A DNA stretch of 64,000 nucleotides from Prorocentrum cordatum (taxonomy: Eukaryota): assembly GCA_963575745.1 (NCBI GenBank), contig CAUYUJ010000001.1, positions 1,178,001 through 1,242,000 of the forward strand. The letters run 5' to 3'. This document shows, in pieces, positions 1 through 64,000 of the stretch. The notes under the pieces are model-generated. The model was not told the origin of the DNA. It did not search any database and saw nothing but the letters and a program-made list of their open reading frames with translations. A program made the position numbers and the translations under genes. Position 1 is the first letter of the stretch. Each line of letters opens with the position of its first letter.

Positions 1-1359
1 CTAGGGACCGTAATTTGGTGCCTCCCCCTTACCCCCAGATCGCTCTCACCCAGGCCTGACCCAGGGATCCTTCACCGTAGGCCTTCTGGCTCTGGAGGGG
101 TTAGGGGGAGGTACACCAGGTGGGCCTTCTGCCCACCTGGTCCCAGCGCCTGTGCGCTGCCGCCCAGGCAAGGATAAGCTGCTGGACAGGGGCGGATATC
201 CTGGGCGGCAGCGCGACGGGCCACATCCCAATTCGGCATCTCGAGGCAGTCCGAGGCTCCTCCCTTTTCCTTCCCTGCGTATCCCTTCGTTGCCCTTCCT
301 CCCCTTCTCTCGGAGGCCTTCGGACTGCCACCTGGCTCGCAGGCTTGCCTAGGCCTCGCCCCCCCCGCTTCTCCTCCGCCCCGTCATCTGGGAGGCCTCC
401 TTCCTCTCTCCCTGGGCGGGCCCCCCCCCCAGCGCCGAGGGCGCCAGCGTGTCGGCCGCGCGCGCGGCCAGGCATGGGCGCAACGGCGCCCCCGATGCGG
501 CGCAGGGAGCACCCTCATGCCGCGGCAAATAGCGGAAATAGCGGAGCAGGAGGACGAGGAGGGGGAGGAGGGGGAGGAGGGGAAGGAAGAGGACGAGGAG
601 GGGGAGGAGGGGAGGAGGAGGATGATGGACGACAATGGGAGGACGATGATGGAGGCCGATGAGGGGGAGGACGACAATGGGAGGACGATGATGGAAGGAC
701 GAGGGGGGGAGAGGGAGGACGAGGAAGAAGAGGAGGACGACGATGACGATGAGGACGAGGACGAGGACGAGGAAGAGGAGGAGGAGGAGGAGGAGGAGGA
801 GGAAGAGGAGGAGGAGGAGGAGAGCGCCATCGACAGGGAAGGTGGGGGCCACGAGGTCCGCCGGCTCGACGACGCCCGCGTCGCCCGCGCCCGCCCCCTC
901 ACTCTTTTCCGCAATTGCGGGGTGCTACGTAGGGGAATCCTGGGACTTGTATCGATTTGTTTGTGTGTCCCTGGGCCCCATTCATGTCTCCCCCTTTGGC
1001 CCGACCCGACCTTGGCCCCCCTCCGGGGGGTGCGCCAGCAGGCGCAGCTCGGCCTCATCGGCCGCGGCGCGGGCCAGCTGTCCCCGAGGCCCCCCGCCGA
1101 AGCGCCGCCGGGGCGCTCGGCGTACCCGCGCCGCGCGCGCCAGGGCTCGACGGCGCCATGATGAGCCACGGGGTCGTCCTCCTCCTCCTCCTCCTCCTCC
1201 TCCTCCTCCTCCTCCTCTTCCTCCTCCTCCTCCTCCTCCTCCTCCTCTTCCATTTCTTCTCTTTATCAATAATTCTTCCCTGTCGCACCCCGAGGCAAGT
1301 TTTTAGGGCGGTCCGGGCGTTTCGCCTGAGACTTCCTCACCATTTATGACCATGAAGCA

Positions 1360-1800
1360 TTAGAAATTGCAAGAGCTTCACGAATTGAGGGCGGGTGGTT
1401 TTCAAAATGTGGTTCTCGCTTTGGCGCCGCGCACATTCGTTTTGAAAAAGTATAAGAGCTTCACGGGTTGAGTGCGGGGGGGGCCAAAATGTGGTTGTCG
1501 CTTTACCGCCGCGCACATTCGTTTCAAACACTTGCAAGAGTTTCACGGATTGAGGGCGGGTCGTTTTTTTTGAATGCGCCTCTCGCCTTAGCGCCAGGCA
1601 CATTCGTTTAGAAACATTGAAAGAGCCTCACGGATGGAAGGCGGCTCTCTTTCAAAATGTGGTTCTCGCTTTAGCGCCACGCACATTCGTTAAAAAAACT
1701 GCAAAAGTTTCACTGATTGAAGACGGTTCCTTTTCAAAATGTGGTTCTCGCCTTAGCGCCGCGCACATTTTTTTTTATGGCCAGATTTTCACGGATTCAC
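1360..1800. repeat. Tandem repeat with core CAAAATGTGGTTCTCGCTTTAGCGCCGCGCACATTCGTT
   Basis: About five diverged units of roughly 85 bp. Confidence 0.85.
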
Positions 1801-2852
1801 ATGGTCGACGTACCAGAAGTGGCGTTTTGGAAGGATTCGCGACTATGAGGGTCAACAGTTACGATGATTCGCGGTGTTGAAGTCCCAGGCATGGCGTCAT
1901 CCCAGCCCAGGGTCACCGGCAGCGTTCTCGGCCGCCCGAGCCGAAGGGCAGGCCGCCACAGCCATCTGGCCCACCACCAGGGTTCGCCGCGCGCTTGCAG
2001 CACTCCTTCGACCATGGCGCGCACGCTCGCGAGCTGGAGCCTCCACCAAGCTTCAGGCGAGCCACCAAGGTTTGGGACCCCAAAGGGGGCCTCGGACAGG
2101 CCAGGTACCACCAGGCCAAGTTCGGCGAGGGCACGAGGGCAGCAAGGCCAGCAAGAGCAACAAGGGCCAACGCGGACGAGGGCATGAAAACGGACGAGCC
2201 CCAAACCACGCCCCCCGCGCGGGCCGCCAAGAAGACCCCGCGCGGCGGGCCAGGCTCAAGTCCAAAAAGGCCAGGGACATGAACCGCGCTGCATCGCACA
2301 AGAAGACGGCAGCGCAGGGAACCAGCGAGGAGAAGGCGTCGCCCACCCCGCACACCGCGGAGACCGCGGCGGCTGGCGAGGAACCAGACGCGGCTCGGGA
2401 TTGAGCGGCTCGAAGCAGCGCGGGTAGTCCGCACGCTCAAGGTGTCTCCGACTCTTTCCACTTCCACCTACCAGTCCACGGCCACTCGCATCCAGTGACC
2501 TCGGTGCCACACCCCTCGCCGAGCCCGGTCTCCAGGCCTCAGGCTTTCGGACACTTCGTCCGCGGCACGAGGTCTACGCAAAAGTACGGCTCACGGTTGT
2601 CTGCCTCACACACCTACTCTGGCGAGTTGCCCTGTGCTGGTCCTAAAAGCACTCGCGTGTCCATTGAGCACAGTCAGTGGGCGCGCACCCCGCCCAGCCC
2701 AGCGCGCCTCCTCCCAGGTGGCGGCCAGGTATCCAGGACGGGTTGGGGAGTTGCGCGGGGGGGGGATGGTTATGGTTTTCCGTTTTTCTCGGTTCTTTCG
2801 CTCCGCCCGAGCTGTTCGATCGCCCCCACAATCCCGACTCGAATAGGACGCC

Positions 2853-2873
2853 CCGCCGCTATCTGGGCTCAAG
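2853..2873 (+). other. Relict DinoSL-like sequence
   Basis: CCGCCGCTATCTGGGCTCAAG matches CCGTAGCCATTTTGGCTCAAG at 16 of 21 positions, ungapped. Confidence 0.45.
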
Positions 2874-3379
2874 CGCCCAAGCGATTGCATTCTTTATTGA
2901 CAAGGAAACGTAACATTTATAACTGATTGCTGCCAGCTTTTCCTTCTCGCTCCCAACCCCCACATCTCTAGTTCGTCCTCCTCTTCATCCTCTTCATCCT
3001 CCTCCTCCTCCTCATCCTCCTCCTCCGCCTTATCTTCCACTTCTCCTCCCCTTCAGCTGCCTCCCCCATCATCCTCCGGTGTTCCTCTTCCCTTGGAGCC
3101 CCGCTCCTCGGCCGCCTGAAAAAGTCTGGGGCGGCCGAGCGGGCGGGAGGCACACGCGGCGCCGCGCTGTCGCCGCTCGCTCCCGAAAAAGGCGGGGGGC
3201 GGAGGGGGGAGCTGATCGCCACGAAGGAACGGGTTCTGAGGGAAGCGGGTCGCAACCCAACGAAAATCAACGATGGGGAAGGAGGGAGAAGTGGATGAGG
3301 GGAGAGGCGGGGCTGGGGAAGCTGGATGAACCAGATGAGGTGGCTTGAGGGAAGCGGTCACAGTTCAAGGAGAATCAAT

Positions 3380-4950
3380 GAGTTTGTCGCCGGTATTCTT
3401 GCTGGAGTACTCTTGGGGCGTCTTGGGGGCATCTTGGGCGTCAGGAGGACATCTTGGGCCGTGTTGGGGCCACTGCGGCCGTCTTGGAGGCGTTTAGGGC
3501 AGTCTTGGAGGCCACCTTGGCCGTCTTGGATGCATTTTGAAGGCCATGTTGGGCCGGTCCGCCCGTCTTGGAGGCGATTTGTGCAAACCTATTTGGCGCG
3601 TCTCTCCGGTTGGCCAGCGGGTTGGGCCGGTAAGAATTTCACCAAAACAATTCCGAAAACATTGGAACATGTGGCACGCCAGGCACCCCTTCCCCTTCTT
3701 TAATCAACAGGAGGCGGCGGATCGAAGATGCCTACGGCGAATCACCGCCGTCCCCTGCTTTTTGGAAACGCCCATGCGGCCAAACGTAGTCTGGCGGAGC
3801 TATCGAATTCCCGAGCCGTTGTGGACAATCTTGGAGGAACACATGAGAAAGAAAGAGAAGGGACGCCGAGAGGGAAAAGAATAAGGACGTGGTAGAGAAG
3901 GAGGAGGAGGGGAGGAGAAGGAGGAGAAGGAGGAAAAGGGAGCCTCTTGAGGTCGTGTTGCAGTTTCCTGGGGGCTTCCTGGGAGCTTCTCGGGGGCCTC
4001 GGAATCGCCTCTTGGGGGCTTCCTGGGGCCTCGTTGGGGCCTCCTGGGGCCTGTGTGGGCCTCTTGGAGGCATGCGGGGGGCTCTGATGGCCCTCTTGGC
4101 CTTCAGCGGCCGTACTCGGAGCCTTTCTGGGCAGTCTTGGGTCCCTCTTTGGGTGCTGGAAAGCCGTCTGGGAGGTATGTGGGGCCGTCTTGGAGCGATC
4201 TTTGGGGCCATGGGGCCGTCTTAGAAAAGCGGAAGCCCGAAAAGGCGAGAATATTAGCTAGCATCGCTGAAACACCCAAGGAAAATCAATGAGTCTGGCC
4301 TCATGGCGTACCGTTTGGAACCCTCTTGGGGCGTTTTGGAGGCCTCTTGGGACATTGGGACCTTTGGGGGCCGCCTGAGGTGCATCATGGGCCGTCCTGG
4401 AGACATATTGAATCCATCTTGAGACCATATTAGGCTCTTTTGAGGCCATCTTGGTCGTCTTGGAGGACATCTTGGGACAGTCTTGAGCGGGAAGAAAAGG
4501 TCCAAACTAGTACAAAGAAACACCAGACACTCCTTGCACTCCTTGGATGAACCAACAGGGAGCGGAGGATCGAAGACGCTTACGGCGAATCACCGCCGCC
4601 CCCGGCCTTTCAGGATGCGCCTATGTGACCAAACGTTTGGACAAAGTCTGGCACCGCTATTGGACCATGCGTTCCCCCAGCCGTTGTGGAAGCCTTTCGG
4701 GAAACACGTGGGAGGGGGGAGAGGAGAATGAGGAGAGTGACGAAAACCGAGGATGAGGAGAAGGATACGGAGACTTCGTGGGTCATGCGTGGGGCCTCCT
4801 GAAATCTTCCCGGGGGCCTCTTGGAGGCCTCTCAGTGGCCTCGTTGGGTTTCTTGGGAGCTTTTGGTGGTTTCTTGGGGGCCACTGTTTGGCCGTCTTAC
4901 GGCGTTCCTTGCCCGTTTGACGCCGCCGGAAGCCGTCTTGGGAGGGGGCA
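3380..4950. repeat. TCTTGG-rich dispersed repeat family (also ~34350-35050)
   Basis: Dense GTCTTGG/CATCTTGG motifs. The block GGATCGAAGA.GC.TACGGCGAATCACCGCCG recurs at ~3720 and ~4567. Confidence 0.8.
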
Positions 4951-5007
4951 GGCGCTGCATAGGTCGCCCATCCAGGATGATCCGCTCGGGCAGAGTAGGT
5001 GCCCGTG

Positions 5008-5735
5008 GAAGAGCTACAGGCCCAAGGTTCACGCCAGAGGGTGATCTCCGTGCTGTTGGAGGGGGGCCGCGAGGGGATACCCCCTCTGCCGCTCAGCGCC
5101 CTCGGGCGCGATCCCCCACGACACTCTGGAGGGCGATCCTGAGGGCATGGGGCGCGCCACGGCGGGGATACCATTTTCGCGCTCGACCTGGGCGAGAGTG
5201 TCTGCTCCATCTCCTGGTCTTGAAGGCGTCGCGGAGCTGTATCGCCAGCTCTGGCACCTTGAGGGTCCTTGTTGGATATCTGGGCTTGTCCCTCTGGCTG
5301 CGCCAGAAAAGCTTAAGGTGAGGGGGTACACATGTCATCTCTCCGAGTGGGTTCTGTTCCCAGAGGTCCCCAAGAGTTCTGGCCAGCCGACCTGAAGGGT
5401 CGTCCGCAGTCATCTTGGCCACCACCCGCGTCGTAGCCTGGAGTTTGTGTCACCCGCGTTGCGAGTGTAAGAGCTACAGGCCCACGGTTTGCGCCAGAGG
5501 GTGGTCTCCGTGCTTTGGGGGGGGGGCCTCGGGAGCGATGCCCCACGCCACTCTGGAGAGCGCTCCTGAGGGTATGGGTTGCGTCCCGGGGGGGTCCCAT
5601 TCTCTCGCTCGACCTGGGCGACCTGGGGTCCCGTCTCCTGGTCTTGAAGGCGTCGCGGAGCTGTGTATCACCAGCTCTGGCACCTTGAGGGTCCTTGTTA
5701 ACTATCTGGGCTAGTCCCTCTAGCTGCGTCAGAAA
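5008..5735. repeat. Tandem duplication of a ~300-bp segment
   Basis: AAGAGCTACAGGCCCA...CTCCTGGTCTTGAAGGCGTCGCGGAGCTGT...TCTGGCACCTTGAGGGTCCTTGTT at ~5008-5310 and ~5469-5735. Confidence 0.85.
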
Positions 5736-5769
5736 AGACTGTGGCAAGGAGAGACGTACACATACCTAT

Positions 5770-6240
5770 ACGACCACCCTGCGGGTGATAAGGAGGTTGT
5801 GGGGGGGTGGGGGGAGGGGGGTGGCTCATGACGACAACTGTGATGAACGTGGTGTTGTTGGGCGATGATGGTGTGGATGACGTGGCGGATTTTTTGTTGT
5901 TCCTTCGCTTGGGCGACTTGTGTCGTTCGTTTTGCCGCTGCGCGACGCGGCACTCAGCCCACGACGCCCCAGTCGAGGATGGGTGCACCGACGGGCAACC
6001 GACGGGACAACGTGGGCTACCGGCGGGCAACCGACGGGACAACCGACGGGACAACGTGGGCTACCGCTTGACAAGGCCGGGGGGGGAAACATTTGTGTTG
6101 GCGGACCCCTAGCGACAGCAGGGTGAATTCCTCTCGCTGGCCCACGCAGCTTCGCCTCGCCCGCACGCACGGCACGAGCACGAACACGAAACTCGATTTC
6201 CCGGCGGGGGGACTCCGTTACGCTGCGATATCACCCCCAA
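5770..6240 (+). repeat. Short copy of the same minisatellite element
   Basis: Same left end GACCACCCT(G/A)CGGGTGATAAGGAGGTT and right block CGCAGCTTCGCCTCGC...CGATTTCCCGG, with only a few 12-bp units. Confidence 0.8.
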
Positions 6241-6249
6241 CCTCCGACG

Positions 6250-6429
6250 TGCATACATGCAAATATGCATACATGACTGAATACATACATTCATACCTTC
6301 ATACATGCTTACATACATACATACATACATACAGACAGTCATACGTATATGCAAACATACATACGTACATACATACATACATACATACATACATACATAC
6401 ATACATACATACATGTGTGTATGTGTAAA

Positions 6430-6467
<38 letters not shown>

Positions 6468-6836
6468 TACATACATACGTACATATGTGCATATCTGCAC
6501 GCATGCATGCATGCATATACACACATACATACATACCTACCTACATACATACAAACATACAGACCGACAGACAGACAGATAGACAGGCAGACAGACATGC
6601 ATGCATGTATGTATGTATGCATGCACACACTTGCATGCATACCGACATGTATGCATGCATGCATAGAAACAGATAGGCATGCATACCTACGCAAATAGGC
6701 ATACAACCATTTACGTACACATATATATGTAGGCATGCATACATACAGACATACAGCCATGCAGACACACAGGCATACACGCATACAGACATGCAGATAT
6801 ACAGTCATAGAGTCATACAGACAGACAGAGACATAA

Positions 6837-6883
<47 letters not shown>

Positions 6884-7020
6884 TGCATGCATGCATGCAT
6901 AGAGACATACACACCGTCATACATGCAGACAGACAGACCGATAGACAGACAGCCTGTCAGACAGACATAGAGATGTGAGTATATGCACATATATATATAT
7001 GTATAGATGCATAGAGAGAG
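6250..7020. repeat. Compound microsatellite (ATAC)n/(AT)n/(ACAG)n/(ATGC)n
   Basis: Directly visible. Confidence 0.95.
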
Positions 7021-10000
7021 GGAAATCAAGAATGAGCGAGGGGGCTGGGAGAGGGATGAGTTTGGAAGACGAAAGGGGGGAGGGGGAGGGGCGAGGGCCG
7101 CCAGATGGCGAGGATGCCAAGGCTGCGTGTAGAGCAAGAGGTCGGGCAGCGGACCGGCAGCTGCTGGGGACAACGTCGACCCACGACGACGGTTCGACGA
7201 CGGTGTCGATGACTCGACGACGGCTCGACGACGGCTCGACGACGGCTCGACGACGACTGACGACGGCGGCGGGGCGTCCGCGGCCCGCTCCACGCGATCG
7301 CCTCCGCGGAGACGTCAGACCACCGCTGCCGGACACTTTGGCGGCGGAAGAGGAGGAGGACGACGAGGAGGAGGAGGAGTGAAAGGACCGGGCCGCCGAC
7401 GCCGGCCCCGGGCTCGGCCTTCCTGGGCCCCACGCCGCCGCCGAGCGATGAGAGTGAGGGGGTCGTCAGGGGCCTCGAGGGGGGGGGGGCGGATCCAGGT
7501 TCGAGGCTCGAGGGTTTCGGACGTTCTCATCGGTTCTCGGCGGTTTTGCAGCCTCGGGGTGCCTTTTAGCGGCTGTGCCTCGCGGCCGGCGTTCTGGGTT
7601 CGTCGACAGTCTGCCAGGCTGGAGAACAGATTTGAGGAGGCCCGCCGAGGCGCCGATTAAGCCCAGCACTGCGCCCGACTAGGCCAGATTGGGCGCCGAT
7701 TAAGTTGAGCACTATGCCCGCCTAAGCCGGATTGAGCGCGATTAGATAGAATTGAGCTGGATTATACCGGATTGGGCCAGTTTCCGACCACAGATATACC
7801 AGCGCCGATGCTGAAGTGAACCCGCCAGGAGTTGCATTCTTAATGTTTTACACAAGGAGCCCGCCGCAGGCGCCGAATTTTCGTCAGAGCAGTGTGGGCG
7901 GGTCCCAGGTGGGTCGCGAGTGGGTCGCGGCCGGGTCGCGGGCGGGTCGCTGGCGGGTCGCGGGCAGGACGACGACAAGAGGAATCCCCACCACGGATTT
8001 CAACTTCGGGCACGCACCCAGGGACGGTATGTACGACCGTTCGGCCCCCTCGCTCTTGATAATAGCGAGGCATGGATGCGCGCAGAGTCCTCGAGGTCTG
8101 ACTGTTCACGGAAGGCTGAGTGGCCGCTGGGTCAGCACGTGAAATTGTAGCGGAGTTCGGAGCGAGCGGATACAGAAGACGCGCGCGCAGTTAGTCACGT
8201 GAAATGACTGCTGCCAGCAGGAGGAGGAGGCGGCCCGCCAAAGTGCAGCATCCCACGTTTCTGGATGGACCCAAAGTGACTTCGACTTCGAGGAGCCTAG
8301 GAGTTGTCGTCTCGCCCTTGGCGGAGGGTGACGGAAGCCGGTGGAGGCAGAACGGGGATTGTTCTGTTGGCAGAAGCCGGCGGAAGCAAAAGTTGCCCCA
8401 CTCAAGAGGCCCAGACTTCCGATGGGATTGCTTCAATGCGCGACCGCAGAGGTCCCGTGTCCATTCTTGACGGTCCCAGTGCCCGCACGACCACGGGCCC
8501 CAGAGGCCAAAATTTAGGGAAGACGCCCAGACCTTGCAAAAATGTATCTTCGGAGACCTGCGGGTGCAGTGTTTGGGGGACTCAGCGGCATCCGGAGCAG
8601 CCCATCCGCTGGCCAAACTCGACGAAATTCGGACATGGATGAAGGCGGGTGGATCAGCGGCAGGGCCCGTTTCCACGCTTGAAGGCGAGTGGATCAGCGA
8701 CAGGCAGCGTTGGTTTCCTGTTTTAGGGGTGGCCTTGCCCGATCCGTAGATCTGGCGCCCACACGCCAGATCCACGGATCCCTGACCCAGTCTACAGCCA
8801 ACATGTATAGTAAGGATGAGCGGCTTCCCAAGGTTTCCGTTGCATCCTTTCCCTTCGGCTCATCCTTGGCCACTTTCGTTGGCCACGCCCCGCCCGAAAA
8901 GTGTCGGCAAGGCCTTCCGAGGCCCCTGCATCCTCACGGTGGAGGCATTCGTTCAGGAATGGGCCCAGGAGGCTTCAGACCCTGGGGGATTCCTTATCTG
9001 ATGAGGGCGGCATTGTTATCCATGGCCGATCCACGATCGCAGTTTCACCGGCTTCCAGACCCTGGATTCCTTCTTTAAGGGTCCGAGATGAGTTCGCGGA
9101 GGCCGCCCGATCGCGAGCGGTGGACCCCAGCCAACGCCAGGTGCGGAGATCATCGCGTCCTCGGTGGCTGGGGCGGGGCGCGCCTCTCGAATCCTATGCA
9201 TGGGCACGGGTCTCGGCCCTCGAAGTGAGAAAGGGTTCCTTAAGAATTTGTGGGGCTCCTTACATTTGAGGGTCCCTTATATGCAAGGGTTCCTCCAGAC
9301 CCTGGATTCCTCATCCTCCAGAGGAGGAGGAGGAGGAGGAGGAGGAGGAGGAGGAGGAGGAGGAGGAGGAGGAGGAGGAGGGGGAGGAGGAGGAGGAGGG
9401 AGGAGGAGGAGGAGGAGGAGGAGGAGGAGGAGGAGGTCAGGGATCCTGACCCGGTGCCCTCTCACCTCCCCGTGCATCCTCACCATCAGCTCGGCCTGCA
9501 GCGCGTGCCCGGCCACCCCCGGGCTCCCACGCCCGCGCCCCCCCGGCAGGAGCAGCCGCAGGTCCTCCTGTCCATCCGGAGGCCTCCACGCCACGAGGGC
9601 CCAGGCCCCGCGGGGAGCGGGCCCTGGGCGGGCCGCGGGCCGGGCAGCAGGCTCAAGTCGGGCCCGTCCCTCTACAGGAGGAGTATGCAAGAGAATGGCC
9701 ACGCAATGGTCCGGGGGCCATTCTGCTATCATTTCTGCACATGCTTGGGCACCGTTTGACCATTCCAATTTGTCGCCCAAGTTCCGCCTGTAGGGGGATA
9801 CGTTCGACCTAACAGCAGGCGCAGGAGCGCTCCGAGAAGCCGTGCGAGGTCGATCGATCAAGAGCCAGACACAGGGAAGCGAGCAATGACATAAACATGA
9901 AAAAACTCGGAGGTCCTCGCGGATGTCTCGCATCGGCGCTGGACCCCGTCGCGTGCCAGATGGTAGGTGCAGGCGTCGGCGTGGGGTGAGGCCTGGGAGA

Positions 10001-11209
10001 GGGGGCCAGCTGCAACCGCTTGCGCTGTTCTTCGGCCCGTCCGAGGCGCAATCCCGTGGCCCAGCGGCCTGGCTCGCGAGGCCGTGGATACGGATACGTT
10101 TTCCGCCCACGATTCGCGTCGTGTCGAAGCGGCGGCGACCCTGCCGCGGGCGTGGCCCAGAATCGGCCAATATGGGACGATCTGGCGATCAGAAAGGCGC
10201 CGATCGTTCAAGGTTCGACCATCCGTGCGGTGCCCGAAGCCATCGCCAGGGTCGTCACACCAGGGACCCACCGTACACCGCCTCAGCCTTTGTCGCCCTT
10301 CCTCGGCCTCAACCTCCACCTCCCCTCTCCTGCCCTGTCTCCCTGTCTGTTCGCTTCCTCGAGGACCAGCCTCGAGACCTTCGGACACAAGCAGGCGTCC
10401 GGGAAGTAGTCCCACTCTCCGCCTGGCCTCCCGGCGGTGAGTATGTCCTTTTGCCAGAGGACGACCGCCTAACTCGCAACCCATTTTTGGCGTTCTGGGG
10501 CCTCGCTGCGCTTATTCGCAATTGCCTCGCCGTGCGAGCCCAGCGCTTTTCGTATCGGGCCTGGCAGGCGGTGTGAGGCGGTGCGTTGCGAGGTCCCTGC
10601 CCCTCCCTTCCCCGGCTCCAACGCATTGCGCTGTGGAAAAAATTCCTCACCGCCGGGCCTCCACAGGCCCAGGTTCCTCCCAGGCTTTGGCGGATACCGG
10701 TTCCCGCCCGATGCCCGAGAGGCCTTCTTCGGGGGCCCCCAAACGAGGCAGTCACCACCCCGTGTGGTGAGTCGGTGGGGATTCGGGGTGACCGCACGGT
10801 CTTGGGACTTGGGCCGTTCTCCGAGGACGTGTCGGGCGACCTGGGCGTTTCCAGGATCCCAAACAGGTGAGGTTACGGACCGTGCGGTGAGGTCATTGGG
10901 GGTTCGGAGGTCCCCTCCTGGGGCCGAAACTGACAAGTTTTTTCGAGCCACGTCCAGCCGTCACGACGAGGGGAGCCCCTTCTTCCCACCTCCTTGCTGG
11001 TCAGAACCAGTGCTGGGCCATCTCAGCCCCCCAGCTGGCTCCAACCCCAAACACACATTCATCGACGAAGGAAAGTTGCATGACCAGAAAGTTTAGACGG
11101 TCCGCGCTGATGTCTTGGATCTGCTCTGGACGGTCTAGCGCAGATCAAAGAAATCCGCGCGGACAGCCGATGTTTTATTACGCTGCCGCGTTTTATTATT
11201 CGTAGTCTT

Positions 11210-12465
<1,256 letters not shown>

Positions 12466-12723
12466 CTTCTAATTCACCAAGGCGCTGGCATATGGCCCTA
12501 GGGGCACCCGAGAGAGAGGTGTATCACGGCCTGCCGCGCCACCGTTTTCCGCGCGGACGCGCCGCCGCGATGGCCGCGGCGCAGCCCGCCCTCCGAGGAG
12601 CGTGGCAGCCGAGCGACCGCGAGCTGTTCGACCAGGCGCGCGCCGCGCTGTAGAAAGCGGGCAGTCGGCTGCGCGTCAGCGTAACCATTCGCTGGAGTGA
12701 TCTTTTTATGGGGACGTAACCAC

Positions 12724-12870
12724 TGGGGCCGTTGGGGAGCTCCCGATGGGGCCACGAAACGCGCGAATGGTGTGCCGAAATGTGAGCCTGGGGCACATGG
12801 GGACGCAGCCATTGGGGCATTCGGTGGAGCTCCCTATGGGGCCACGAAGCGTGTGAGGGGTGTGCCGACA
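12724..12870. repeat. Two tandem copies of GGAGCTCCC(G/T)ATGGGGCCACGAA..GTGTGCCGA
   Basis: Directly visible at ~12724-12780 and ~12812-12870. Confidence 0.75.
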
Positions 12871-14660
12871 AGTGCGTGCGGAGGGCCCACCGGGGTCCCC
12901 CCAGCATTGGCGTGTGCGTTCGGATTTGGCCTCACCGCGGCCCCCTGAAGCCGCGCATCAAAAGACACTCTTGCCCAGGGCCGCTCCTGCGTGTAATGAG
13001 CCGACGCCTGCGGGCTCAGAAGACAAACAGAAAAGCAAAATTCACAAAAAGATGCGGGCCAGCAAAAAGAACGAGGACGCCTGCCCAGAAGAGGATGCGA
13101 TGCCGATGCCGCTGCCCTTCCCTCGCCGCCCCGACCGAATTCGCCTCGAGATCCTGGTCAGAACGCGCCTCGGGAGAGGTCCGGGGAGTGCAGTATCGGT
13201 ACCTCGTGCTCCCCCCACTTGCGGCAAGTCACCGCCGCCAAGTGGCGTCATCCACCACTCTGCTCGCTCGGAGCTGCTCGGCCTGCGCCGCGCGGACGGC
13301 ATTCGGACGGCCCAGCAATCTTTCTGCCGCGCGCGACTCGTCTGCGGTCCACAAGTCCGCTTCACAATAACCATATTTCCGCAACGTTCGCGAGGCGCGC
13401 GCCTCCAGCCGCAGCTCGAACCGTCGGCGCTCCCGGAACTCTTTCGTACGCCTGGCCCGCATGAACCCCCCGCCTTTGTGGAGATGCCGATGTGGCCAGG
13501 CGCTGGGCCGGCGCTCGGCAAGGCTGTTGGGCCGCGTGTTCCCCCCAGCCGTTGGGGTGGCCATCGGGGGAACACAGGGGAGGAAGACAGAGGATGCGGA
13601 GAGGGAGGAGAAGAAGGAGGAGGAGGAGGAGGAGGAGGGGGAGGAAAGGCAGAAGGAGGAGGAGGAGGAGGAGGAAAAGAAAGCCTCTTGGGGGAGCCTC
13701 TTGGAGCCCTCTGGGAGAACACAGAAAAGACAAGACTGCGCACTTCAGCCAGCGCACGTCGCGCAGAGCGCAAGGCAACAGGAAACAGACTGACCTAAAA
13801 CGAGGACCTCGTTTGTTGAACGGGCGAGGGCGCGGGAGATCAGCAAAGGAAAGCATTCCAGCGAAGGGAAAGCACGCCTTCACCTTGCAGCGCCCTGGCG
13901 CCGCGCAGAGAGGATGCATCAGAGCATCTAGGTTTTGCTACTTTCCTTCGTCCTCATCCCTCCTCCCTCCTGTCGCAGATGCATTGTAGATTAGTTGTTC
14001 AGGCCACGGCTCATAGCACGAGTCTGCCTATTGCAAGTCGATTTGTGCGGTGTTCCTGGTTTGCCTAGCGACCTTTAGGTTCGCGATGTGGTTGTGTCAC
14101 CCGTGGTCTTTTTGCGTGGAGGGGGGAACTTTAGAGTCTGCTCTTTGAAGAGACGAAAGTCGGGGAAACAATGATGGCACAGACAAGTCAGCACTCTTCA
14201 GCGCTCGCAGTGGGGAAACACACGCGGGCAAGATGCGGACTTCGCTCGACGGCCGAAGGGAGGTGTGCGGGCATAAGCAAGGAAACACCAAGGCGGCGCC
14301 CCACAACGTCCTGGGCATAGCAGAGCGGGAGGCGGAGGAAAGAACTCCAGCCTGCAGCCTGGAGGGGGCCCGCCCGCGCCTTGCACCAAGCGCGCCGTAC
14401 AAAGCGCGAGTCCAGGGCCAGGGGTTGGGGGGGGAGGGAAGAGGAGGAGACGGAGGAGGAAGCTACCAGGCAGGCGACGGATGGTGGTCACCCCGCAAAT
14501 GCGGGCCACGGCGGGTTATTGCTTTCAATACAGAAAATATTATCAGCAGTGGTTCTGGAACGCTTCACCGTGGCGTCCGATCGCCCACCCTGTTGAAAAG
14601 GAAGCTCCCCCCCAAATGCCATGGCCTGCACATACTCCAATCCCACATCTGACCATCACA

Positions 14661-14684
14661 ACCGTAGCGCTGCTTCGGCTCAAG
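14661..14684 (+). other. Relict dinoflagellate spliced-leader-like sequence
   Basis: ACCGTAGCGCTGCTTCGGCTCAAG versus DinoSL DCCGTAGCCATTTTGGCTCAAG. Confidence 0.6.
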
Positions 14685-14742
14685 AGCTGAGCACAGCCGA
14701 CCCGCGCGCACTTGGCGCCACCTTTGCCAAGAGCAGCACATC

Positions 14743-17700
14743 ATGAAGCCTCCTCTGGATCTACATGCCCAGAGGCGCACAGTACCTCATCACGATCAAG
14801 AAGAAGATATCTGGATACTTGCAGACGTGTTTGGCAAATTACCCAAGTTCATCGACATCACCAAGGTGAAGCTCCACTGCACCAACGGAGTCAAGGACTT
14901 AGACCACGCCAACCAGCAACGAGTTGCAGTTATCAGCCCAGCCCCACGCAGGACACGAAGCGAGGCCCCACCCCAGCGTCAACAAGAAGGAATGTCAACC
15001 TTCATGTACTACAGCAAGGGCTACGACAACAAGAAGGCGCTTATCTACACCCCAGGAGCCCCCCAAGCAGAACCACAAGGCGCTGCTCCTTGAACAGGCA
15101 TCGCAATGCCATCCCAAGGAGTCAACACGGCTGAAACCTCGTCACGCCATTACACCTACGTCTACCTCGACCTGGGATGTATCTAAGTACCCGCGGCAAT
15201 GAAGGGAGGCTTCGTACGCACCACCTACCGACACCACATCACCATCGCCTACCTCGCAGCAACTGGGGAGTGCTGGAAGGACAAGGTCAAGGAGAGCTGG
15301 GTCACCGTACTGGACAGCTTCATCGTGCACTCCAACAACGAGCTATGGACCGACACAAACCATTAAATAAATCAACCTAATCATTGCCCTCACTACCGCA
15401 CTGCTACAAAATACCGCACACCAGAAGATGCAGCAAACGACCGCGACCCCAAGAAGATCATCGTCCACAACTTGGAGTGACACGACATCCGAAGGCGGGC
15501 AACCACCGAACCACCACTACTACAAGCACCACCTTGGAAGAACAAGGACGAAGAGCCCTTCGCGAACCTCCAGACGCGGCACATCCTCAAAGGGAATGGC
15601 ATGGAAAAGCGCCACAACTGCGAGGAGAAAGAGCGCCAAGCCATCCACAGCAACATAGAGAGATTTACCCAGAATGCGTACATACTGGCAACCACCGACA
15701 TCTACGGCACGCTGCACCCCACCTCTGACATTGGCACACTGGCAGCATACGCAAGCGACATCGTGGAAACCCGTGGAGGAGGAGCACTACACCCATTCAC
15801 GGACAACTACAGACTACCCGTCGATCGTCCTCACGTTACTCCACAGACCATCGGCGGACTGCACTGCGAAGAAACCGACCTCACGGGACAGCGAGTACCA
15901 GTATACTTTTGCCACCAACGAGGAATCGCACTCCTATCCGCATGGAAAGGAACATACCGAACAACACCACTACCTATGAAGGAGATCGACCACGCGACGA
16001 TTCTAAAACTGAGCTCACCCACCAGCGACTTCCCCAAGTGGCCCTCCATCATAGACAACGCCTTCATCGAATGCCCAGCCAAGGTGGCACAGGAGATCAC
16101 CACGACCTCGGAGATATGCACAGCAAGAACCGACAGAACCACCAACGTCCACACGGAGGCACACAAGAAGGAGACCATCGTTCACCACGCCGACTTCACC
16201 CCAGATGGCGATGCATTACCAGAGATAAGACAGAGACCGGATTACCAACCACCAGTATACAAGCCACCCACAGAAATACTGCTAGGGGCCATCACGCTGA
16301 TCAAGGTCAACGACATCGACAAGCTATCTGAATAGGACGCACACAAAGCAAGACAGTACCTCATCGAGGACGAGGACAACCACAGCTCTCGCCACCTGCT
16401 CCAGCACCACCAGAAACTACGCAACGTTGGCTTTCAGCCCATCAACTGGACCCAAAGCTACTTCCCCGAATGGAATGCAGCCTTCCCAGAAGTCCGACCA
16501 CAACAAGCGCAACGACCAGCACGGCAAACACCGACCTGCTGCTCATACAAGAAGGGACAACACCACAGGTCGAACAAACCACTCCTCCATCTACGCCGAC
16601 TATCTCCCAGCTCATATACAACCAGGACGCGACGCCGACAGCGCGCCGGCCGACGCCGCCACAGGGACCACCACCAGGCAGAGCCCCAGCACAAACCACA
16701 ACGACGACGCCGACCCCCCGATACTTGCGCCACCCAGTCGCTCCGCCAAGGTACAATCAAGGCGACATCCTGTGGCCCGACTCCAACCGCAATGCAACGC
16801 TGCCACCGGGATGGCAGGCCGCCGCCGACGTAAACAGGAGCCGCGTTGACTACAAACAAGGCGGCTGCTTCCACCACAGTCTCAGGTGGATATTCCCCCC
16901 CTCCAAACGACCACCCCGCATTGCCAGAGCACCCCGTGAAACGAGAGCAGGTCGACAGAGCAATGACACAGACCATCCACGACCTACTCGACAGGCTGAG
17001 GACACAATACCAACAGGAACAGAGAGCACGCGACTGGGTCGATCGAGCACACCTGTGGTACAGCGACATCGCAGGCGGCACCTTCTTCTCCCACGTCAAG
17101 GCCAACCAGGAACCCAGGCCGTTCCTCACTTTCGGCAACAACATGTTCGCGATCGCACCCACGCTAGAGGGAGGTCTACACCCTCCACGAGTCAGTCACA
17201 TCATCCACCGCATTAAGCAGCTGCACAGCCCAAGACCAATACTCGCACCATACGACGACCACAGCACGTTCGACCGCGAGATACATATCGAGATGCCACC
17301 GACCCGAGACGCGAGCACACGCGAAGCCACCATGCACAAGAACGAAGACACGACAATGACTGAGGGCAACAACGCGGCGCACCTACCGAACGACGAAGCA
17401 CCTACGAGCAACGCAGACGCATCTACCAGCGCAACCCCATCAAGCATATCACCAGTACTGACACCCAACCAGCAGCAACGACCAATCCAGCATAGCCGCG
17501 CGACCCCAGCAGCGAAGACTGCGAAATTCGAAGCGCAGCCCACCCTACCGACAGTCCAAGACGAAACAGCAGAGCAACCTACACACGTGATGGACAACGA
17601 GGTCAACACCAGACAGCACGACCTTGACCTACAGGAGCAACACACAACCACCAGGGAACCCAGCTGCTCCAACCCGACGTCCAACGAACGACAGCACATT

Positions 17701-18205
17701 AGCAGCGAGCGCCAACCAACCACTTGCCACAGAAGTCGTACCACAGAGGCCCAGTGGCTGGTTCCCCGTCACCACGGTCACACACGAGAAGATCAACCCC
17801 GACGCAATCAATTTCCCGATGGAAGCAACCATACGCCACTCGTTCCACACTAAGTTGCAGGACTCTCTCGAACACGGCACAATCACTGCGAACGAGGGGG
17901 ACGAGGGCACAATCGTCAGCATGTCCTACAAGAGCAGCAACGACTTATGGGCACGGGGCACCATCACCCAGACCAATACCATGCGGAACACCAAACAGTC
18001 CCTGATATCAGACAGCATCACCGAATGCCAGTCCCAACACAACGACATCCAGGAGGAACTCGACACCCTGACGACAGTGGTAGGCAAACAACACGTCAGC
18101 TACAACCAGGCCCTCAACACCCAGAAGGAGATCACCCTGGCCAAGGAACCCATATCCGAGCCCATCGACAGCCTCAACGAGTCCATCGACAACCTACGCT
18201 CGTGA
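14743..18205 (+). pseudogene. Long decayed ORF of an unclassified A/C-rich element, with two HxT motifs and a coiled-coil C-terminus
   Basis: One reading frame continues from 14743 to beyond 16335 through isolated stops (15091, 15184, 15364, 15478, 16333). Later pieces at 16846 and 17624-18205. Confidence 0.55.
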
Positions 18206-19773
18206 ACTTCGGCGATCGCAATCCTCGCCATCACCTACCAAACACTAGACGACCGCACGAGGTGCCCACGCGCCCGACGTCACAGCCAGCGGAAACGCCT
18301 TCCCGACCTCTGATCTACGCTCCAACTGTTCCTCATCAGCTATCGCTTCCTGAACCGCACCCTCCGCATCGTCAGCGGGAGCATCCTTGCCCTCTACATC
18401 CTCGGCTACTCCATGCATACGAACTGCACCCTCCTGACACACTACCACCTCGGAGGGGCAGGGAGGGATGGGAGTGGATGAGTGTGGAGGTTAATGGGTT
18501 TGGTGGGTGCGGTGGTCGGTGTGGGGGTGGGTTAGGAGGGCGCACACCAGTCGACCCGCAATTCCCTCCCCTCGTTCCTCCCCTCCTTCGTTCGCTTCGC
18601 CGCCCGCGTCCCCCTTCGACCTCCTCTTTCGGGCCCCCGTCCGTTTCTCCCCCCGAGTACCTCGCCGGCCCCACCACCGCTGACCAGCCCATTTTCCGAA
18701 TTGGCCCCCTCCTGCGGTGCCTTACGGCACCCGCAGGAGGGGGCCATTGGCTGCACCAACAAATTGGATCAACAGCCGCGAGCGAGCGAGCGAGCGAGGA
18801 GGAAGCGGAAAATGAGCAGGAGAAGGAGGAGCGGGAGGAGGAGGGGCAGCGCGGGGCAGAGGGATGCACAGGAGGCAAGGGAGGAGAGGAAAGCAGGAGA
18901 AGCAGGAGGAGGAAGCGGCGAAGGGAGAGGAAGAGGACCAGGAGGAGAGAGAAGACAAGGAAGAGGACTCGTGGCCCCAACCACTTGGATAGATGGGCCA
19001 GACCACCTGTCACAAGCGTTGGCCGTACCGCTGGGCACACTTCTTCCTTTTGTGACCAGGCCGACTGGGTTGAGCCACGAGAACAACGTTTCTAAGCCCA
19101 AGGGAAAATGCAGTCAGGAATTTTAGCTTAGCGCGTCACGCCGCCAGTTCTGGCCCACCACGTTTCGGCGCGACGCGCTATCCCGTCCCTCTGAGCGGAG
19201 CGGCACGCTGTCAGCTCGCAGGGCATGGCGTGTCGACGGGGCCACCGCCGCGGCACGCTGTGCAAAAGTTCCTGACAGTCTGGCCCACTTAGAACAGCTT
19301 CTGATTTGTTTATTTTGCGGCCGCAGAGCTCCCGACCCCTTATGCCCTGGGTAGTTTTTCGTCCCGGTTCGTTTTTGATTGCCCTGGGGCCCGATAGCAG
19401 GCCCCGGAGGCCGAAATCCAGGAAAAGCGCCAGGACTGAAAAAAACATGAGTCGGTGCCAAGCCTCGGTGCGAGTCCGCTGCGCAGCCGGGCGTCTGCTC
19501 GGAGGTAACCCCGCGTCGGCCCACCTTATCCACAGGACGACGGCGACGAGGGCACGAGCGCAGAGGGGGAGGCAGGAACGAACGACGAGGCGACCGGGGA
19601 AAGGGAGGAAACGCAACGCCCCTGCTCCCCACGTCTGGCGGCAGTGACGGCGCCCGAGTGACGGCTTGTCCTTTCCCTTGAGAGCCGACGACACTGAAGA
19701 TTGACAACGTCGTGAGAAGCCCCGGCGCCGTGTCTCGATCCGTGAAGGTCCTGGGGCCCCAAAAGATGCGAAA

Positions 19774-20005
19774 ATGCCCCGCTCGGAGAAAATTGCGACG
19801 CCATGGATCTCAGGGTCTCCCCGGCGCCCCGAGGACGCGGGCAGCCCAGCGGACGCCGGGGGCGAGCGCGCCCGCGTCGGCAAGTGGTTGTCGCGGGCGC
19901 TGCAGGCGGAGCGCGCCGCCGTCGCTCGCCTGCTGGAGGCCCGGCACTCCGTCCTGGTGCAGCAGTTCGAGCGCAGGGGACAGCAAGGCCTTGGCCGCGC
20001 ACAGG
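19774..20005 (+). CDS. Possible N-terminal exon of the channel gene (helical/coiled-coil segment)
   Basis: ORF segment RVGKWLSRALQAERAAVARLLEARHSVLVQQFERR has coding-like GC3. It is on the same strand, upstream, and followed by repeat-filled intron-like DNA. The link to the channel is inferred. Confidence 0.35.
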
Positions 20006-20590
20006 CCAGGATGGAGAAAACACTCCTCCCTCCCTCCTGCCTCCCTCCCTCCTCCTTACTCCCTCCCTCGTCCTCCTCCTCCTCCTCCTCCTCCTCCTCC
20101 TCCTCCTCCTCCTCCTCCTCCTCCTCCTCCTCCTCCTCCTCCTCCTCCTCCTCCTCCTCCCTCCCTCCGCCTCTTTCGTAGCCGCGCGGCAAAGGCAATC
20201 CGCACGCGCGCCCTCTGGTAGCTGGGGCGGTGCGTATGAATTGTCTGGCTGCAGCAGGAAGAGACAGGTCTGAGGGCGGCCGCGGAGCAGGAGCGAAGGG
20301 GGGAGGCCACTCGCAGCGCGAAAGTCTTCGGCATGAGGGGCCGGTGCGGCCGGCCGTTGTCGAAGGGAAAAACACACAGACACAAGTGAACCAAGATCCC
20401 GAGGAAAATGTGGGAGAATGTGAGCGGTGGAGGGGAAGACGGCACTCCAGATAAAGTATGAAAAAAATGTTAGGTATCCTAGGGGTTGTGTCTTTTTACG
20501 CGCGTGCCCCTGGACGCCTTCCACAGGTCGGGACCCCCACCTCCTCTCGCTGCGGAAAGAGACACGACACCAGAGATCCGAGGGTACAGT

Positions 20591-22270
20591 TAACCCGCAT
20601 AGTAAGGATGAGCAGATTTCCAAGGCTAACCTTGCATCCTTCCCCTTCGGCCCATCCTTGGCGGCTTTCGCTGGCCGCTCCTCACTCGCAAAGTGTCGAC
20701 ATGGCCGTCCAAGGCTCTTGCATCCTCATCATGCGTCCGTATTATACGGGTTGACTGTATGCTGTTTTCAATCAGCGGTGTTTCCTGGATTTCGGCCTCT
20801 GGGGCCCGTTATCGGGACCGGGGGCCATCATCAGAAATGGATCCAGGACGAAAAAACACCCCTGGGGATGTTTTCAATCCAGCGTTTTTTTTTTGAATTT
20901 CGGCCTCTGGGGCCCGTTACAGTCAACCCGCACAGTAAGGATGAGCAACTTTCCAAGGTTACCCTTGCATCCTTCCCCTTCGGCCCATCCTTGGCCTCTT
21001 TCGCTGGCCGCGCCCCGCTCGCGAAGTTCGGCATGGACTTCCAAGGCCCTTGCATCCTTATCGTGCGACCTTATTGTAATGGCCTCCGGCCAGTGCCACC
21101 GATCCGGGGGGCTCCGGATTCGGTGATCTTGGAGTCGTCGGGGACGCTGTTTGGGATGGAGGGCGCTCTTGGAGTCGTCGGGGACACTTTTTGGAGCTGA
21201 CGTGCCCTCTGGGGGGGTGCCTGGAGCGGTCCGGGGGGGGGGGGGGCCGGGGATGGTTCCGAGGGGAGGGTCCTGGGGGCGGTAGCGGCTAGATCTGAGG
21301 GGGGTCCCTGGGACCCCCCGAAACATTTTGGGGATGCGCAGATCATTAAGAAAACGCTAGATGGGGGACCGCCAACCCCCCTCCCCCGCTTATTCCCCTG
21401 GGTGAGGGGTCCGGGGAGGGTTCCACGGGGAGAGTCCTGGGGGGGATCCTTGGTACCCCCCGAAACATCTTGGGGATGCGCAATTGCTTTTTAGAAAACG
21501 CCAGATGGAGGACCCCCCCCCTCCCTTTCCCGGCAAAGCCACCCCGGCGACCCCCCCCAAGCAGAGCTGAAGCTCTTGCTGAGGCTCAGAGCTGAAGCTC
21601 TTGCTGAGGCTCCTTGTAGCTCACACGCCGGATCGGCGGATTATACGGATTGATCGTATGTGTTTTGTTGATCCAGCGGTTTCTCCTGGATTTCGGTCTC
21701 CGGAGCCCATTACGGCCAAGGGTCCATCAAACTTGGATCTGGGGCGAAAAACCAGCCCCGGGGATGTTTCCAATCCAGCGTTTTCTCCTGGACTTCGGCT
21801 TCCGGGACCCGCACAGTAAGGATGAGCAATTGTCCATGTTTACCATTGCATCCTTCGCCTTCGGCCCACCCTTGGCCGCTTTCGCTGGCCGCGCCTCGCT
21901 CGCAAAGTTTCGGCATGGCCTTCCGAGGCACTTGCATCCTTATCGCGCGTCCTTATTATACGGGTTGACTTCTGTGATTTGTGTAATCCACCAATGATGT
22001 TTCCTGGAGTTCGACCTCCAGGGCCCGTTATCGGGCCCAGGGGCTATCAGAAATGGATCCTGGACGAAAATCCACCCCTGGTGATTTTTTGTCAATCCAG
22101 CGTTTTTTCCAGGATTTGGTCCTCCAGGGCCTCAGAGATGGATCCGCGACGGGAAGACCACCCCCGAGGATTTCTTCAATCCATTTTTTTTCCTGGATTT
22201 CGGCCTCCGGGGCCCGATATCGGCCCCGGGGGCTATCAGAAATGGATCCGGGACGAAAAACCATCCCCGA
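20591..22270 (+). repeat. Cluster of dispersed repeats (AGTAAGGATGAGC...TTGCATCCTT family and TTTCGGCCTCTGGGGCCCG family)
   Basis: First family at 20591-20760, 20921-21075 and 21805-21970, also 8808-8937 (+) and 59040-59207 (-). Second family interleaved here, also at ~8495 (-), ~19390 (-) and ~51910. Confidence 0.85.
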
Positions 22271-23143
22271 GGAAGGAGTCGGGGACCGCGGATTGAGAAA
22301 ATCGTATCGTCGGATGTTTGGGACGCGAGGTGTTTGGCAATTGTTTCGGCTTCTGGGGGCCCTCACTCGGCCGCTGGGACCGTCAAGAATCGACTCGGAA
22401 TGAAAGATTTGTCTTGTGGAAGGGCTCTAGAGATCTCTGGGTTGACGTCGTGGAAAAAGCACGACGTCGAAGATCTGGGCTGTTGCCCACGGTGCTCTTG
22501 GCGCAAGTTACCCCCAGGACTCCCCGAGTAGCCCAGATGGCCTCGACAGCGCTCCCTCACGAGGCCCTGGGGGCCCCAGGATGGCACGCATAGCTGGGGG
22601 GCCCTGGGCCAAGGCCACCCCTGGTAACCCCCGGCGGCGGAGGTCACTTCGGCCGACGAGCTCACGCGCTCCGCGCCCGTGGGCGCCCTGCGGACGCTTG
22701 CGCCGCCGAGCCCGAGGACGCTGCCCGGGTCCTTGGCGGACAGCGCCGAGGCGCCCGAGGCGCCCGGCGGGCAGCCGAGCGGGGTGCTTCCGGACCTGGC
22801 TTGGGACGCCGTCAAGCTCCAGGATCGCGACGACAGCTTGGTACCCAGGGCGGGAAGGCCTCGAGGTCCTGGCGTTGCAGCTTTTTCGAGTCCGCAGGTG
22901 TCGCATCATTTCGAGCCCCGGACCCTCACAGATCGATCTGGCTCGGAAACTGGCGCAGAAAGATGGGGTCCCGGGCTCTGGCCGTGAGTTTCCACGATGT
23001 TGCAATTGTGGGGGGTCGTCGGATCTCGGGGGAGATGCGATGCCGCTACCCGCCCCTCGTCGCCACGGCTGGATTCGCCTCGAGATCTTGGTCAGAGCGC
23101 GCGCGCCCGGGGAGAGGTCCGGGGAGCAGCCACTTTGATCTCC

Positions 23144-23190
<47 letters not shown>

Positions 23191-23520
23191 CGCACGAGTG
23201 GCCCTTCGCCCGAGTGGCCCGTGGTGCGCGGTTTTTGCGGGGGGCGCTGCGGGGTCAGGCCCAAGCACGCAGGCCGCTGCTGGCGCACTGCGCACGCAGC
23301 TGCTGGGAACGTCGCGCACCAGAGGACCGAACCAAGACGTCCAGCGTCTCGATGTTTTCGAGGCGCGGGCTTCCCCGACCCCCTCGACCAATTCCCCAGC
23401 ACCAGTTCTTCATCCCGGGTTTGTTCTTGACGGTCCCGAGGCCCGGTGAGAGCCCCGAGAGGCTGAAGATGTCATTCTTGCCCGGCCAGGGTCACTCTCA
23501 CGTGGCTGGTGTCACCCCAG

Positions 23521-23670
23521 GTCACCACCCGAGAACTGGACACGGTGCCCACGACGGCGACGGCGAGGGCTTCTGCCGATAGCGCGGCCCCGCTGCACCA
23601 GGCCAGCACCAGCGACGTCCACTGGCGCTCGAGCCAGCTGAGCGTGCAGTGCCGCAGGACCAGCGCGCAG
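23521..23670 (+). CDS. Probable upstream exon of the channel gene (VTTRELDTVP...CRRTSAQ)
   Basis: Preceded by CCCCAG, ends CAG|GT, and splices in phase 0 to CAG|GTG at 23972. The intervening intron contains a dispersed repeat. Confidence 0.55.
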
Positions 23671-23971
23671 GTTCAGAGGAAGAGAAGCTACGGATGCCGC
23701 GTTGGGCCTCCTGGGAGGCCCTCGTCGCCACGGCAGGGGTCGCCTCGAAATCCTGGTCAAACTGCACTCTAGGAGAGGTCCTGGGAGTGGCGGGTGAGCG
23801 ACGCAGGAGAACGGGTTCGATTGCGCCGACATTCGCGCGCAAGTTGCCCGCATAAGGCCGCGCGTCAGCGCCTTCTTCTCCACTCGGCGTGCCTCGCTGG
23901 AGGCCCGTGTAGGCCACCGCGTAAGGTCGCCGCGTCATCTCGCGAGAAACCAGTTTATGATCGTCGCTCAG

Positions 23972-26196
23972 GTGATCAACAGGGTGACTTCGACGGTTTT
24001 CCGCAAGCGCGAGGAGCAAACGACGCGTCTCGGCAGGCTCGTGACCAGCACCCGCTTCGAGGCCGCCGGGGCACTTCTCGTCATCGTGCTCGCGGTCTGC
24101 ATGGCGATGGAATCGCAATATTCGGGGCTGGACCTCGGCTTCCAGCTGGGATACGGGTCTTACTTCAGGCCGGCTGCGCGGGTCTGGCCCTGGGCCGTCG
24201 ATGTGCTCGACGTAATGAGTTTTGTGCTGGGCGTCGCGTTCTGCTTTGAGCTCGCCTTGAAGCTCCTAGGGCTCGGACTGCACGGCACTTTTAAAGAAGT
24301 CTGGAGCATCTTCGACGCCGTGATCACGGTGCTGTGGATTGCAGAGGTCGTCCACTTGGATCGCCAGGTGCACTCGGACGCTCATTTGATTCGGGTTATC
24401 CGCATATTCCGGCTTGTTCGCTTCATACGGCTGGTCAAAACGACGAGGATGCTCGATTCCTTGTACTTGATCTGCACTGCTCTGAGAGGAAGCGTTTCAG
24501 CCTTGGGCTGGGCTTCCGTTATACTATTCCTCGCCCAGGTCCTCGTGGCGTTCCTCATAACCGAAACCTTGAGCCTCTGCTACTTCAACGATGACCGAAA
24601 CGACGAGCAGCAGCGGAGAGAAGTGTTTGAGTATTTTGGCACATTCACCAGGGCCGTCCTCTCCACATTCGAGATGACGCTGGCGAACTGGCCGATCGCC
24701 TGCCGGCTGCTCGCCGAGAACGTGAGCGAGTGGTTCGTCGTGCTCTGCCTCGTGCACAAACTGACCGTAGGCTTCGCGGTGGTGGGCATCATAAAAGATG
24801 TAAGTACGCCACCCTGACATACGAGGTACACGCACACGTGATTGAAGTGCTTCTCATTGATGGTCACCAGCCCCTCGACGACGACGACGAACGTACGTCA
24901 GTGGACTAGTATCCGTCAACAAATCCTTTTCCCTCTTCGTAAAATTTCTAGTCCCATCTCACAAGCAGCCCGAAGCATACGAACACGATCCGCACGTTCA
25001 TCAGCCTGAGAGAAAACAATCCAGTCAGACTTACATCGGCGTACTTACATCTTTTATAGGTGGTGGGAATCATCAACGGCGTGTTCATCCAGGCTTGGCG
25101 ATCCCAACCGTGTGCCAGACCAGTTTGATGCACGCTTCCGCGCGCCCCAGCATGTGCGGAAGCCCGCGTTAAGCTAGCATGTACCGCGGTTGGCGTCGTC
25201 CAGCTAGGAGACCTTCAAGTGTGCCCACGACGACGATTTGATCCTCATACGCCAGAAGGAGCGCGCCCTCGCCACGCACGTCAAGAAGATGCGAAAGCTC
25301 TTCCAGGCCGCCGACCAGAACAACAACGGAGTGCTGGACCGGGAAGAGTTCAAGCGCATCCTGCAGGACCGCGACGTGAGGACGTGGCTCACCGCGATGG
25401 ACTTCGGCGGCGCGCTCGAGGGGCGTGGCGTGAGGGGGGCGGCCTTCTAAGAAGGCAGGGGGGCTTCTCAGAGGGCCGGGGCCTTCGTAGAAGCGCCCGG
25501 AGACTTTCAGGTAAGCTTCTTCTCCAGGCGCTTCTTAGAACGCCCTTGCCTTCTAAGAGGCCCTCTTGTTTTCTGAGAAGGCCACCCCCCTCGCACCACC
25601 CCATCGTGCGCGCCGCCAAGGACTACGACCTTGATGACACGGACATGTTCTTCAGCATGCTCGACGCAAACGGCAGCAACACGATCTCCCCAGAGGAATT
25701 CATGAAAAGAAAAATACATAAGCATAGACTTCTGGAGGTTCGCGAGGATTTCTGGGCTCCGCGTCGGATCCCCTTGCATCCTTGGCGCAGACCCGCGCGG
25801 ACCTCCGAAAGTTTATGTCTATGCAGTTCTCCCCAGCGGAAAGGTTGGCGATGTTGGATTAGAAGAGTAGGGATCCCGACCCGCTTCGCACACCTTGCAT
25901 ACCGCGGCCGCCAGACCCAGAGTGCCAGTGCTCCCTGGACATTCCGCCTCGTGCCTTCGACGAATGACGACTGCCGCGGCCGCCAGGACTAGTGACTAGA
26001 GTGTGCCGGTGCTCCATGGGGATCCCGCCTCGCGCTCCTGGGAGGTAAAACTGCAGGATCGCTCGAAGCAAAAGAGCTTTGTTCCCTCCAGGAGTTCGTG
26101 AACGCCATCACCCGCCTGCGCGGCGTCGCCAGGTCGGTCGACGTCAAGCGGCTGCTCACGGAGTTCTCCATAGACGCCAGGGGCGGGATGCGCTGA
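23972..26196 (+). CDS. Single-domain (6TM) voltage-gated cation channel with two C-terminal EF-hands (EukCat-like). Exons 23972-24778, 25060-25092, 25208-25399, 25621-25695, 26092-26196; 5' exons lie further upstream
   Basis: Hydrophobic S1-S3; S4 IRVIRIFRLVRFIRLVK; pore FGTFTRAVLSTFEMTLANW. S6 HKLTVGFA|VVGIINGVFIQ|ETFK joins in frame after removing GT-AG and GC-AG introns. EF loops DQNNNGVLDREE and DANGSNTISPE|E; tail FVNAITRLRGVARSVDV. The final stop at 26196 is tentative. Confidence 0.88.
24779..25059 (+). mobile_element. Introner-like intron (GT-AG) with a perfect 20-bp terminal inverted repeat
   Basis: ATAAAAGATGTAAGTACGCC (24791-24810) is the exact reverse complement of GGCGTACTTACATCTTTTAT (25038-25057). 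The intron start GTGGTGGGCATCAT duplicates the next exon start GTGGTGGGAATCAT. Confidence 0.8.
25400..25620 (+). mobile_element. Introner/MITE-like intron (GA-AG) of the CCTTCTGAGAAGG family
   Basis: Ends CTTCGGCGGCGCGC / GCGCGCCGCCAAG are inverted, and the inversion extends inward. Related copies at ~52641-52854 and ~53640-53840. Confidence 0.75.
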
Positions 26197-27349
26197 GGTC
26201 GTAGTGCGGGGCTGGTGCCGCGGATCGGCCAAGGAAGAGAATTCAGGGCTCACGAACGTGGACCGTGGGGTCGCCGCTCCCCCTGTCCCGCAGCCAGGCA
26301 CAGGGCCAGGCCTGGCTGCGCAGGCAAGACCCTGGTGCTGCGGAGCTCGCACCCGAGCTCCTGGCCCCCGTTGGAGGTCGCCGCGAATCCTCCTGGGTCG
26401 TGCTTCCTTCGCGTCTGGAGGCGAGCTGGAACACCGATACGGAGCAGCGGCCACGCCTGCTCTCCCCCGCCCGATCTCGAACAGCAACATCGGCATGTGC
26501 ACGTGCTTTCGGAGACGTCCGTGCGCCCTGGCCCCCCCCCGTTCGCGGCGCCTCCGGCGCCGCCCCTGGCGCGCTCCGCGCTCTAGGGAGGGGAAGCTAG
26601 CGCCGACTCAAGCAATCCGCGCAGACCTCCGAGAGTTCATGTTTATGCTGATTGATTGCATGCCTGTGTTGGGTAGCACCGCTGTTCATTTTCAGTTTCG
26701 ATCTCTGGCCGCTTCTCTCCCTCCCGTCCAGCCTCAATTCTTTCACCCTCTCTCTCCTGTCTCCTCCTCCCACCCTTCCGGTAGACACGTTCTGCGCTTT
26801 ATCTGCGCTCGCATGCATCCATGCGCCCTGGACTTTGAAGGGTGTCCAGTCTCTCTCTCGTCTCCGACTGCTCTCTCTCTTCTCCCTCCCCTCCCCGAGC
26901 GTCCATCGTTCATCCTCCTCCCCTCCTCCGCCTTGCAGACGCAGGACCTGGTGCACCATCTCTCCCTCTCCTTATCTCCATCTCTCTATCTCTCTCTTTC
27001 TCTTTCTCTTTCTCCTTATCTCTCACACCCTTTCTCTCTCTCTCTCTCTCTTTCTCTCTTTCTTTATCGCGCTCTGTCTGGCTCTCTCTCTCTCTATCTC
27101 TCTTTGTCTCTCTCTCTCTCTCTTTCTGTCTCTCGTTATTTTTCTCTCTCTCTCTCTCTCTCTATCTATCTCTCTTTCTCTGCCTCTCTCTCTCTCTCTT
27201 TCTCTCGAGTCTCGGCTCGAGAGTGCCTGGCACTCAGATCGAGCCCCGACGCGAAGCCTCCGGCTTCTCATCGCCCGGCGAGACCAGACCCGCGCCCTTC
27301 AGCGCGGGGCTGATTCGCGTCCCCCTCGGTACCCCGCAGACGGCCGCAG

Positions 27350-29083
27350 CCATGGCTCCGAAGTCGATTGGCCGCCGTCGCTTGCCCTCCAAGCAGCCCG
27401 CGCCGCGCAAGCTGCCTGTGGAAGGAACACCCTTTCATCGCAAGCAGGTGTGCGCCGCCTCACTCGCCAAGAGTGGATACGACCGCGCCACCCAGGCGTA
27501 CAACTTTCTGGCACAACACCACGCCGACGACCTCCAGGGCGCCTTCAACAAGCATCACGACGACCCAAAAAAAACTGAGCGCCGCCTTGGCGCGCTTGTG
27601 TGCGAATCACGGCATCAGTTAGACCAAGGACCACTACGAACGCACCAAGCAAAAGCGTGAGGGCACCACGAGCGCCCCCAACCGCCAAGCCGCACCGCCC
27701 ACAGGCTGCAGCCGCAACAGCACCATACGTCAGCCTAGACCCTAACGATTGGTCTATACAGGCCACTTCGGCGCCCACCAAAAGTGCCGAGACCACCACC
27801 TACCAGGACGACATTTCTCTTCACGACATCAAAGATAGCGACAAGATCTTGGAGCAAGTGTTGGGACAGGGCTCCCGCCGAGACGTCGCCATGGCTACCA
27901 CCGTCCTTGACCCAATCAACCCTACCTACGTCGGCGCTGGCTTCGCCACCCCTGTGCTTCAGCGAGGACCTAAGCAATCAAACCAGTGCCTACCCATGGC
28001 GGAACGTTGTGGGAGCTCGGCACCCAGGAGGTCCGATGCAAACAAAACGTCGTTCAGGTCCAGTTTGGCCCCGAATATCACGCGGCCTGGACACGTGCCA
28101 CTCTGCACGAGACCGACGCCATAGCTGCCGCACCCTCCCTGCACCAGCCCTTCGAGGACCAGTTTTCGGGAGCCGCCCCGATCAGCGGGGGTCCCAGGCA
28201 ACAGGGCAACAAGGGGGGGGTCGGCGCAGGACCGCGCCAGGGAGAAGAGCACAACGTGCAAGAAAGATTAAAAACGTTGTCAGCCCGACAGCGAATTACA
28301 GGACACCTTCACAACTCTATTACACAACCACTTCCCCACTGTCAAGATCCTCGTGCCCTGCAAAGCCTTCGGGCGCTTCGGCTCGGGATTCGGCCAAACG
28401 GTCCCTAGCAGCCACCCTGGGCGTTGCGCAGCAGGACGCAGTCACCGTGCTACGTTCCTCAGGACTCACGGGGGCCACGTACGAGCCACACAACTTCGGC
28501 GTCAAGACGCCCGCTATGGATCAGTACCAGACAATATGGTACCCAGGCGGCCATACGGTAACGCTCGCCGAAGCCTAAACCACCTCCACTGAGTTGGCGG
28601 GGTACGGCGCCGTGAAGCATGGCAGAATTGGCGCCCTTGGCATCCGAGCACCGCGCGATTCACAGATCGCCCGAAACAGTGCCCTACGAGTACGTGGCAC
28701 CGACGCATCGCTTGCCACAAACCACTACAGGATCATTGGCATAGAACCCAAGTGTGCAACCATTACCCAGGTCAGCAAGGTCCTATCGGCCCCCAAACGG
28801 ACCTGTGAAGTCTACCACACGGCTTGGGACGGGGAAACAGCATCCCATGTTGTTTTCGCCCGCGCCCACACCACCGCCGAACGCCACAGTGAAGGTCCAG
28901 CAGTGCACCGTACCATGGACTCTCGTTGGAGCACCTCTCACTGGCGCAGCCACTAGGAAACCGCACCACCACATAGTTTTGCCCACTATTACCCGCGACG
29001 TCCACTCTCACGAGTCCCCCAAGGGAAGCGACCCCAGCCCTTCCCCGCAGACTCTTATAGAGAAAGCGGCCAACCGCCGCTAA
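27350..29083 (+). pseudogene. Decayed LINE ORF1-like protein
   Basis: A/C-rich frameshifted ORF with LDPNDW, VLRSSGLTGATYEP, ALGIRAP, YRIIGIEP, HVVFARA. It resembles algal LINE ORF1 by eye. Confidence 0.45.
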
Positions 29084-29155
29084 GCATGATAATGCATGTA
29101 TACAGAAGGATAAATAAGTAGTATGCCGACAGAAAGTAAGATCGATATACCGATA

Positions 29156-31260
29156 GGACCACCCTACGGGTGATAAGGAGGTTTGGGGGGGAAGGAGGAG
29201 GCGGTCGATGTGCGATGACTCGCACTTGCCGCCACCAAAGAGTCCGCGGGAAAATCATCGGGACGGCCATTGGGACAACCATCGGGACAACGTTCGGGAC
29301 AACCATTGGGACAACCATCGGGACAACCATCTGGACAACCATCGGGACAGCCATTGGGGCAACCATCGGGGCAACCATCGAGACAATCATCGGGACAAGC
29401 ATCGGGACAAGCATCGGGACAAGCATCGGGACAACCATCGGGACAACCATCGGGACAACCATCGGGACAACCATGGGGACAGCCATCAGGACAACCATCG
29501 GGATAGCCATCGGGACAACCATCAGGACAACCATCGGGACAACCATCGGGACAACCATCAGGATAACCGTCGGGACAAACATCCGGACAACCACCAGGAC
29601 ATCCATCGGGTCAAACATCGGTACGACCGGCGGGACAACCCGGGAGCCACCAGAAGCCACGATTTGGTTAAGGGGCGGTGGATTTGGGATTCGACCCAGC
29701 TCTAACAACGGCAGGGAAAACCATCGGGACAACCATCGAGACAACCATCGGGATAACCATCGGGACAACCACCGCGACAACCGTCGGGACAACCATCGGG
29801 ACAAACATCGGGACAACCGTCGGGACAACCGTCGGGGACAACCACTATCCATCGCGACAACCATCGGGACAACAATGGGGACAGCCATCGGGACAACCAT
29901 CGGGACATCCATCGGGACAGCCATTGGGGCAACCATCGGGGCAACCATCGAGACAACCATCGGGACAACCATCGGGACAACCATCGGGACAACCATCGGG
30001 ACAACCATCGGGACAGCCATCAGGACAACCATCGGGATAGACATCAGGACAAGCATCGGGACAAGCATCGGGACAAGCATCGGGACAACCATCGGGATAA
30101 CCGTCGGGACATCCGCGGAACAACCATCGGGACAACCACGGGACAACCACGGGACAACCGCGGGACAACCACGGGACAACTGCGGGACAACCACGGGACA
30201 CGCGCCCGCCCAGGGGGGGAGGAGGCGGCCCTTTGGGCTCCATCCACATGGCCTCTACCAGTGCAGGAACCCGCGCAGCTTCGCCTCGCACGCACGACAC
30301 GAACCGAAACCGAAGCCGATTTCCCGGTTGGGTTCACTTCCGCTCACACCCCCCCAATTTCCGATAGATAGTGAGCTCGATTGTGTGAGCGATATGAAGA
30401 TACATCGATGGATCGGCAAATAGATTGATAGTGCGAAAGATAGGGGTTGTTCGGTGGATGGAAACGGTTGCACCGATGGTTGTCCCGTCGTTGGTTCCAC
30501 AAACTCGCACAATGTCTTTATCGGTCGTTTCTCGGGCTTCGTAGGTGTCTATGTATGTATGCATGTGTATGTAGATGTGTATATATAATGATCGCACTGC
30601 TGATATATGGATAGAATTTCCGTACTGCGCACATACCAGTCGATCGCGTTACCTACTGGTGACAATTGTATCGTCCGTCCCCACGATAATCCAAACGTCT
30701 TGCACCACTAACTATCACTCTCACTGTCTACCAATCGACCTCACCATCAATCTACCTGTCGGTCTCCCTATCTATGTATTGGGACAACAATGGGGACAAC
30801 CATTAGGAAAAGCTATCGGGACAACCACAGGGGCAGCCAACGGGAAAAGAATCGTGACAACCATCGGCACAACCGTCGGGACAAACATCGGGACAACCAT
30901 CGGGACAACCGTCAGGGCAAACATCTGGACAATCATTTGGATACCCATCGAGACTGACATCGGGACAACCATCGAGACAACAATCGGGACAATCATCGGG
31001 ACAACCATGGGGACAGCCATCAGGACAGCCATCGGGACAACCATCGGGATAACCGTCGGGACAAATATCCGGACAACCATCAGGACATCCATCGGGTCAA
31101 ACATCGGTACAACCAGCGGGACAACCCGGGAGCCATCAGAAGCCACGATGTGATTAAGGGGCGGTGAATTTGGGATTCGACCCAGCTCTAACAAGGGCAG
31201 GGATTCGGGCGGCGTGGTCTTGCCCGCATGCACGACACGAACGAAACGAAAGGATTTTGT
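29156..31260 (+). repeat. Minisatellite-bearing element with (GGGACAACCATC)n arrays and an internal duplication
   Basis: 12-bp unit arrays at ~29250-30200 and ~30780-31130. The block ending GGGATTCGACCCAGCTCTAACAA occurs at ~29600-29710 and ~31085-31195. Confidence 0.9.
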
Positions 31261-31442
31261 GGTTGAGGCACCTCACGTTTCATGTCGGTCTCACTCTCCA
31301 ACCTCTGATGTATGGATTCCGTTTTGTTGTCTCTCTCTCTCTCTCTCTATCTTTCTCCTTCTCTCTCTCTCTTTTTCTGTCTCTCTTTCTCTCTCTCTAT
31401 CTCTCTCTCTGTCTCTCTTTATATATATATATATATATATAT

Positions 31443-31481
<39 letters not shown>

Positions 31482-32104
31482 GACATGCACATGCACACGT
31501 ATATGTATCCATAACTCTCTCTTTCGGGGGGGGATGGAGGTCCCCGGCACCTTACCCCAACCTACCAGGCGACCCCAGAGCAGACGGTGGGGGTAGGTGC
31601 CAAACCACCGCGAATTTGGCCAGCCGGTGGGCCGCCAACGCAGACAGCCGCCTTGAGCGAAAGTCCGCGCGAGCAAAGAGAAGGCGGAGCAAGCTGGGCA
31701 GGGGGGAGGAGGAGGCAGAGGAGGAGGAGGAGGAGGAGGAGGAGGAGGGGGGGAGAGGCGCGGGGCGCGCGCGCGCTGCGGCAGGAACGGCCTGGCAAGG
31801 GGGGGAGGAAGAAGGAAAGGGTGCCAGAGGCGGGGTCGGTCGGTGGGCGGCGGTCGTCGTGGTGGTCGTAGTGGTCGTGGTGGTGGGTGGGAGTGTTGTT
31901 GGTGGTCGTGGTGGTCGTGGTGGTCGTAGTGGCCAGGGTAGCGCTGGTCGTGGAGGCGGTCGTCGTAGTTGCCGTGGTGGTCGTGGTGGTGGTAGTTCTC
32001 GTGGTCGTCGTACTGATGGCGGTGGTGGTCGCGTCGGAGCCAGTCGTGGTCGTCTTAGTGGCTGTGCTGGTCGTGGCGTGGGTGGTTGGAGGGCTGTTTG
32101 GTTG

Positions 32105-32780
32105 CTCGCGCCGCACTAAGCAGCATCTCCGCGCTGCCCAACGCCAAGCAGCGCTGGATCTTCCTCCAGGTGGTGGAAGTCACGCCTGACCGCTCGGCCT
32201 CTGGTAGATCCCGGCCGTAAGAGCGGACGAAGGCGACCAACCAGCCGGCCCCCAGATTCCAAGATGGTTTTGGATGGGCTCTCCCCCGGTCGGAGGGTAG
32301 CGCGCCTGCTTCTTGTCGACCGCCTGGGCCGCCGCCACCCCGTCCGTGCGGTCCTTGGCCTGCCTGCGAGCGTCATTGTCGCTGTATTCGCAGGTGACAG
32401 ACCAGTCCACGTAGGCCAGGGGGTTGGTGGCGGGGTCGTGCATGGCCACATCGAAAATAACCTCCTCCCACACGCCAGTGTCGGGTTTGTGGCGATCCCG
32501 AGCGGAGACTCGCTGCTCGGTCGTGGCCCTGAGGCCCGTCTGAGCGTAGTGCGAAGGCGCGCTCCAGTTCGCGCATGGAGTTGTGCTTGTAGTCCCTGCC
32601 GTCCCCGCACCCGCACTTCTGGGCGTGGCAGCCTTTGGCGCCCAGCGCCTCCCAGCAGAGCGAGCCGTCCTGTCTGCGTTGCTGGCAGCACGAGGCGCAC
32701 ACGTCGCAGCAGAGACGCGTGCGAAGCTTGGCCAGGAAGTGGTCGTCTGGCAGGGGCGCGTCGCCCTCCTCCCGCGGCAG
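32105..32780 (-). mobile_element. 3' end of an RLE-type (CRE/R2-like) non-LTR retrotransposon
   Basis: GCHAQKCGCGDGRDYKHN (CCHC + RHN), EEVIFDV..AYVDWSVT, AVDKKQARYP, IQRCLALGSAEML. Confidence 0.7.
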
Positions 32781-32804
32781 GAGCCAGGCCCCTGTTCCTG
32801 TCGT

Positions 32805-32813
32805 TCTCTCTCC

Positions 32814-32844
<31 letters not shown>

Positions 32845-32870
32845 TCCCTCTCTCTCTCTCTCTCCCTCTT

Positions 32871-32941
<71 letters not shown>

Positions 32942-32964
32942 TTTTCTCTCTCTCCGTCTCTTTT

Positions 32965-33011
<47 letters not shown>

Positions 33012-33025
33012 GTACCTCTGTCTCT

Positions 33026-33102
<77 letters not shown>

Positions 33103-33130
33103 GTATATGTATATATATATATGTATTATA
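32805..33130. repeat. (CT)n/(AT)n microsatellite; similar tracts at 26960-27205 and 31330-31480
   Basis: Directly visible. Confidence 0.95.
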
Positions 33131-35729
33131 TGTTCTCTCCTCCCCATTTTTTCTACTTCTTCCCCTTTCTCCCCCGCGACCAGGCAATCCTTTTAAGCGA
33201 GGCCAACACGGCATCATCATAGCATATTTATTTGCAGAGAATGATCGACAACATGTGTGAGTGCTGAGCAGTGGTTGGGGTATGTGGTGGTGTGCTGGTG
33301 TTGCCTAGCTTGGCCGCGAAACCGCGAACAGGCTGGCACACTATTTTCCGCATGCTCGCATAGCCCAGCATCTTTGAATATAGGCTAGAAATCCGAGCTG
33401 AGCAAGCCTTACATATGTCAAGCCGTTCTCGCGTGCAACCGCGCGGTCGCACGAACTGACAACATATCCCCACTTGCTTTGTGAATTATCCCCTCGTGCA
33501 GGGCCCTCCGTACCAGTCTCAGGTCCCCAAACGCTGTAGATGGAAAGTTGCAGAATCGCAACGACAATTGCTCCGCCCGAGCTAGCCAGCGCGCGTGCGA
33601 CTTGAGATGGATTCGCGCGAGCGGAAACCCTTGGTCCGATAAGACATGAAGGGTGTGTGCGTGGCGCCGCCAGGCAACTATGCTGTCTCGAGGAGCACCC
33701 TTGACTAGAAGGAAAAGCCGGTTCGATTCCTTGGCACGGAGTGGGCGGCATTTCCGTTTTCTTTTCCGCTCCCGTTCTGTGCCACAGCAGTGAGGGTCGG
33801 TGAAGGCGCGTTGCCAGCAACGCAAACTCAGATATCTAGCGGCTCGTCAACATCGATACGGCCGTTCATGCACTGTTGATTGTTTATGGGGGTCGGTTTT
33901 CGCACCCCGGGACCACACCCCCAAGATCAGGTTTTTCGGCTGAGTGTAGTTGTCGGTCATGTGTTTGCCGATGCAGCCATTCGGGGACGCCACGCGCCGA
34001 CGCGCACACATGCAAGTGTTAAACTCGTGCAAAATCCACGTTGGATGCGCAGCCACGCGCGATGTTCACTTATACGTTGCTTCATGGCTCCTGTGCTTCA
34101 AAAGAGATGTATACGACCCCATTCCTTTTCGGGCGGCGCTTCCCACATCATGTGATAACTCGTTTCTGATGTTTCGTATTGCGCCTTCCTGAATTTGGAT
34201 TGCCTCCCCTGGGTTTTCGGGCAAGGCGTTTCCATTCAGACATCAGGAGGAAGCTCTGAATGTCCTATGAACCCAGTCTGGATTCTTGACGCTTCACGTA
34301 CTTATCCCCGCCAGCCAATCCAGAATTGTTGCCCACGCGCGTTGTATCAGAAGCATCGTGGAGGCCTCCTGGTGCCATCTTGGAAGGAAGGGAAAGAGGA
34401 GGAGGAGCAGCAAGGGGAGAAGTACGAGGAGGAAAAAAAGGAGGAATAGCAGAGGGAGGACGCCTTCACTGATCTTTTGCTGTTGCAGTATAGTGGAGGC
34501 GTCTTAGTGCCATCTTGGGACCTTCTTGGACGAAGTTCGGCCCCCTCCTGGGGCCCTTTGGGGCCCTTTTGGGGCTCTCTTGGGCCTCCTTGGGGACTCC
34601 TGGGCTCTCTCGGGGCGATCTTCAGCCCCATGACTCACAAGGAGGAGGTCCTCACTTCGTCCTCCCCTCCCTCCCCCAGCACCCCCCACTTCTTTCGGAA
34701 GGTGAAACATCGGCTCTTGGCATGGAGCGCTAGTGGGGGCCTATTGTAGGCATCTTGGGCCGTCTTGGTGCAATATGAGCAGGGCTGCGTTCCTGAACCA
34801 TCTTGGGGAGACCTTGAGGCCTCAGAGGCACGTCGGGAGAGAAAAGCGGCGGAGAATGCAGCAATAATTTCCTGTCCAAAGGTGTTGATCAGACTTGGGA
34901 GTCTTGCGAGTATCTTTGGAAGGCGTCGTGGCCATTGGGAGCCGTCTTGGGGGCCTTGGGGCCTCGTGGATGCATCGTGGAGGCCATCTTGGGATACCTT
35001 GGGCCAGCCATCGTGGAGGCCATCTGTGGCTCTGTGATGCCATCTTGAATCGAACTCGTCGCTCCCCCTCCCCCGTCCAGACCCAGGGAGGAAGAACAGG
35101 GAGGGGCAACCCCATCCCCGAAGGTGGAGCAGTCGGTTGGAAGAGGAAGCGCTCTAGGCCACCTCAGTTCAGAGGGCTGGTGGGATTTCAGGTGTGGTGG
35201 CGCCGTGTGGAAGCAACGCCTGGGTTGTGTGCCATTGCCTTCAGTACGGTCAGTGTCCATGGTAGCTTGTTCGCGCGGGCGCAGTACAGGCTAGGAAAAT
35301 ACTTACCCAATTTAGCCGGAGCCGCTGATGCGTGAAGTCCCGATGATTCCTTGGACGTGGCGCGCTGCGCGTTCAATTGTCGCAACTTCCCCGCGCCCTT
35401 TGGAATCCGCTGGGTGCTGGCACGCGCAGATCCTGATGGTACTTTGCCGTCCCAAGGCGGTGGGAAGCGTGGAACCGTGGCCGCGGTCCTACCCCCTGAT
35501 TGGAGGCAATGTTGGCTCTCGTCCTTCTCCTCTTTGTTATCCCTTTCTTCTCCCCGTTCATCTCCTTCTCTTCAGTTTCCTCGGCGAAAGTACGGCGAAG
35601 CTGCGGTCGGGGCGTTCGTGAAGGAATGTGCCTAGGAGGCTTCAGACACTGAAGAATTCCTTATAGGATGAAGGCGGCGGTGGTGATCATGGCCAGGCTT
35701 CAATTGGGGCTCCTGGATTCAAGGGTTGC

Positions 35730-35934
35730 TGATGTAAGGGTTGTTTATCCAATGCCCTCATCGTATTTTCCCCCCCACCCACTCTGGACGGAGGCTTAAG
35801 GCGAACAAAACGAGCTATCCGCTGCCATTGTGGTTCACAGCGGCGCGCAGCAGTATTTGCCTAATACGGACTCTGTTGATTATGCGTCTGCGGAGGCGTA
35901 GTCTATGGTTCGGCGTACCATATTGCTTTCGACT
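35730..35934 (+). repeat. 5' LTR of the Copia element (left boundary approximate)
   Basis: Shares GACGGAGG.TTAAG.CGA.CAAA.CGAGCTATCCGCTGCC.TTG.GGTTCACAGCGG.GCGCAGCAG and TACCATATTGCTTTCGACT with 50513-50824. Confidence 0.8.
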
Positions 35935-35949
35935 TGGTAGCGGAGCTGG
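35935..35949 (+). promoter_or_regulatory. Primer-binding site, probably for initiator tRNA-Met
   Basis: TGGTAGCGGAGCTGG starts immediately after the 5' LTR. TGGTAGC is complementary to the 3' end of eukaryotic tRNAiMet. Confidence 0.7.
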
Positions 35950-38900
35950 CCTCACTACCGTGCGACTGGCTCTGATCTGAATACCGGTATTCCACGGCAC
36001 AGCTTGGTGGACGAGTGGCATGGTGGTTCCGATTGCGCCCACGCCCTTCCGCTGAACGGAGCGAGGCCACTGGCTTACCTGTGACGATACACCAGTCGAC
36101 AGACACATCGACCATTGCGCGTCCGCCACGGTTATACGCCCTTACGTTCCTCATCATTGCCAACAGCTAGTTGGCAACAAGTTTTACTACAAGGTCATCC
36201 TACGTGACTCGACGCCGCCGCGCGGACTGTCGCCGACACCCATCCGAAAGCTGACGACCACGTCAGCCCCAGAAAAGCCAGGCCATCACATCCATGACAC
36301 CCTTAGCATCATATGGACATGCGTCCATTATGCAGTTGGGTACATGCAGCGCGGACGAGATGGTACCCGTACCCGAGGTCCCTCCTGGGACACTGCAGGC
36401 AAGATACCGTTTCGCGAGTTCCTCTGCGAAATTCATTCGAGTTGAACGTGACCAGCGGCACAAGGACACCACCCCAATAAGCCGCCGCACTACAACGCGG
36501 TCTGAATCGTCTCGCCAGGATAATTGCGATGAGAGTGCCGTCCCACATCTTCAACGACGGGGTGACTAATCGAGACCAACACACCGACGGAGTAACCTGC
36601 ATCATGTTCCTCCTGAGCTTAAACTTCGAAGAATTAGAGGACGACTAGAGGACGACGACAACTGATGTCTGGAAGGACACTCATCGGGCTCCGCGTTGAG
36701 CGCGTGCAGCGAATCGATGCGGTCTTAGCCCTCTTCGAGATGGCCAAGCTGGAAGCTGATTAAGCCAGATTCACCTTTCCCAACTTCCAGATCCTGGCGA
36801 TCATCCGATTTCGGGTCCTAGGAGTCGACACCTCCAGGCCCTCACAGCTCCTACAGCCGCTCAACCACCAGATGCCCCGTTACCAACAACAGTATGATCA
36901 ATCATTTGAGCGCGAGCGCAGCTATGGACACTTAGCTGAACTCGCCCCTGGTCATTTTGGCGGCATCTTCAATGGACGTGGAAACGATGCAAGTTCATTC
37001 CACGCCACCAAAGTCGACACCCAGGCCGGTGCATGGACACCTGCAAGTGACAGCATCTGCGGGGACACAGACACCTCAGAAGCCACAGCTTTATTAGGCC
37101 AAGAAACGGGCGTCGCGCCAACTAGTGGCGCCACCGGGTCACAGCTGCCACAAGAGGCTTACACTCCACCGTCAAACCCAGCAACCACCATTCGGGGAGA
37201 GGCTGGAAAGACCGGTTCGCCCATCAACTCTGGCACCGACCCCGACACCGTCTCATCATCAGGTATTGCAGATACACCACGGGCAGACGCACCAGTTAAT
37301 TTCACTAACGAGCAGACTGCTAAAAATTTAGTTCTAAGATATCAACCTGCTAAGCGTCGCTGGAGACGATATGCCGAGAAACCCGTCAGACGCGTCAGGC
37401 GTGCAATGCGAAGAGTATTCCACAACAAGGGAAAGGAACGAGGCAGGGGTAGGGGACGGAGGAGACTGCATCGCTTTTGTGTCGTTACGTCGTTAATGGC
37501 ATCTCTCATTGGCTACAAGTTGAAGAACCATTCGCTGGCAAGGGAAAGGGCAAGGGACGCCGACCCACTTCAGGAAAAAAGCCAGGGGCGAAAGGCGAAC
37601 CCCGTGAGACGACACGGGAACTGCATAAAGCGCAGCGCACGCGATAGCACTAACCGTTTCCAGGCCCAGTGCCCAAAAGGCTAGAGAAAGACGGCGACTC
37701 CGCACATCTCGCCTCAGAGCATACTGAGTTCGATTCACCAGCGGCGGCGTCGACGACAACCTGGTTCCTGATGGCTCGCTTCGCTGATGGATCCGCGGGA
37801 GTCGAGCAGTGCGCCAACAACCTCTTCGACGAGCTATACAGCCACGAGGGGGAAGCCACTCAATTCCAGGACTGGCCGTGCAACCCAATGCCCCGCACAA
37901 CAACACGCTGGAGGATAGCAACATCGAGATCATGGACGACGACGAGAAGGCGGGCGCTACCCCCGAGGCCGAGATTATCCTAGCCGTTCAAGACGAGCTC
38001 CATGCCCGCTCACACGGACACGTGCCAAGTAGCGAGGTGACGGATCACGTGCTCGGCCATGGGCCAGCCCCGACGGCCACCGGTTTCATCGCCGAGGGGC
38101 TGACAGCCATCGGCTGGGGCAGCTCCACAACTACTGCCTTCGCTGCTGCGGCGCAATGGGCCGGCCCTCCTTAAGACCACACTAGCAAGGGCCAGGGCAA
38201 TGGCAAGTACCGCGACGGCCGAGGCCGAATGGTCGCCCCCGAGGACCACGCGCGCCGGCATTGAACCGGCGGCCGGTGCGAGCAGGACATCAAGCAACAA
38301 ACATTTGGCTCGCGAAGACGATGGCCGCATCATCCGAGACACCCGCCACAGCCGCACTGAGGACACAAACATGCGGAGGATGGCCAAGCGCGAGTGGATA
38401 GCGGACACACACGTACACAAAATTACCGAGTCTGCTGTTGCAAGATCCTTCAGAACCACAAGCCCGGCCGCCCGTTCGACGGGCCGTCGCGATCGCCGCG
38501 CCACGCGGCGACCCCGTGAAAATTCACGACCATTGCGATGGGTGCGGCGGCCCAGCTCAGCCCGCCCCCGATCGTCGGCAGCCCGTGGAGGACGCGGCCA
38601 TCACCGCGGCCCAGGACAGATGCGCTGACCTCGACCGATCCAAGTCAATCGCCGGCAGGGCGGCTGACATCCTGGGCCCATCACAACCAACGCCTGAGGA
38701 TCATGTGCCCGCGCGGTCCGACGCTTGTCAAACAGGCACTGCCCATCGCACGGGGCGGGCCCCAGGGTCGCGCCCAGGCGGCCTCGGCGCCCACGTCGGG
38801 AAAGCCAGGGCAGCGCCCCCCCCCTGGAGAGCCGCCGACGATGATGCGGCTACCGACTTCGCCAAGAACATCGGTGCCGAATCACGACCACAAGAGCCAG

Positions 38901-39169
38901 ACTTCCGCAGGTCCGACGCGTCCGGGCATCAGCAACAGCTGCATGCGGGGCCACTGGCAAGGACGCGCGCCTCGGCGCCAACTCGGCCCCAGCCACCACG
39001 CAGGTCGACCGAGCGGCCACGGTCTCGCCGATGAATGACGCCGATGGGCGAGTCATGCGACACGGAGCGGATTGCCCAGGCCAGGCCATTGGCGAGGACT
39101 CTTCATCAACACGGCCACGCGCCGAGGAACCGATCGAGACTCTCGATGGCGACATATGCAACGCACATG

Positions 39170-39170
39170 C

Positions 39171-39252
<82 letters not shown>

Positions 39253-39388
39253 ATAGAGAGAGATATAGAACAAAAAATAAATAGAAGGAGAAACCAAGAG
39301 AGAGAGAGAGAGGAACAACAACAAAAAAAAAAACAAAAAAAAAATATAACAAAGAATAATTTTTAATATTATTACATATATTAGAAGA

Positions 39389-39484
<96 letters not shown>

Positions 39485-40310
39485 ATCTGATTTCCCATGT
39501 GTACCATCGGTGCTTCTGCTGCTGCTCCTCCTTCTTCTCCTCCTCGATGTCCTCCTGCTGCTGCTTCTGCTGCTGCTGTTTCTGCTGCTGCTGCGTCTGC
39601 AGCTGCTGCTGCTGCTGCCGCTGCTGCTGCCCCACCTCCCCGTCCTCCTCCTCCTCCTCCTCCTCCTCCTCCTCCTCCTCCTCCTCCTCCTCCTCCTCCT
39701 CCTCCTCCTCCTCCTCCTCCTCCTCCTCCTCCTCCTCCTCCTCCTCCTCCTCCTCCTGTACCTCCTCCTCCTACCTCCCAGCGCACCCCCTGTGGCGTCG
39801 ACGACATGCCACGCCTGCCACGCCCTCGGATCCTGCAGCGCATAGGGCTCCACCCCCAGCGCACCCCTTGCGGCGTCGAGGACATGCCACGCCTGCCACG
39901 CCCTGGGAGCCTACAACGCATGGGGCCCCCACCCCCAGCGCACCCCCTGTGGCGTCGAGGACATAGCCTGCAGCGCATGGGGCCCCCACCCCCAGCGCAC
40001 CCCCTGTGGCGTCGAGGACATGCCACGCCTGCCACGCCCTTGGAGCCTACAACGCATGGGGCCCCCACCCCCAGCGCACCCCCCGTGGCGTCGAGGAAAT
40101 GCCACGCCTGCCACGCCTTGGGAGCCTACAACGCATAGGGCCCCCACCCCCAGCGCACCCCGCTGGTCGAGGAAATGCCACGCCTGCCGAGCTCAGGGAC
40201 CACCCCCTTGCACACCCGCCTTGGTGCGAGAAGGAGAGGGGGAGGGGGGAGGTGTGAGACGCGGGTGCGGCGCGGCAGGGAAGAATACCAGAACCCCACG
40301 AAACATGCGG

Positions 40311-40360
<50 letters not shown>
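39170..40360. repeat. Repeat insertion inside the Copia element: (GA)n, poly(A), (CCT)n and a ~80-bp tandem unit
   Basis: Unit CCCAGCGCACCCCCTGTGGCGTCGAGGACATGCCACGCCTGCCACGCC repeated about five times at 39776-40200. Confidence 0.9.
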
Positions 40361-40362
<2 letters not shown>

Positions 40363-40483
40363 AGCAGCACATTCGCAATGCCCTGCGCTGCCGCGAGCCA
40401 CCATGTCTCCAGGGCTTGGAGAAACAGCCAAAGAGTGACCCGCGGGCAGGCGGCCGCGGCTGTCAGCTCCCACGACAGTCGGA

Positions 40484-41115
40484 GGACACCAAGATATCAG
40501 GAAGGCCGCCCACGAGTTGCCGCCACAGGCCCTTCTCCCACGACGACCGTTCTAGCAAGCATTTCCAGCAGGAAGTCCCCCCCACGACGTATACGACGGT
40601 TGGATGAATACGCGGGAGGCGCTAGAATCGCGCGACGATGGGAAGTGGCATTCGACGGCCAAGGTGCGATTGGAAGACCAGCACCTCGATTACACATTGC
40701 CGGCGCTACTCAGGGCCGCAAACATGACGGACGCGCGCACGGTCACGCAAAAAGGTAGGCGCCAGTTAAAGCACGCGTGCGCCCCTGGCACTACATCAGC
40801 GCAACGTTCGGCCGCGCGTGACCAGGCATCCCGGCGCTCGTCTCGCTCCATTCGCGGGCCACCGCTACAGGCCAGCCAGAGAGACCACAGCACTACATAC
40901 ACGGCACCTACTTCGATTGCTTCGAGCCCATTTTCAAATGCAGACCTTCCTGCCGCATAGAGTCAGGCATGTGTCTCGACTCCGATACGACCCCGTTCAT
41001 ATCGATGAAGCGCCAATTGCAGCATGGAGTTGAGATCTGGAGGTCTGCCAACGACATCCTCCTCACTGATGGATTCGACGGGGCGATACCGCCTCGCTTC
41101 ATCATCCAGATTGCG
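40484..41115 (+). pseudogene. Degenerate Tpt1/KptA RNA 2'-phosphotransferase domain inside the Copia element
   Basis: Ordered motifs across frameshifts: DTKISGRPPTSCRH, YDGWMNTREAL, QKGRRQL, WHYISATFGRA, then one frame HYIHGTYFDCFEPIF...ESGMCLDSDTTPFISMKRQLQHGVEIWRSANDILLTDGFDGAIPPRF. Confidence 0.8.
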
Positions 41116-42395
41116 GCCATGAGCGACACGGGCGCCCAAAAAGGCTGGGCGCGGCAGAACGAGCTGCACTTCGGCCCCCGCGGCGACCCGGACAAGATGC
41201 CGGGGCCAGGTGCCCCGACCCGGAACCGTCGCCAGCCAAAGCACCCGCATGGCTTCGGATCCGGGGCGCACGCCATCATCATGATGGACGGCACGCACGA
41301 CGCGCCGATGACAGACGCAGGGTCATCTGCAGGAGACGCCCCTCTGGAGCATGGACCATTGGCATCCTGGACCATACCCTCAGCAGCCGAGGCGGCTGCC
41401 ATGCCAGCCAAGACGGTCACCGCCGTCACGGACGCCCTTACGCGCAACGACCCGTAGGCGGCAGCGGCTGGGCCCCAGTCGAACATGAAGGACGCCGTGA
41501 TGCCAGCACTACTGGGGCGACCTGCCTTGCTGCGACCACCGAGTCAGGCCAGCGCTGCACATGTCGAGACCCTTGCCACGTCGGACGGCGGATCTACACC
41601 AGCAACGCCCTACGCGACGCCGACGATGATCACGGGCATGAAGGCCGGCGATTTGCGCAAGCATATGATTGTCGTAAACCAACAGTTTGGTCTGGCCGCG
41701 ACGATTCGGGGGAACACGCCATTCGCCACGCCGCAACAGCCAAGCCAGGCCACTAGCAGCCCACCAGCGGACTCTCGGGCACCGCTTGACCACGGGCTAC
41801 GCAACTCCATCACGATGCAGTTGCGGCACCTCCAGCAGCAGCAGCAGCAGCAGCAGCAGAATGCCATCAACGAGATGAGCCAGCTGAGGCTGCCTGACGG
41901 ATGGAAACCACTAGGTGCCGCCTGGGAGTGGTTCCCTGAGATGCATTGCGACGGACAGCTACTATTGCCCGCCTTCGCTGCGCACCCAGACTTTCTGCGC
42001 CTGCATCACTCCCAATGGACTTCCCCATGCATCCACGGTTCGTCGTCGAGCGCGAAACAACCCCATGGTCGGCGAGTACACCAGCAATAGGCGCACCAGG
42101 GAATTAGCAGACGAGATGTTCCGCTGCTAGTCTGCGCGGGCCCAGGACCCGCACGACATCCCACACATGGCGCACCAGCTACCTCCGGCAGACCCCGGCA
42201 ACATCGCAGCACCAATTGGGGAGGTGCGCGGCATCTAATGCACTGGGGCCACCATTAGCGCACTTACAGAAGATGCACAACAGAACAGCAGCCGCCACCA
42301 CCAGTCGACCTGGCCGACGACGCGACCTTCAGCGCCAGCAGCGGACCAGGCCAGGTACGGAGGCCCCCATTGACAATGGAATCGCTTTAACGCAG

Positions 42396-42555
42396 TGCGC
42401 GGCATGCCTGGAGCCTTTCCGGACTAGGGGCGCGTTGCGAAGGCTGCAGTGCGGACGTCAATTTCACGCTGCCCGCTGGGGCCGAACTGCGCGCGCACAC
42501 GTCGGCACCAACAGGAATGGTGCACCCACGGGGGCGCCATGCGCGGTGAGCCGCG
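42396..42555 (+). pseudogene. Degenerate RING-H2-like zinc finger inside the Copia element
   Basis: CAACLEPF...LRRLQCGRQFHAARW...APCAVSR matches C-x2-C..C-x-H-x-FH-x2-C..CPxCR with several ligands lost. Confidence 0.65.
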
Positions 42556-45500
42556 GGGTGGGCACAGTCATCGTTCAACGCCCTCACGCGGGCCACCGCG
42601 ACGCCGAGGCCGCCGACAACACCATCATCGGCAGCGCGACCGAGATACTTGATCCGCGCGAGCAGGTCGCGGCGCTCATGGCGCTCCTCCAGGCCCCGTG
42701 CCAGGCACCTGGCAGCAGCGGGAACGAGGCCACCATGCCCCAGACGCGTCCAGCGGCACAGCCATGAACAGCCCCTCAGCCCAGGACAGCGATCCCGATT
42801 CCGTTCCTGCTAGCACCGACTCTGCACAACGAGGGGCCATCCACCCAGGACGCGGGGGCACCTGCTGCTATTACCTACGCAGGGCCACCTGCAATACCTC
42901 CGAATCCCTGCGCCAATCCGCCATTGGACAGAATTGAACAGGCACAGCGGGCGAGGATGGGTGGGGGGGGGGGGGGGGGCAGACCCCACAGGCGGCCACG
43001 CTCAGCGGCCAACAGAGCCGACAGCCCTGTCAGCGCACGCAGCGCACAGAGTACTGAGTCTGAACGCGCGATACACCAACGGGCCCTCATGATCTTCGGC
43101 TCGAGCTCGGCATCCAGATCAAATGCTGACGAGCTATCGACAGAGACCAGCGATCAGGTTACCGACCTACGGGTCGCCGAACACGACTCCATCACCAACG
43201 AGGAAAGGCAGGCCTGGCTTGCGAGCTGGAACGGCACTGCCACGGCTCAGGGCCCCGTCGCATGGAGGCTGGACCAGAGGCGCCGCAGGTGCTTACGGGG
43301 CGCAGACATTGTATGCATGAGGCCCCCCATGACTGCACAGGAGGTCTTCGCTGCTGGTAGATACCGCACCACGCTTGCCGACAAGCTGAGCATGCTCGTG
43401 GATATTGGGCCAAACGCTTTCTTTTTTCTTGGCCTCAACACGGCTCGCCGAGTCTACGATGACGCGGCTGCGCATGGACACGCGTCGAGGGTTTTGAAAC
43501 TCGACCGCCTGTTGCCCATCAACGGAGCGGGCCCTGGCGCGGCTGCGTCGCGCCGCGCCAGCGGCAAGTTCCACGTCGCGCGCAAGTACAACGAGGCCGA
43601 CGCCTCCATGACCCAGATGGATTATTTCATGGCAAACATCGCGGAGGAATCAGGCGAGAATGTGCCAGAGATCTTCGGGCCCACCTCGATGCAGGACACG
43701 CGCCGGACAAGGACAATATCATTCCCCAGCAGTTCGACCAACAAGATCCAGCTCGGCAAGGGGGCGAAGGTCATGCGCCTCGAGAAGACGCCTTCGGGAC
43801 ACTTGGCAACCCCTTGCAGCCAGTTTGCCGGATTCGCCCCACTTACCGTCGGATGGCGACTCGGCAGCTCGAGCCTTTACCATTACGTGCAACGGCCAGC
43901 TGCAGGCGATGCACGCGAAGCAGGACACCAGCGCGGACACGCGCATCGACGACTACTTGGAGGATCGATGGGACAACCAGATTCCCACAGCCATCGGCAA
44001 GGTTCTGGACCGCTGGAGCAGGTCCGCCCAGAGGCACGCCGAGTCCGAGGCGACGCTGAAGCGCTTGACGCGCGCTACGAGAAGGCCTGCGAGGCAGCTG
44101 CGGAGTAGAAGCCGGGCGAGATGGAGGACACCCTCCATCCACTACGTTCGCACGAGTGGGACTCACTGCGCCCAGGAGGCGGTCCACCACCGGGGCCACT
44201 GATGGAACCGGCGCGGTCACCTGCCGCGCCCCGCAGTGGCGACATCGTCGACGTCTCGCCGAACACGGCCAGCTATGGCGACAGCAACAACCGCCCAAGC
44301 GCGCTGCCATTACGCGGAGCAGTGACGCCAGCTCACCAGCCGGGGGGGAGTGGCCGAGGAATCGCCCGGTCACGGCGGCGGTCGAGAACATCGACTAACG
44401 GGGGCAGACCGGCGGCACGGCCGCGCCGGCAGTAATCGGCCGCCCGCGGGCCTACGGGACTCCTGACCGGCCGCGTGTCTCACCGCTGCCTGCCAACAGC
44501 GTTGCGAAAAAGCTCTGGTCGTAGAGGATATACGCACCGCAACCGCCGAACTCCGACAGAGAGGCGATGCATGCGACAGAGCAACACAAAATGAGATTAT
44601 CGCGTCTACCAGGGCCCACTACTTCAGTAGCCCACTGGCGGGGGATTATCGAATATTTTGGGTGGCCACGCCGCGCGACTGGCGCGCGCGCGCCTGGCAA
44701 GCGGGCAGGGCCACACCACGATCGCAACGCAATCTTACAACTAGAGCGCGCGCTCTGCGAATGCTGATTGCGATGATGGGCCCACCACGGTATTTCGGGA
44801 AGCTGGGCCCCATCCAGAACGCGATTCAGGACCTGAAGTTTCGCCAGATTTGGATGCGTCTGCGCCAGGTTGACTTCAAGCACGGCCGAACATCCAAATC
44901 ACCTCGTGGCTCAAACCTACACGTGGTACAACGCTATGATGCCCACTTCACTACGGCGGTGCATGCGCGCGCGCTCGACTGGCACGGGCACCAGCAAAGC
45001 CGCGCAGATACAGAAGGCAAGCGTTATACTCATAGCACCCCCTTCGAATAATTGGACAAATCCAACAACGCAGAGAACGACGGGAAGGAAACATATTTGA
45101 GCATGTTCATTCGTCCCGACCAGGGCGCTCGGAGATACGCCCAGACGCCGCTCAACGGGCCCGAGCGGGGCGAGGTTGCACGCAGGGCGACCCTTGGTTC
45201 GGACACCAAACCGACTGTCCAAGACTTGCAGGTCAAGGACCAACCGGCAGGCTACGATTGGACGACTCAAGTACCTTCTCGAGTCCGACAGATCAGTATT
45301 AGATTGTATGGGGAGCCCGCGGTCGCTGCCCTGCTCGGCCACGAGCGACCAACGGAGCGGCAACGCTCAAAACAACGAGTGACGTTCATCGCAGATGATC
45401 GATCTTTTCCTTCCCCCACTTTCGGGCATGGTTGCGAGCTCGACGGCGAGGGGCTACCCACTACGCCGTTTCCGACTCTTTAGGAGACCGCGTTATTTTC

Positions 45501-45659
45501 GGATATGCCTGGCTGAAACAGGAAAAACAGAAGTCTGACAAAGCGGCGGCCGGCATCAAACCATAAGATACCCATGAAAATAGCAGACGGCAACGACGAT
45601 CGCTTGCCGACTCTCATGCAGACGTTTCCACTCTCATACCTACTCTGTACCACGGACAT

Positions 45660-46230
45660 GCCAGCGCTGTCGACATGTTGGAACTTCGCGGCAATTTGGC
45701 GGAACCTCACCGCTAGCCGTCGAAAGGAATTGGAGATAATGTGGACAAGCGCGCCAACGCGGACCAGGGGAATCCGCGGGTCCAACCAGCAGCGATCCAC
45801 TACCTCAACACGCGCTGGGTTGCTGTATACAACCCAAGTGCAGATCAATTGGGCTACCATCATACTTCAAACCCCAAGTCAACTATGAGACGCGGAACGT
45901 CCACCGCCAAGAAGACCTGCCACAAATTACCTCCTGTGGCAAGCTAGCCGTCCAATAAGACGACATCCGACGCTTATTCCTTTAAGAACGTTTATCTGGC
46001 ATTTGGGCAGACGAGATCACACCGTGGTCGGAACTGGCCAAACACGAGGTCAATTGCCGACAAATTATAGACCAATGCACCACCGGTCCACGAGACTCCC
46101 ATTGCATCTTGATCCTGTAACCTACGGACATGATGGCTCACCACCGAGCAATACTACAACCACTCGAGAACAAGCGGTGCCAAAGCCATCATGAACACGC
46201 TCAGGCGTGGAACAAGGAGCTTGCCATGGC
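45660..46230 (+). pseudogene. Possible decayed C5 cytosine-methyltransferase-like domain between protease and integrase
   Basis: AVDMLELRGNLA; GDNVDKRANADQGNPRVQPAAIHYL; IDQCTTGPRD..*PTDMMA..LENKRCQSHHEHAQAWNKELA. These resemble by eye the DNMT-like blocks of dinoflagellate retroelements. Confidence 0.4.
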
Positions 46231-48656
46231 AGTTCAACACACGCCTAAGATGCAGTCGCCGATCGTGGATGCGGTCAAGATTGCCAAGGAACTATACGCC
46301 CGCGGCTGCAACATTTTCGCCGACAGCGTTGCGACCACCCCTGTGGTCAACAGCGCGGGACGCGACCTGGATGACGCAAGCGTCCCGCGTCAATCCAACG
46401 GCGTCATCGCACGACCACCAGGCGGGAGTCTGAGATGTCCTGCTTGCACGGAAAGCGCACGGATGAGTTCACCTCGACACAGTCGCAATCCCAGGATTTG
46501 CACATGGAGTGATAAAGAACCACCTTACTGGGAACGTCCTACGTGTAAGACAGACTAGGGCAGCAACAAGGCTGGACACTTACTGCCCCCAGGCACATGC
46601 AAATTTGACAAACCCGAGCAACTATTCGACAACCTCGGAGAGCCACCAGCGGCGCCAGCTGCAGCAGGAGCCGTCATGGCCAGCGGTTATCATGGAGATC
46701 GCAGCGGCACATCGAGCGTCGCCGGCAGTTCGACTGCCCGCAGACAGGTTGAAGGAAGGCGTGGACGCGCGTAGGGCGGCGAGGATCCACCACCGCCGCC
46801 CCAGGCGCAAGCCGACGCACGGCCACTCGCGAGACTACCGGACTGGTCACGGTTCGGCGTTCAAATTAATATCCAGAGTTTGTGCAGTTTTGACCCAGCT
46901 GTAGTCACGAAAGAATTGCGCCGGCGTCATATCCGACGGTATCGCGCCACGGAACCGAAGATGATAGAAATGATTTCAAAGGTGGATCTTGACAGTGCGC
47001 GCCTTGACATGGCGAAGGTAGTCTGCGGTTCATACCGCGGAGGCAGGTCTGCGAAAAAAATGGTAACAAAGTTACGCCATCAGTCAGCATCATCATTGAT
47101 CGCTGCACTCGAAGGCAGCTGGACAGCAGTGAACAAGACAACGCACAGCATTCTGGACGCCTACCATCAGCCTTGGATGCAACGCGGACCTGCCAGGGTC
47201 CTGCATTCTGATGGTGAGGGGCCTTGAACAACGACACAGCCAAGGCCGTCCTTAAGCCAAGGACACTGAGCTTCGCGTGCGAGCGCGCGGCCAGCACGCT
47301 ACCACCATCGAGACGGCATTACTCGACACGCCTCACGCCATGGAAGAAGAATTCAAGAGGGATAACAAACTCTATCGTCTGCACGAATACTGCGCGAAGC
47401 CATGTCTGTGAGCAGTGCGCTCACCTCTACGATGGTGTTTCACCTTACTAAGCTCTTTACGGGCGACAGCCTGCACGCGTCCGGGACCTTCCAACTATTG
47501 ACCACGAACATGGTCAAGAAACCTCAGATCATAACCGCGAACAGCGGATCAGAAAGATTAGCATTGAGGCTCTCACGCAGACCATTGCAGTAGGTAAAAT
47601 CAACCGTGCCTCAGTCACGAAGATTACACCACCTGACCATCTACAAGCCAGTGGATCTCGTTGGCTACCACCGACCTACCACAACAAAAGACGACTGGAG
47701 TAGCTGGAACGGCCCATGCCGAGCCGCGAGGAATGATCCCGAACGCGGCAAAGTTCCGGCGCGGGTCGGGGGGAGAGAAGTCTTGGTTCAGCACCCAGAC
47801 GCACAGCGCACACTGCACGCGGAATCATGCATCGCCCGCGAGATCGGCTCCGATAGCACGGCCACGCGTACAGTGCTGGCCTGTATCGCAGCATTACCTT
47901 TGGGGAAACCTGCTATGATTTCTGGCGACTTGCAAGCGAAGCAGGCAGCCCTGCGACAGACGACCGCGAGCAAGCGATCGCCCAAGGTCCATTTGGCCTT
48001 ACCATATCACATCAGGGATTATTTCTGGATCGAAGACGTAGTCGCAGTGAGAATGGCCAAAAGCGTTCAACGATTCCCTGCAGCGGTTTACATTAGCAGT
48101 TGTACGCTGGCTTACTACGACAGCGACATTATCCCAGGATTCCGCTGCTACGCATGAATGAAATCGCACAGCCTTGAACATATGGTATTATTGTCATGTC
48201 ACACGCATGGGGTGCTCTGGCGCCTTAAATCCTCGAAACCGTCGGCGGGCTTCGATGATGATTCATCAAAGTTCGAAGTGCTGGCGGAAACGCCGCCACC
48301 ACCGAGCGGCCAGCCCAGGAGAAAGCCCAACTGGCTCCCCCCGAGCCCAACGACAACCGCCTATCCACCATCTACGGGCGTCCGACGGCGACCTCGAGGC
48401 ACACAGCATGGAGACATGGCACACAGGATGAGTGGTAGAAAAGGAACTCCTGGAGGCCACTCCCTCTGAGGAGTTATACACAGCACCAACCCAGATGATC
48501 ACCGAAAACTGCGCGCTGCTGACTGCGGCCAGTGAAGAGCAGGGCAGGGACACTTGCCCACGCGGGGCAACCAGCAGTACGACACCGAGGAAGCATACCA
48601 TGCCCCCTTGTGCTCAATGAACCATGACGTCACAAATGAATTAGATTCCGACGAGC

Positions 48657-50241
48657 ATGGACAATATGTTGAAATCTCTGTCAAACATGATGATTTCGAG
48701 ATATGTGTACATATGGAAATTCGTCAATAACGAGAACGGAGACATGCAACGCACCATTCGACTCCGCCTTGCGTTGCGGGGACCCATGAACCCCGAGGCT
48801 TTTGATGTGAAGACCTTTTTCAGGCAGTGCCAGGCGATTGAGCCAGAGGCTACTCGCCAGCACGGCCGCGCACAAGATACAGCGGACCATTGCATCCATG
48901 GACATCGACAACGTTTTTTTTCTGAAAGGGGCTCACATACCGCGAGCTGGACGAGGCAACTGGATAGTACGTGTTTACCTTGAAACCAGGTTCAGCCACC
49001 GTCCCGAGGCCACTCCCAGGCTTCGCGTCCAGAGACGAACCGAAGCATTGCCTGCAGTACCTTGAACGAGGCGCGGGGACCAAAGACGCCCCGCGGGCGT
49101 TCTCGCTGAAGCTTCGCACGACCACTCGAGGAGTCGGACTACGACACACATCATACGATAACGAGTTCGAGACTAGCCAGACCCTTTTGACGGCAAAATC
49201 AAACGATGGCATCAACATGGCCAGTACTGGAGACATGATCTGCAAGAATGTCAAATTCATCGAGAACACTTTCGGCGCATGCAAGCTTACCACGCACACA
49301 TACACAAACTTCGCCGCGAGGCACCTCAAACTTGAAGATGGCGGCACCACCCTCGACCGGGGCGAATGCGTCAAACACCTCCACCCCATACAGCATCCGG
49401 AATTCCGAGGCGCTGAAATTGCAGACGCGGCGACAAACGTTACGGCTGACATGTTCATCAGCTTTCGAAATTTTTTGGCCCACGCCTTAATCACCCAAGA
49501 ATTGTCGATGGCGCACGTAGGATCTCTACAACAAGTCCAAGAACCGACCAACATACAGGCACGACGACTAAATGCTATAACCAGGAAGCTACAAGCAGGC
49601 CCAAAGAAAATTAGAGACCAGCCTATGATTCCGCCAGGAGAATTGGCCCTGCACAGCGACTCCGGTTACCAGTGTTTCAACGGCAACGCCGCCGACGAAG
49701 AGAAGAGGCACGGCGTCAGATATACCAAGCTACTTTGGCGTGGACACACGCAAGGTGGAAAGCCTGTCGCACACCTGGTAGACACACATTGCACCCCATC
49801 GGCTACACGCACGCTCTAGCTATTCAGCAGAAACGCTAGCAGCAGGCCACAACTTGGAAGATTCCGACTATCAGGAGACTCCACGAATTCCAGGTAGGAC
49901 CATTCATCCCAACACAGCTCAAAAACAGATTGGAAATGGGTGGCCGGTGCACCAGAGTCACGCTGACCATCGATGTTGAGTCCGTCTTCATACCCCTATC
50001 TCACAAGGACTTCAAGAATTCGACAGAATGTACACTGCTAGCTCACATAAGCAGGATTAGACATGTGATGGACAGGGGTATCGCACATAGTGTACAAGTG
50101 TGTGACACACGTGATATGACAGCCGACGGACAGACCAAAGGTAGTATCGATCGTGAGTTGCTCCTACAAGTGATGCCAGGTATTCAGCACTTCGAACATG
50201 ACCTGAAGAAACATGCGCCGTACTGGGCGAATCAGGCTTGA
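48657..50241 (+). pseudogene. Copia reverse transcriptase-RNase H, frameshifted
   Basis: ORF pieces 48657-48983, 48838-49065, 48971-49819 and 49930-50241 carry the RT and RNase H motifs. The catalytic HVDD is degraded. Confidence 0.85.
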
Positions 50242-50512
50242 ACTACTGAGCCTGGCTCTAATAGAGCTGGCCGTGGAGGCACCTTTTCGGAAAGCATGGC
50301 CACATGCAGTCCTCGCCTGGTCATGGGCCCGTCCCAGTTTCTAGGATTAGTTTGGGCGTTTGGATCTCTGGACGCCTGACCTTTCCGAGGCCACTCGCTT
50401 CCATACTTTGTTTCGCTTTGGGTGGACTCACCCCCGAGTGCACAGTTGCACGACTAGCCTGCTTGTGGGGTTGTCCGCCGCGCGGCCATTGCTAGCACGG
50501 TTTCGATGAAGT

Positions 50513-50824
50513 TGATGTTGCGAGCGGATATGCCAGTCGTCTGTTCCCCACCCCCGCTTCAGACGGAGGTTTAAGACGAGCAAAGCGAGCTATCCGCTGC
50601 CGTTGCGGTTCACAGCGGAGCGCAGCAGCATTTGTTTAACCAGCATTGCGTTCACTATTCGCTCGCGACAAACGGAAAGCATCTCTTCTAGCTTGCACCC
50701 GCTTACGACTTCCACCACATGTCCCATCTCCCATCTACACGTACGTACTCCAGTGTGGTTGGGCCATGGGAACATCTGAGGCCCAGTATATGCCTCGGCT
50801 TACCATACCATATTGCTTTCGACT
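50513..50824 (+). repeat. 3' LTR of the Copia element (left boundary approximate)
   Basis: Direct repeat of 35730-35934, with an extra internal segment (~50645-50770). Confidence 0.8.
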
Positions 50825-52640
50825 CCCCCCTGGCTCCCAGATCACATCCTTCACAGGTTGGTCTCCAGGCCACCTGCGGGAGGCGCCCCTGATCCTTCTG
50901 TGGGGCAGGGCCGCGCCGGAGGCGAGAGCGCATCTCACCGCCCTGCGCCCCACCAGATCTTCGACCTCCTCGCCCACGAGTTGCACGCTGGCACGTCTCG
51001 CCCTGGCGGTGTTTGCCTGCGCCGCGTTTGCCGCACCATGCTTACACTGCCCCGCCTGCGGGCTAGCGGCCGAAGGGCCCACCGACGGGCAGAGACTTGC
51101 CTGCGCCGCCCCTGCCCTTCATCCCGTGATGCCCCGATGCCGCGGTGTTGTCGGGGGTTGCTAAAGGTGCCCCTGGCCCGAGGCGCCCCCAGCTTTTCCT
51201 TTTATTTTGGAGCACCCGGGGCTTTCTGAGCCTCGTGACGGGTGCTTTGGGGGCCGCGGGGGCATCCTTCTGGAAATCCTAAGCGCATTTGGGGCCAGGG
51301 ACACTCGTAGCAACACCCGACCCTTGCTTGTCACCCCGTGCTGCTCCGATGCCGTGTTGCTGCTGTTGAGAGGAGGACAAAAACGTGAGGGCCCGGCGCC
51401 GTGGCCGCCCGCCCAACGGCGCGTTCCGTGCCCTGGGGAGAGTTTCGCCCATCTGCGCTGCTACCTGGTTGTCTGCAGATCCTGACCTTCGGCACGGTCC
51501 CAGCCTCTCTCTTTTCCTTCTCCCCCCTCATCCTCCCTTCTCCTTTTCCCGCCAGTGATTTGTTAGTTGTGGGCTGTCGCTGTAAATAAAGCCACTGGTC
51601 AGGTCCGCCGCGTATCACCACGGAGTGCACGGGTTGATCGAGAGATGTTGGGGTCGCCCGCTTTCGTTTACTGCCTTGTTTTTCCAGACAGATAGATATT
51701 CACCTCCTGCAGCAGATCTCCGATGACTTGATGTTGTTCAGTCCCGGCCGGTGTTCCTCGCTTTCTCCGCCCCCCCCTTCTCTTTTGCGGCCGCCCTCCT
51801 TTTTTTCCCAATTGTCTTGGTGTGTCCAGAGTCGGGTGCGGCACGTCGGCTATTCGAACGCGTTGGCGTCCGCCCCCGCTGCGGACAGAAACGAGGAATT
51901 GTCTTCGATTTCGGCATCTGGGGCCCGTTATTGGGCCCCGGGGCCATACAGAATATACCTGGTGACCAGGTCTCTGGGCCCAGGCGGCCCGCTTTTCCAA
52001 AATCCCCTCCCGTCGTCGCAACGTATGTGCAATCAGTGAGTATGTCCGCGCACATGTAGGGTTGTATCGTCGTCGAAGGCGGGTGCTTGCTAGAACCTAG
52101 GCGTGCGCGAAGCGCGCGACTGGTTCTAGTCCAAATGGATCCAGGCTTTTATCAAAGACGGGCCCAGGGCGGAAAAAACAACCCTGGGAAAGCGGTCCTA
52201 ACTTCTGGGACCAACACCTTACAAGCCGAAACGTATTTGAGAATAGGAGGAGGAGGAATAGGAGGAGGAGGAGGAGGAGGAGGAGGAGGAGGAGGAGGAG
52301 GAGGGGGAGGGGGAGGGGGAGGGGGACGAGGATAATGATGAGGATCGGACGGGCAATAACACGACGATGAAGAAGGAGGCGGAGGAGGGGGAGGGAGGAT
52401 GAGGGAGGCGGAGGAGGAGGAGTAGGAAGAGGAGGAAGAGGAGGAGCAGGATAACATGAGTGTGGGGTTGCGGATTGAAAGAATCAGATCGGCGAATGCC
52501 ACAGCCCATGCCCTCGGCTGAGGACTGCAGCGGCCGCTGCCGCGCCCCCCCGCCGCTGCTCGACTGGGACGGCGCTCTCATGGCCTCGTAACTCGCAGCC
52601 TGGGGAATGGCGCGTCTGCGCATACCTCTTCTCCTGGGCA

Positions 52641-52854
52641 CTTCTCGGCGGCGCGCCTGGGGGGGAAGCGAGAAGAGGCGGGCCCACTCAGAAGGCTCGG
52701 AAGGTATCCAGCCTTCTGAGAAGTGGTTTGAACCTTCCCCGAAGACACAGGAACAGATACCAGAAGGCCGGAGGGCTTCTGAGAAGCCCCTCCGCCTTCC
52801 TTCTGAGAAGGCCTGCTCCTTCTCACATCCCCCCCTCGCTTGCCGCCGAACTTC
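52641..52854. mobile_element. MITE copy related to the channel intron 25400-25620
   Basis: Inverted ends CGGCGGCGCGCC..GGGGGG..GAGAAG / CTTCTCAC..CCCCCCTCGC..GCCGCCG; internal CTTCTGAGAAG motifs. Confidence 0.65.
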
Positions 52855-52919
52855 ACGACACCTGTGCTCGTGACCGACGATCGGAGAAGCCTGGGGAGAG
52901 AGGGCGCGGCCAGGGGGCG

Positions 52920-53008
52920 GCTACCCAGCGCTCTTGTCCGCCGCCTACGCGCAGTTCAACCCGTCGAAGATGGCGGACGTCCCAGCGCTCCTGGAGAAGA
53001 ACAGAGGC
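52920..53008 (+). CDS. Probable isolated exon encoding an NPxK-type small helical repeat
   Basis: AYAQFNPSKMADVPALLEKNRG, followed by a candidate GC donor (AGAG|GCACG). Flanked by MITE copies. Confidence 0.4.
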
Positions 53009-53639
53009 ACGTCGGAGCCAGCTGGGGGTCTGAGGTGGCCCAGCATTTGTCTTGGCTATCGGGAGGGGGGTGGGGTAAGATTCGAGGTCCTTGGTTCGAG
53101 AAGGTTTTTGCCTTCTTCCTCCGTGGGCCGTTTCTTGGCCCCAGGACCGTCAAAAATGGATCCGGTCAAACTTGAGCGAATTTGCCGTGATCTCCCTTTC
53201 CTGACCGATTTTCGATAGTTCCATCCAGTTGACACCCCCTGGCCGCTTCCAAGGGGCACTCGCACCCTCGGGAGCGCCTGAGAGGGAGGCAGCTGCGCCT
53301 CGACGAGAGTTTTCTGGGGGTGCTTGGGTCGTCCCGCGGTCGCCAGAGGCCCGATGGGTGACCCGAAAACTACGAGGCGTCCAAGAGGAGGAGGAGGATG
53401 AGGAGGAGGAGGAGGAGGAGGAGGAGGAGGAGGAGGAGGAGGAGGAGGGGGAGGGGGAAGAAGAGAGGAGGAGGAGGAGGACGAGGACGAGGACGAGGAG
53501 GAGTTTTCCCCCTTCTTCTCCTCCCCCCCCCTCCTTTCTCTGCGACTCGCAGGCTGGGCGCAGATAGCTCGGAACCGATCGACCGAAAGGGGGCGTGGAA
53601 TCATGGCAAGGGGCGTAGAATCTCCCAAATTTCACGGCC

Positions 53640-53840
53640 CCGTCGACCAGCCCGAGGGTGGAAGTGAGAAGGTGCAGGCTGTCCCAGAAGGTTCGGAACT
53701 CCCCCAGCCTTCTGACAGGTGTCCTAAGCTTTTCCCGAAGACCCAGAAAACTTGCGGCCGGGGGCCTCTGAGAAGCCGTGCCGCCTTCTGAGAAGGCCTT
53801 CTACTTCTCACGTCCCCCCCTCGCGCGCCGCCGATCTTCT
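53640..53840. mobile_element. Second MITE copy of the same family
   Basis: Colinear with 52641-52854 (CCCGAAGAC, TCTGAGAAGCC, CCTTCTGAGAAGGCC, CTTCTCACGTCCCCCCCTCGCGCGCCGCCG). Confidence 0.6.
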
Positions 53841-54849
53841 TCGTTCCATATGCGCACCCGGTCTCCCCGTCGTCCGCGAACAGGCCTCGGGCCATCATGC
53901 GCACACCACCGCCTGTCGTTGTGGCCCCAGAGCTCACTGCTCAGGGTCGGCAAAACCACAGCAGTCTCGTGCCTGCCTCCGCGGCGGCGGCGGATCTGGT
54001 CGCGGTCAGCGACTTGCCCGCAGCCGGGGGCGACGAGCGCCGCTGGGAGCAAGCGGTGACGCAGCGCGGCTTGCTGGTCAGCCACACGGAGAAGTCTGTC
54101 TAGAGCTACGCCAGGAAGTTTTTTAAATGATCGACCTCAGGCGGGGCGAGGGGCCGCGAGGGGCCCGGGCACGACCGCGACGAGGACGGCCGCGAGTCGA
54201 GCGCGCCCGAGGGCAAGCGACGCCGATCGGGGCGGGTTGGGCGGACGAGAAGAGGCGGCACTCGCTTGTCCGTGGACGGTGGGCGGGCGGAGGATCATAA
54301 CAACGCGTGAGAGCTGAGGCGCGTGGTCAGCGCGCTGCGCCACTTGGCGAGGTCGCCCCAACGCTGGCGGAGGCGCGCCATGATCACGACCAGCCCTGCG
54401 GCATTCATGGGCGGGCCGCTGAAGGGGAGGTCGTCGGCTACAGCTTTGATGGGGCGGGCTCGGGCGGCGCGTGGCATCGCGCTGGTCCTTGGAGTCAGAG
54501 GCCACTACGGGTGGGCGCCCAGTCAGTGGAACATTGCAGATGGGCCGGGTCGCGGGGTCGACGCCGGGACGGCCAGGGAGACGAAGGACACGCGCAAGGT
54601 GAGGTTGACACCGAAGTCTGTCAGGCCGCTCTCGAGGCAGATCGGTCGGCGGGCTCTGCGAGGCGCAGTGGGGCAATATCACGGTGGATCATGGTGCTGA
54701 TGGCGCGGCAGGTCGCGTGAGCAATACGGCGGCGAATTCGACAACCACCCTTGCAGAAGCGCGGAGCTCGCGCCTGGAGGCAGGCCATGAAGGACACGCC
54801 GCGCTGGACAACCGGCCAGTGGCCCACGCGGTGGACGACTCTACCGACG

Positions 54850-55640
54850 TCGTGCACGAGCGGGAGGCGAGTGCCTTCCTCATCGACTGCAAGAGGGGCG
54901 CGTTGGCCTTCGGGTCGATAGCTGAACGGGACATGGCGCAGCGCAACTACATCAGCCACCTGCTCCCCCTACGCGGGGACAACTACATGCCCGCGTCGTT
55001 GGCGCACGATGGTTCCATGAATATGTTCGATGCGCATTGTGGGAAGTTGCCAACAGCACTGCGCGCGCTGAAGTCGCGGGAGAGTGCAGGTCGGAGGAGA
55101 AGGGCATCCAAATCTTTTCCAGGCAGCGGCAGCAGCGACGACGGACATTCTCTGGACAGGTCATCTGCTGGAAGCGACAGCGTGCATTGTGCAGATGGAC
55201 GGCTGGCGACGCAAACGACATGGGGAAATGCGTTGCGAGCGCGGCACGTCTGTCTCACGCCAGACGGAGCAGTAGGTTTGCGCTCGGAAGACCGCACCAT
55301 CGAGCAGAAGACGGAGAGGCGCCAACCAGTGAGCCGTGCCCGAGTGGGAGGCGTCGCGTATATTTTTGCAGGTGCTCCTGCAGGATGGCGAGCCCGACGA
55401 CCGGGTCTTTCCCTTCACGCAGGCGGCTATCCGGATGATGCGGAGCCAAGTTCTGCGGCAGGCTGGCCTCGAGAAGTCGCGCCCTCCACACGGCGTGCGC
55501 CACGCGGCGGCAGCGAGATGTGCTGCGCGCGGCGTCGACCTGGAGACGACGCGTCGCCGCGGGGTGCGTGGGCCACCACGTCAGAGCCCCAACGACATGC
55601 AAAGCGTCGCGCGCCGGTCGAGAAGGTGCCAGGGCTGGAC
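54850..55640 (+). pseudogene. Degenerate tyrosine recombinase (DIRS-type)
   Basis: MDGWRRKRHGE (first R box), KTERRQPV, RVFPFT, PHGVRHAAA (HxxR), and RGAWATTSEPQRHAK (RGRW..RY box with the catalytic Y replaced by H). Confidence 0.75.
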
Positions 55641-56269
55641 TGTCGCAAGCTCAGCCTGGGAGCCAGCATCTGGCGCCGACCCGCGCAGCCTGCGCATGAT
55701 GCCCTCGCGGCGGGCCCTGGAGCAGGGACGCCGCTGGGCCAACGGTTGGCGGCCGCTCTGCCGAGTGGCTGATGGAGCGAGCCGCTTGCGCCCGAGTTCC
55801 GGGCTGCCGCGCATCGCCCCCGCCTCCTTCCACCTTTTCAATGTTCGGAAACATGAAAGCCCAGTCTGGAGAGGGGCCCTTGGGGGGGGCCATAGGACCG
55901 AGGCGCCTCGCGCGCCCATCCGCTTTTTTCCATTAGGCCCCGCGCTCGGCCCCCCCTTTGATACATCGCGGGCCCGTCGCCAGCGGACCTAGTCAGGTCC
56001 GGCTGGGGAGGGGTCGAGACTGCGCAGCGCCTCTTAGACCTAACGGTTCGGAGGCCTTCAGGGATTGCAGCTCGCGCAGCGACTTCTGGGCGCAGCGCGC
56101 GCCGCTCATTTTCTCTTTGCGCCCTGGGGCCGAACGCCTGTTCAGCGCGGCACTAGCGGCGGGAGATTCGCGGTCAGTGTCGGCGCGCAACCATCCATAT
56201 ACACACGCATACAAATATGGGCGCTGACCCGCCCGCCCACCCACCCCCGCTAAATCGACGGTGGCTTCT

Positions 56270-58900
56270 TAAGATGAACTAGAGATGTCGGCCGAGTTTG
56301 GGCCGCAATTCCAGGGGATTGCGCACGCGGTTGGCACCGAAGCGCGCTGCGAAGCACAAAGAACAACTGCGCGACCCACAACCGATCACGACGTCACAAC
56401 CTGCCCTCAAGGGAGCCTTCTATCGCGAGCAGCAAGACAACAAAAGGTCGCGCACACGACGAGCATCTGATTGCGAACTGCCCCCCGCGCAAACGCCAGT
56501 CTCAGAAATAAGACTCACCGCGCCCAGACGCCCGCGGGCGATGGTCAGAGCAACCTGTTCGCCCACGACCCGCCGTCGGCATGCGCCAGACCCCTAAACG
56601 CGCTCTCGACGTGCTCATTTATTTTCGCGTAGAACACGTACTCGTCCGTCTCCTGCGCGCCCAGCTGCAATCGGCCGCGGCGCTGGCGGTTCCACTCCTG
56701 CCAGCCGCGAGTTTCCAGATTCGGCGTCGTCGGCGTGGAAGCCAGCGACGGAGTCGCGGCAGTTGCCCTCGCGAATACAGGGGGGGTGGGAGGGGCGATC
56801 TGGCACCCGAAGGCTTTCACGGTCGCGGACGCCCAGCCGTCGCGGGCCAAGAAAGCGCCGTTCTGCACCTTTTCCTCCGACGCGCGCGGGCCGTCCTGCG
56901 CCTCTGCCGCCCGAGGAAGGAGTCGATTGTCAATCCGATTGCGCCCCTTCTGGCGCGCGCACGGCCTTCCCGCGCCCGAACCAGAGCGCTGGCCACGGCC
57001 GCCGCCCAGGCCGCGGGCCCCGCGCACGGGGCGCGCACGCTTCATGGAGCCCGTCCTCGTCTTCAGGCAGTTCGCGCCGCGCCCCGTCGGCTCCCGGTCG
57101 CGGTAGATCGCGCGCGCAGGCTGCCTTCTGAAGGGGGGCGTTCCTAACGAAACTGCGAGCGCGGCGCGCGGCCTTGCAGGGCGCTTGGCGATGCTGCCCG
57201 GCGCCTCGCCTTGATATGCTTTTAGATTCGACAGCCCACCCGCCCTCCCGGTGCGCGCCGATGACGGCCTCGTCGGCGACCGCCGCCCCATTCTGCCCGC
57301 CGATCGCGCGGACGCCCAGGGCGACTGCGGCCCGCCCCGTCGTCTTCCGGCACAGCCCCCCCCCACACGCGCCACGAAAGCCTTCTTGCGAAAGTTGCCG
57401 CGCTCCGATTCGGTCTCCGTCTTGATGCCCATACTGGGTCGCCCCAAGCGGGCCAACTTCATGACGCGCAGGAACGGCATCCACGAGTTCACCTGAGCGC
57501 CTGCGAGCCAGCCCTCGGAGTTGAGGCTGCGCCTCTACGTGATCGTGTCCACCGCTGGCGCAGGTCCCACCGCGAGCGTTCCACCTTCGGTTCACGCGAC
57601 ACTCGAACATGGTGGGCAGGAGCACTGGGGGCACTTGTCGCGCCTGCGCGCCGCGCCGAAACGCATGGATGCAGCGGCGGCTCTCGCAGTCGGTGCATCG
57701 CGGACCCCCTCGGGCATGGCCAGCGGCCACTTTGCGACGCGCCCCGCGAAGGCGGCGCGCGAGGAGAACCATGGAGCGCACAGTTTGCGACGCCACCCTC
57801 GGACAGCCACGGGCTGCAAAGGGGCGCGATCAGGCCGGGTGCCCCGGCCGACTTCGGCACGCCACCGGGGCGAGCCGCGGGGCGAGCCTCGGGGGCGCGG
57901 GCGACGAGATCTCAGGCCAGAGCGGCAGCTGCGCGGCAAGCTTGGGGTCTCGGGTCGGTTTCTGGGCGCGGACCGAACAAACATGGAGCGAGCAGACGCA
58001 TCTTCGCTAAGGGCGCCCTCTCGTTGGAGGAGGCCACCCGACGACCCCTGATGGACGGTGGCAGAGCTTCTCTTTCAAGTGGATCGGACTGCAGGATCAA
58101 CGCACACATGAGAAAGCGGCGCCCATTGCATCGCCCGCGTTGGGCATGCTGGGGGGGGGGCACGGCACGGCCGCTGGTGAGTTTGCAATACGCCTCACCA
58201 CCCGGCGTATACGCAACAGAAATCTGTACAACCCAGTGCCCGCGCACTACCGCGAAGTTCGAAAGCTGGCTGAAAACCGCAGAATGCAAGAGCCGCACGT
58301 TGGAAAGAACAAGAGGGCGATGATGGATGGGGGGGCGATACCTGGGGCTCCAAGACGCGAGGGAGAGATCAGGCAGGGGAGTGAGAGCGGCGCGCCTCGC
58401 TGCCAATGCGCGCGCCCACTCGGAAGGCCGCTCGCGGGTGCCCGACCCAGGGGCGACGTCTCGGACCACCCCGTAGCAGGCGAGGTTGCGACCGTCGCCC
58501 TCTCGAGGAAGTACCCCGCCGCCGCCACTTGCGCCGCCGAGAGGGAGCGCCGCCCGCAGCAGCGCCCTGGCGCGCCATCAACAGGCGGGTTCTCGACGAG
58601 CACGAAATAGCAACCAGAGCTGACCCCGTCGAATACGTCGCGCGGCACCGCGGGGGCGAACCAAGACACGGCGGAACCGCGTCGCTGAGGGCTGCGGGAA
58701 ATGGCGTCGACGACCTCCTGCAGTGTCAGGCCCGCCACGCCCCCCACAGGGAGGCACGCCAGGTCAGAGCCAACGCCCGCCCAACAGGCCGCCGTCAAGA
58801 GGGGGCACCCCTTGTCGGGCACGGCGCTTCCGAGAACGACGACTTCGGACCCGCGGCCACGCGGGGGGCGGCGCCCGAGCAATCCGGCAAGGTGTTCGGC
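56270..58900 (-). mobile_element. Decayed DIRS-like RT/RNase H region, convergent on the recombinase
   Basis: Weak motif relics on the minus strand: KDASARSMF, CAPWFSSRAAFA, ASATVKAFG, KINEHVE (HINxLE-like), and terminal PNSADISS (NPADxPSR-like). Boundaries approximate. Confidence 0.45.
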
Positions 58901-59530
58901 CAAGATTGGACGACGAATTCGAAGCAGGAGACGGCGCTCGCCCTCGCTAGCGCCTGACGTACCAGGGCCCGCCGCTGGAAACCCGCCACGAACACGATGG
59001 CTCCATCGGAGAGCAACGCCTCGCTGGCGGGAGCCCACAGTCAACCCGCGCAATAAGGACACACGATAAATATGCAAGAGCCTTTGAAGGCCATGCCGAC
59101 ACTTTGCGCGCGGGGCGCCGCCAGCGAAAGCGGCCACGAATGGGCCGAAGGGGAAGGATGCAAGGGCAAGTGTGGAAAAGATGTCATCCTTGTTGTGCGG
59201 GTTGACTGTTCCCGCGCCCAGCCTCGGCGGTGGTACGTTCCTCGGGCCGCTCTTTCCCCCGGACGCGCTTGAAGAGCGGCCCTGCGGCGCGAAAGCTCGA
59301 ACACAGGAAGGAAGCGTTGATCCTCGCAACTCTCGGTGGTAATCGTTTCACCAACGATCGGAACGCCAATGGTGAATCGGCCATGGGCATCACCGCCGCG
59401 CTCAAGACAGAAAGCATCCTCCAGGGCCCTGAAGAAGGGAGTGGGGGGGAGAGCCCCTCCCCTTTCTTGCACTCTCCGCTTCACCATCGGCTTCAAATCT
59501 GGAGAGCGGGCACCTGTAAGGGACCACGCG

Positions 59531-59580
<50 letters not shown>

Positions 59581-59602
59581 TGTATACATGCGTATACCGC
59601 GT

Positions 59603-59639
<37 letters not shown>

Positions 59640-59825
59640 GAGAGAGATGAGTCTTGGCCAAGAAGATGGGGGGCCATAGACCCCCGCAACACAGAGTACC
59701 TTCCAAACCGTCTTGACGCGCGCAAAGTGCACCGAAGACCCACCGAGAAACAACTCTGCAACTCAGTAGGGGCACAGGCCACGACCCATACTATACACAC
59801 AATTACATGTGTATTGTTTACATAC

Positions 59826-59864
<39 letters not shown>

Positions 59865-59920
59865 TCCGTAGGCATGTTTGGCCGAAGCTCCAAACATTGC
59901 CCCCGAGATTGGAGCTTGAT

Positions 59921-61496
59921 ACGCAGCCAAGGGGGCGGCTCAAGGCCCCCGTGCTTTCAGGCGATTCTTTATTTACTTCGCACCACGTCGCAGCCCGCCC
60001 AGGCTCGGGCGCCCCGCCCTTGCCCATGTCAGGACGCGATGATGGCGGTGCAAAGTGCCTCTCGTGTGGGGCAGCCAAAGGTAACAAGCCGTGGTACAAG
60101 GGGTGCGCGCAATGCTGGAGCTTGTTTGCCTCGCGCGGTTCATGCTCAGCCTCCTAGTCCTGGTGGTCAGTGGAGTCACGGCCCGCCACGTCCTCGGAGT
60201 CAAACCACCTGCATGGGCCCCAAGTCGTCTTCTGGTCAGCGTCAGCAACAGGCAGCTCACGGGCGCGGTGGTCGTCTCGGCGCGCCCAAAGATCTCGTGT
60301 CGCTTCTGGAGCAGATGCAGTTTCTCTGGGGACAGTTCAAAGAAGAACCCACACAGCGTGGCACTTTGGTCGAAGTGGTCGAGCAGTCGACATCGGAGAT
60401 GCGCACCACGGCCAGCGAGTCTTGTCCCATTTTGCAGCAGCACTATGAAGTTCAGCAGGCCACCACCAAGAATGAGAAGCTCGCGGGTTCGTTGGACAGA
60501 CAAATTTCGGAGATGGGGGAGCGGCTTGCGGGCGGAGGCCGTCACCATCCAGTCTCAGTTCAAGAAGCGTTTCGTCGAGTTGGCCGCCAAGGTTGCCAGC
60601 CTCCCCGCTCGTGTCGACGCGACAGCACTCGTCGCAGACGTGGACGCGTTCGACAAGCTACTTCAGGAAGTGGGCTTGTCTGCCATTCGTGAGAGCGGGT
60701 CCCAGTTCAAGCCCAAGTGCCAGTCTGCCAGCCAGCCTGGTGGACGCTCTGCCTCGGAGCCTCCTACTAGTGGCGGGGGTGGTGGCGTTGGGTCGGGTTC
60801 GGTACCAGCTGGCCAGGCCGACACTGACATGCCGCCAGCCTCCGGGGAGGATGAGGAGGCGCTGCGCAATTTCATGTCTGCCTGGTCCACAGCGCAGGGC
60901 CCCGATGCCTCTTCGGAGGCGCGCAAGCGTGTTGCAGACGTGCTGGCTGCCACGGCCAAGAAGCTTCGCCGCTCGCCTGACGCGCCCCCTTCTACCCCCA
61001 CTGATGGCACCCCTGCTCCTGGAGCCGCTGCTTCTGCCATGGGTGGTGGGTAGCGGCCTCCGAGCTGGAGAGGCCCAGTGCACCTGGCCAAGTTCTGCCG
61101 GCGAACCCCCGCTCTTAAGCCATGAGGTTCTCTCATTTCCTCCTGGGCCTCCCCCCGCCAACGTGTCTCTGCGTGTCCAAACCTGTAATGCTGCAGGATG
61201 GGGAAAGCTGCGTGCAGGTGGTTTCCAGACGTTTCGGCGCACGCTCCACTGCTGCAGGGGCGCCATCTTGCCGACCATGATACGACTGCTCGTGCTCCCC
61301 AGCGGCTGTCCAGGCGCGGTTGGAAGTCGTGTTGTGCGCGGGCTGCAAAGGGTGTCGGATGTGGCAGTTCAGGTGGAGTGGCAGTATTGGCACGTTCTTT
61401 CTTAGGCATGCACGCTCTCTCGTCGGGCTTCGAGATCGTTCCCCATCGCGCGGGTGCCGCAGTCATCGTGGCCCCAAGCGGTCTTCATGTCATTGC

Positions 61497-61539
<43 letters not shown>

Positions 61540-62280
61540 GTCTCTACTTGCACGATGTTCAGGGGCTTTCGGGGCGCAACGTCGAGCTCTCGCGCAGGTT
61601 GGAGCCATCGCGTCACAACATGCCGACAAACCTGGGCGGAGACTTCAACATGACTCCAGCTCAGTTGATGCAATGAAATTTCACTGCAGAGATGAAGGGC
61701 CAGCTGACCGCCCCCCCTCTCGAACAGCACACTCTTCGTAGCCAGGACGGTCGCAAAACATTTGATTGTGTCGTCGCCTCCTCGGACATAGAAATTTGTT
61801 GCTCGACAGCCCTGCGCGCCAAGTTCAGGATGGGGGGTCTGACGTCGTTGAATCGGTCGTTGGGGGGTCTGGCGATGGGGGAGGTACTCTGGAATGCCAG
61901 TGCGCGCGGCAGCGGCCGCCTCCCCCCTCGACGTTGAGTTCGAAGGTGAGGAGGTGGTTGCGTTCGCCCCTGTCTCTGATGACCCTTCGGGCCATCTCCC
62001 AGGCGCATCCTGTGCGCGTGTTGGCTTCTCCTCCCGTGAGGCGGGCTCTTTTGGGGCTGCTGCCGCAGCCCCCGGCGTGGCTGGTGCATCTTGTGCACTT
62101 CACAGCCCCTGGTCCCGCTGCCCCTTTTTCCTCCTCCGCCTTTGTGAACACGCCTGCGATTCAGGCGGTCTGGAACCGTCTCCTTGCGGAGGCTGTTTCT
62201 TTTGTTCAGGAGGAGATCGGATCCGACGGCTTTTCGTCGGGATCCGATTAGGTGGCAGTTATTATCATGGTGATGCCATA
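59921..62280 (+). mobile_element. 5' part of a LINE: ORF1 relic plus APE endonuclease, truncated before RT
   Basis: ORF1 has CLSCGAAKGNKPWYKGCAQC and a coiled-coil-like segment ending at 61053. APE motifs: VQTCNAAGW, LLQGRHL, SSGGVAVLAR, LYLHDVQG, LGGDFN, KTFDCVVAS. A (CT)n tract interrupts at ~61500-61545. Confidence 0.75.
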
Positions 62281-64000
62281 TATATAGATATCGAACGCTG
62301 CGCGCTCGGCCTCTTCTGCAAAACTCCGCCGCCTTTCTGGGCATTCCGCCTGCCCCCCCCCCAAGAGTTTTCGACCCCTCCCCCTGACTGGTTCCGAGTA
62401 GATGGCCTGGCCATATTGTGTTTTAAAGGAGCGGGCGCAAGCGGGTCGAAGCCAGCGCAGGCGCCGGTCGGGCTACGGGCGGGACGCGCCAGGAACGAGT
62501 TGGGGCACAGGAAGGCAGGCAGTAAAACTCGAGGAAAGGGGAAAGAGTCATTCAGAACGTGTACAGATTCGCGGGCGTGCCAACGGTGTGCAAGACCGCG
62601 ACAGCGCGGCTGCTTGACAAGCAGTGGGTGGAGCCCACGGAAAACAGGCCGCGGCAGGAAATTAGAATCACCGGGGTAGCCTCTGGGGGCGTCAGACTGG
62701 AGATCGTACAGGATTGACCGCTGCACGAGGTGCCAGAAGCTACGGCCCACGTCGTGAGGCAGAAATGTCCGCAGGGCGCCCTGACTTCGGATCCGCCGTA
62801 CTTTGGCTGATGCTCCGATGTATTGCGACATGCACCCCCCGCACGGCTCGAAAAAGCGGAGCGGAAATTTCCGCCTCGGAAGAGTGGGGCGGGCATTTCC
62901 ACAAAAGCACGGCGGAAACAGCGACGGCAAAGCAGGGTGGAAATCGGCATCAAAGGACCCTGAAAATCAGGGCGGGCAATTGCGCTTTGACATCGCCCAA
63001 AATACGGCGGCTCCGAAGTCAGAGTGTCCCCGAGGGCGCCTCCCCCTCGAGGGCATCGACAGGGGCTCACCTCTTTCGCTAGGGGCGGACGGCCCGCGAG
63101 AGCCTTGAATCGAGGCCGGCTCTGCTGGCGGAGACCCGTCATAAGGTCGGTTCGGTCTGTGGCCGTTCAAGCGCATCGAATAACGAAAAACCGCACGAAT
63201 AAACATTTAGAATAAGTCAATGTATAGAAAAATGGCAGACAGAAGTTCAGTTCATGAAGGAACATAGCCCTTCACGGAGGTCCGCGCGGATTTCTTGAAT
63301 CGGCGCTCGGCCACTCTGGAAGCGCCTCCGGCGCCGTTCCTGGCGCGTTCCGCACGCCAGGGAGAGGGGGGTCCAGCGCCGACTCAAGAAGTCCGTACGG
63401 GCCTCCGAAAGTCTATGTCCATGCCGTTTGCTCTCCCTCTGAGTGATGCACGGGCCGCCCCGTTCCGAGCTGGGCCTCGGGAGAGGATAAGATACCAATA
63501 CCGATACCACTACCCTTCCCTCGTCGCCACGGCTGGATTCACCTCGACAGGCTGGTCAGATCGCACCCCTGGAGTCCAGGGATCACCCTGGATGGGATAT
63601 TTATCAGGGGGGGAGGAGATCAATCTTTCCGACGGAGCTTGCCCATTCCCCCCCCCCTTTCCTCCTCCTCCTCCTCCTCCTCCTCCTCCTCCTCCTCCTC
63701 CTCCTCCTCCTCCTCCTCCTCCTCCTCCTCCTCCTCCTCCTCCTCCTATTCCTTCCCCTCTTTCTCGAACCCCCACTCCGCCCGTTCTGACAGCAGCGCC
63801 CACCCCCATCCCCCGAATCCAAGGGGGAGGGGGCGATGCTTGCCCTATCCAGAGCAGCGGTATCGGTACCTTCTTGCCTCCCGAGGATCGCGATTCCATT
63901 CCCAGCCCTCCGCAGCTTCGCGTCGGCGAGATGGGCTCTCGCGGGCCGCTGGGCCCGTGTGAGTTGCGCCGCGCAACCTGATGTGTGCCTCTTGTGGGCG

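What the first reader, a model, noticed from the sequence alone, without database searches (positions are those of the whole stretch)
24779..25059. Intron that is a TIR element with the target duplication still visible
Seen: a perfect 20-bp inverted repeat at the intron ends. The first 14 nt of the intron repeat the next exon (one mismatch; both read VVGII). The donor GT comes from duplicated exon sequence and the acceptor AG from the element end. Known: Introner elements create introns this way. The perfect TIR suggests a young insertion or selection for end pairing.
Basis: partly seen in the sequence, partly recalled or inferred. Interest (0 to 1): 0.7.

Follow-up and report, generated by a model that had tools for sequence, protein, structure and literature searches.

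The report
Probable transposon-made intron, dinoflagellate channel gene
A 281-base insert with hairpin-forming ends sits in a dinoflagellate ion-channel gene and is cut out of the messenger RNA exactly as an intron; this way of making introns is already known in these algae, and only the longer-than-usual insertion scar stands out.

Summary
There is a perfect 20-nt inverted repeat (24791-24810 / 25038-25057; best of 5000 shuffles 10 nt), and the intron start repeats the next exon (13 of 14 nt). Contigs of 4 of 4 laid runs skip exactly 281 nt. Only one compatible cut has an AG end: GT 24779 to AG 25059. The host is an intact ion-channel/EF-hand gene of a dinoflagellate. Best reading (0.7): an introner, a non-autonomous TIR element whose donor came from the target duplication and whose acceptor came from its own end, as published for Symbiodinium and Polarella. 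Not shown: a second copy. None lies in the window, no genome is held, and searches of mostly prokaryotic and viral collections gave only single-arm hits. The duplication is 8 nt perfect, 11-12 nt with one mismatch; published introners have 3-9. Ordinary, low interest.

The parts
24779..25059 (+). Spliced intron, 281 nt, GT...AG, phase 0, within the codons of the last transmembrane helix (S6, label recalled) of the channel
   Evidence: Joint skipping 281 nt in 4 of 4 runs; only compatible register ending in AG; open frame after removal
23972..24778 (+). Upstream exon, ion transport domain (PF00520)
   Evidence: Pfam 1.4e-18; contigs cover 23965-24777 with 1-5 other letters in 4 runs; 5' edge at 23972 inferred from the AG at 23970-23971
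24779..24790 (+). Intronic copy of the duplicated target (8 nt perfect, 12 nt with one mismatch; 14 if the 2 nt shared with the arm are counted); supplies the donor GT at 24779-24780
24791..24810 (+). Left arm of the perfect 20-nt inverted repeat
24800..24805 (+). Textbook donor motif GTAAGT inside the left arm; use would add 7 codons in frame; no contig shows its use; predicted fully paired in the stem
   Evidence: No 260-nt joint in 4 of 4 runs; pairing probability 1.0 at all 6 bases
24811..25037 (+). Interior of the insert, 227 nt; insert 47% G+C against 58% in the exon; no Rfam match, no relative found
25029..25037 (+). Second copy of a 9-nt word of the right arm (subterminal repeat or slippage copy)
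25038..25057 (+). Right arm of the inverted repeat; pyrimidine-rich run before the acceptor
25058..25059 (+). Acceptor AG, just outside the perfect arm
25060..25092 (+). Downstream 33-nt exon; its first 12-14 nt are the copy of the duplication kept in the mRNA (GGA at the Gly codon)
   Evidence: Joint placed before the mismatch, 9 letters fitting either side, in 4 of 4 runs

Best explanation
An introner-derived spliceosomal intron. A non-autonomous cut-and-paste element of about 270 nt with roughly 20-22-nt terminal inverted repeats was inserted, by a transposase encoded elsewhere, just before the codons GTG GTG GGN ATC of an ion-channel gene. The staggered cut duplicated the target. The first copy begins with GT and became the donor; the element's right end finishes in AG and became the acceptor. 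Splicing removes the element plus one copy of the target, so the protein is unchanged. Shown: the repeats, the exact excision, the GT-AG register, the intact protein. Inferred: transposon origin, spliceosomal removal, and the true duplication length. That length is 8 nt if only the perfect part counts and 10-12 nt if the mismatch arose later; in every register the left end departs by 1-2 nt from the mirror of the right end (CT...AG).
For: Perfect 20-nt terminal inverted repeat beyond chance (0 of 5000 shuffles). Duplication beyond chance. Exact 281-nt skip in 4 of 4 runs; only GT-AG register. 17 of 17 homologues that reach this helix have the same 22-residue motif as the spliced product (the 18th ends earlier). 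Published model for Symbiodinium and Polarella: inverted repeats ending at the 3' splice site, donor from the start of the duplication, 4- or 8-nt duplications (Roy et al. preprint). Introner-type introns are 2.4% of introns in Prorocentrum cordatum (supplement passage). Insert is poorer in G+C than the exon. Another intron of the same gene is a foldback spliced exactly.
Against: No second copy: none in the window at up to 5 mismatches; genome not held; 0 of 35 loci from collection scans had a facing second arm within 5 mismatches or any likeness to the interior, though these collections are mostly prokaryotic and viral. No empty site was seen, because no run recorded as DNA was returned. The ends are not flush-symmetric in any register. 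An 11-12-nt duplication is longer than the 3-9 nt cited for introners. The arm has no superfamily signature that I could assign.
Confidence: 0.7

Rival explanations
1. Repair-born intron. A staggered double-strand break duplicated about 12 nt of exon and captured a foreign fragment. The inverted repeat came with the fragment, or arose by templated fold-back copying of the left junction, which also made the extra 9-nt copy at 25029. It is a one-off, not a member of a mobile family.
For: New Daphnia introns share direct repeats of 4-12 bp with the adjacent exon (PMC4202315 passages), which fits 12 nt better than 3-9 nt. The duplication and the arm share 2 nt, like a microhomology. Ends are not flush. 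No other copy found.
Against: The Daphnia passages describe no terminal inverted repeats (0 occurrences of 'inverted' in the main text). A perfect 20-nt arm ending 2 nt before the acceptor matches the published dinoflagellate introner geometry. Such elements are common in this lineage.
Confidence: 0.2
2. The stem is kept by selection because it hides the textbook donor GTAAGT at 24800 (use would put 7 residues into the channel helix) and brings the splice sites together.
For: All 6 bases of the motif are predicted paired (probability 1.0) while the used GT is paired at about 0.4; the arms pair at -29.5 kcal/mol. No contig uses the motif in 4 of 4 runs. No homologue has an insertion there (0 of 17).
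Against: 0 of 20 arm mismatches against 1 of 12 in the duplication is no sign of selection (chance 20/32 that a single change misses the duplication, 12/32 that it falls there; my arithmetic). Dinoflagellate donors have a weak extended consensus, so the motif may simply not be favoured. The whole region folds no better than shuffles (z -1.31). Contigs drop rare isoforms, so non-use is not shown.
Confidence: 0.12
3. The real intron starts at GTAAGT (24800), the element carrying both splice sites and leaving a 21-nt in-frame footprint, as in some Aureococcus introners; or it is cut at the hairpin borders without canonical ends.
For: 24779-24799 is 21 nt and open in frame. Footprint-leaving introners are published. 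Earlier notes on this genome report hairpin introns without canonical ends (not tested here).
Against: All 4 runs show the 281-nt skip, none a 260-nt skip, and the joint lies before the C/A mismatch, which excludes cuts at the hairpin borders.
Confidence: 0.02

Closest known systems
Introner-like elements of Symbiodinium and Polarella glacialis classes 4, 5 (4-nt TSD GHNN) and 6, 8, 10 (8-nt TSD GHN6); Roy et al., bioRxiv 10.1101/2020.10.14.339549 (read parts 1-3 of 4 of the text; figures not held)
   Same: Donor taken from the first bases of the duplication, acceptor from the element's end, inverted repeats ending at the 3' splice site, scarless mRNA. The perfect part of the duplication here is 8 nt and starts GT (fits GHN6).
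   Different: The match runs on to 12-14 nt with one mismatch; the left end lacks a clean CT mirror of the AG; no family was demonstrated here.
Introner elements counted in Prorocentrum cordatum (Dougan et al.; preprint passages, PMC10666404 supplement passages) and Amoebophrya (Farhat et al. 2021, PMC7789003, passages)
   Same: Intron with an 8-20-nt inverted repeat within 30 nt of each end plus a direct repeat across the boundaries; meets that pattern definition.
   Different: Their pattern asks for direct repeats of 3-5 nt; this one is 8-14. Unlike most Amoebophrya cases the ends are canonical GT-AG.
Identical repeated intron boundary (IRIB) of dinoflagellates (Mendez et al. 2015, PMC5032977, passages)
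   Same: A sequence repeated at both intron boundaries and kept once in the mRNA; 9 identical nt here, within the reported 2-11.
   Different: That description has no inverted repeat and proposes no transposon in the passages seen; there the repeat carries AGG at the donor, here GCG|GT.
Break-repair introns of Daphnia pulex (PMC4202315, passages)
   Same: 4-12-bp direct repeat shared with the adjacent exon.
   Different: No terminal inverted repeat described.
Transposon groups with long duplications: Mutator/MULE (7-12 bp, PMC10741241 passages), bacterial IS4 family (about 10 bp, some subgroups with CAT ends, PMC2266710 passages), hAT (8 bp, TIR 5-27 bp)
   Same: Duplication length and short arms overlap these ranges; an 11-nt register gives a left end starting CAT.
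   Different: No transposase and no family consensus, so no assignment is possible; MULE arms are usually long.

Membership tests
Introner (intron-generating transposable element) | Insert is removed from the mRNA as an intron | tested here: met
   281-nt skip in contigs of 4 of 4 runs; 2 of the 4 are on record as RNA, the other 2 are of unrecorded kind
Introner (intron-generating transposable element) | Splice sites from the duplication and/or the element end | tested here: met
   GT = first bases of the duplicated copy; AG = last bases of the insert
Introner (intron-generating transposable element) | Family of sequence-similar introns at unrelated sites | tested here: inconclusive
   None in 64 kb; genome not held; scans of metagenome, genome and viral collections gave 3, 7 and 25 single-arm hits, 0 of 35 with a second arm; these collections are poor in dinoflagellate nuclear DNA
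Introner (intron-generating transposable element) | Empty site in another allele, orthologue or paralogue | not testable with these tools
   No run recorded as DNA among 24 listed; paralogues seen only as proteins or spliced contigs
Non-autonomous TIR DNA transposon (MITE) | Terminal inverted repeats | tested here: met
   20 nt perfect; outermost 1-2 nt not symmetric
Non-autonomous TIR DNA transposon (MITE) | Target duplication directly abutting both arms | tested here: inconclusive
   Duplication present, but no register from 8 to 14 nt gives both a flush duplication and fully mirrored ends
Non-autonomous TIR DNA transposon (MITE) | Short, without a transposase gene | tested here: met
   About 270 nt; stops in all six frames
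Polarella classes 6/8/10 (8-nt GHN6 duplication) | 8-nt duplication beginning GH | tested here: inconclusive
   8 perfect nt beginning GT, but the further match of 3 nt (chance 0.012) or 5 nt (0.0005) after the mismatch argues for a longer one
Polarella classes 6/8/10 (8-nt GHN6 duplication) | Sequence likeness to those families | not testable with these tools
   Family sequences not held; two 12-nt arm words had 0 hits in 12 of 14 supplement files of PMC12130899, which may not hold the sequences
Non-canonical hairpin introns (Amoebophrya type) | Excision without GT/GC/GA-AG ends | tested here: not met
   A GT-AG register fits, and the joint lies before the mismatch

The most novel reading that the evidence does not exclude
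The insert is the first seen member of an introner family that makes 11-12-nt target duplications, longer than the 3-9 nt cited for introners, driven by a Mutator- or IS4-like transposase. In the 11-nt register the ends differ by one base, so the acceptor AG may have been made by a one-base gain after insertion, turning a hairpin-guided insert into a canonical intron; the stem would meanwhile hide a textbook donor carried in the arm.
Probability: 0.2. Interest if true: 0.45.

Novelty: new member of a known kind. Interest (0 to 1): 0.2.

Why it matters
As it stands it is one more verified example of transposon-type intron gain in a group where thousands are published, with a transcript-checked junction useful for gene annotation. 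It would matter more if a genome search showed a family with 11-12-nt duplications, which would add a transposase type to those known to make introns, or if the stem were shown to steer donor choice.

Tried and rejected
Whole-genome search: no genome held. Other copies in the window: none by blastn or by arm scan up to 5 mismatches; one 6-mismatch hit at 7623. A scan of the window for inverted repeats of 12 nt or more with flanking direct repeats printed only this insert and one 2.8-kb element. Arm as exact pattern: 19-mer in metagenome contigs 3 hits; 18-mer in viral contigs 0; 18-mer in prokaryote genomes 7 (about 17 expected by my arithmetic for uniform bases); 16-mer in viral contigs 25. 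0 of these 35 loci had a facing arm within 5 mismatches on the side scanned (best 6) or a blastn hit to the interior at E up to 1, so they were treated as chance. Plasmids, distant mode: no match. Rfam: 11 matches in 24700-26150, none on this intron, all on the neighbouring foldback and below gathering score. No contig of the 4 runs lay on 24792-24973, while other introns of the gene drew many repeat contigs; this is only a hint of low copy number, since these are spliced-RNA assemblies and a 20-nt arm alone is probably too short to be laid. Alternative donor at 24800 and hairpin-border excision: rejected as main form. Whole-region folding not better than shuffles (10 of 100 as good). Earlier findings: 0 near, 0 by sequence (twice), 0 in relatives, 0 for long-duplication words. 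Literature searches showed no paper on this locus; I did not search exhaustively for introners with duplications over 9 nt, and bioRxiv supplements with the Polarella element sequences could not be seen. Part 1 of 239 of supplement file 3 of PMC12130899 was a gene-versus-virus table and of no use.

Full report
Setting. The window is G+C-rich (about 54-68% per 2 kb) and repeat-laden. The finding lies in a + strand gene. Exons 23957/23972-24778, 25060-25092, 25208-25399, 25621-25695 and 26092-26196 join into an open frame with an ion transport domain (Pfam PF00520, 1.4e-18) and an EF hand. The introns start GT, GC, GA, GA, which is typical of dinoflagellates (Roy et al. preprint). A protein search gave 18 hits; 3 are labelled Prorocentrum cordatum at 38-39% identity. 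Earlier notes on this genome name that species; I did not verify it. No whole genome is held.

Observation. The inverted repeat is real: 24791-24810 and 25038-25057, 20 of 20 complementary. In 5000 shuffles the best end-to-end inverted match was 10 nt. The intron's first 14 nt match the next exon's first 14 at 13 positions; the chance is 6.7e-7 given the first G. The mismatch is GGC against GGA, both Gly. The 14-nt repeat and the arm share 24791-24792. And the acceptor AG lies outside the perfect arm. Trying duplication lengths of 8 to 14 nt, none gives both a flush duplication and fully mirrored ends: at 10 nt the first two bases are swapped, at 11 nt one base is missing on the left (or extra on the right), at 12 nt two are missing.

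Splicing. 20 of 24 listed runs hold part of 23950-25400, at most 0.65 of its words, about the exon share; none is recorded as DNA. I laid 4 of them, from four studies, on 23700-26400. All 4 have a contig that skips 281 nt, with 35 letters on the short side and 9 letters that fit either side. Of the 10 cut positions this allows, only 24779-25059 ends in AG. The joint lies before the mismatch, so the mRNA keeps the downstream copy (GGA); I infer this from where the joint was placed. This excludes a cut at the hairpin borders. No contig shows the 260-nt skip that the motif GTAAGT at 24800 would give; that form would add 7 residues, and 0 of 17 homologues that reach the helix have an insertion. 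Contigs drop rare forms, so a minor isoform is not excluded. The three downstream introns are skipped as modelled in 3 of 4 runs.

Which copy changed. A paralogous transcript (62 other letters in 340) in 3 of 4 runs matches up to C24787, so it has GGC. That hints that the intronic copy keeps the older base and that the duplication was longer than 8 nt. It is weak: GGC is the commonest Gly codon in this gene (11 of 21). If the duplication were only 8 nt, the further match after the mismatch would have chance 0.012 (3 nt) or 0.0005 (5 nt, 2 of them shared with the arm).

Copies. None in the window. Exact scans with 16-19 nt of the arm gave 3, 0, 7 and 25 hits in metagenome, viral, prokaryote-genome and viral collections. 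None of the 35 loci had a facing second arm within 5 mismatches or likeness to the interior. These collections hold little dinoflagellate nuclear DNA, so the family test is open, not failed. No Rfam family and no plasmid match.

Mechanism. Most likely (0.7) a non-autonomous TIR element was inserted by a transposase acting in trans; the first copy of the duplicated target gave the donor, the element's end gave the acceptor, and splicing restores the reading frame exactly. The repeats, the excision and the intact protein are shown. Transposition, spliceosomal removal and the duplication length are inferred. The main rival (0.2) is a break-repair insertion: new Daphnia introns share 4-12-bp repeats with the adjacent exon (PMC4202315 passages), and the shared 2 nt and the extra 9-nt copy at 25029 look like repair marks. 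It does not explain the perfect arm as simply.

Age and selection. One mismatch in 32 paired sites is 0.08-16% divergence; Polarella classes have median tip lengths of 0.9% and 3.8% in the two examples given. So 'fairly recent' is fair, 'brand new' is not. There is no sign of selection on pairing: a single change misses the arms with chance 12/32 (my arithmetic), and the region folds no better than shuffles (z -1.31). The stem does bury GTAAGT (pairing 1.0) and leaves the used GT partly open (0.4); that it steers donor choice is a hypothesis (0.12), weakened by the loose donor consensus of dinoflagellates.

Comparison. It works like the Symbiodinium and Polarella introners, with donor from the duplication and acceptor from the element (Roy et al. 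preprint, parts 1-3 of 4 read; Gozashti et al. 2022, PMC9860276, passages). It meets the pattern by which 2.4% of P. cordatum introns were called introner elements, except that the direct repeat is longer than 3-5 nt. Repeated intron boundaries of 2-11 nt are general in dinoflagellates (PMC5032977 passages). Membership in a named family is untested. Other papers seen as passages only: PMC7789003, PMC12130899 (12 of 14 supplement files searched), PMC11282704, PMC2266710, PMC10741241. Introner duplications are cited as 3-9 bp; Mutator elements make 7-12 bp and IS4-family elements about 10 bp.

Verdict. A real, transcript-supported intron of probable introner origin: a new member of a known kind, interest 0.2. 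The boldest reading left open is a family with 11-12-nt duplications, perhaps with an acceptor gained after insertion (probability 0.2, interest 0.45). One search of the host assembly would settle it.

Noticed in passing
window 25400-25620: Next-but-one intron of the same gene is a foldback (82-nt arms, 78% complementary) with GA...AG ends; its first 7 nt match the next exon at 6; skipped exactly in 3 of 4 runs, and repeat contigs lie on it.
   Followed up: partly
window 25696-26091: GA...AG intron whose first 11 nt match the next exon start at 9 (chance 1.5e-4): a second long, decayed duplication in this gene. It holds a decayed inverted-repeat element at about 25700-25836 whose right part draws many contigs with loose ends; a 14-nt near-repeat links 25685 and 25828.
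   Followed up: partly
window 25093-25207: 115-nt GC...AG intron without evident duplication; skipped in 3 of 4 runs.
   Followed up: partly
window 19400-22214: 27-nt perfect inverted repeat 2.8 kb apart with a 9-nt near-direct repeat overlapping its borders; possible larger TIR element holding tandem repeat blocks.
   Followed up: no
window 19805-19977 and 22640-22830: Exon-like stretches upstream of the channel exon, by eye; contigs carry 37 more letters before 23965. The gene's 5' part was not modelled.
   Followed up: no
window 24448-25403: A paralogous spliced transcript, about 82% alike, is present in 3 of 4 runs; its intron state is unknown.
   Followed up: partly
window 15481-16332, 48645-48980, 49840-50238: Open frames of 284, 112 and 133 codons with no Pfam family above cut-off; possibly parts of mobile elements.
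   Followed up: partly
L001 801-819: A 19-nt arm match lies inside a 528-codon frame that looks like a bacterial transposase (label recalled, not tested). It is within the coding part and has no second arm, so taken as chance.
   Followed up: no

What the first reader, a model, noticed from the sequence alone, without database searches (positions are those of the whole stretch)
40484..41115. Copia LTR retrotransposon carrying a Tpt1/KptA RNA 2'-phosphotransferase domain
Seen: between Gag and protease, on the element's sense strand and without introns, motifs follow Tpt1 order: SKxLSxxLRH-like DTKISGRPPTSCRH, DGW, a KxRF-like block, an IRAxQGHS-like block, IHGT, SGM, and RSANDILLTDGFDGAIPPRF. 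Known: Tpt1/KptA uses NAD+ to remove the 2'-phosphate at tRNA splice junctions, and some homologs ADP-ribosylate 5'-phosphate nucleic-acid ends. It is not part of the canonical Copia architecture. Inference: the family captured it to process the tRNA primer, heal RNA, or cap cDNA ends. I am not aware of a description of such an element. This copy is inactivated.
Basis: partly seen in the sequence, partly recalled or inferred. Interest (0 to 1): 0.9.

Follow-up and report, generated by a model that had tools for sequence, protein, structure and literature searches.

The report
Copia retrotransposon carrying a Tpt1 domain
The window holds a dead copy of an unusual Copia-type jumping gene whose intact relatives encode, inside their single long protein, a working-looking copy of the RNA-repair enzyme Tpt1, a combination that seems not to have been described.

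Summary
Window 40484-41120 (+) holds a decayed Tpt1/KptA domain. It has at least 2 frameshifts, 1 in-frame TGA and a 25-residue deletion, and 2 of the 4 catalytic-tetrad residues are lost. It lies inside a ~15 kb degraded LTR element (about 35.76-50.83 kb). On one strand, in order, the element has an LTR remnant, a tRNA primer-binding site, gag, Tpt1, a RING finger, a protease-like region, integrase, RT, an RNase H-like end and a second LTR remnant.

The domain did not arrive with the 39.17-40.36 kb simple-repeat insertion. A metagenome contig (L001) carries gag, Tpt1, RING and the protease-like region in one uninterrupted reading frame of more than 2653 codons. That frame is collinear with the window.

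In intact relatives:
- the Tpt1 domain passes Pfam's cut-off (62 bits against 26);
- it keeps the Arg-His-Arg-Arg tetrad and the HGT motif;
- it folds like TRPT1 (Foldseek E 3e-12);
- it is under purifying selection (dN/dS 0.12, against 0.68 in the adjacent linker).

RT relatives carry Pfam RVT_2 (Ty1/copia type), and integrase lies before RT. Four literature searches found no description of a Tpt1-bearing retrotransposon. What the domain acts on remains inference. Verdict: a new variant of a known kind; interest about 0.72.

The parts
35761..35934 (+). 5' LTR remnant; its left boundary is uncertain
   Evidence: 35761-35886 aligns to 50537-50661 (78-84% identity) and 35893-35934 aligns to 50778-50824 (77%). 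The similarity ends directly before the primer-binding site.
35935..35950 (+). Primer-binding site TGGTAGCGGAGCTGGC, complementary to a tRNA 3' end ...GCUACCA
   Evidence: The same 16-mer stands at L001 1014-1029, between the pol stop and gag. The flanking DNA is otherwise diverged.
36302..37684 (+). gag, decayed and spread over several frames
   Evidence: tblastn of L001 ORF aa 206-554 matches 36302-37384 at 46-55% identity, E 7e-58. A remnant of the CX2CX4HX4C knuckle region ends the ORF 36764-37684.
37685..39172 (+). Variable linker between gag and Tpt1
   Evidence: P0002 aa 25-62 and 166-273 match 37780-37893 and 38427-38861. There is no Pfam hit.
39173..40359 (.). Simple-repeat and satellite insertion: (AG)n, poly-A, (TGC)n, (CCT)n and a 79-nt unit x5.6, bounded by (AG)20 and (AG)23
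   Evidence: Tandem Repeats Finder and repeat family D17. It has no counterpart in L001.
40484..41120 (+). Decayed Tpt1/KptA domain, read across three frames
   Evidence: The breaks are a frame change between 40577 and 40586, a frame change between 40771 and 40780, a TGA at 40819-40821, and a 25-residue gap relative to L001 that covers the GRQFIHGCPYLPGD block. The IRA arginine is now Ser. LRH and HGT are kept.
41121..42386 (+). Family-specific linker between Tpt1 and RING
   Evidence: P0002 aa 283-489 match 41107-41832 (E 2e-26). P0031 aa 663-696 and 723-777 match 41899-41994 and 42056-42205.
42393..42555 (+). RING-H2 finger remnant
   Evidence: Pfam zf-RING_11 and zf-RING_2 at E 0.01 on ORF 42108-42767, aa 96-121. 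L001 aa 2128-2245 match 42387-42737, E 5e-14. Two of the metal ligands seen in L001 are substituted in the window (by eye).
43191..43829 (+). Protease-like region (LVDIGPN ... ESGENVPEIFG ... PSGHL)
   Evidence: P0031 aa 892-1426 match 42387-43829, E 4e-30. L001 aa 2421-2653 match 43191-43802. There is no Pfam hit and the AF2 model failed, so the protease assignment is inferred.
44515..45009 (+). Start of the pol-like region shared with long relatives
   Evidence: P0049 aa 1-146 match 44596-45009 (E 9e-14). P0042 aa 20-176 match 44515-44958.
46409..48151 (+). Integrase region, decayed
   Evidence: P0049 aa 734-1206 match 46829-48151 (E 1e-53). P0064, which carries Pfam rve at aa 500-586, matches 45827-48118 with aa 70-864.
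48563..49792 (+). Reverse transcriptase of Ty1/copia type, spread over three frames
   Evidence: P0033 (Pfam RVT_2, 47.6 bits against a cut-off of 31.6) matches 48563-49792 at 50-71% identity, group E 4e-167.
49797..50241 (+). RNase H-like C-terminal end of pol
   Evidence: L001:2-694 product aa 38-185 match 49797-50235 at 66-83% identity. P0033 aa 500-647 match the same stretch. The RNase H label rests on position and motif only.
50537..50825 (+). 3' LTR remnant, with about 115 nt more than the 5' copy

Best explanation
Window 35.76-50.83 kb (+) is an old, dead copy of a divergent Ty1/copia-type LTR retrotransposon lineage, probably of a marine protist. The Gag-Pol polyprotein of this lineage carries two extra domains between nucleocapsid and protease: a complete two-lobed Tpt1/KptA NAD+-dependent RNA 2'-phosphotransferase domain and a RING-H2 finger. 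SHOWN: the order LTR, PBS, gag, Tpt1, RING, protease-like, IN, RT, RNase H-like, LTR on one strand; the same gag-Tpt1-RING-protease-like order as one open frame in an intact relative; retention of the catalytic tetrad and the HGT motif; a Tpt1 fold; purifying selection on the domain; decay of the window copy. INFERRED: the element's protease releases the domain, and the domain uses NAD+ to act on a phosphate of a nucleic acid that the element depends on. My leading guess (about 35-40%) is that it removes a 2'-phosphate from the RNA template or the tRNA primer. Such a phosphate could be internal, like a tRNA-ligase junction or a 2'-phosphonucleotide, or terminal, and would otherwise block priming or read-through by RT. 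The main alternative (about 25-30%) is ADP-ribose capping of 5'-phosphate ends of the RNA or cDNA.
For: Tpt1 homology of the window.

Intact relatives. P0031 (1627 aa) has PF01885 at aa 151-384 (62.9 bits, E 5e-17) and a RING at aa 894-947. L001 has one open frame at 820-8778 (2653 codons, open at its 3' end). It holds a CX2CX4HX4C knuckle, PF01885 at aa 1387-1620 (61.8 bits), a RING at aa 2130-2183 and the protease-like block.

Collinearity with the window: gag 36302-37384 (E 7e-58), Tpt1 40789-41163 (E 6e-13), RING 42387-42737 (E 5e-14), protease-like 43191-43802 (E 3e-14), pol end 49694-50235 (E 4e-56).

Catalytic residues. R18, H19, R123, G127 and H128 of the L001 domain are invariant, and R188 (missing only in a decayed L003 piece) and H159-G160-T161 (HGT; T161 invariant) are invariant or nearly so, across 4 element-borne and 8 cellular-type sequences. 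The motif table for 16 element-borne pieces is. The tetrad is as defined in PMC6333775 (passages read).

Fold. The AF2 model has pLDDT 74 and pTM 0.71. All 21 Foldseek PDB hits at E<=1e-3 are Tpt1/KptA/TRPT1; the best are mouse and human TRPT1 at E 3e-12 and 5.5e-11. phmmer against PDB gives 7yw3 at E 3e-13. All 30 Atlas hits are PF01885 clusters.

Selection, L001 against L002. In the Tpt1 domain dN/dS is 0.116 (bootstrap 95% 0.071-0.174; 234 codons). In the 228 upstream linker codons it is 0.68 (0.47-0.98).

Copia type. 19 of 34 pol relatives have precomputed PF07727. 13 of 14 rescanned have RVT_2 at E<=0.01, and 3 of those 14 reach the cut-off. One has rve N-terminal to RVT_2. One relative is named by its source as Polarella glacialis Ty1/copia-type RT.

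A 16-nt primer-binding site is shared by the window and L001.
Against: No ORF of the window itself hits Pfam RVT_2, rve, a retropepsin or gag models at E<=0.05-0.1. The Copia assignment therefore rests on relatives and on gene order.

The window's own Tpt1 hit is below Pfam's cut-off (19 against 26 bits).

The protease is not confirmed. The motif reads DIG rather than D[ST]G, Pfam is blank and the AF2 model is unusable (pLDDT 33).

One predicted protein from another copy of the family (P0002, 924 aa) joins the gag-like and post-Tpt1 parts. It has no Tpt1 (0 Pfam families) and skips the equivalent of window 38.86-41.1 kb. Its DNA could not be fetched, so a Tpt1-less copy cannot be told apart from a gene model that spliced out a decayed stretch.

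Only two lineages (the window and L001/P0031) show the architecture through to the protease-like region.

Nothing bears directly on the substrate. No RNA ligase, 2H, Macro or Nudix partner domain was detected in the L001 polyprotein, and no ribozyme or other Rfam family was found.
Confidence: 0.8

Rival explanations
1. Same element and domain, but the domain works as a 5'-phosphate ADP-ribosyltransferase. It caps the 5'-phosphate ends of the genomic RNA or of the linear cDNA with ADP-ribose, protecting them from exonucleases, ligation or sensing before integration.
For: The closest solved structures and sequences are mammalian TRPT1. The abstracts of PMC10415124 and PMC12678800 describe these enzymes as ADP-ribosylating nucleic-acid 5' ends (search listing). 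The tetrad and the NAD+ motifs are kept.
Against: The same residues serve 2'-phosphate removal, so the sequence cannot discriminate between the two activities. No assay exists.
Confidence: 0.27
2. The domain is directed at the host rather than at the element's own intermediates. One version is repair of tRNAs cut by a host RNase-based restriction, as proposed for phage KptA. Another is interference with NAD+ or ADP-ribose signalling, perhaps together with the RING finger as an E3 ligase.
For: PMC9503650 (passages read) places viral KptA in RNA-repair counter-defence. It also reports KptA embedded in polyproteins of a picorna-like virus and a nidovirus. A RING domain co-occurs in the same polyprotein.
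Against: No RNA ligase or 2H partner domain was detected in the polyprotein. No host data are available.
Confidence: 0.15
3. In the family the Tpt1 domain is a neutral passenger or remnant with no role.
For: The window copy is dead. P0002 lacks the domain.
Against: dN/dS is 0.116 in the domain against 0.68 next to it. The tetrad is kept in every one of the 4 sequences that cover all four positions. The frame is open over more than 2653 codons. The element-borne forms are diverse: 11 of the 30 representative hits belong to them.
Confidence: 0.05
4. The Tpt1-like stretch is a host TPT1 pseudogene or retrocopy that landed in this one copy, for instance together with the 39.17-40.36 kb repeat insertion. 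A variant is that the relatives' architecture is an assembly chimera.
For: The stretch begins only about 125 nt after the repeat block.
Against: Sequence on both sides of the domain is collinear with L001 and P0031. The architecture recurs in independent ENA and JGI assemblies: P0031, P0032, L001, L002 and L003. Similarity to element-borne forms continues past the Pfam domain into the family-specific linker (query aa 45-121 against P0001).
Confidence: 0.03

Closest known systems
Ty1/copia (Pseudoviridae) LTR retrotransposons, for example the Ty1-copia-like SmTCL elements of Symbiodinium microadriaticum (PMC5776459, passages read)
   Same: LTRs; a primer-binding site complementary to a tRNA 3' end; gag with a CCHC knuckle; integrase upstream of an RVT_2-type RT; an RNase H-like end; occurrence in dinoflagellate-like marine protists.
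   Different: It has about 1400 extra codons between nucleocapsid and protease that hold a Tpt1 domain and a RING finger. The element is about 15 kb long. Gag, protease and most IN/RT copies are too divergent for the Pfam cut-offs. The SmTCL description lists only RT, IN, RNase H and LTRs, with 0 occurrences of 'phosphotransferase', 'Tpt1' or 'RING'.
Cellular Tpt1/TRPT1/KptA (PF01885), solved as 7yw2, 7yw3, 6e3a and 8tg3
   Same: Two-lobe fold, Arg-His-Arg-Arg tetrad, HGT motif, and the SGxR and RSANDV-like C-terminal motifs.
   Different: It is embedded in a retroelement polyprotein. It has an insertion of about 11 residues after LRH and one of about 20-25 residues in the winged-helix lobe. 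It reads SE instead of SK in the first motif, NGH instead of QGHS, and GRQFIHGCPY instead of RNHVHF. It also has a conserved N-terminal extension of about 130 residues (VNPRYDP...CVARC).
KptA domains embedded in polyproteins of positive-strand RNA viruses (Beihai picorna-like virus, Botrylloides leachii nidovirus) and found in a few large DNA viruses (PMC9503650, passages read)
   Same: A selfish replicon with an RNA stage carries Tpt1/KptA inside a protease-processed polyprotein.
   Different: Those are RNA or DNA viruses. That survey does not mention reverse-transcribing elements: 0 occurrences of 'transpos' and 'reverse transcriptase', and the 2 'retro' hits concern 2H domains of fish retroviruses.
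Retrotransposons that captured host enzymes, for example DNMT-bearing retrotransposons of dinoflagellates (PMC5890265, passages read)
   Same: A cellular enzyme domain has been added to a retrotransposon coding region in the same broad group of hosts.
   Different: The captured enzyme is different (an RNA phosphotransferase, not a DNA methyltransferase) and the superfamily is different. That paper states that the Symbiodinium Copia elements lack DNMT.

Membership tests
Tpt1/KptA (Pfam PF01885 PTS_2-RNA) | Match to the family HMM at or above the gathering score (26 bits) | tested here: not met
   The window ORF 40822-41457 scores 19 bits, E 0.0016, and covers only profile positions 138-177. Intact relatives meet it: P0031 62.9 bits, L001 61.8, P0032 59.2.
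Tpt1/KptA (Pfam PF01885 PTS_2-RNA) | Arg-His-Arg-Arg catalytic tetrad (PMC6333775) | tested here: not met
   The window keeps R-H (TSCRH), but the third Arg is Ser (ISATFGRA) and the fourth lies in a 25-residue gap. Relatives L001, L002 and P0032 keep all four, and L003 does so across its pieces.
Tpt1/KptA (Pfam PF01885 PTS_2-RNA) | HGT NAD+-binding motif | tested here: met
   The window has IHGT at about 40894-40905. HGT is also kept in most relatives that cover the site.
Tpt1/KptA (Pfam PF01885 PTS_2-RNA) | Two-lobed fold (winged-helix RNA lobe plus ADP-ribosyltransferase NAD+ lobe) | tested here: met
   Tested on the intact relative L001, not on the window copy. AF2 gives pLDDT 74. All 21 Foldseek hits at E<=1e-3 are Tpt1/KptA/TRPT1, with TM (target-normalised) 0.70-0.73 to TRPT1. 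The N lobe has lower confidence (pLDDT 50-75).
Tpt1/KptA (Pfam PF01885 PTS_2-RNA) | NAD+-dependent 2'-phosphotransferase or ADP-ribosyltransferase activity | not testable with these tools
   This needs a biochemical assay or yeast tpt1 complementation.
Ty1/copia LTR retrotransposon | RVT_2-type reverse transcriptase | tested here: met
   Met through relatives. No window ORF hits RVT_2 directly. Window 48563-50235 aligns at 50-83% identity to P0033, which carries RVT_2 at 47.6 bits against a cut-off of 31.6. 19 of 34 pol relatives have precomputed PF07727.
Ty1/copia LTR retrotransposon | Integrase encoded upstream of RT | tested here: met
   The IN-like region at 46409-48151 precedes RT at 48563-49792. 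Relative P0064 has rve at aa 500-586 before RVT_2 at aa 1141-1369; rve scores 24.5 bits, below its cut-off of 32.6.
Ty1/copia LTR retrotransposon | Flanking long terminal repeats | tested here: inconclusive
   Only about 170 nt on the left and about 290 nt on the right are alignable, at 77-84% identity. The left boundary, the TG..CA ends and the target-site duplication were not resolved.
Ty1/copia LTR retrotransposon | Primer-binding site complementary to a tRNA 3' end, next to the 5' LTR | tested here: met
   TGGTAGCGGAGCTGGC stands at 35935-35950, directly after LTR similarity ends. The identical 16-mer stands at L001 1014-1029. Assigning it to initiator tRNA-Met rests on recall (A73 and U72 read from the complement); no host tRNA was available.
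Ty1/copia LTR retrotransposon | Gag with a nucleocapsid zinc knuckle, and an aspartic protease | tested here: inconclusive
   CX2CX4HX4C is seen by eye in L001 and is decayed in the window. The protease-like block reads DIGSN or DIGPN. No Pfam hit. The AF2 model reached only pLDDT 33.

The most novel reading that the evidence does not exclude
A diverse, old lineage of Copia-type retrotransposons of marine protists has made Tpt1 an obligatory replication enzyme. That would mean LTR-retroelement replication in these hosts passes through a nucleic-acid intermediate carrying a 2'-phosphate, or through an ADP-ribose-capped 5' end. This would be a step unknown in retrotransposon or retrovirus biology. 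It would also be a natural handle on the long-open question of what Tpt1 does outside fungal and plant tRNA splicing.
Probability: 0.35. Interest if true: 0.88.

Novelty: new variant of a known kind. Interest (0 to 1): 0.72.

Why it matters
[quoted passage not shown] Here a selfish element keeps a catalytically intact Tpt1 under purifying selection, so the enzyme must do something useful for reverse transcription, particle biology or host evasion. That gives a compact and testable system. For transposon biology it adds a new accessory enzyme, together with a RING finger, to the Copia repertoire. It also extends the pattern of enzyme capture by retrotransposons of dinoflagellate-like hosts.

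Tried and rejected
- No whole genome is held for this window, so copies of this LTR family in the host could not be counted.
- The look-up of sequencing runs on 40400-43400: none was listed and no RNA holder was listed.
- The search for homologous proteins with the window ORF at 'near' lengths: 212 candidates, none at E<=0.01.
- Pfam on 9, 32 and 60 window ORFs covering 35.2-52 kb on both strands gave no RT, IN, protease or gag family.
- PDB phmmer found nothing for the N-terminal Tpt1 frame 40556-40960, nor for L001 gag or the gag-Tpt1 linker.
- AF2 of the protease-like region with a 4-row alignment reached pLDDT 33 and is unusable.
- tblastn for the relatives' conserved N-terminal extension (L001 ORF aa 1236-1400) in window 38.3-40.6 kb gave nothing below E 0.09. 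The best collinear candidate starts at 40362, right after the repeat block, at E 0.21, so this is not resolved.
- Rfam at gathering scores on the window and L001 gave 0 matches. ARAGORN found 0 tRNAs.
- The search for related loci in viral contigs and genome contigs found no relative.
- The search of earlier findings (place, sequence, words) returned nothing.
- The Atlas could not take the window RT ORF.
- I considered a 'tRNA-half primer healing' mechanism and down-weighted it, because the primer-binding site pairs with an intact CCA end.
- I did not build a Tpt1 phylogeny, because the hits carry no taxon labels and no host TPT1 is available.
Full report
WHAT IS IN THE WINDOW

The window is GC-rich (about 54-68%), repeat-laden eukaryotic DNA, and no genome is held for it.

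Pfam PF01885 (PTS_2-RNA) matches ORF 40822-41457 at E 0.0016 and 19 bits. That is below the 26-bit cut-off and covers only the last 40 profile positions. The best PDB sequence hit is human TRPT1, at a weak E of 0.33. The two N-terminal frame pieces alone hit nothing.

The decisive test was an exhaustive phmmer of the 211-aa ORF against 1.84 billion representative proteins. It gave 30 hits at E<=1e-3, the best at 8e-11. Of those 30, 25 carry PF01885 at E<=1e-3 and 23 reach the cut-off. The resemblance is therefore real.

A DISTINCT ELEMENT-BORNE TPT1 SUBFAMILY

Eleven of the 30 hits (P0001, 3, 5, 8, 10-14, 19, 20) form a separate group. They share motifs such as GLSC...GRQxxHGCPYLPGDxRIQSGLR and VWRSANDIVMTSGxxGRIP. 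Their similarity to the window runs beyond the Pfam domain into the following linker, for example query aa 45-121 against P0001.

A profile of these 11, searched among longer proteins, found two hits:
- P0031, 1627 aa, with PF01885 at aa 151-384 (62.9 bits) and a RING at aa 894-947;
- P0032, 524 aa.

A scan of metagenome contigs returned three loci:
- L001, 8780 nt, 99% identical to P0031 over aa 1-1417;
- L002, 74% identical;
- L003, 55% identical.

THE INTACT RELATIVE

L001 reads as follows:
- 2-694: the end of a pol gene;
- about 300 nt of non-coding DNA;
- 1014-1029: the 16-mer TGGTAGCGGAGCTGGC;
- 820-8778: one uninterrupted frame of 2653 codons, cut by the contig end.

That frame contains a gag-like part with a CX2CX4HX4C knuckle, a long linker, PF01885 at aa 1387-1620 (61.8 bits), a RING at aa 2130-2183, and a block with LMDIGSN...AEGSGE.LPAI.G...PSGH that I read as the protease.

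L002 is one open frame through the upstream extension and the Tpt1 domain. L003 carries frame breaks.

COLLINEARITY WITH THE WINDOW

tblastn of the L001 frame against the window gives matches that are all on the + strand and in order (for P0031):
- gag: 36302-37384, E 7e-58;
- Tpt1: 40789-41163, E 6e-13;
- two linker pieces: 41899-42205;
- RING: 42387-42737, E 5e-14;
- protease-like: 43191-43802, E 3e-14;
- pol end: 49694-50235, E 4e-56.

Long pol relatives map collinearly to 44.5-50.24 kb. P0033 matches the RT region at 50-83% identity.

The 16-mer TGGTAGCGGAGCTGGC also stands at window 35935-35950, exactly where similarity between the two LTR remnants stops. The LTR remnants are 35761-35934 and 50537-50825, at 77-84% identity. 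The 16-mer is complementary to a tRNA 3' end ...GCUACCA. From memory, U72 and A73 suggest initiator tRNA-Met; this was not tested.

The 39173-40359 block is simple repeats and a 79-nt satellite. It lies in the linker upstream of the domain, and L001 has nothing equivalent to it. So the Tpt1 domain is an integral, inherited part of the polyprotein and did not come with that insertion.

STATE OF THE WINDOW COPY

Compared with L001, the window's Tpt1 region needs three frames:
- 40512-40577, frame 0;
- 40586-40771, frame 2;
- 40780-41120, frame 1.

It also has an in-frame TGA at 40819-40821. It lacks 25 residues that in relatives hold the fourth tetrad arginine, and it has Ser in place of the third. 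LRH and HGT survive. The RING has lost two metal ligands. Gag, IN and RT are all split over several frames. With LTR identity of about 80%, this is an old, dead copy.

IS THE DOMAIN FUNCTIONAL IN THE FAMILY?

- Conservation. In an alignment of 4 element-borne and 8 cellular-type sequences, the tetrad and the HGT motif are invariant or nearly so: R18, H19 and R123 invariant, R188 and HGT at 90% or more (L001 domain numbering). The tetrad is as defined in PMC6333775. The motif table for 16 element-borne pieces is.
- Fold. An AF2 model of the L001 domain has pLDDT 74 and pTM 0.71. Foldseek returns only Tpt1/KptA/TRPT1 among its 21 PDB hits at E<=1e-3, led by mouse and human TRPT1 at 3e-12 and 5.5e-11. 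phmmer against PDB gives 7yw3 at 3e-13. All 30 Atlas feature hits are PF01885 clusters.
- Selection. Between L001 and L002, Nei-Gojobori dN/dS is 0.116 in the domain (bootstrap 0.071-0.174; 234 codons). In the 228 upstream codons it is 0.68 (0.47-0.98). Against L003 the synonymous sites are saturated (pS 0.74-0.84) while pN is 0.21-0.26.

These results point to an active enzyme kept by selection.

WHAT KIND OF ELEMENT IS IT?

Of 34 proteins related to the L001 pol end, 19 have precomputed PF07727 (RVT_2), and one is named by its source as a Polarella glacialis Ty1/copia-type RT. On rescanning 14 of them, 13 show RVT_2 at E<=0.01 and 3 reach the cut-off. One shows rve N-terminal to RVT_2. Together with the IN-before-RT order in the window, this places the element in the Ty1/copia type.

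It is very divergent, however. No window ORF and no L001 gag or protease segment reaches any Pfam retroelement model. The protease assignment rests on motifs only; the AF2 attempt failed at pLDDT 33.

EVIDENCE THAT CUTS THE OTHER WAY

P0002 is a 924-aa predicted protein from another copy of the family. It joins gag-like and post-Tpt1 segments without a Tpt1 domain. Its DNA could not be fetched, so I cannot tell whether that copy lacks the domain or whether the gene model skipped a decayed stretch.

Only two lineages show the architecture through to the protease-like region. Host copies could not be surveyed.

HOW IT MOST LIKELY WORKS (INFERENCE)

The domain sits between nucleocapsid and protease. 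It would be released by the protease and be present where the RNA, the tRNA primer and the cDNA meet.

The conserved tetrad binds the phosphate that attacks NAD+ (PMC6333775). My leading guess, at about 35-40%, is removal of a 2'-phosphate from the template RNA or the primer tRNA, since such a phosphate would stall priming or RT.

ADP-ribose capping of 5'-phosphate ends, the activity described for TRPT1 and KptA, is the main alternative at about 25-30%. A host-directed or counter-defence role is about 15%.

The primer-binding site pairs with an intact CCA end, which speaks against repair of a cleaved tRNA-half primer. No partner RNA-repair domain and no ribozyme was detected.

COMPARISON WITH WHAT IS KNOWN, AND NOVELTY

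Four full-text searches found no paper that describes Tpt1/KptA in a retrotransposon:
- 29 papers, 20 listed;
- 279 papers, 20 listed;
- 89 papers, 15 listed;
- 9 papers, 9 listed.

'PF01885' and 'PTS_2-RNA' occur in none of the 20 papers listed.

The Symbiodinium Copia paper (PMC5776459) and the DNMT-retrotransposon paper (PMC5890265) do not mention it (passages read). The closest precedent is KptA embedded in polyproteins of a picorna-like virus and a nidovirus (PMC9503650, passages read). Supplements were not consulted.

I rate this a new variant of a known kind: a Copia-type retrotransposon with a new captured enzyme plus a RING finger.

Noticed in passing
L001 2140-7538 (+): The 11-mer GGRCAACCTGC occurs 11 times, always on the sense strand inside the long ORF; 0.01 are expected from shuffles. 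Ten of the eleven encode the peptide AGQPA with the same codons each time, and they fall between the recognisable domains, at ORF aa 440, 490, 732, 743, 1083, 1737, 1788, 1938, 2197 and 2236. This could be a set of protease cleavage sites, a nucleotide-level signal, or both. The window element has only four one-mismatch versions (41515, 42882, 47903, 48565), which is not significant.
   Followed up: partly
L001 ORF aa about 1250-1386; also P0032, L002 and L003: A conserved extension of about 130 residues precedes the Tpt1 domain in all element-borne copies that reach that far (FWxxLGT..VNPRYDPxKxDGxxRYR...CVARC...RNxLRR.D.LTY). It has no Pfam or PDB match. It could not be found in the window.
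   Followed up: partly
window 42393-42555; L001 ORF aa 2130-2183: A RING-H2 finger lies in the same polyprotein, between Tpt1 and the protease-like block. As far as I recall, this too is not part of the canonical Copia layout. It scores Pfam E 3e-8 in L001 and is decayed in the window.
   Followed up: partly
window 23798-24814 (+): This is the only clear cellular-type domain among the 61 large ORFs scanned outside the element: Ion_trans (PF00520), E 2.6e-18.
   Followed up: no
window 29128-31203 and 11170-12460: There are long arrays of 9-12-nt periodic repeats, and the 29.2-30.2 kb array recurs at 30.78-31.2 kb. A repeat family of about 160-300 nt is also dispersed at 8.8, 20.6, 20.9 and 21.8 kb, and inverted at 59.0-59.2 kb.
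   Followed up: no
L001 1-1030: The contig joins the pol end, about 300 nt, the primer-binding site and gag. It therefore spans an LTR between two coding parts. This could reflect tandem copies, a one-LTR circle, or an assembly collapsed across copies; it was not resolved.
   Followed up: no
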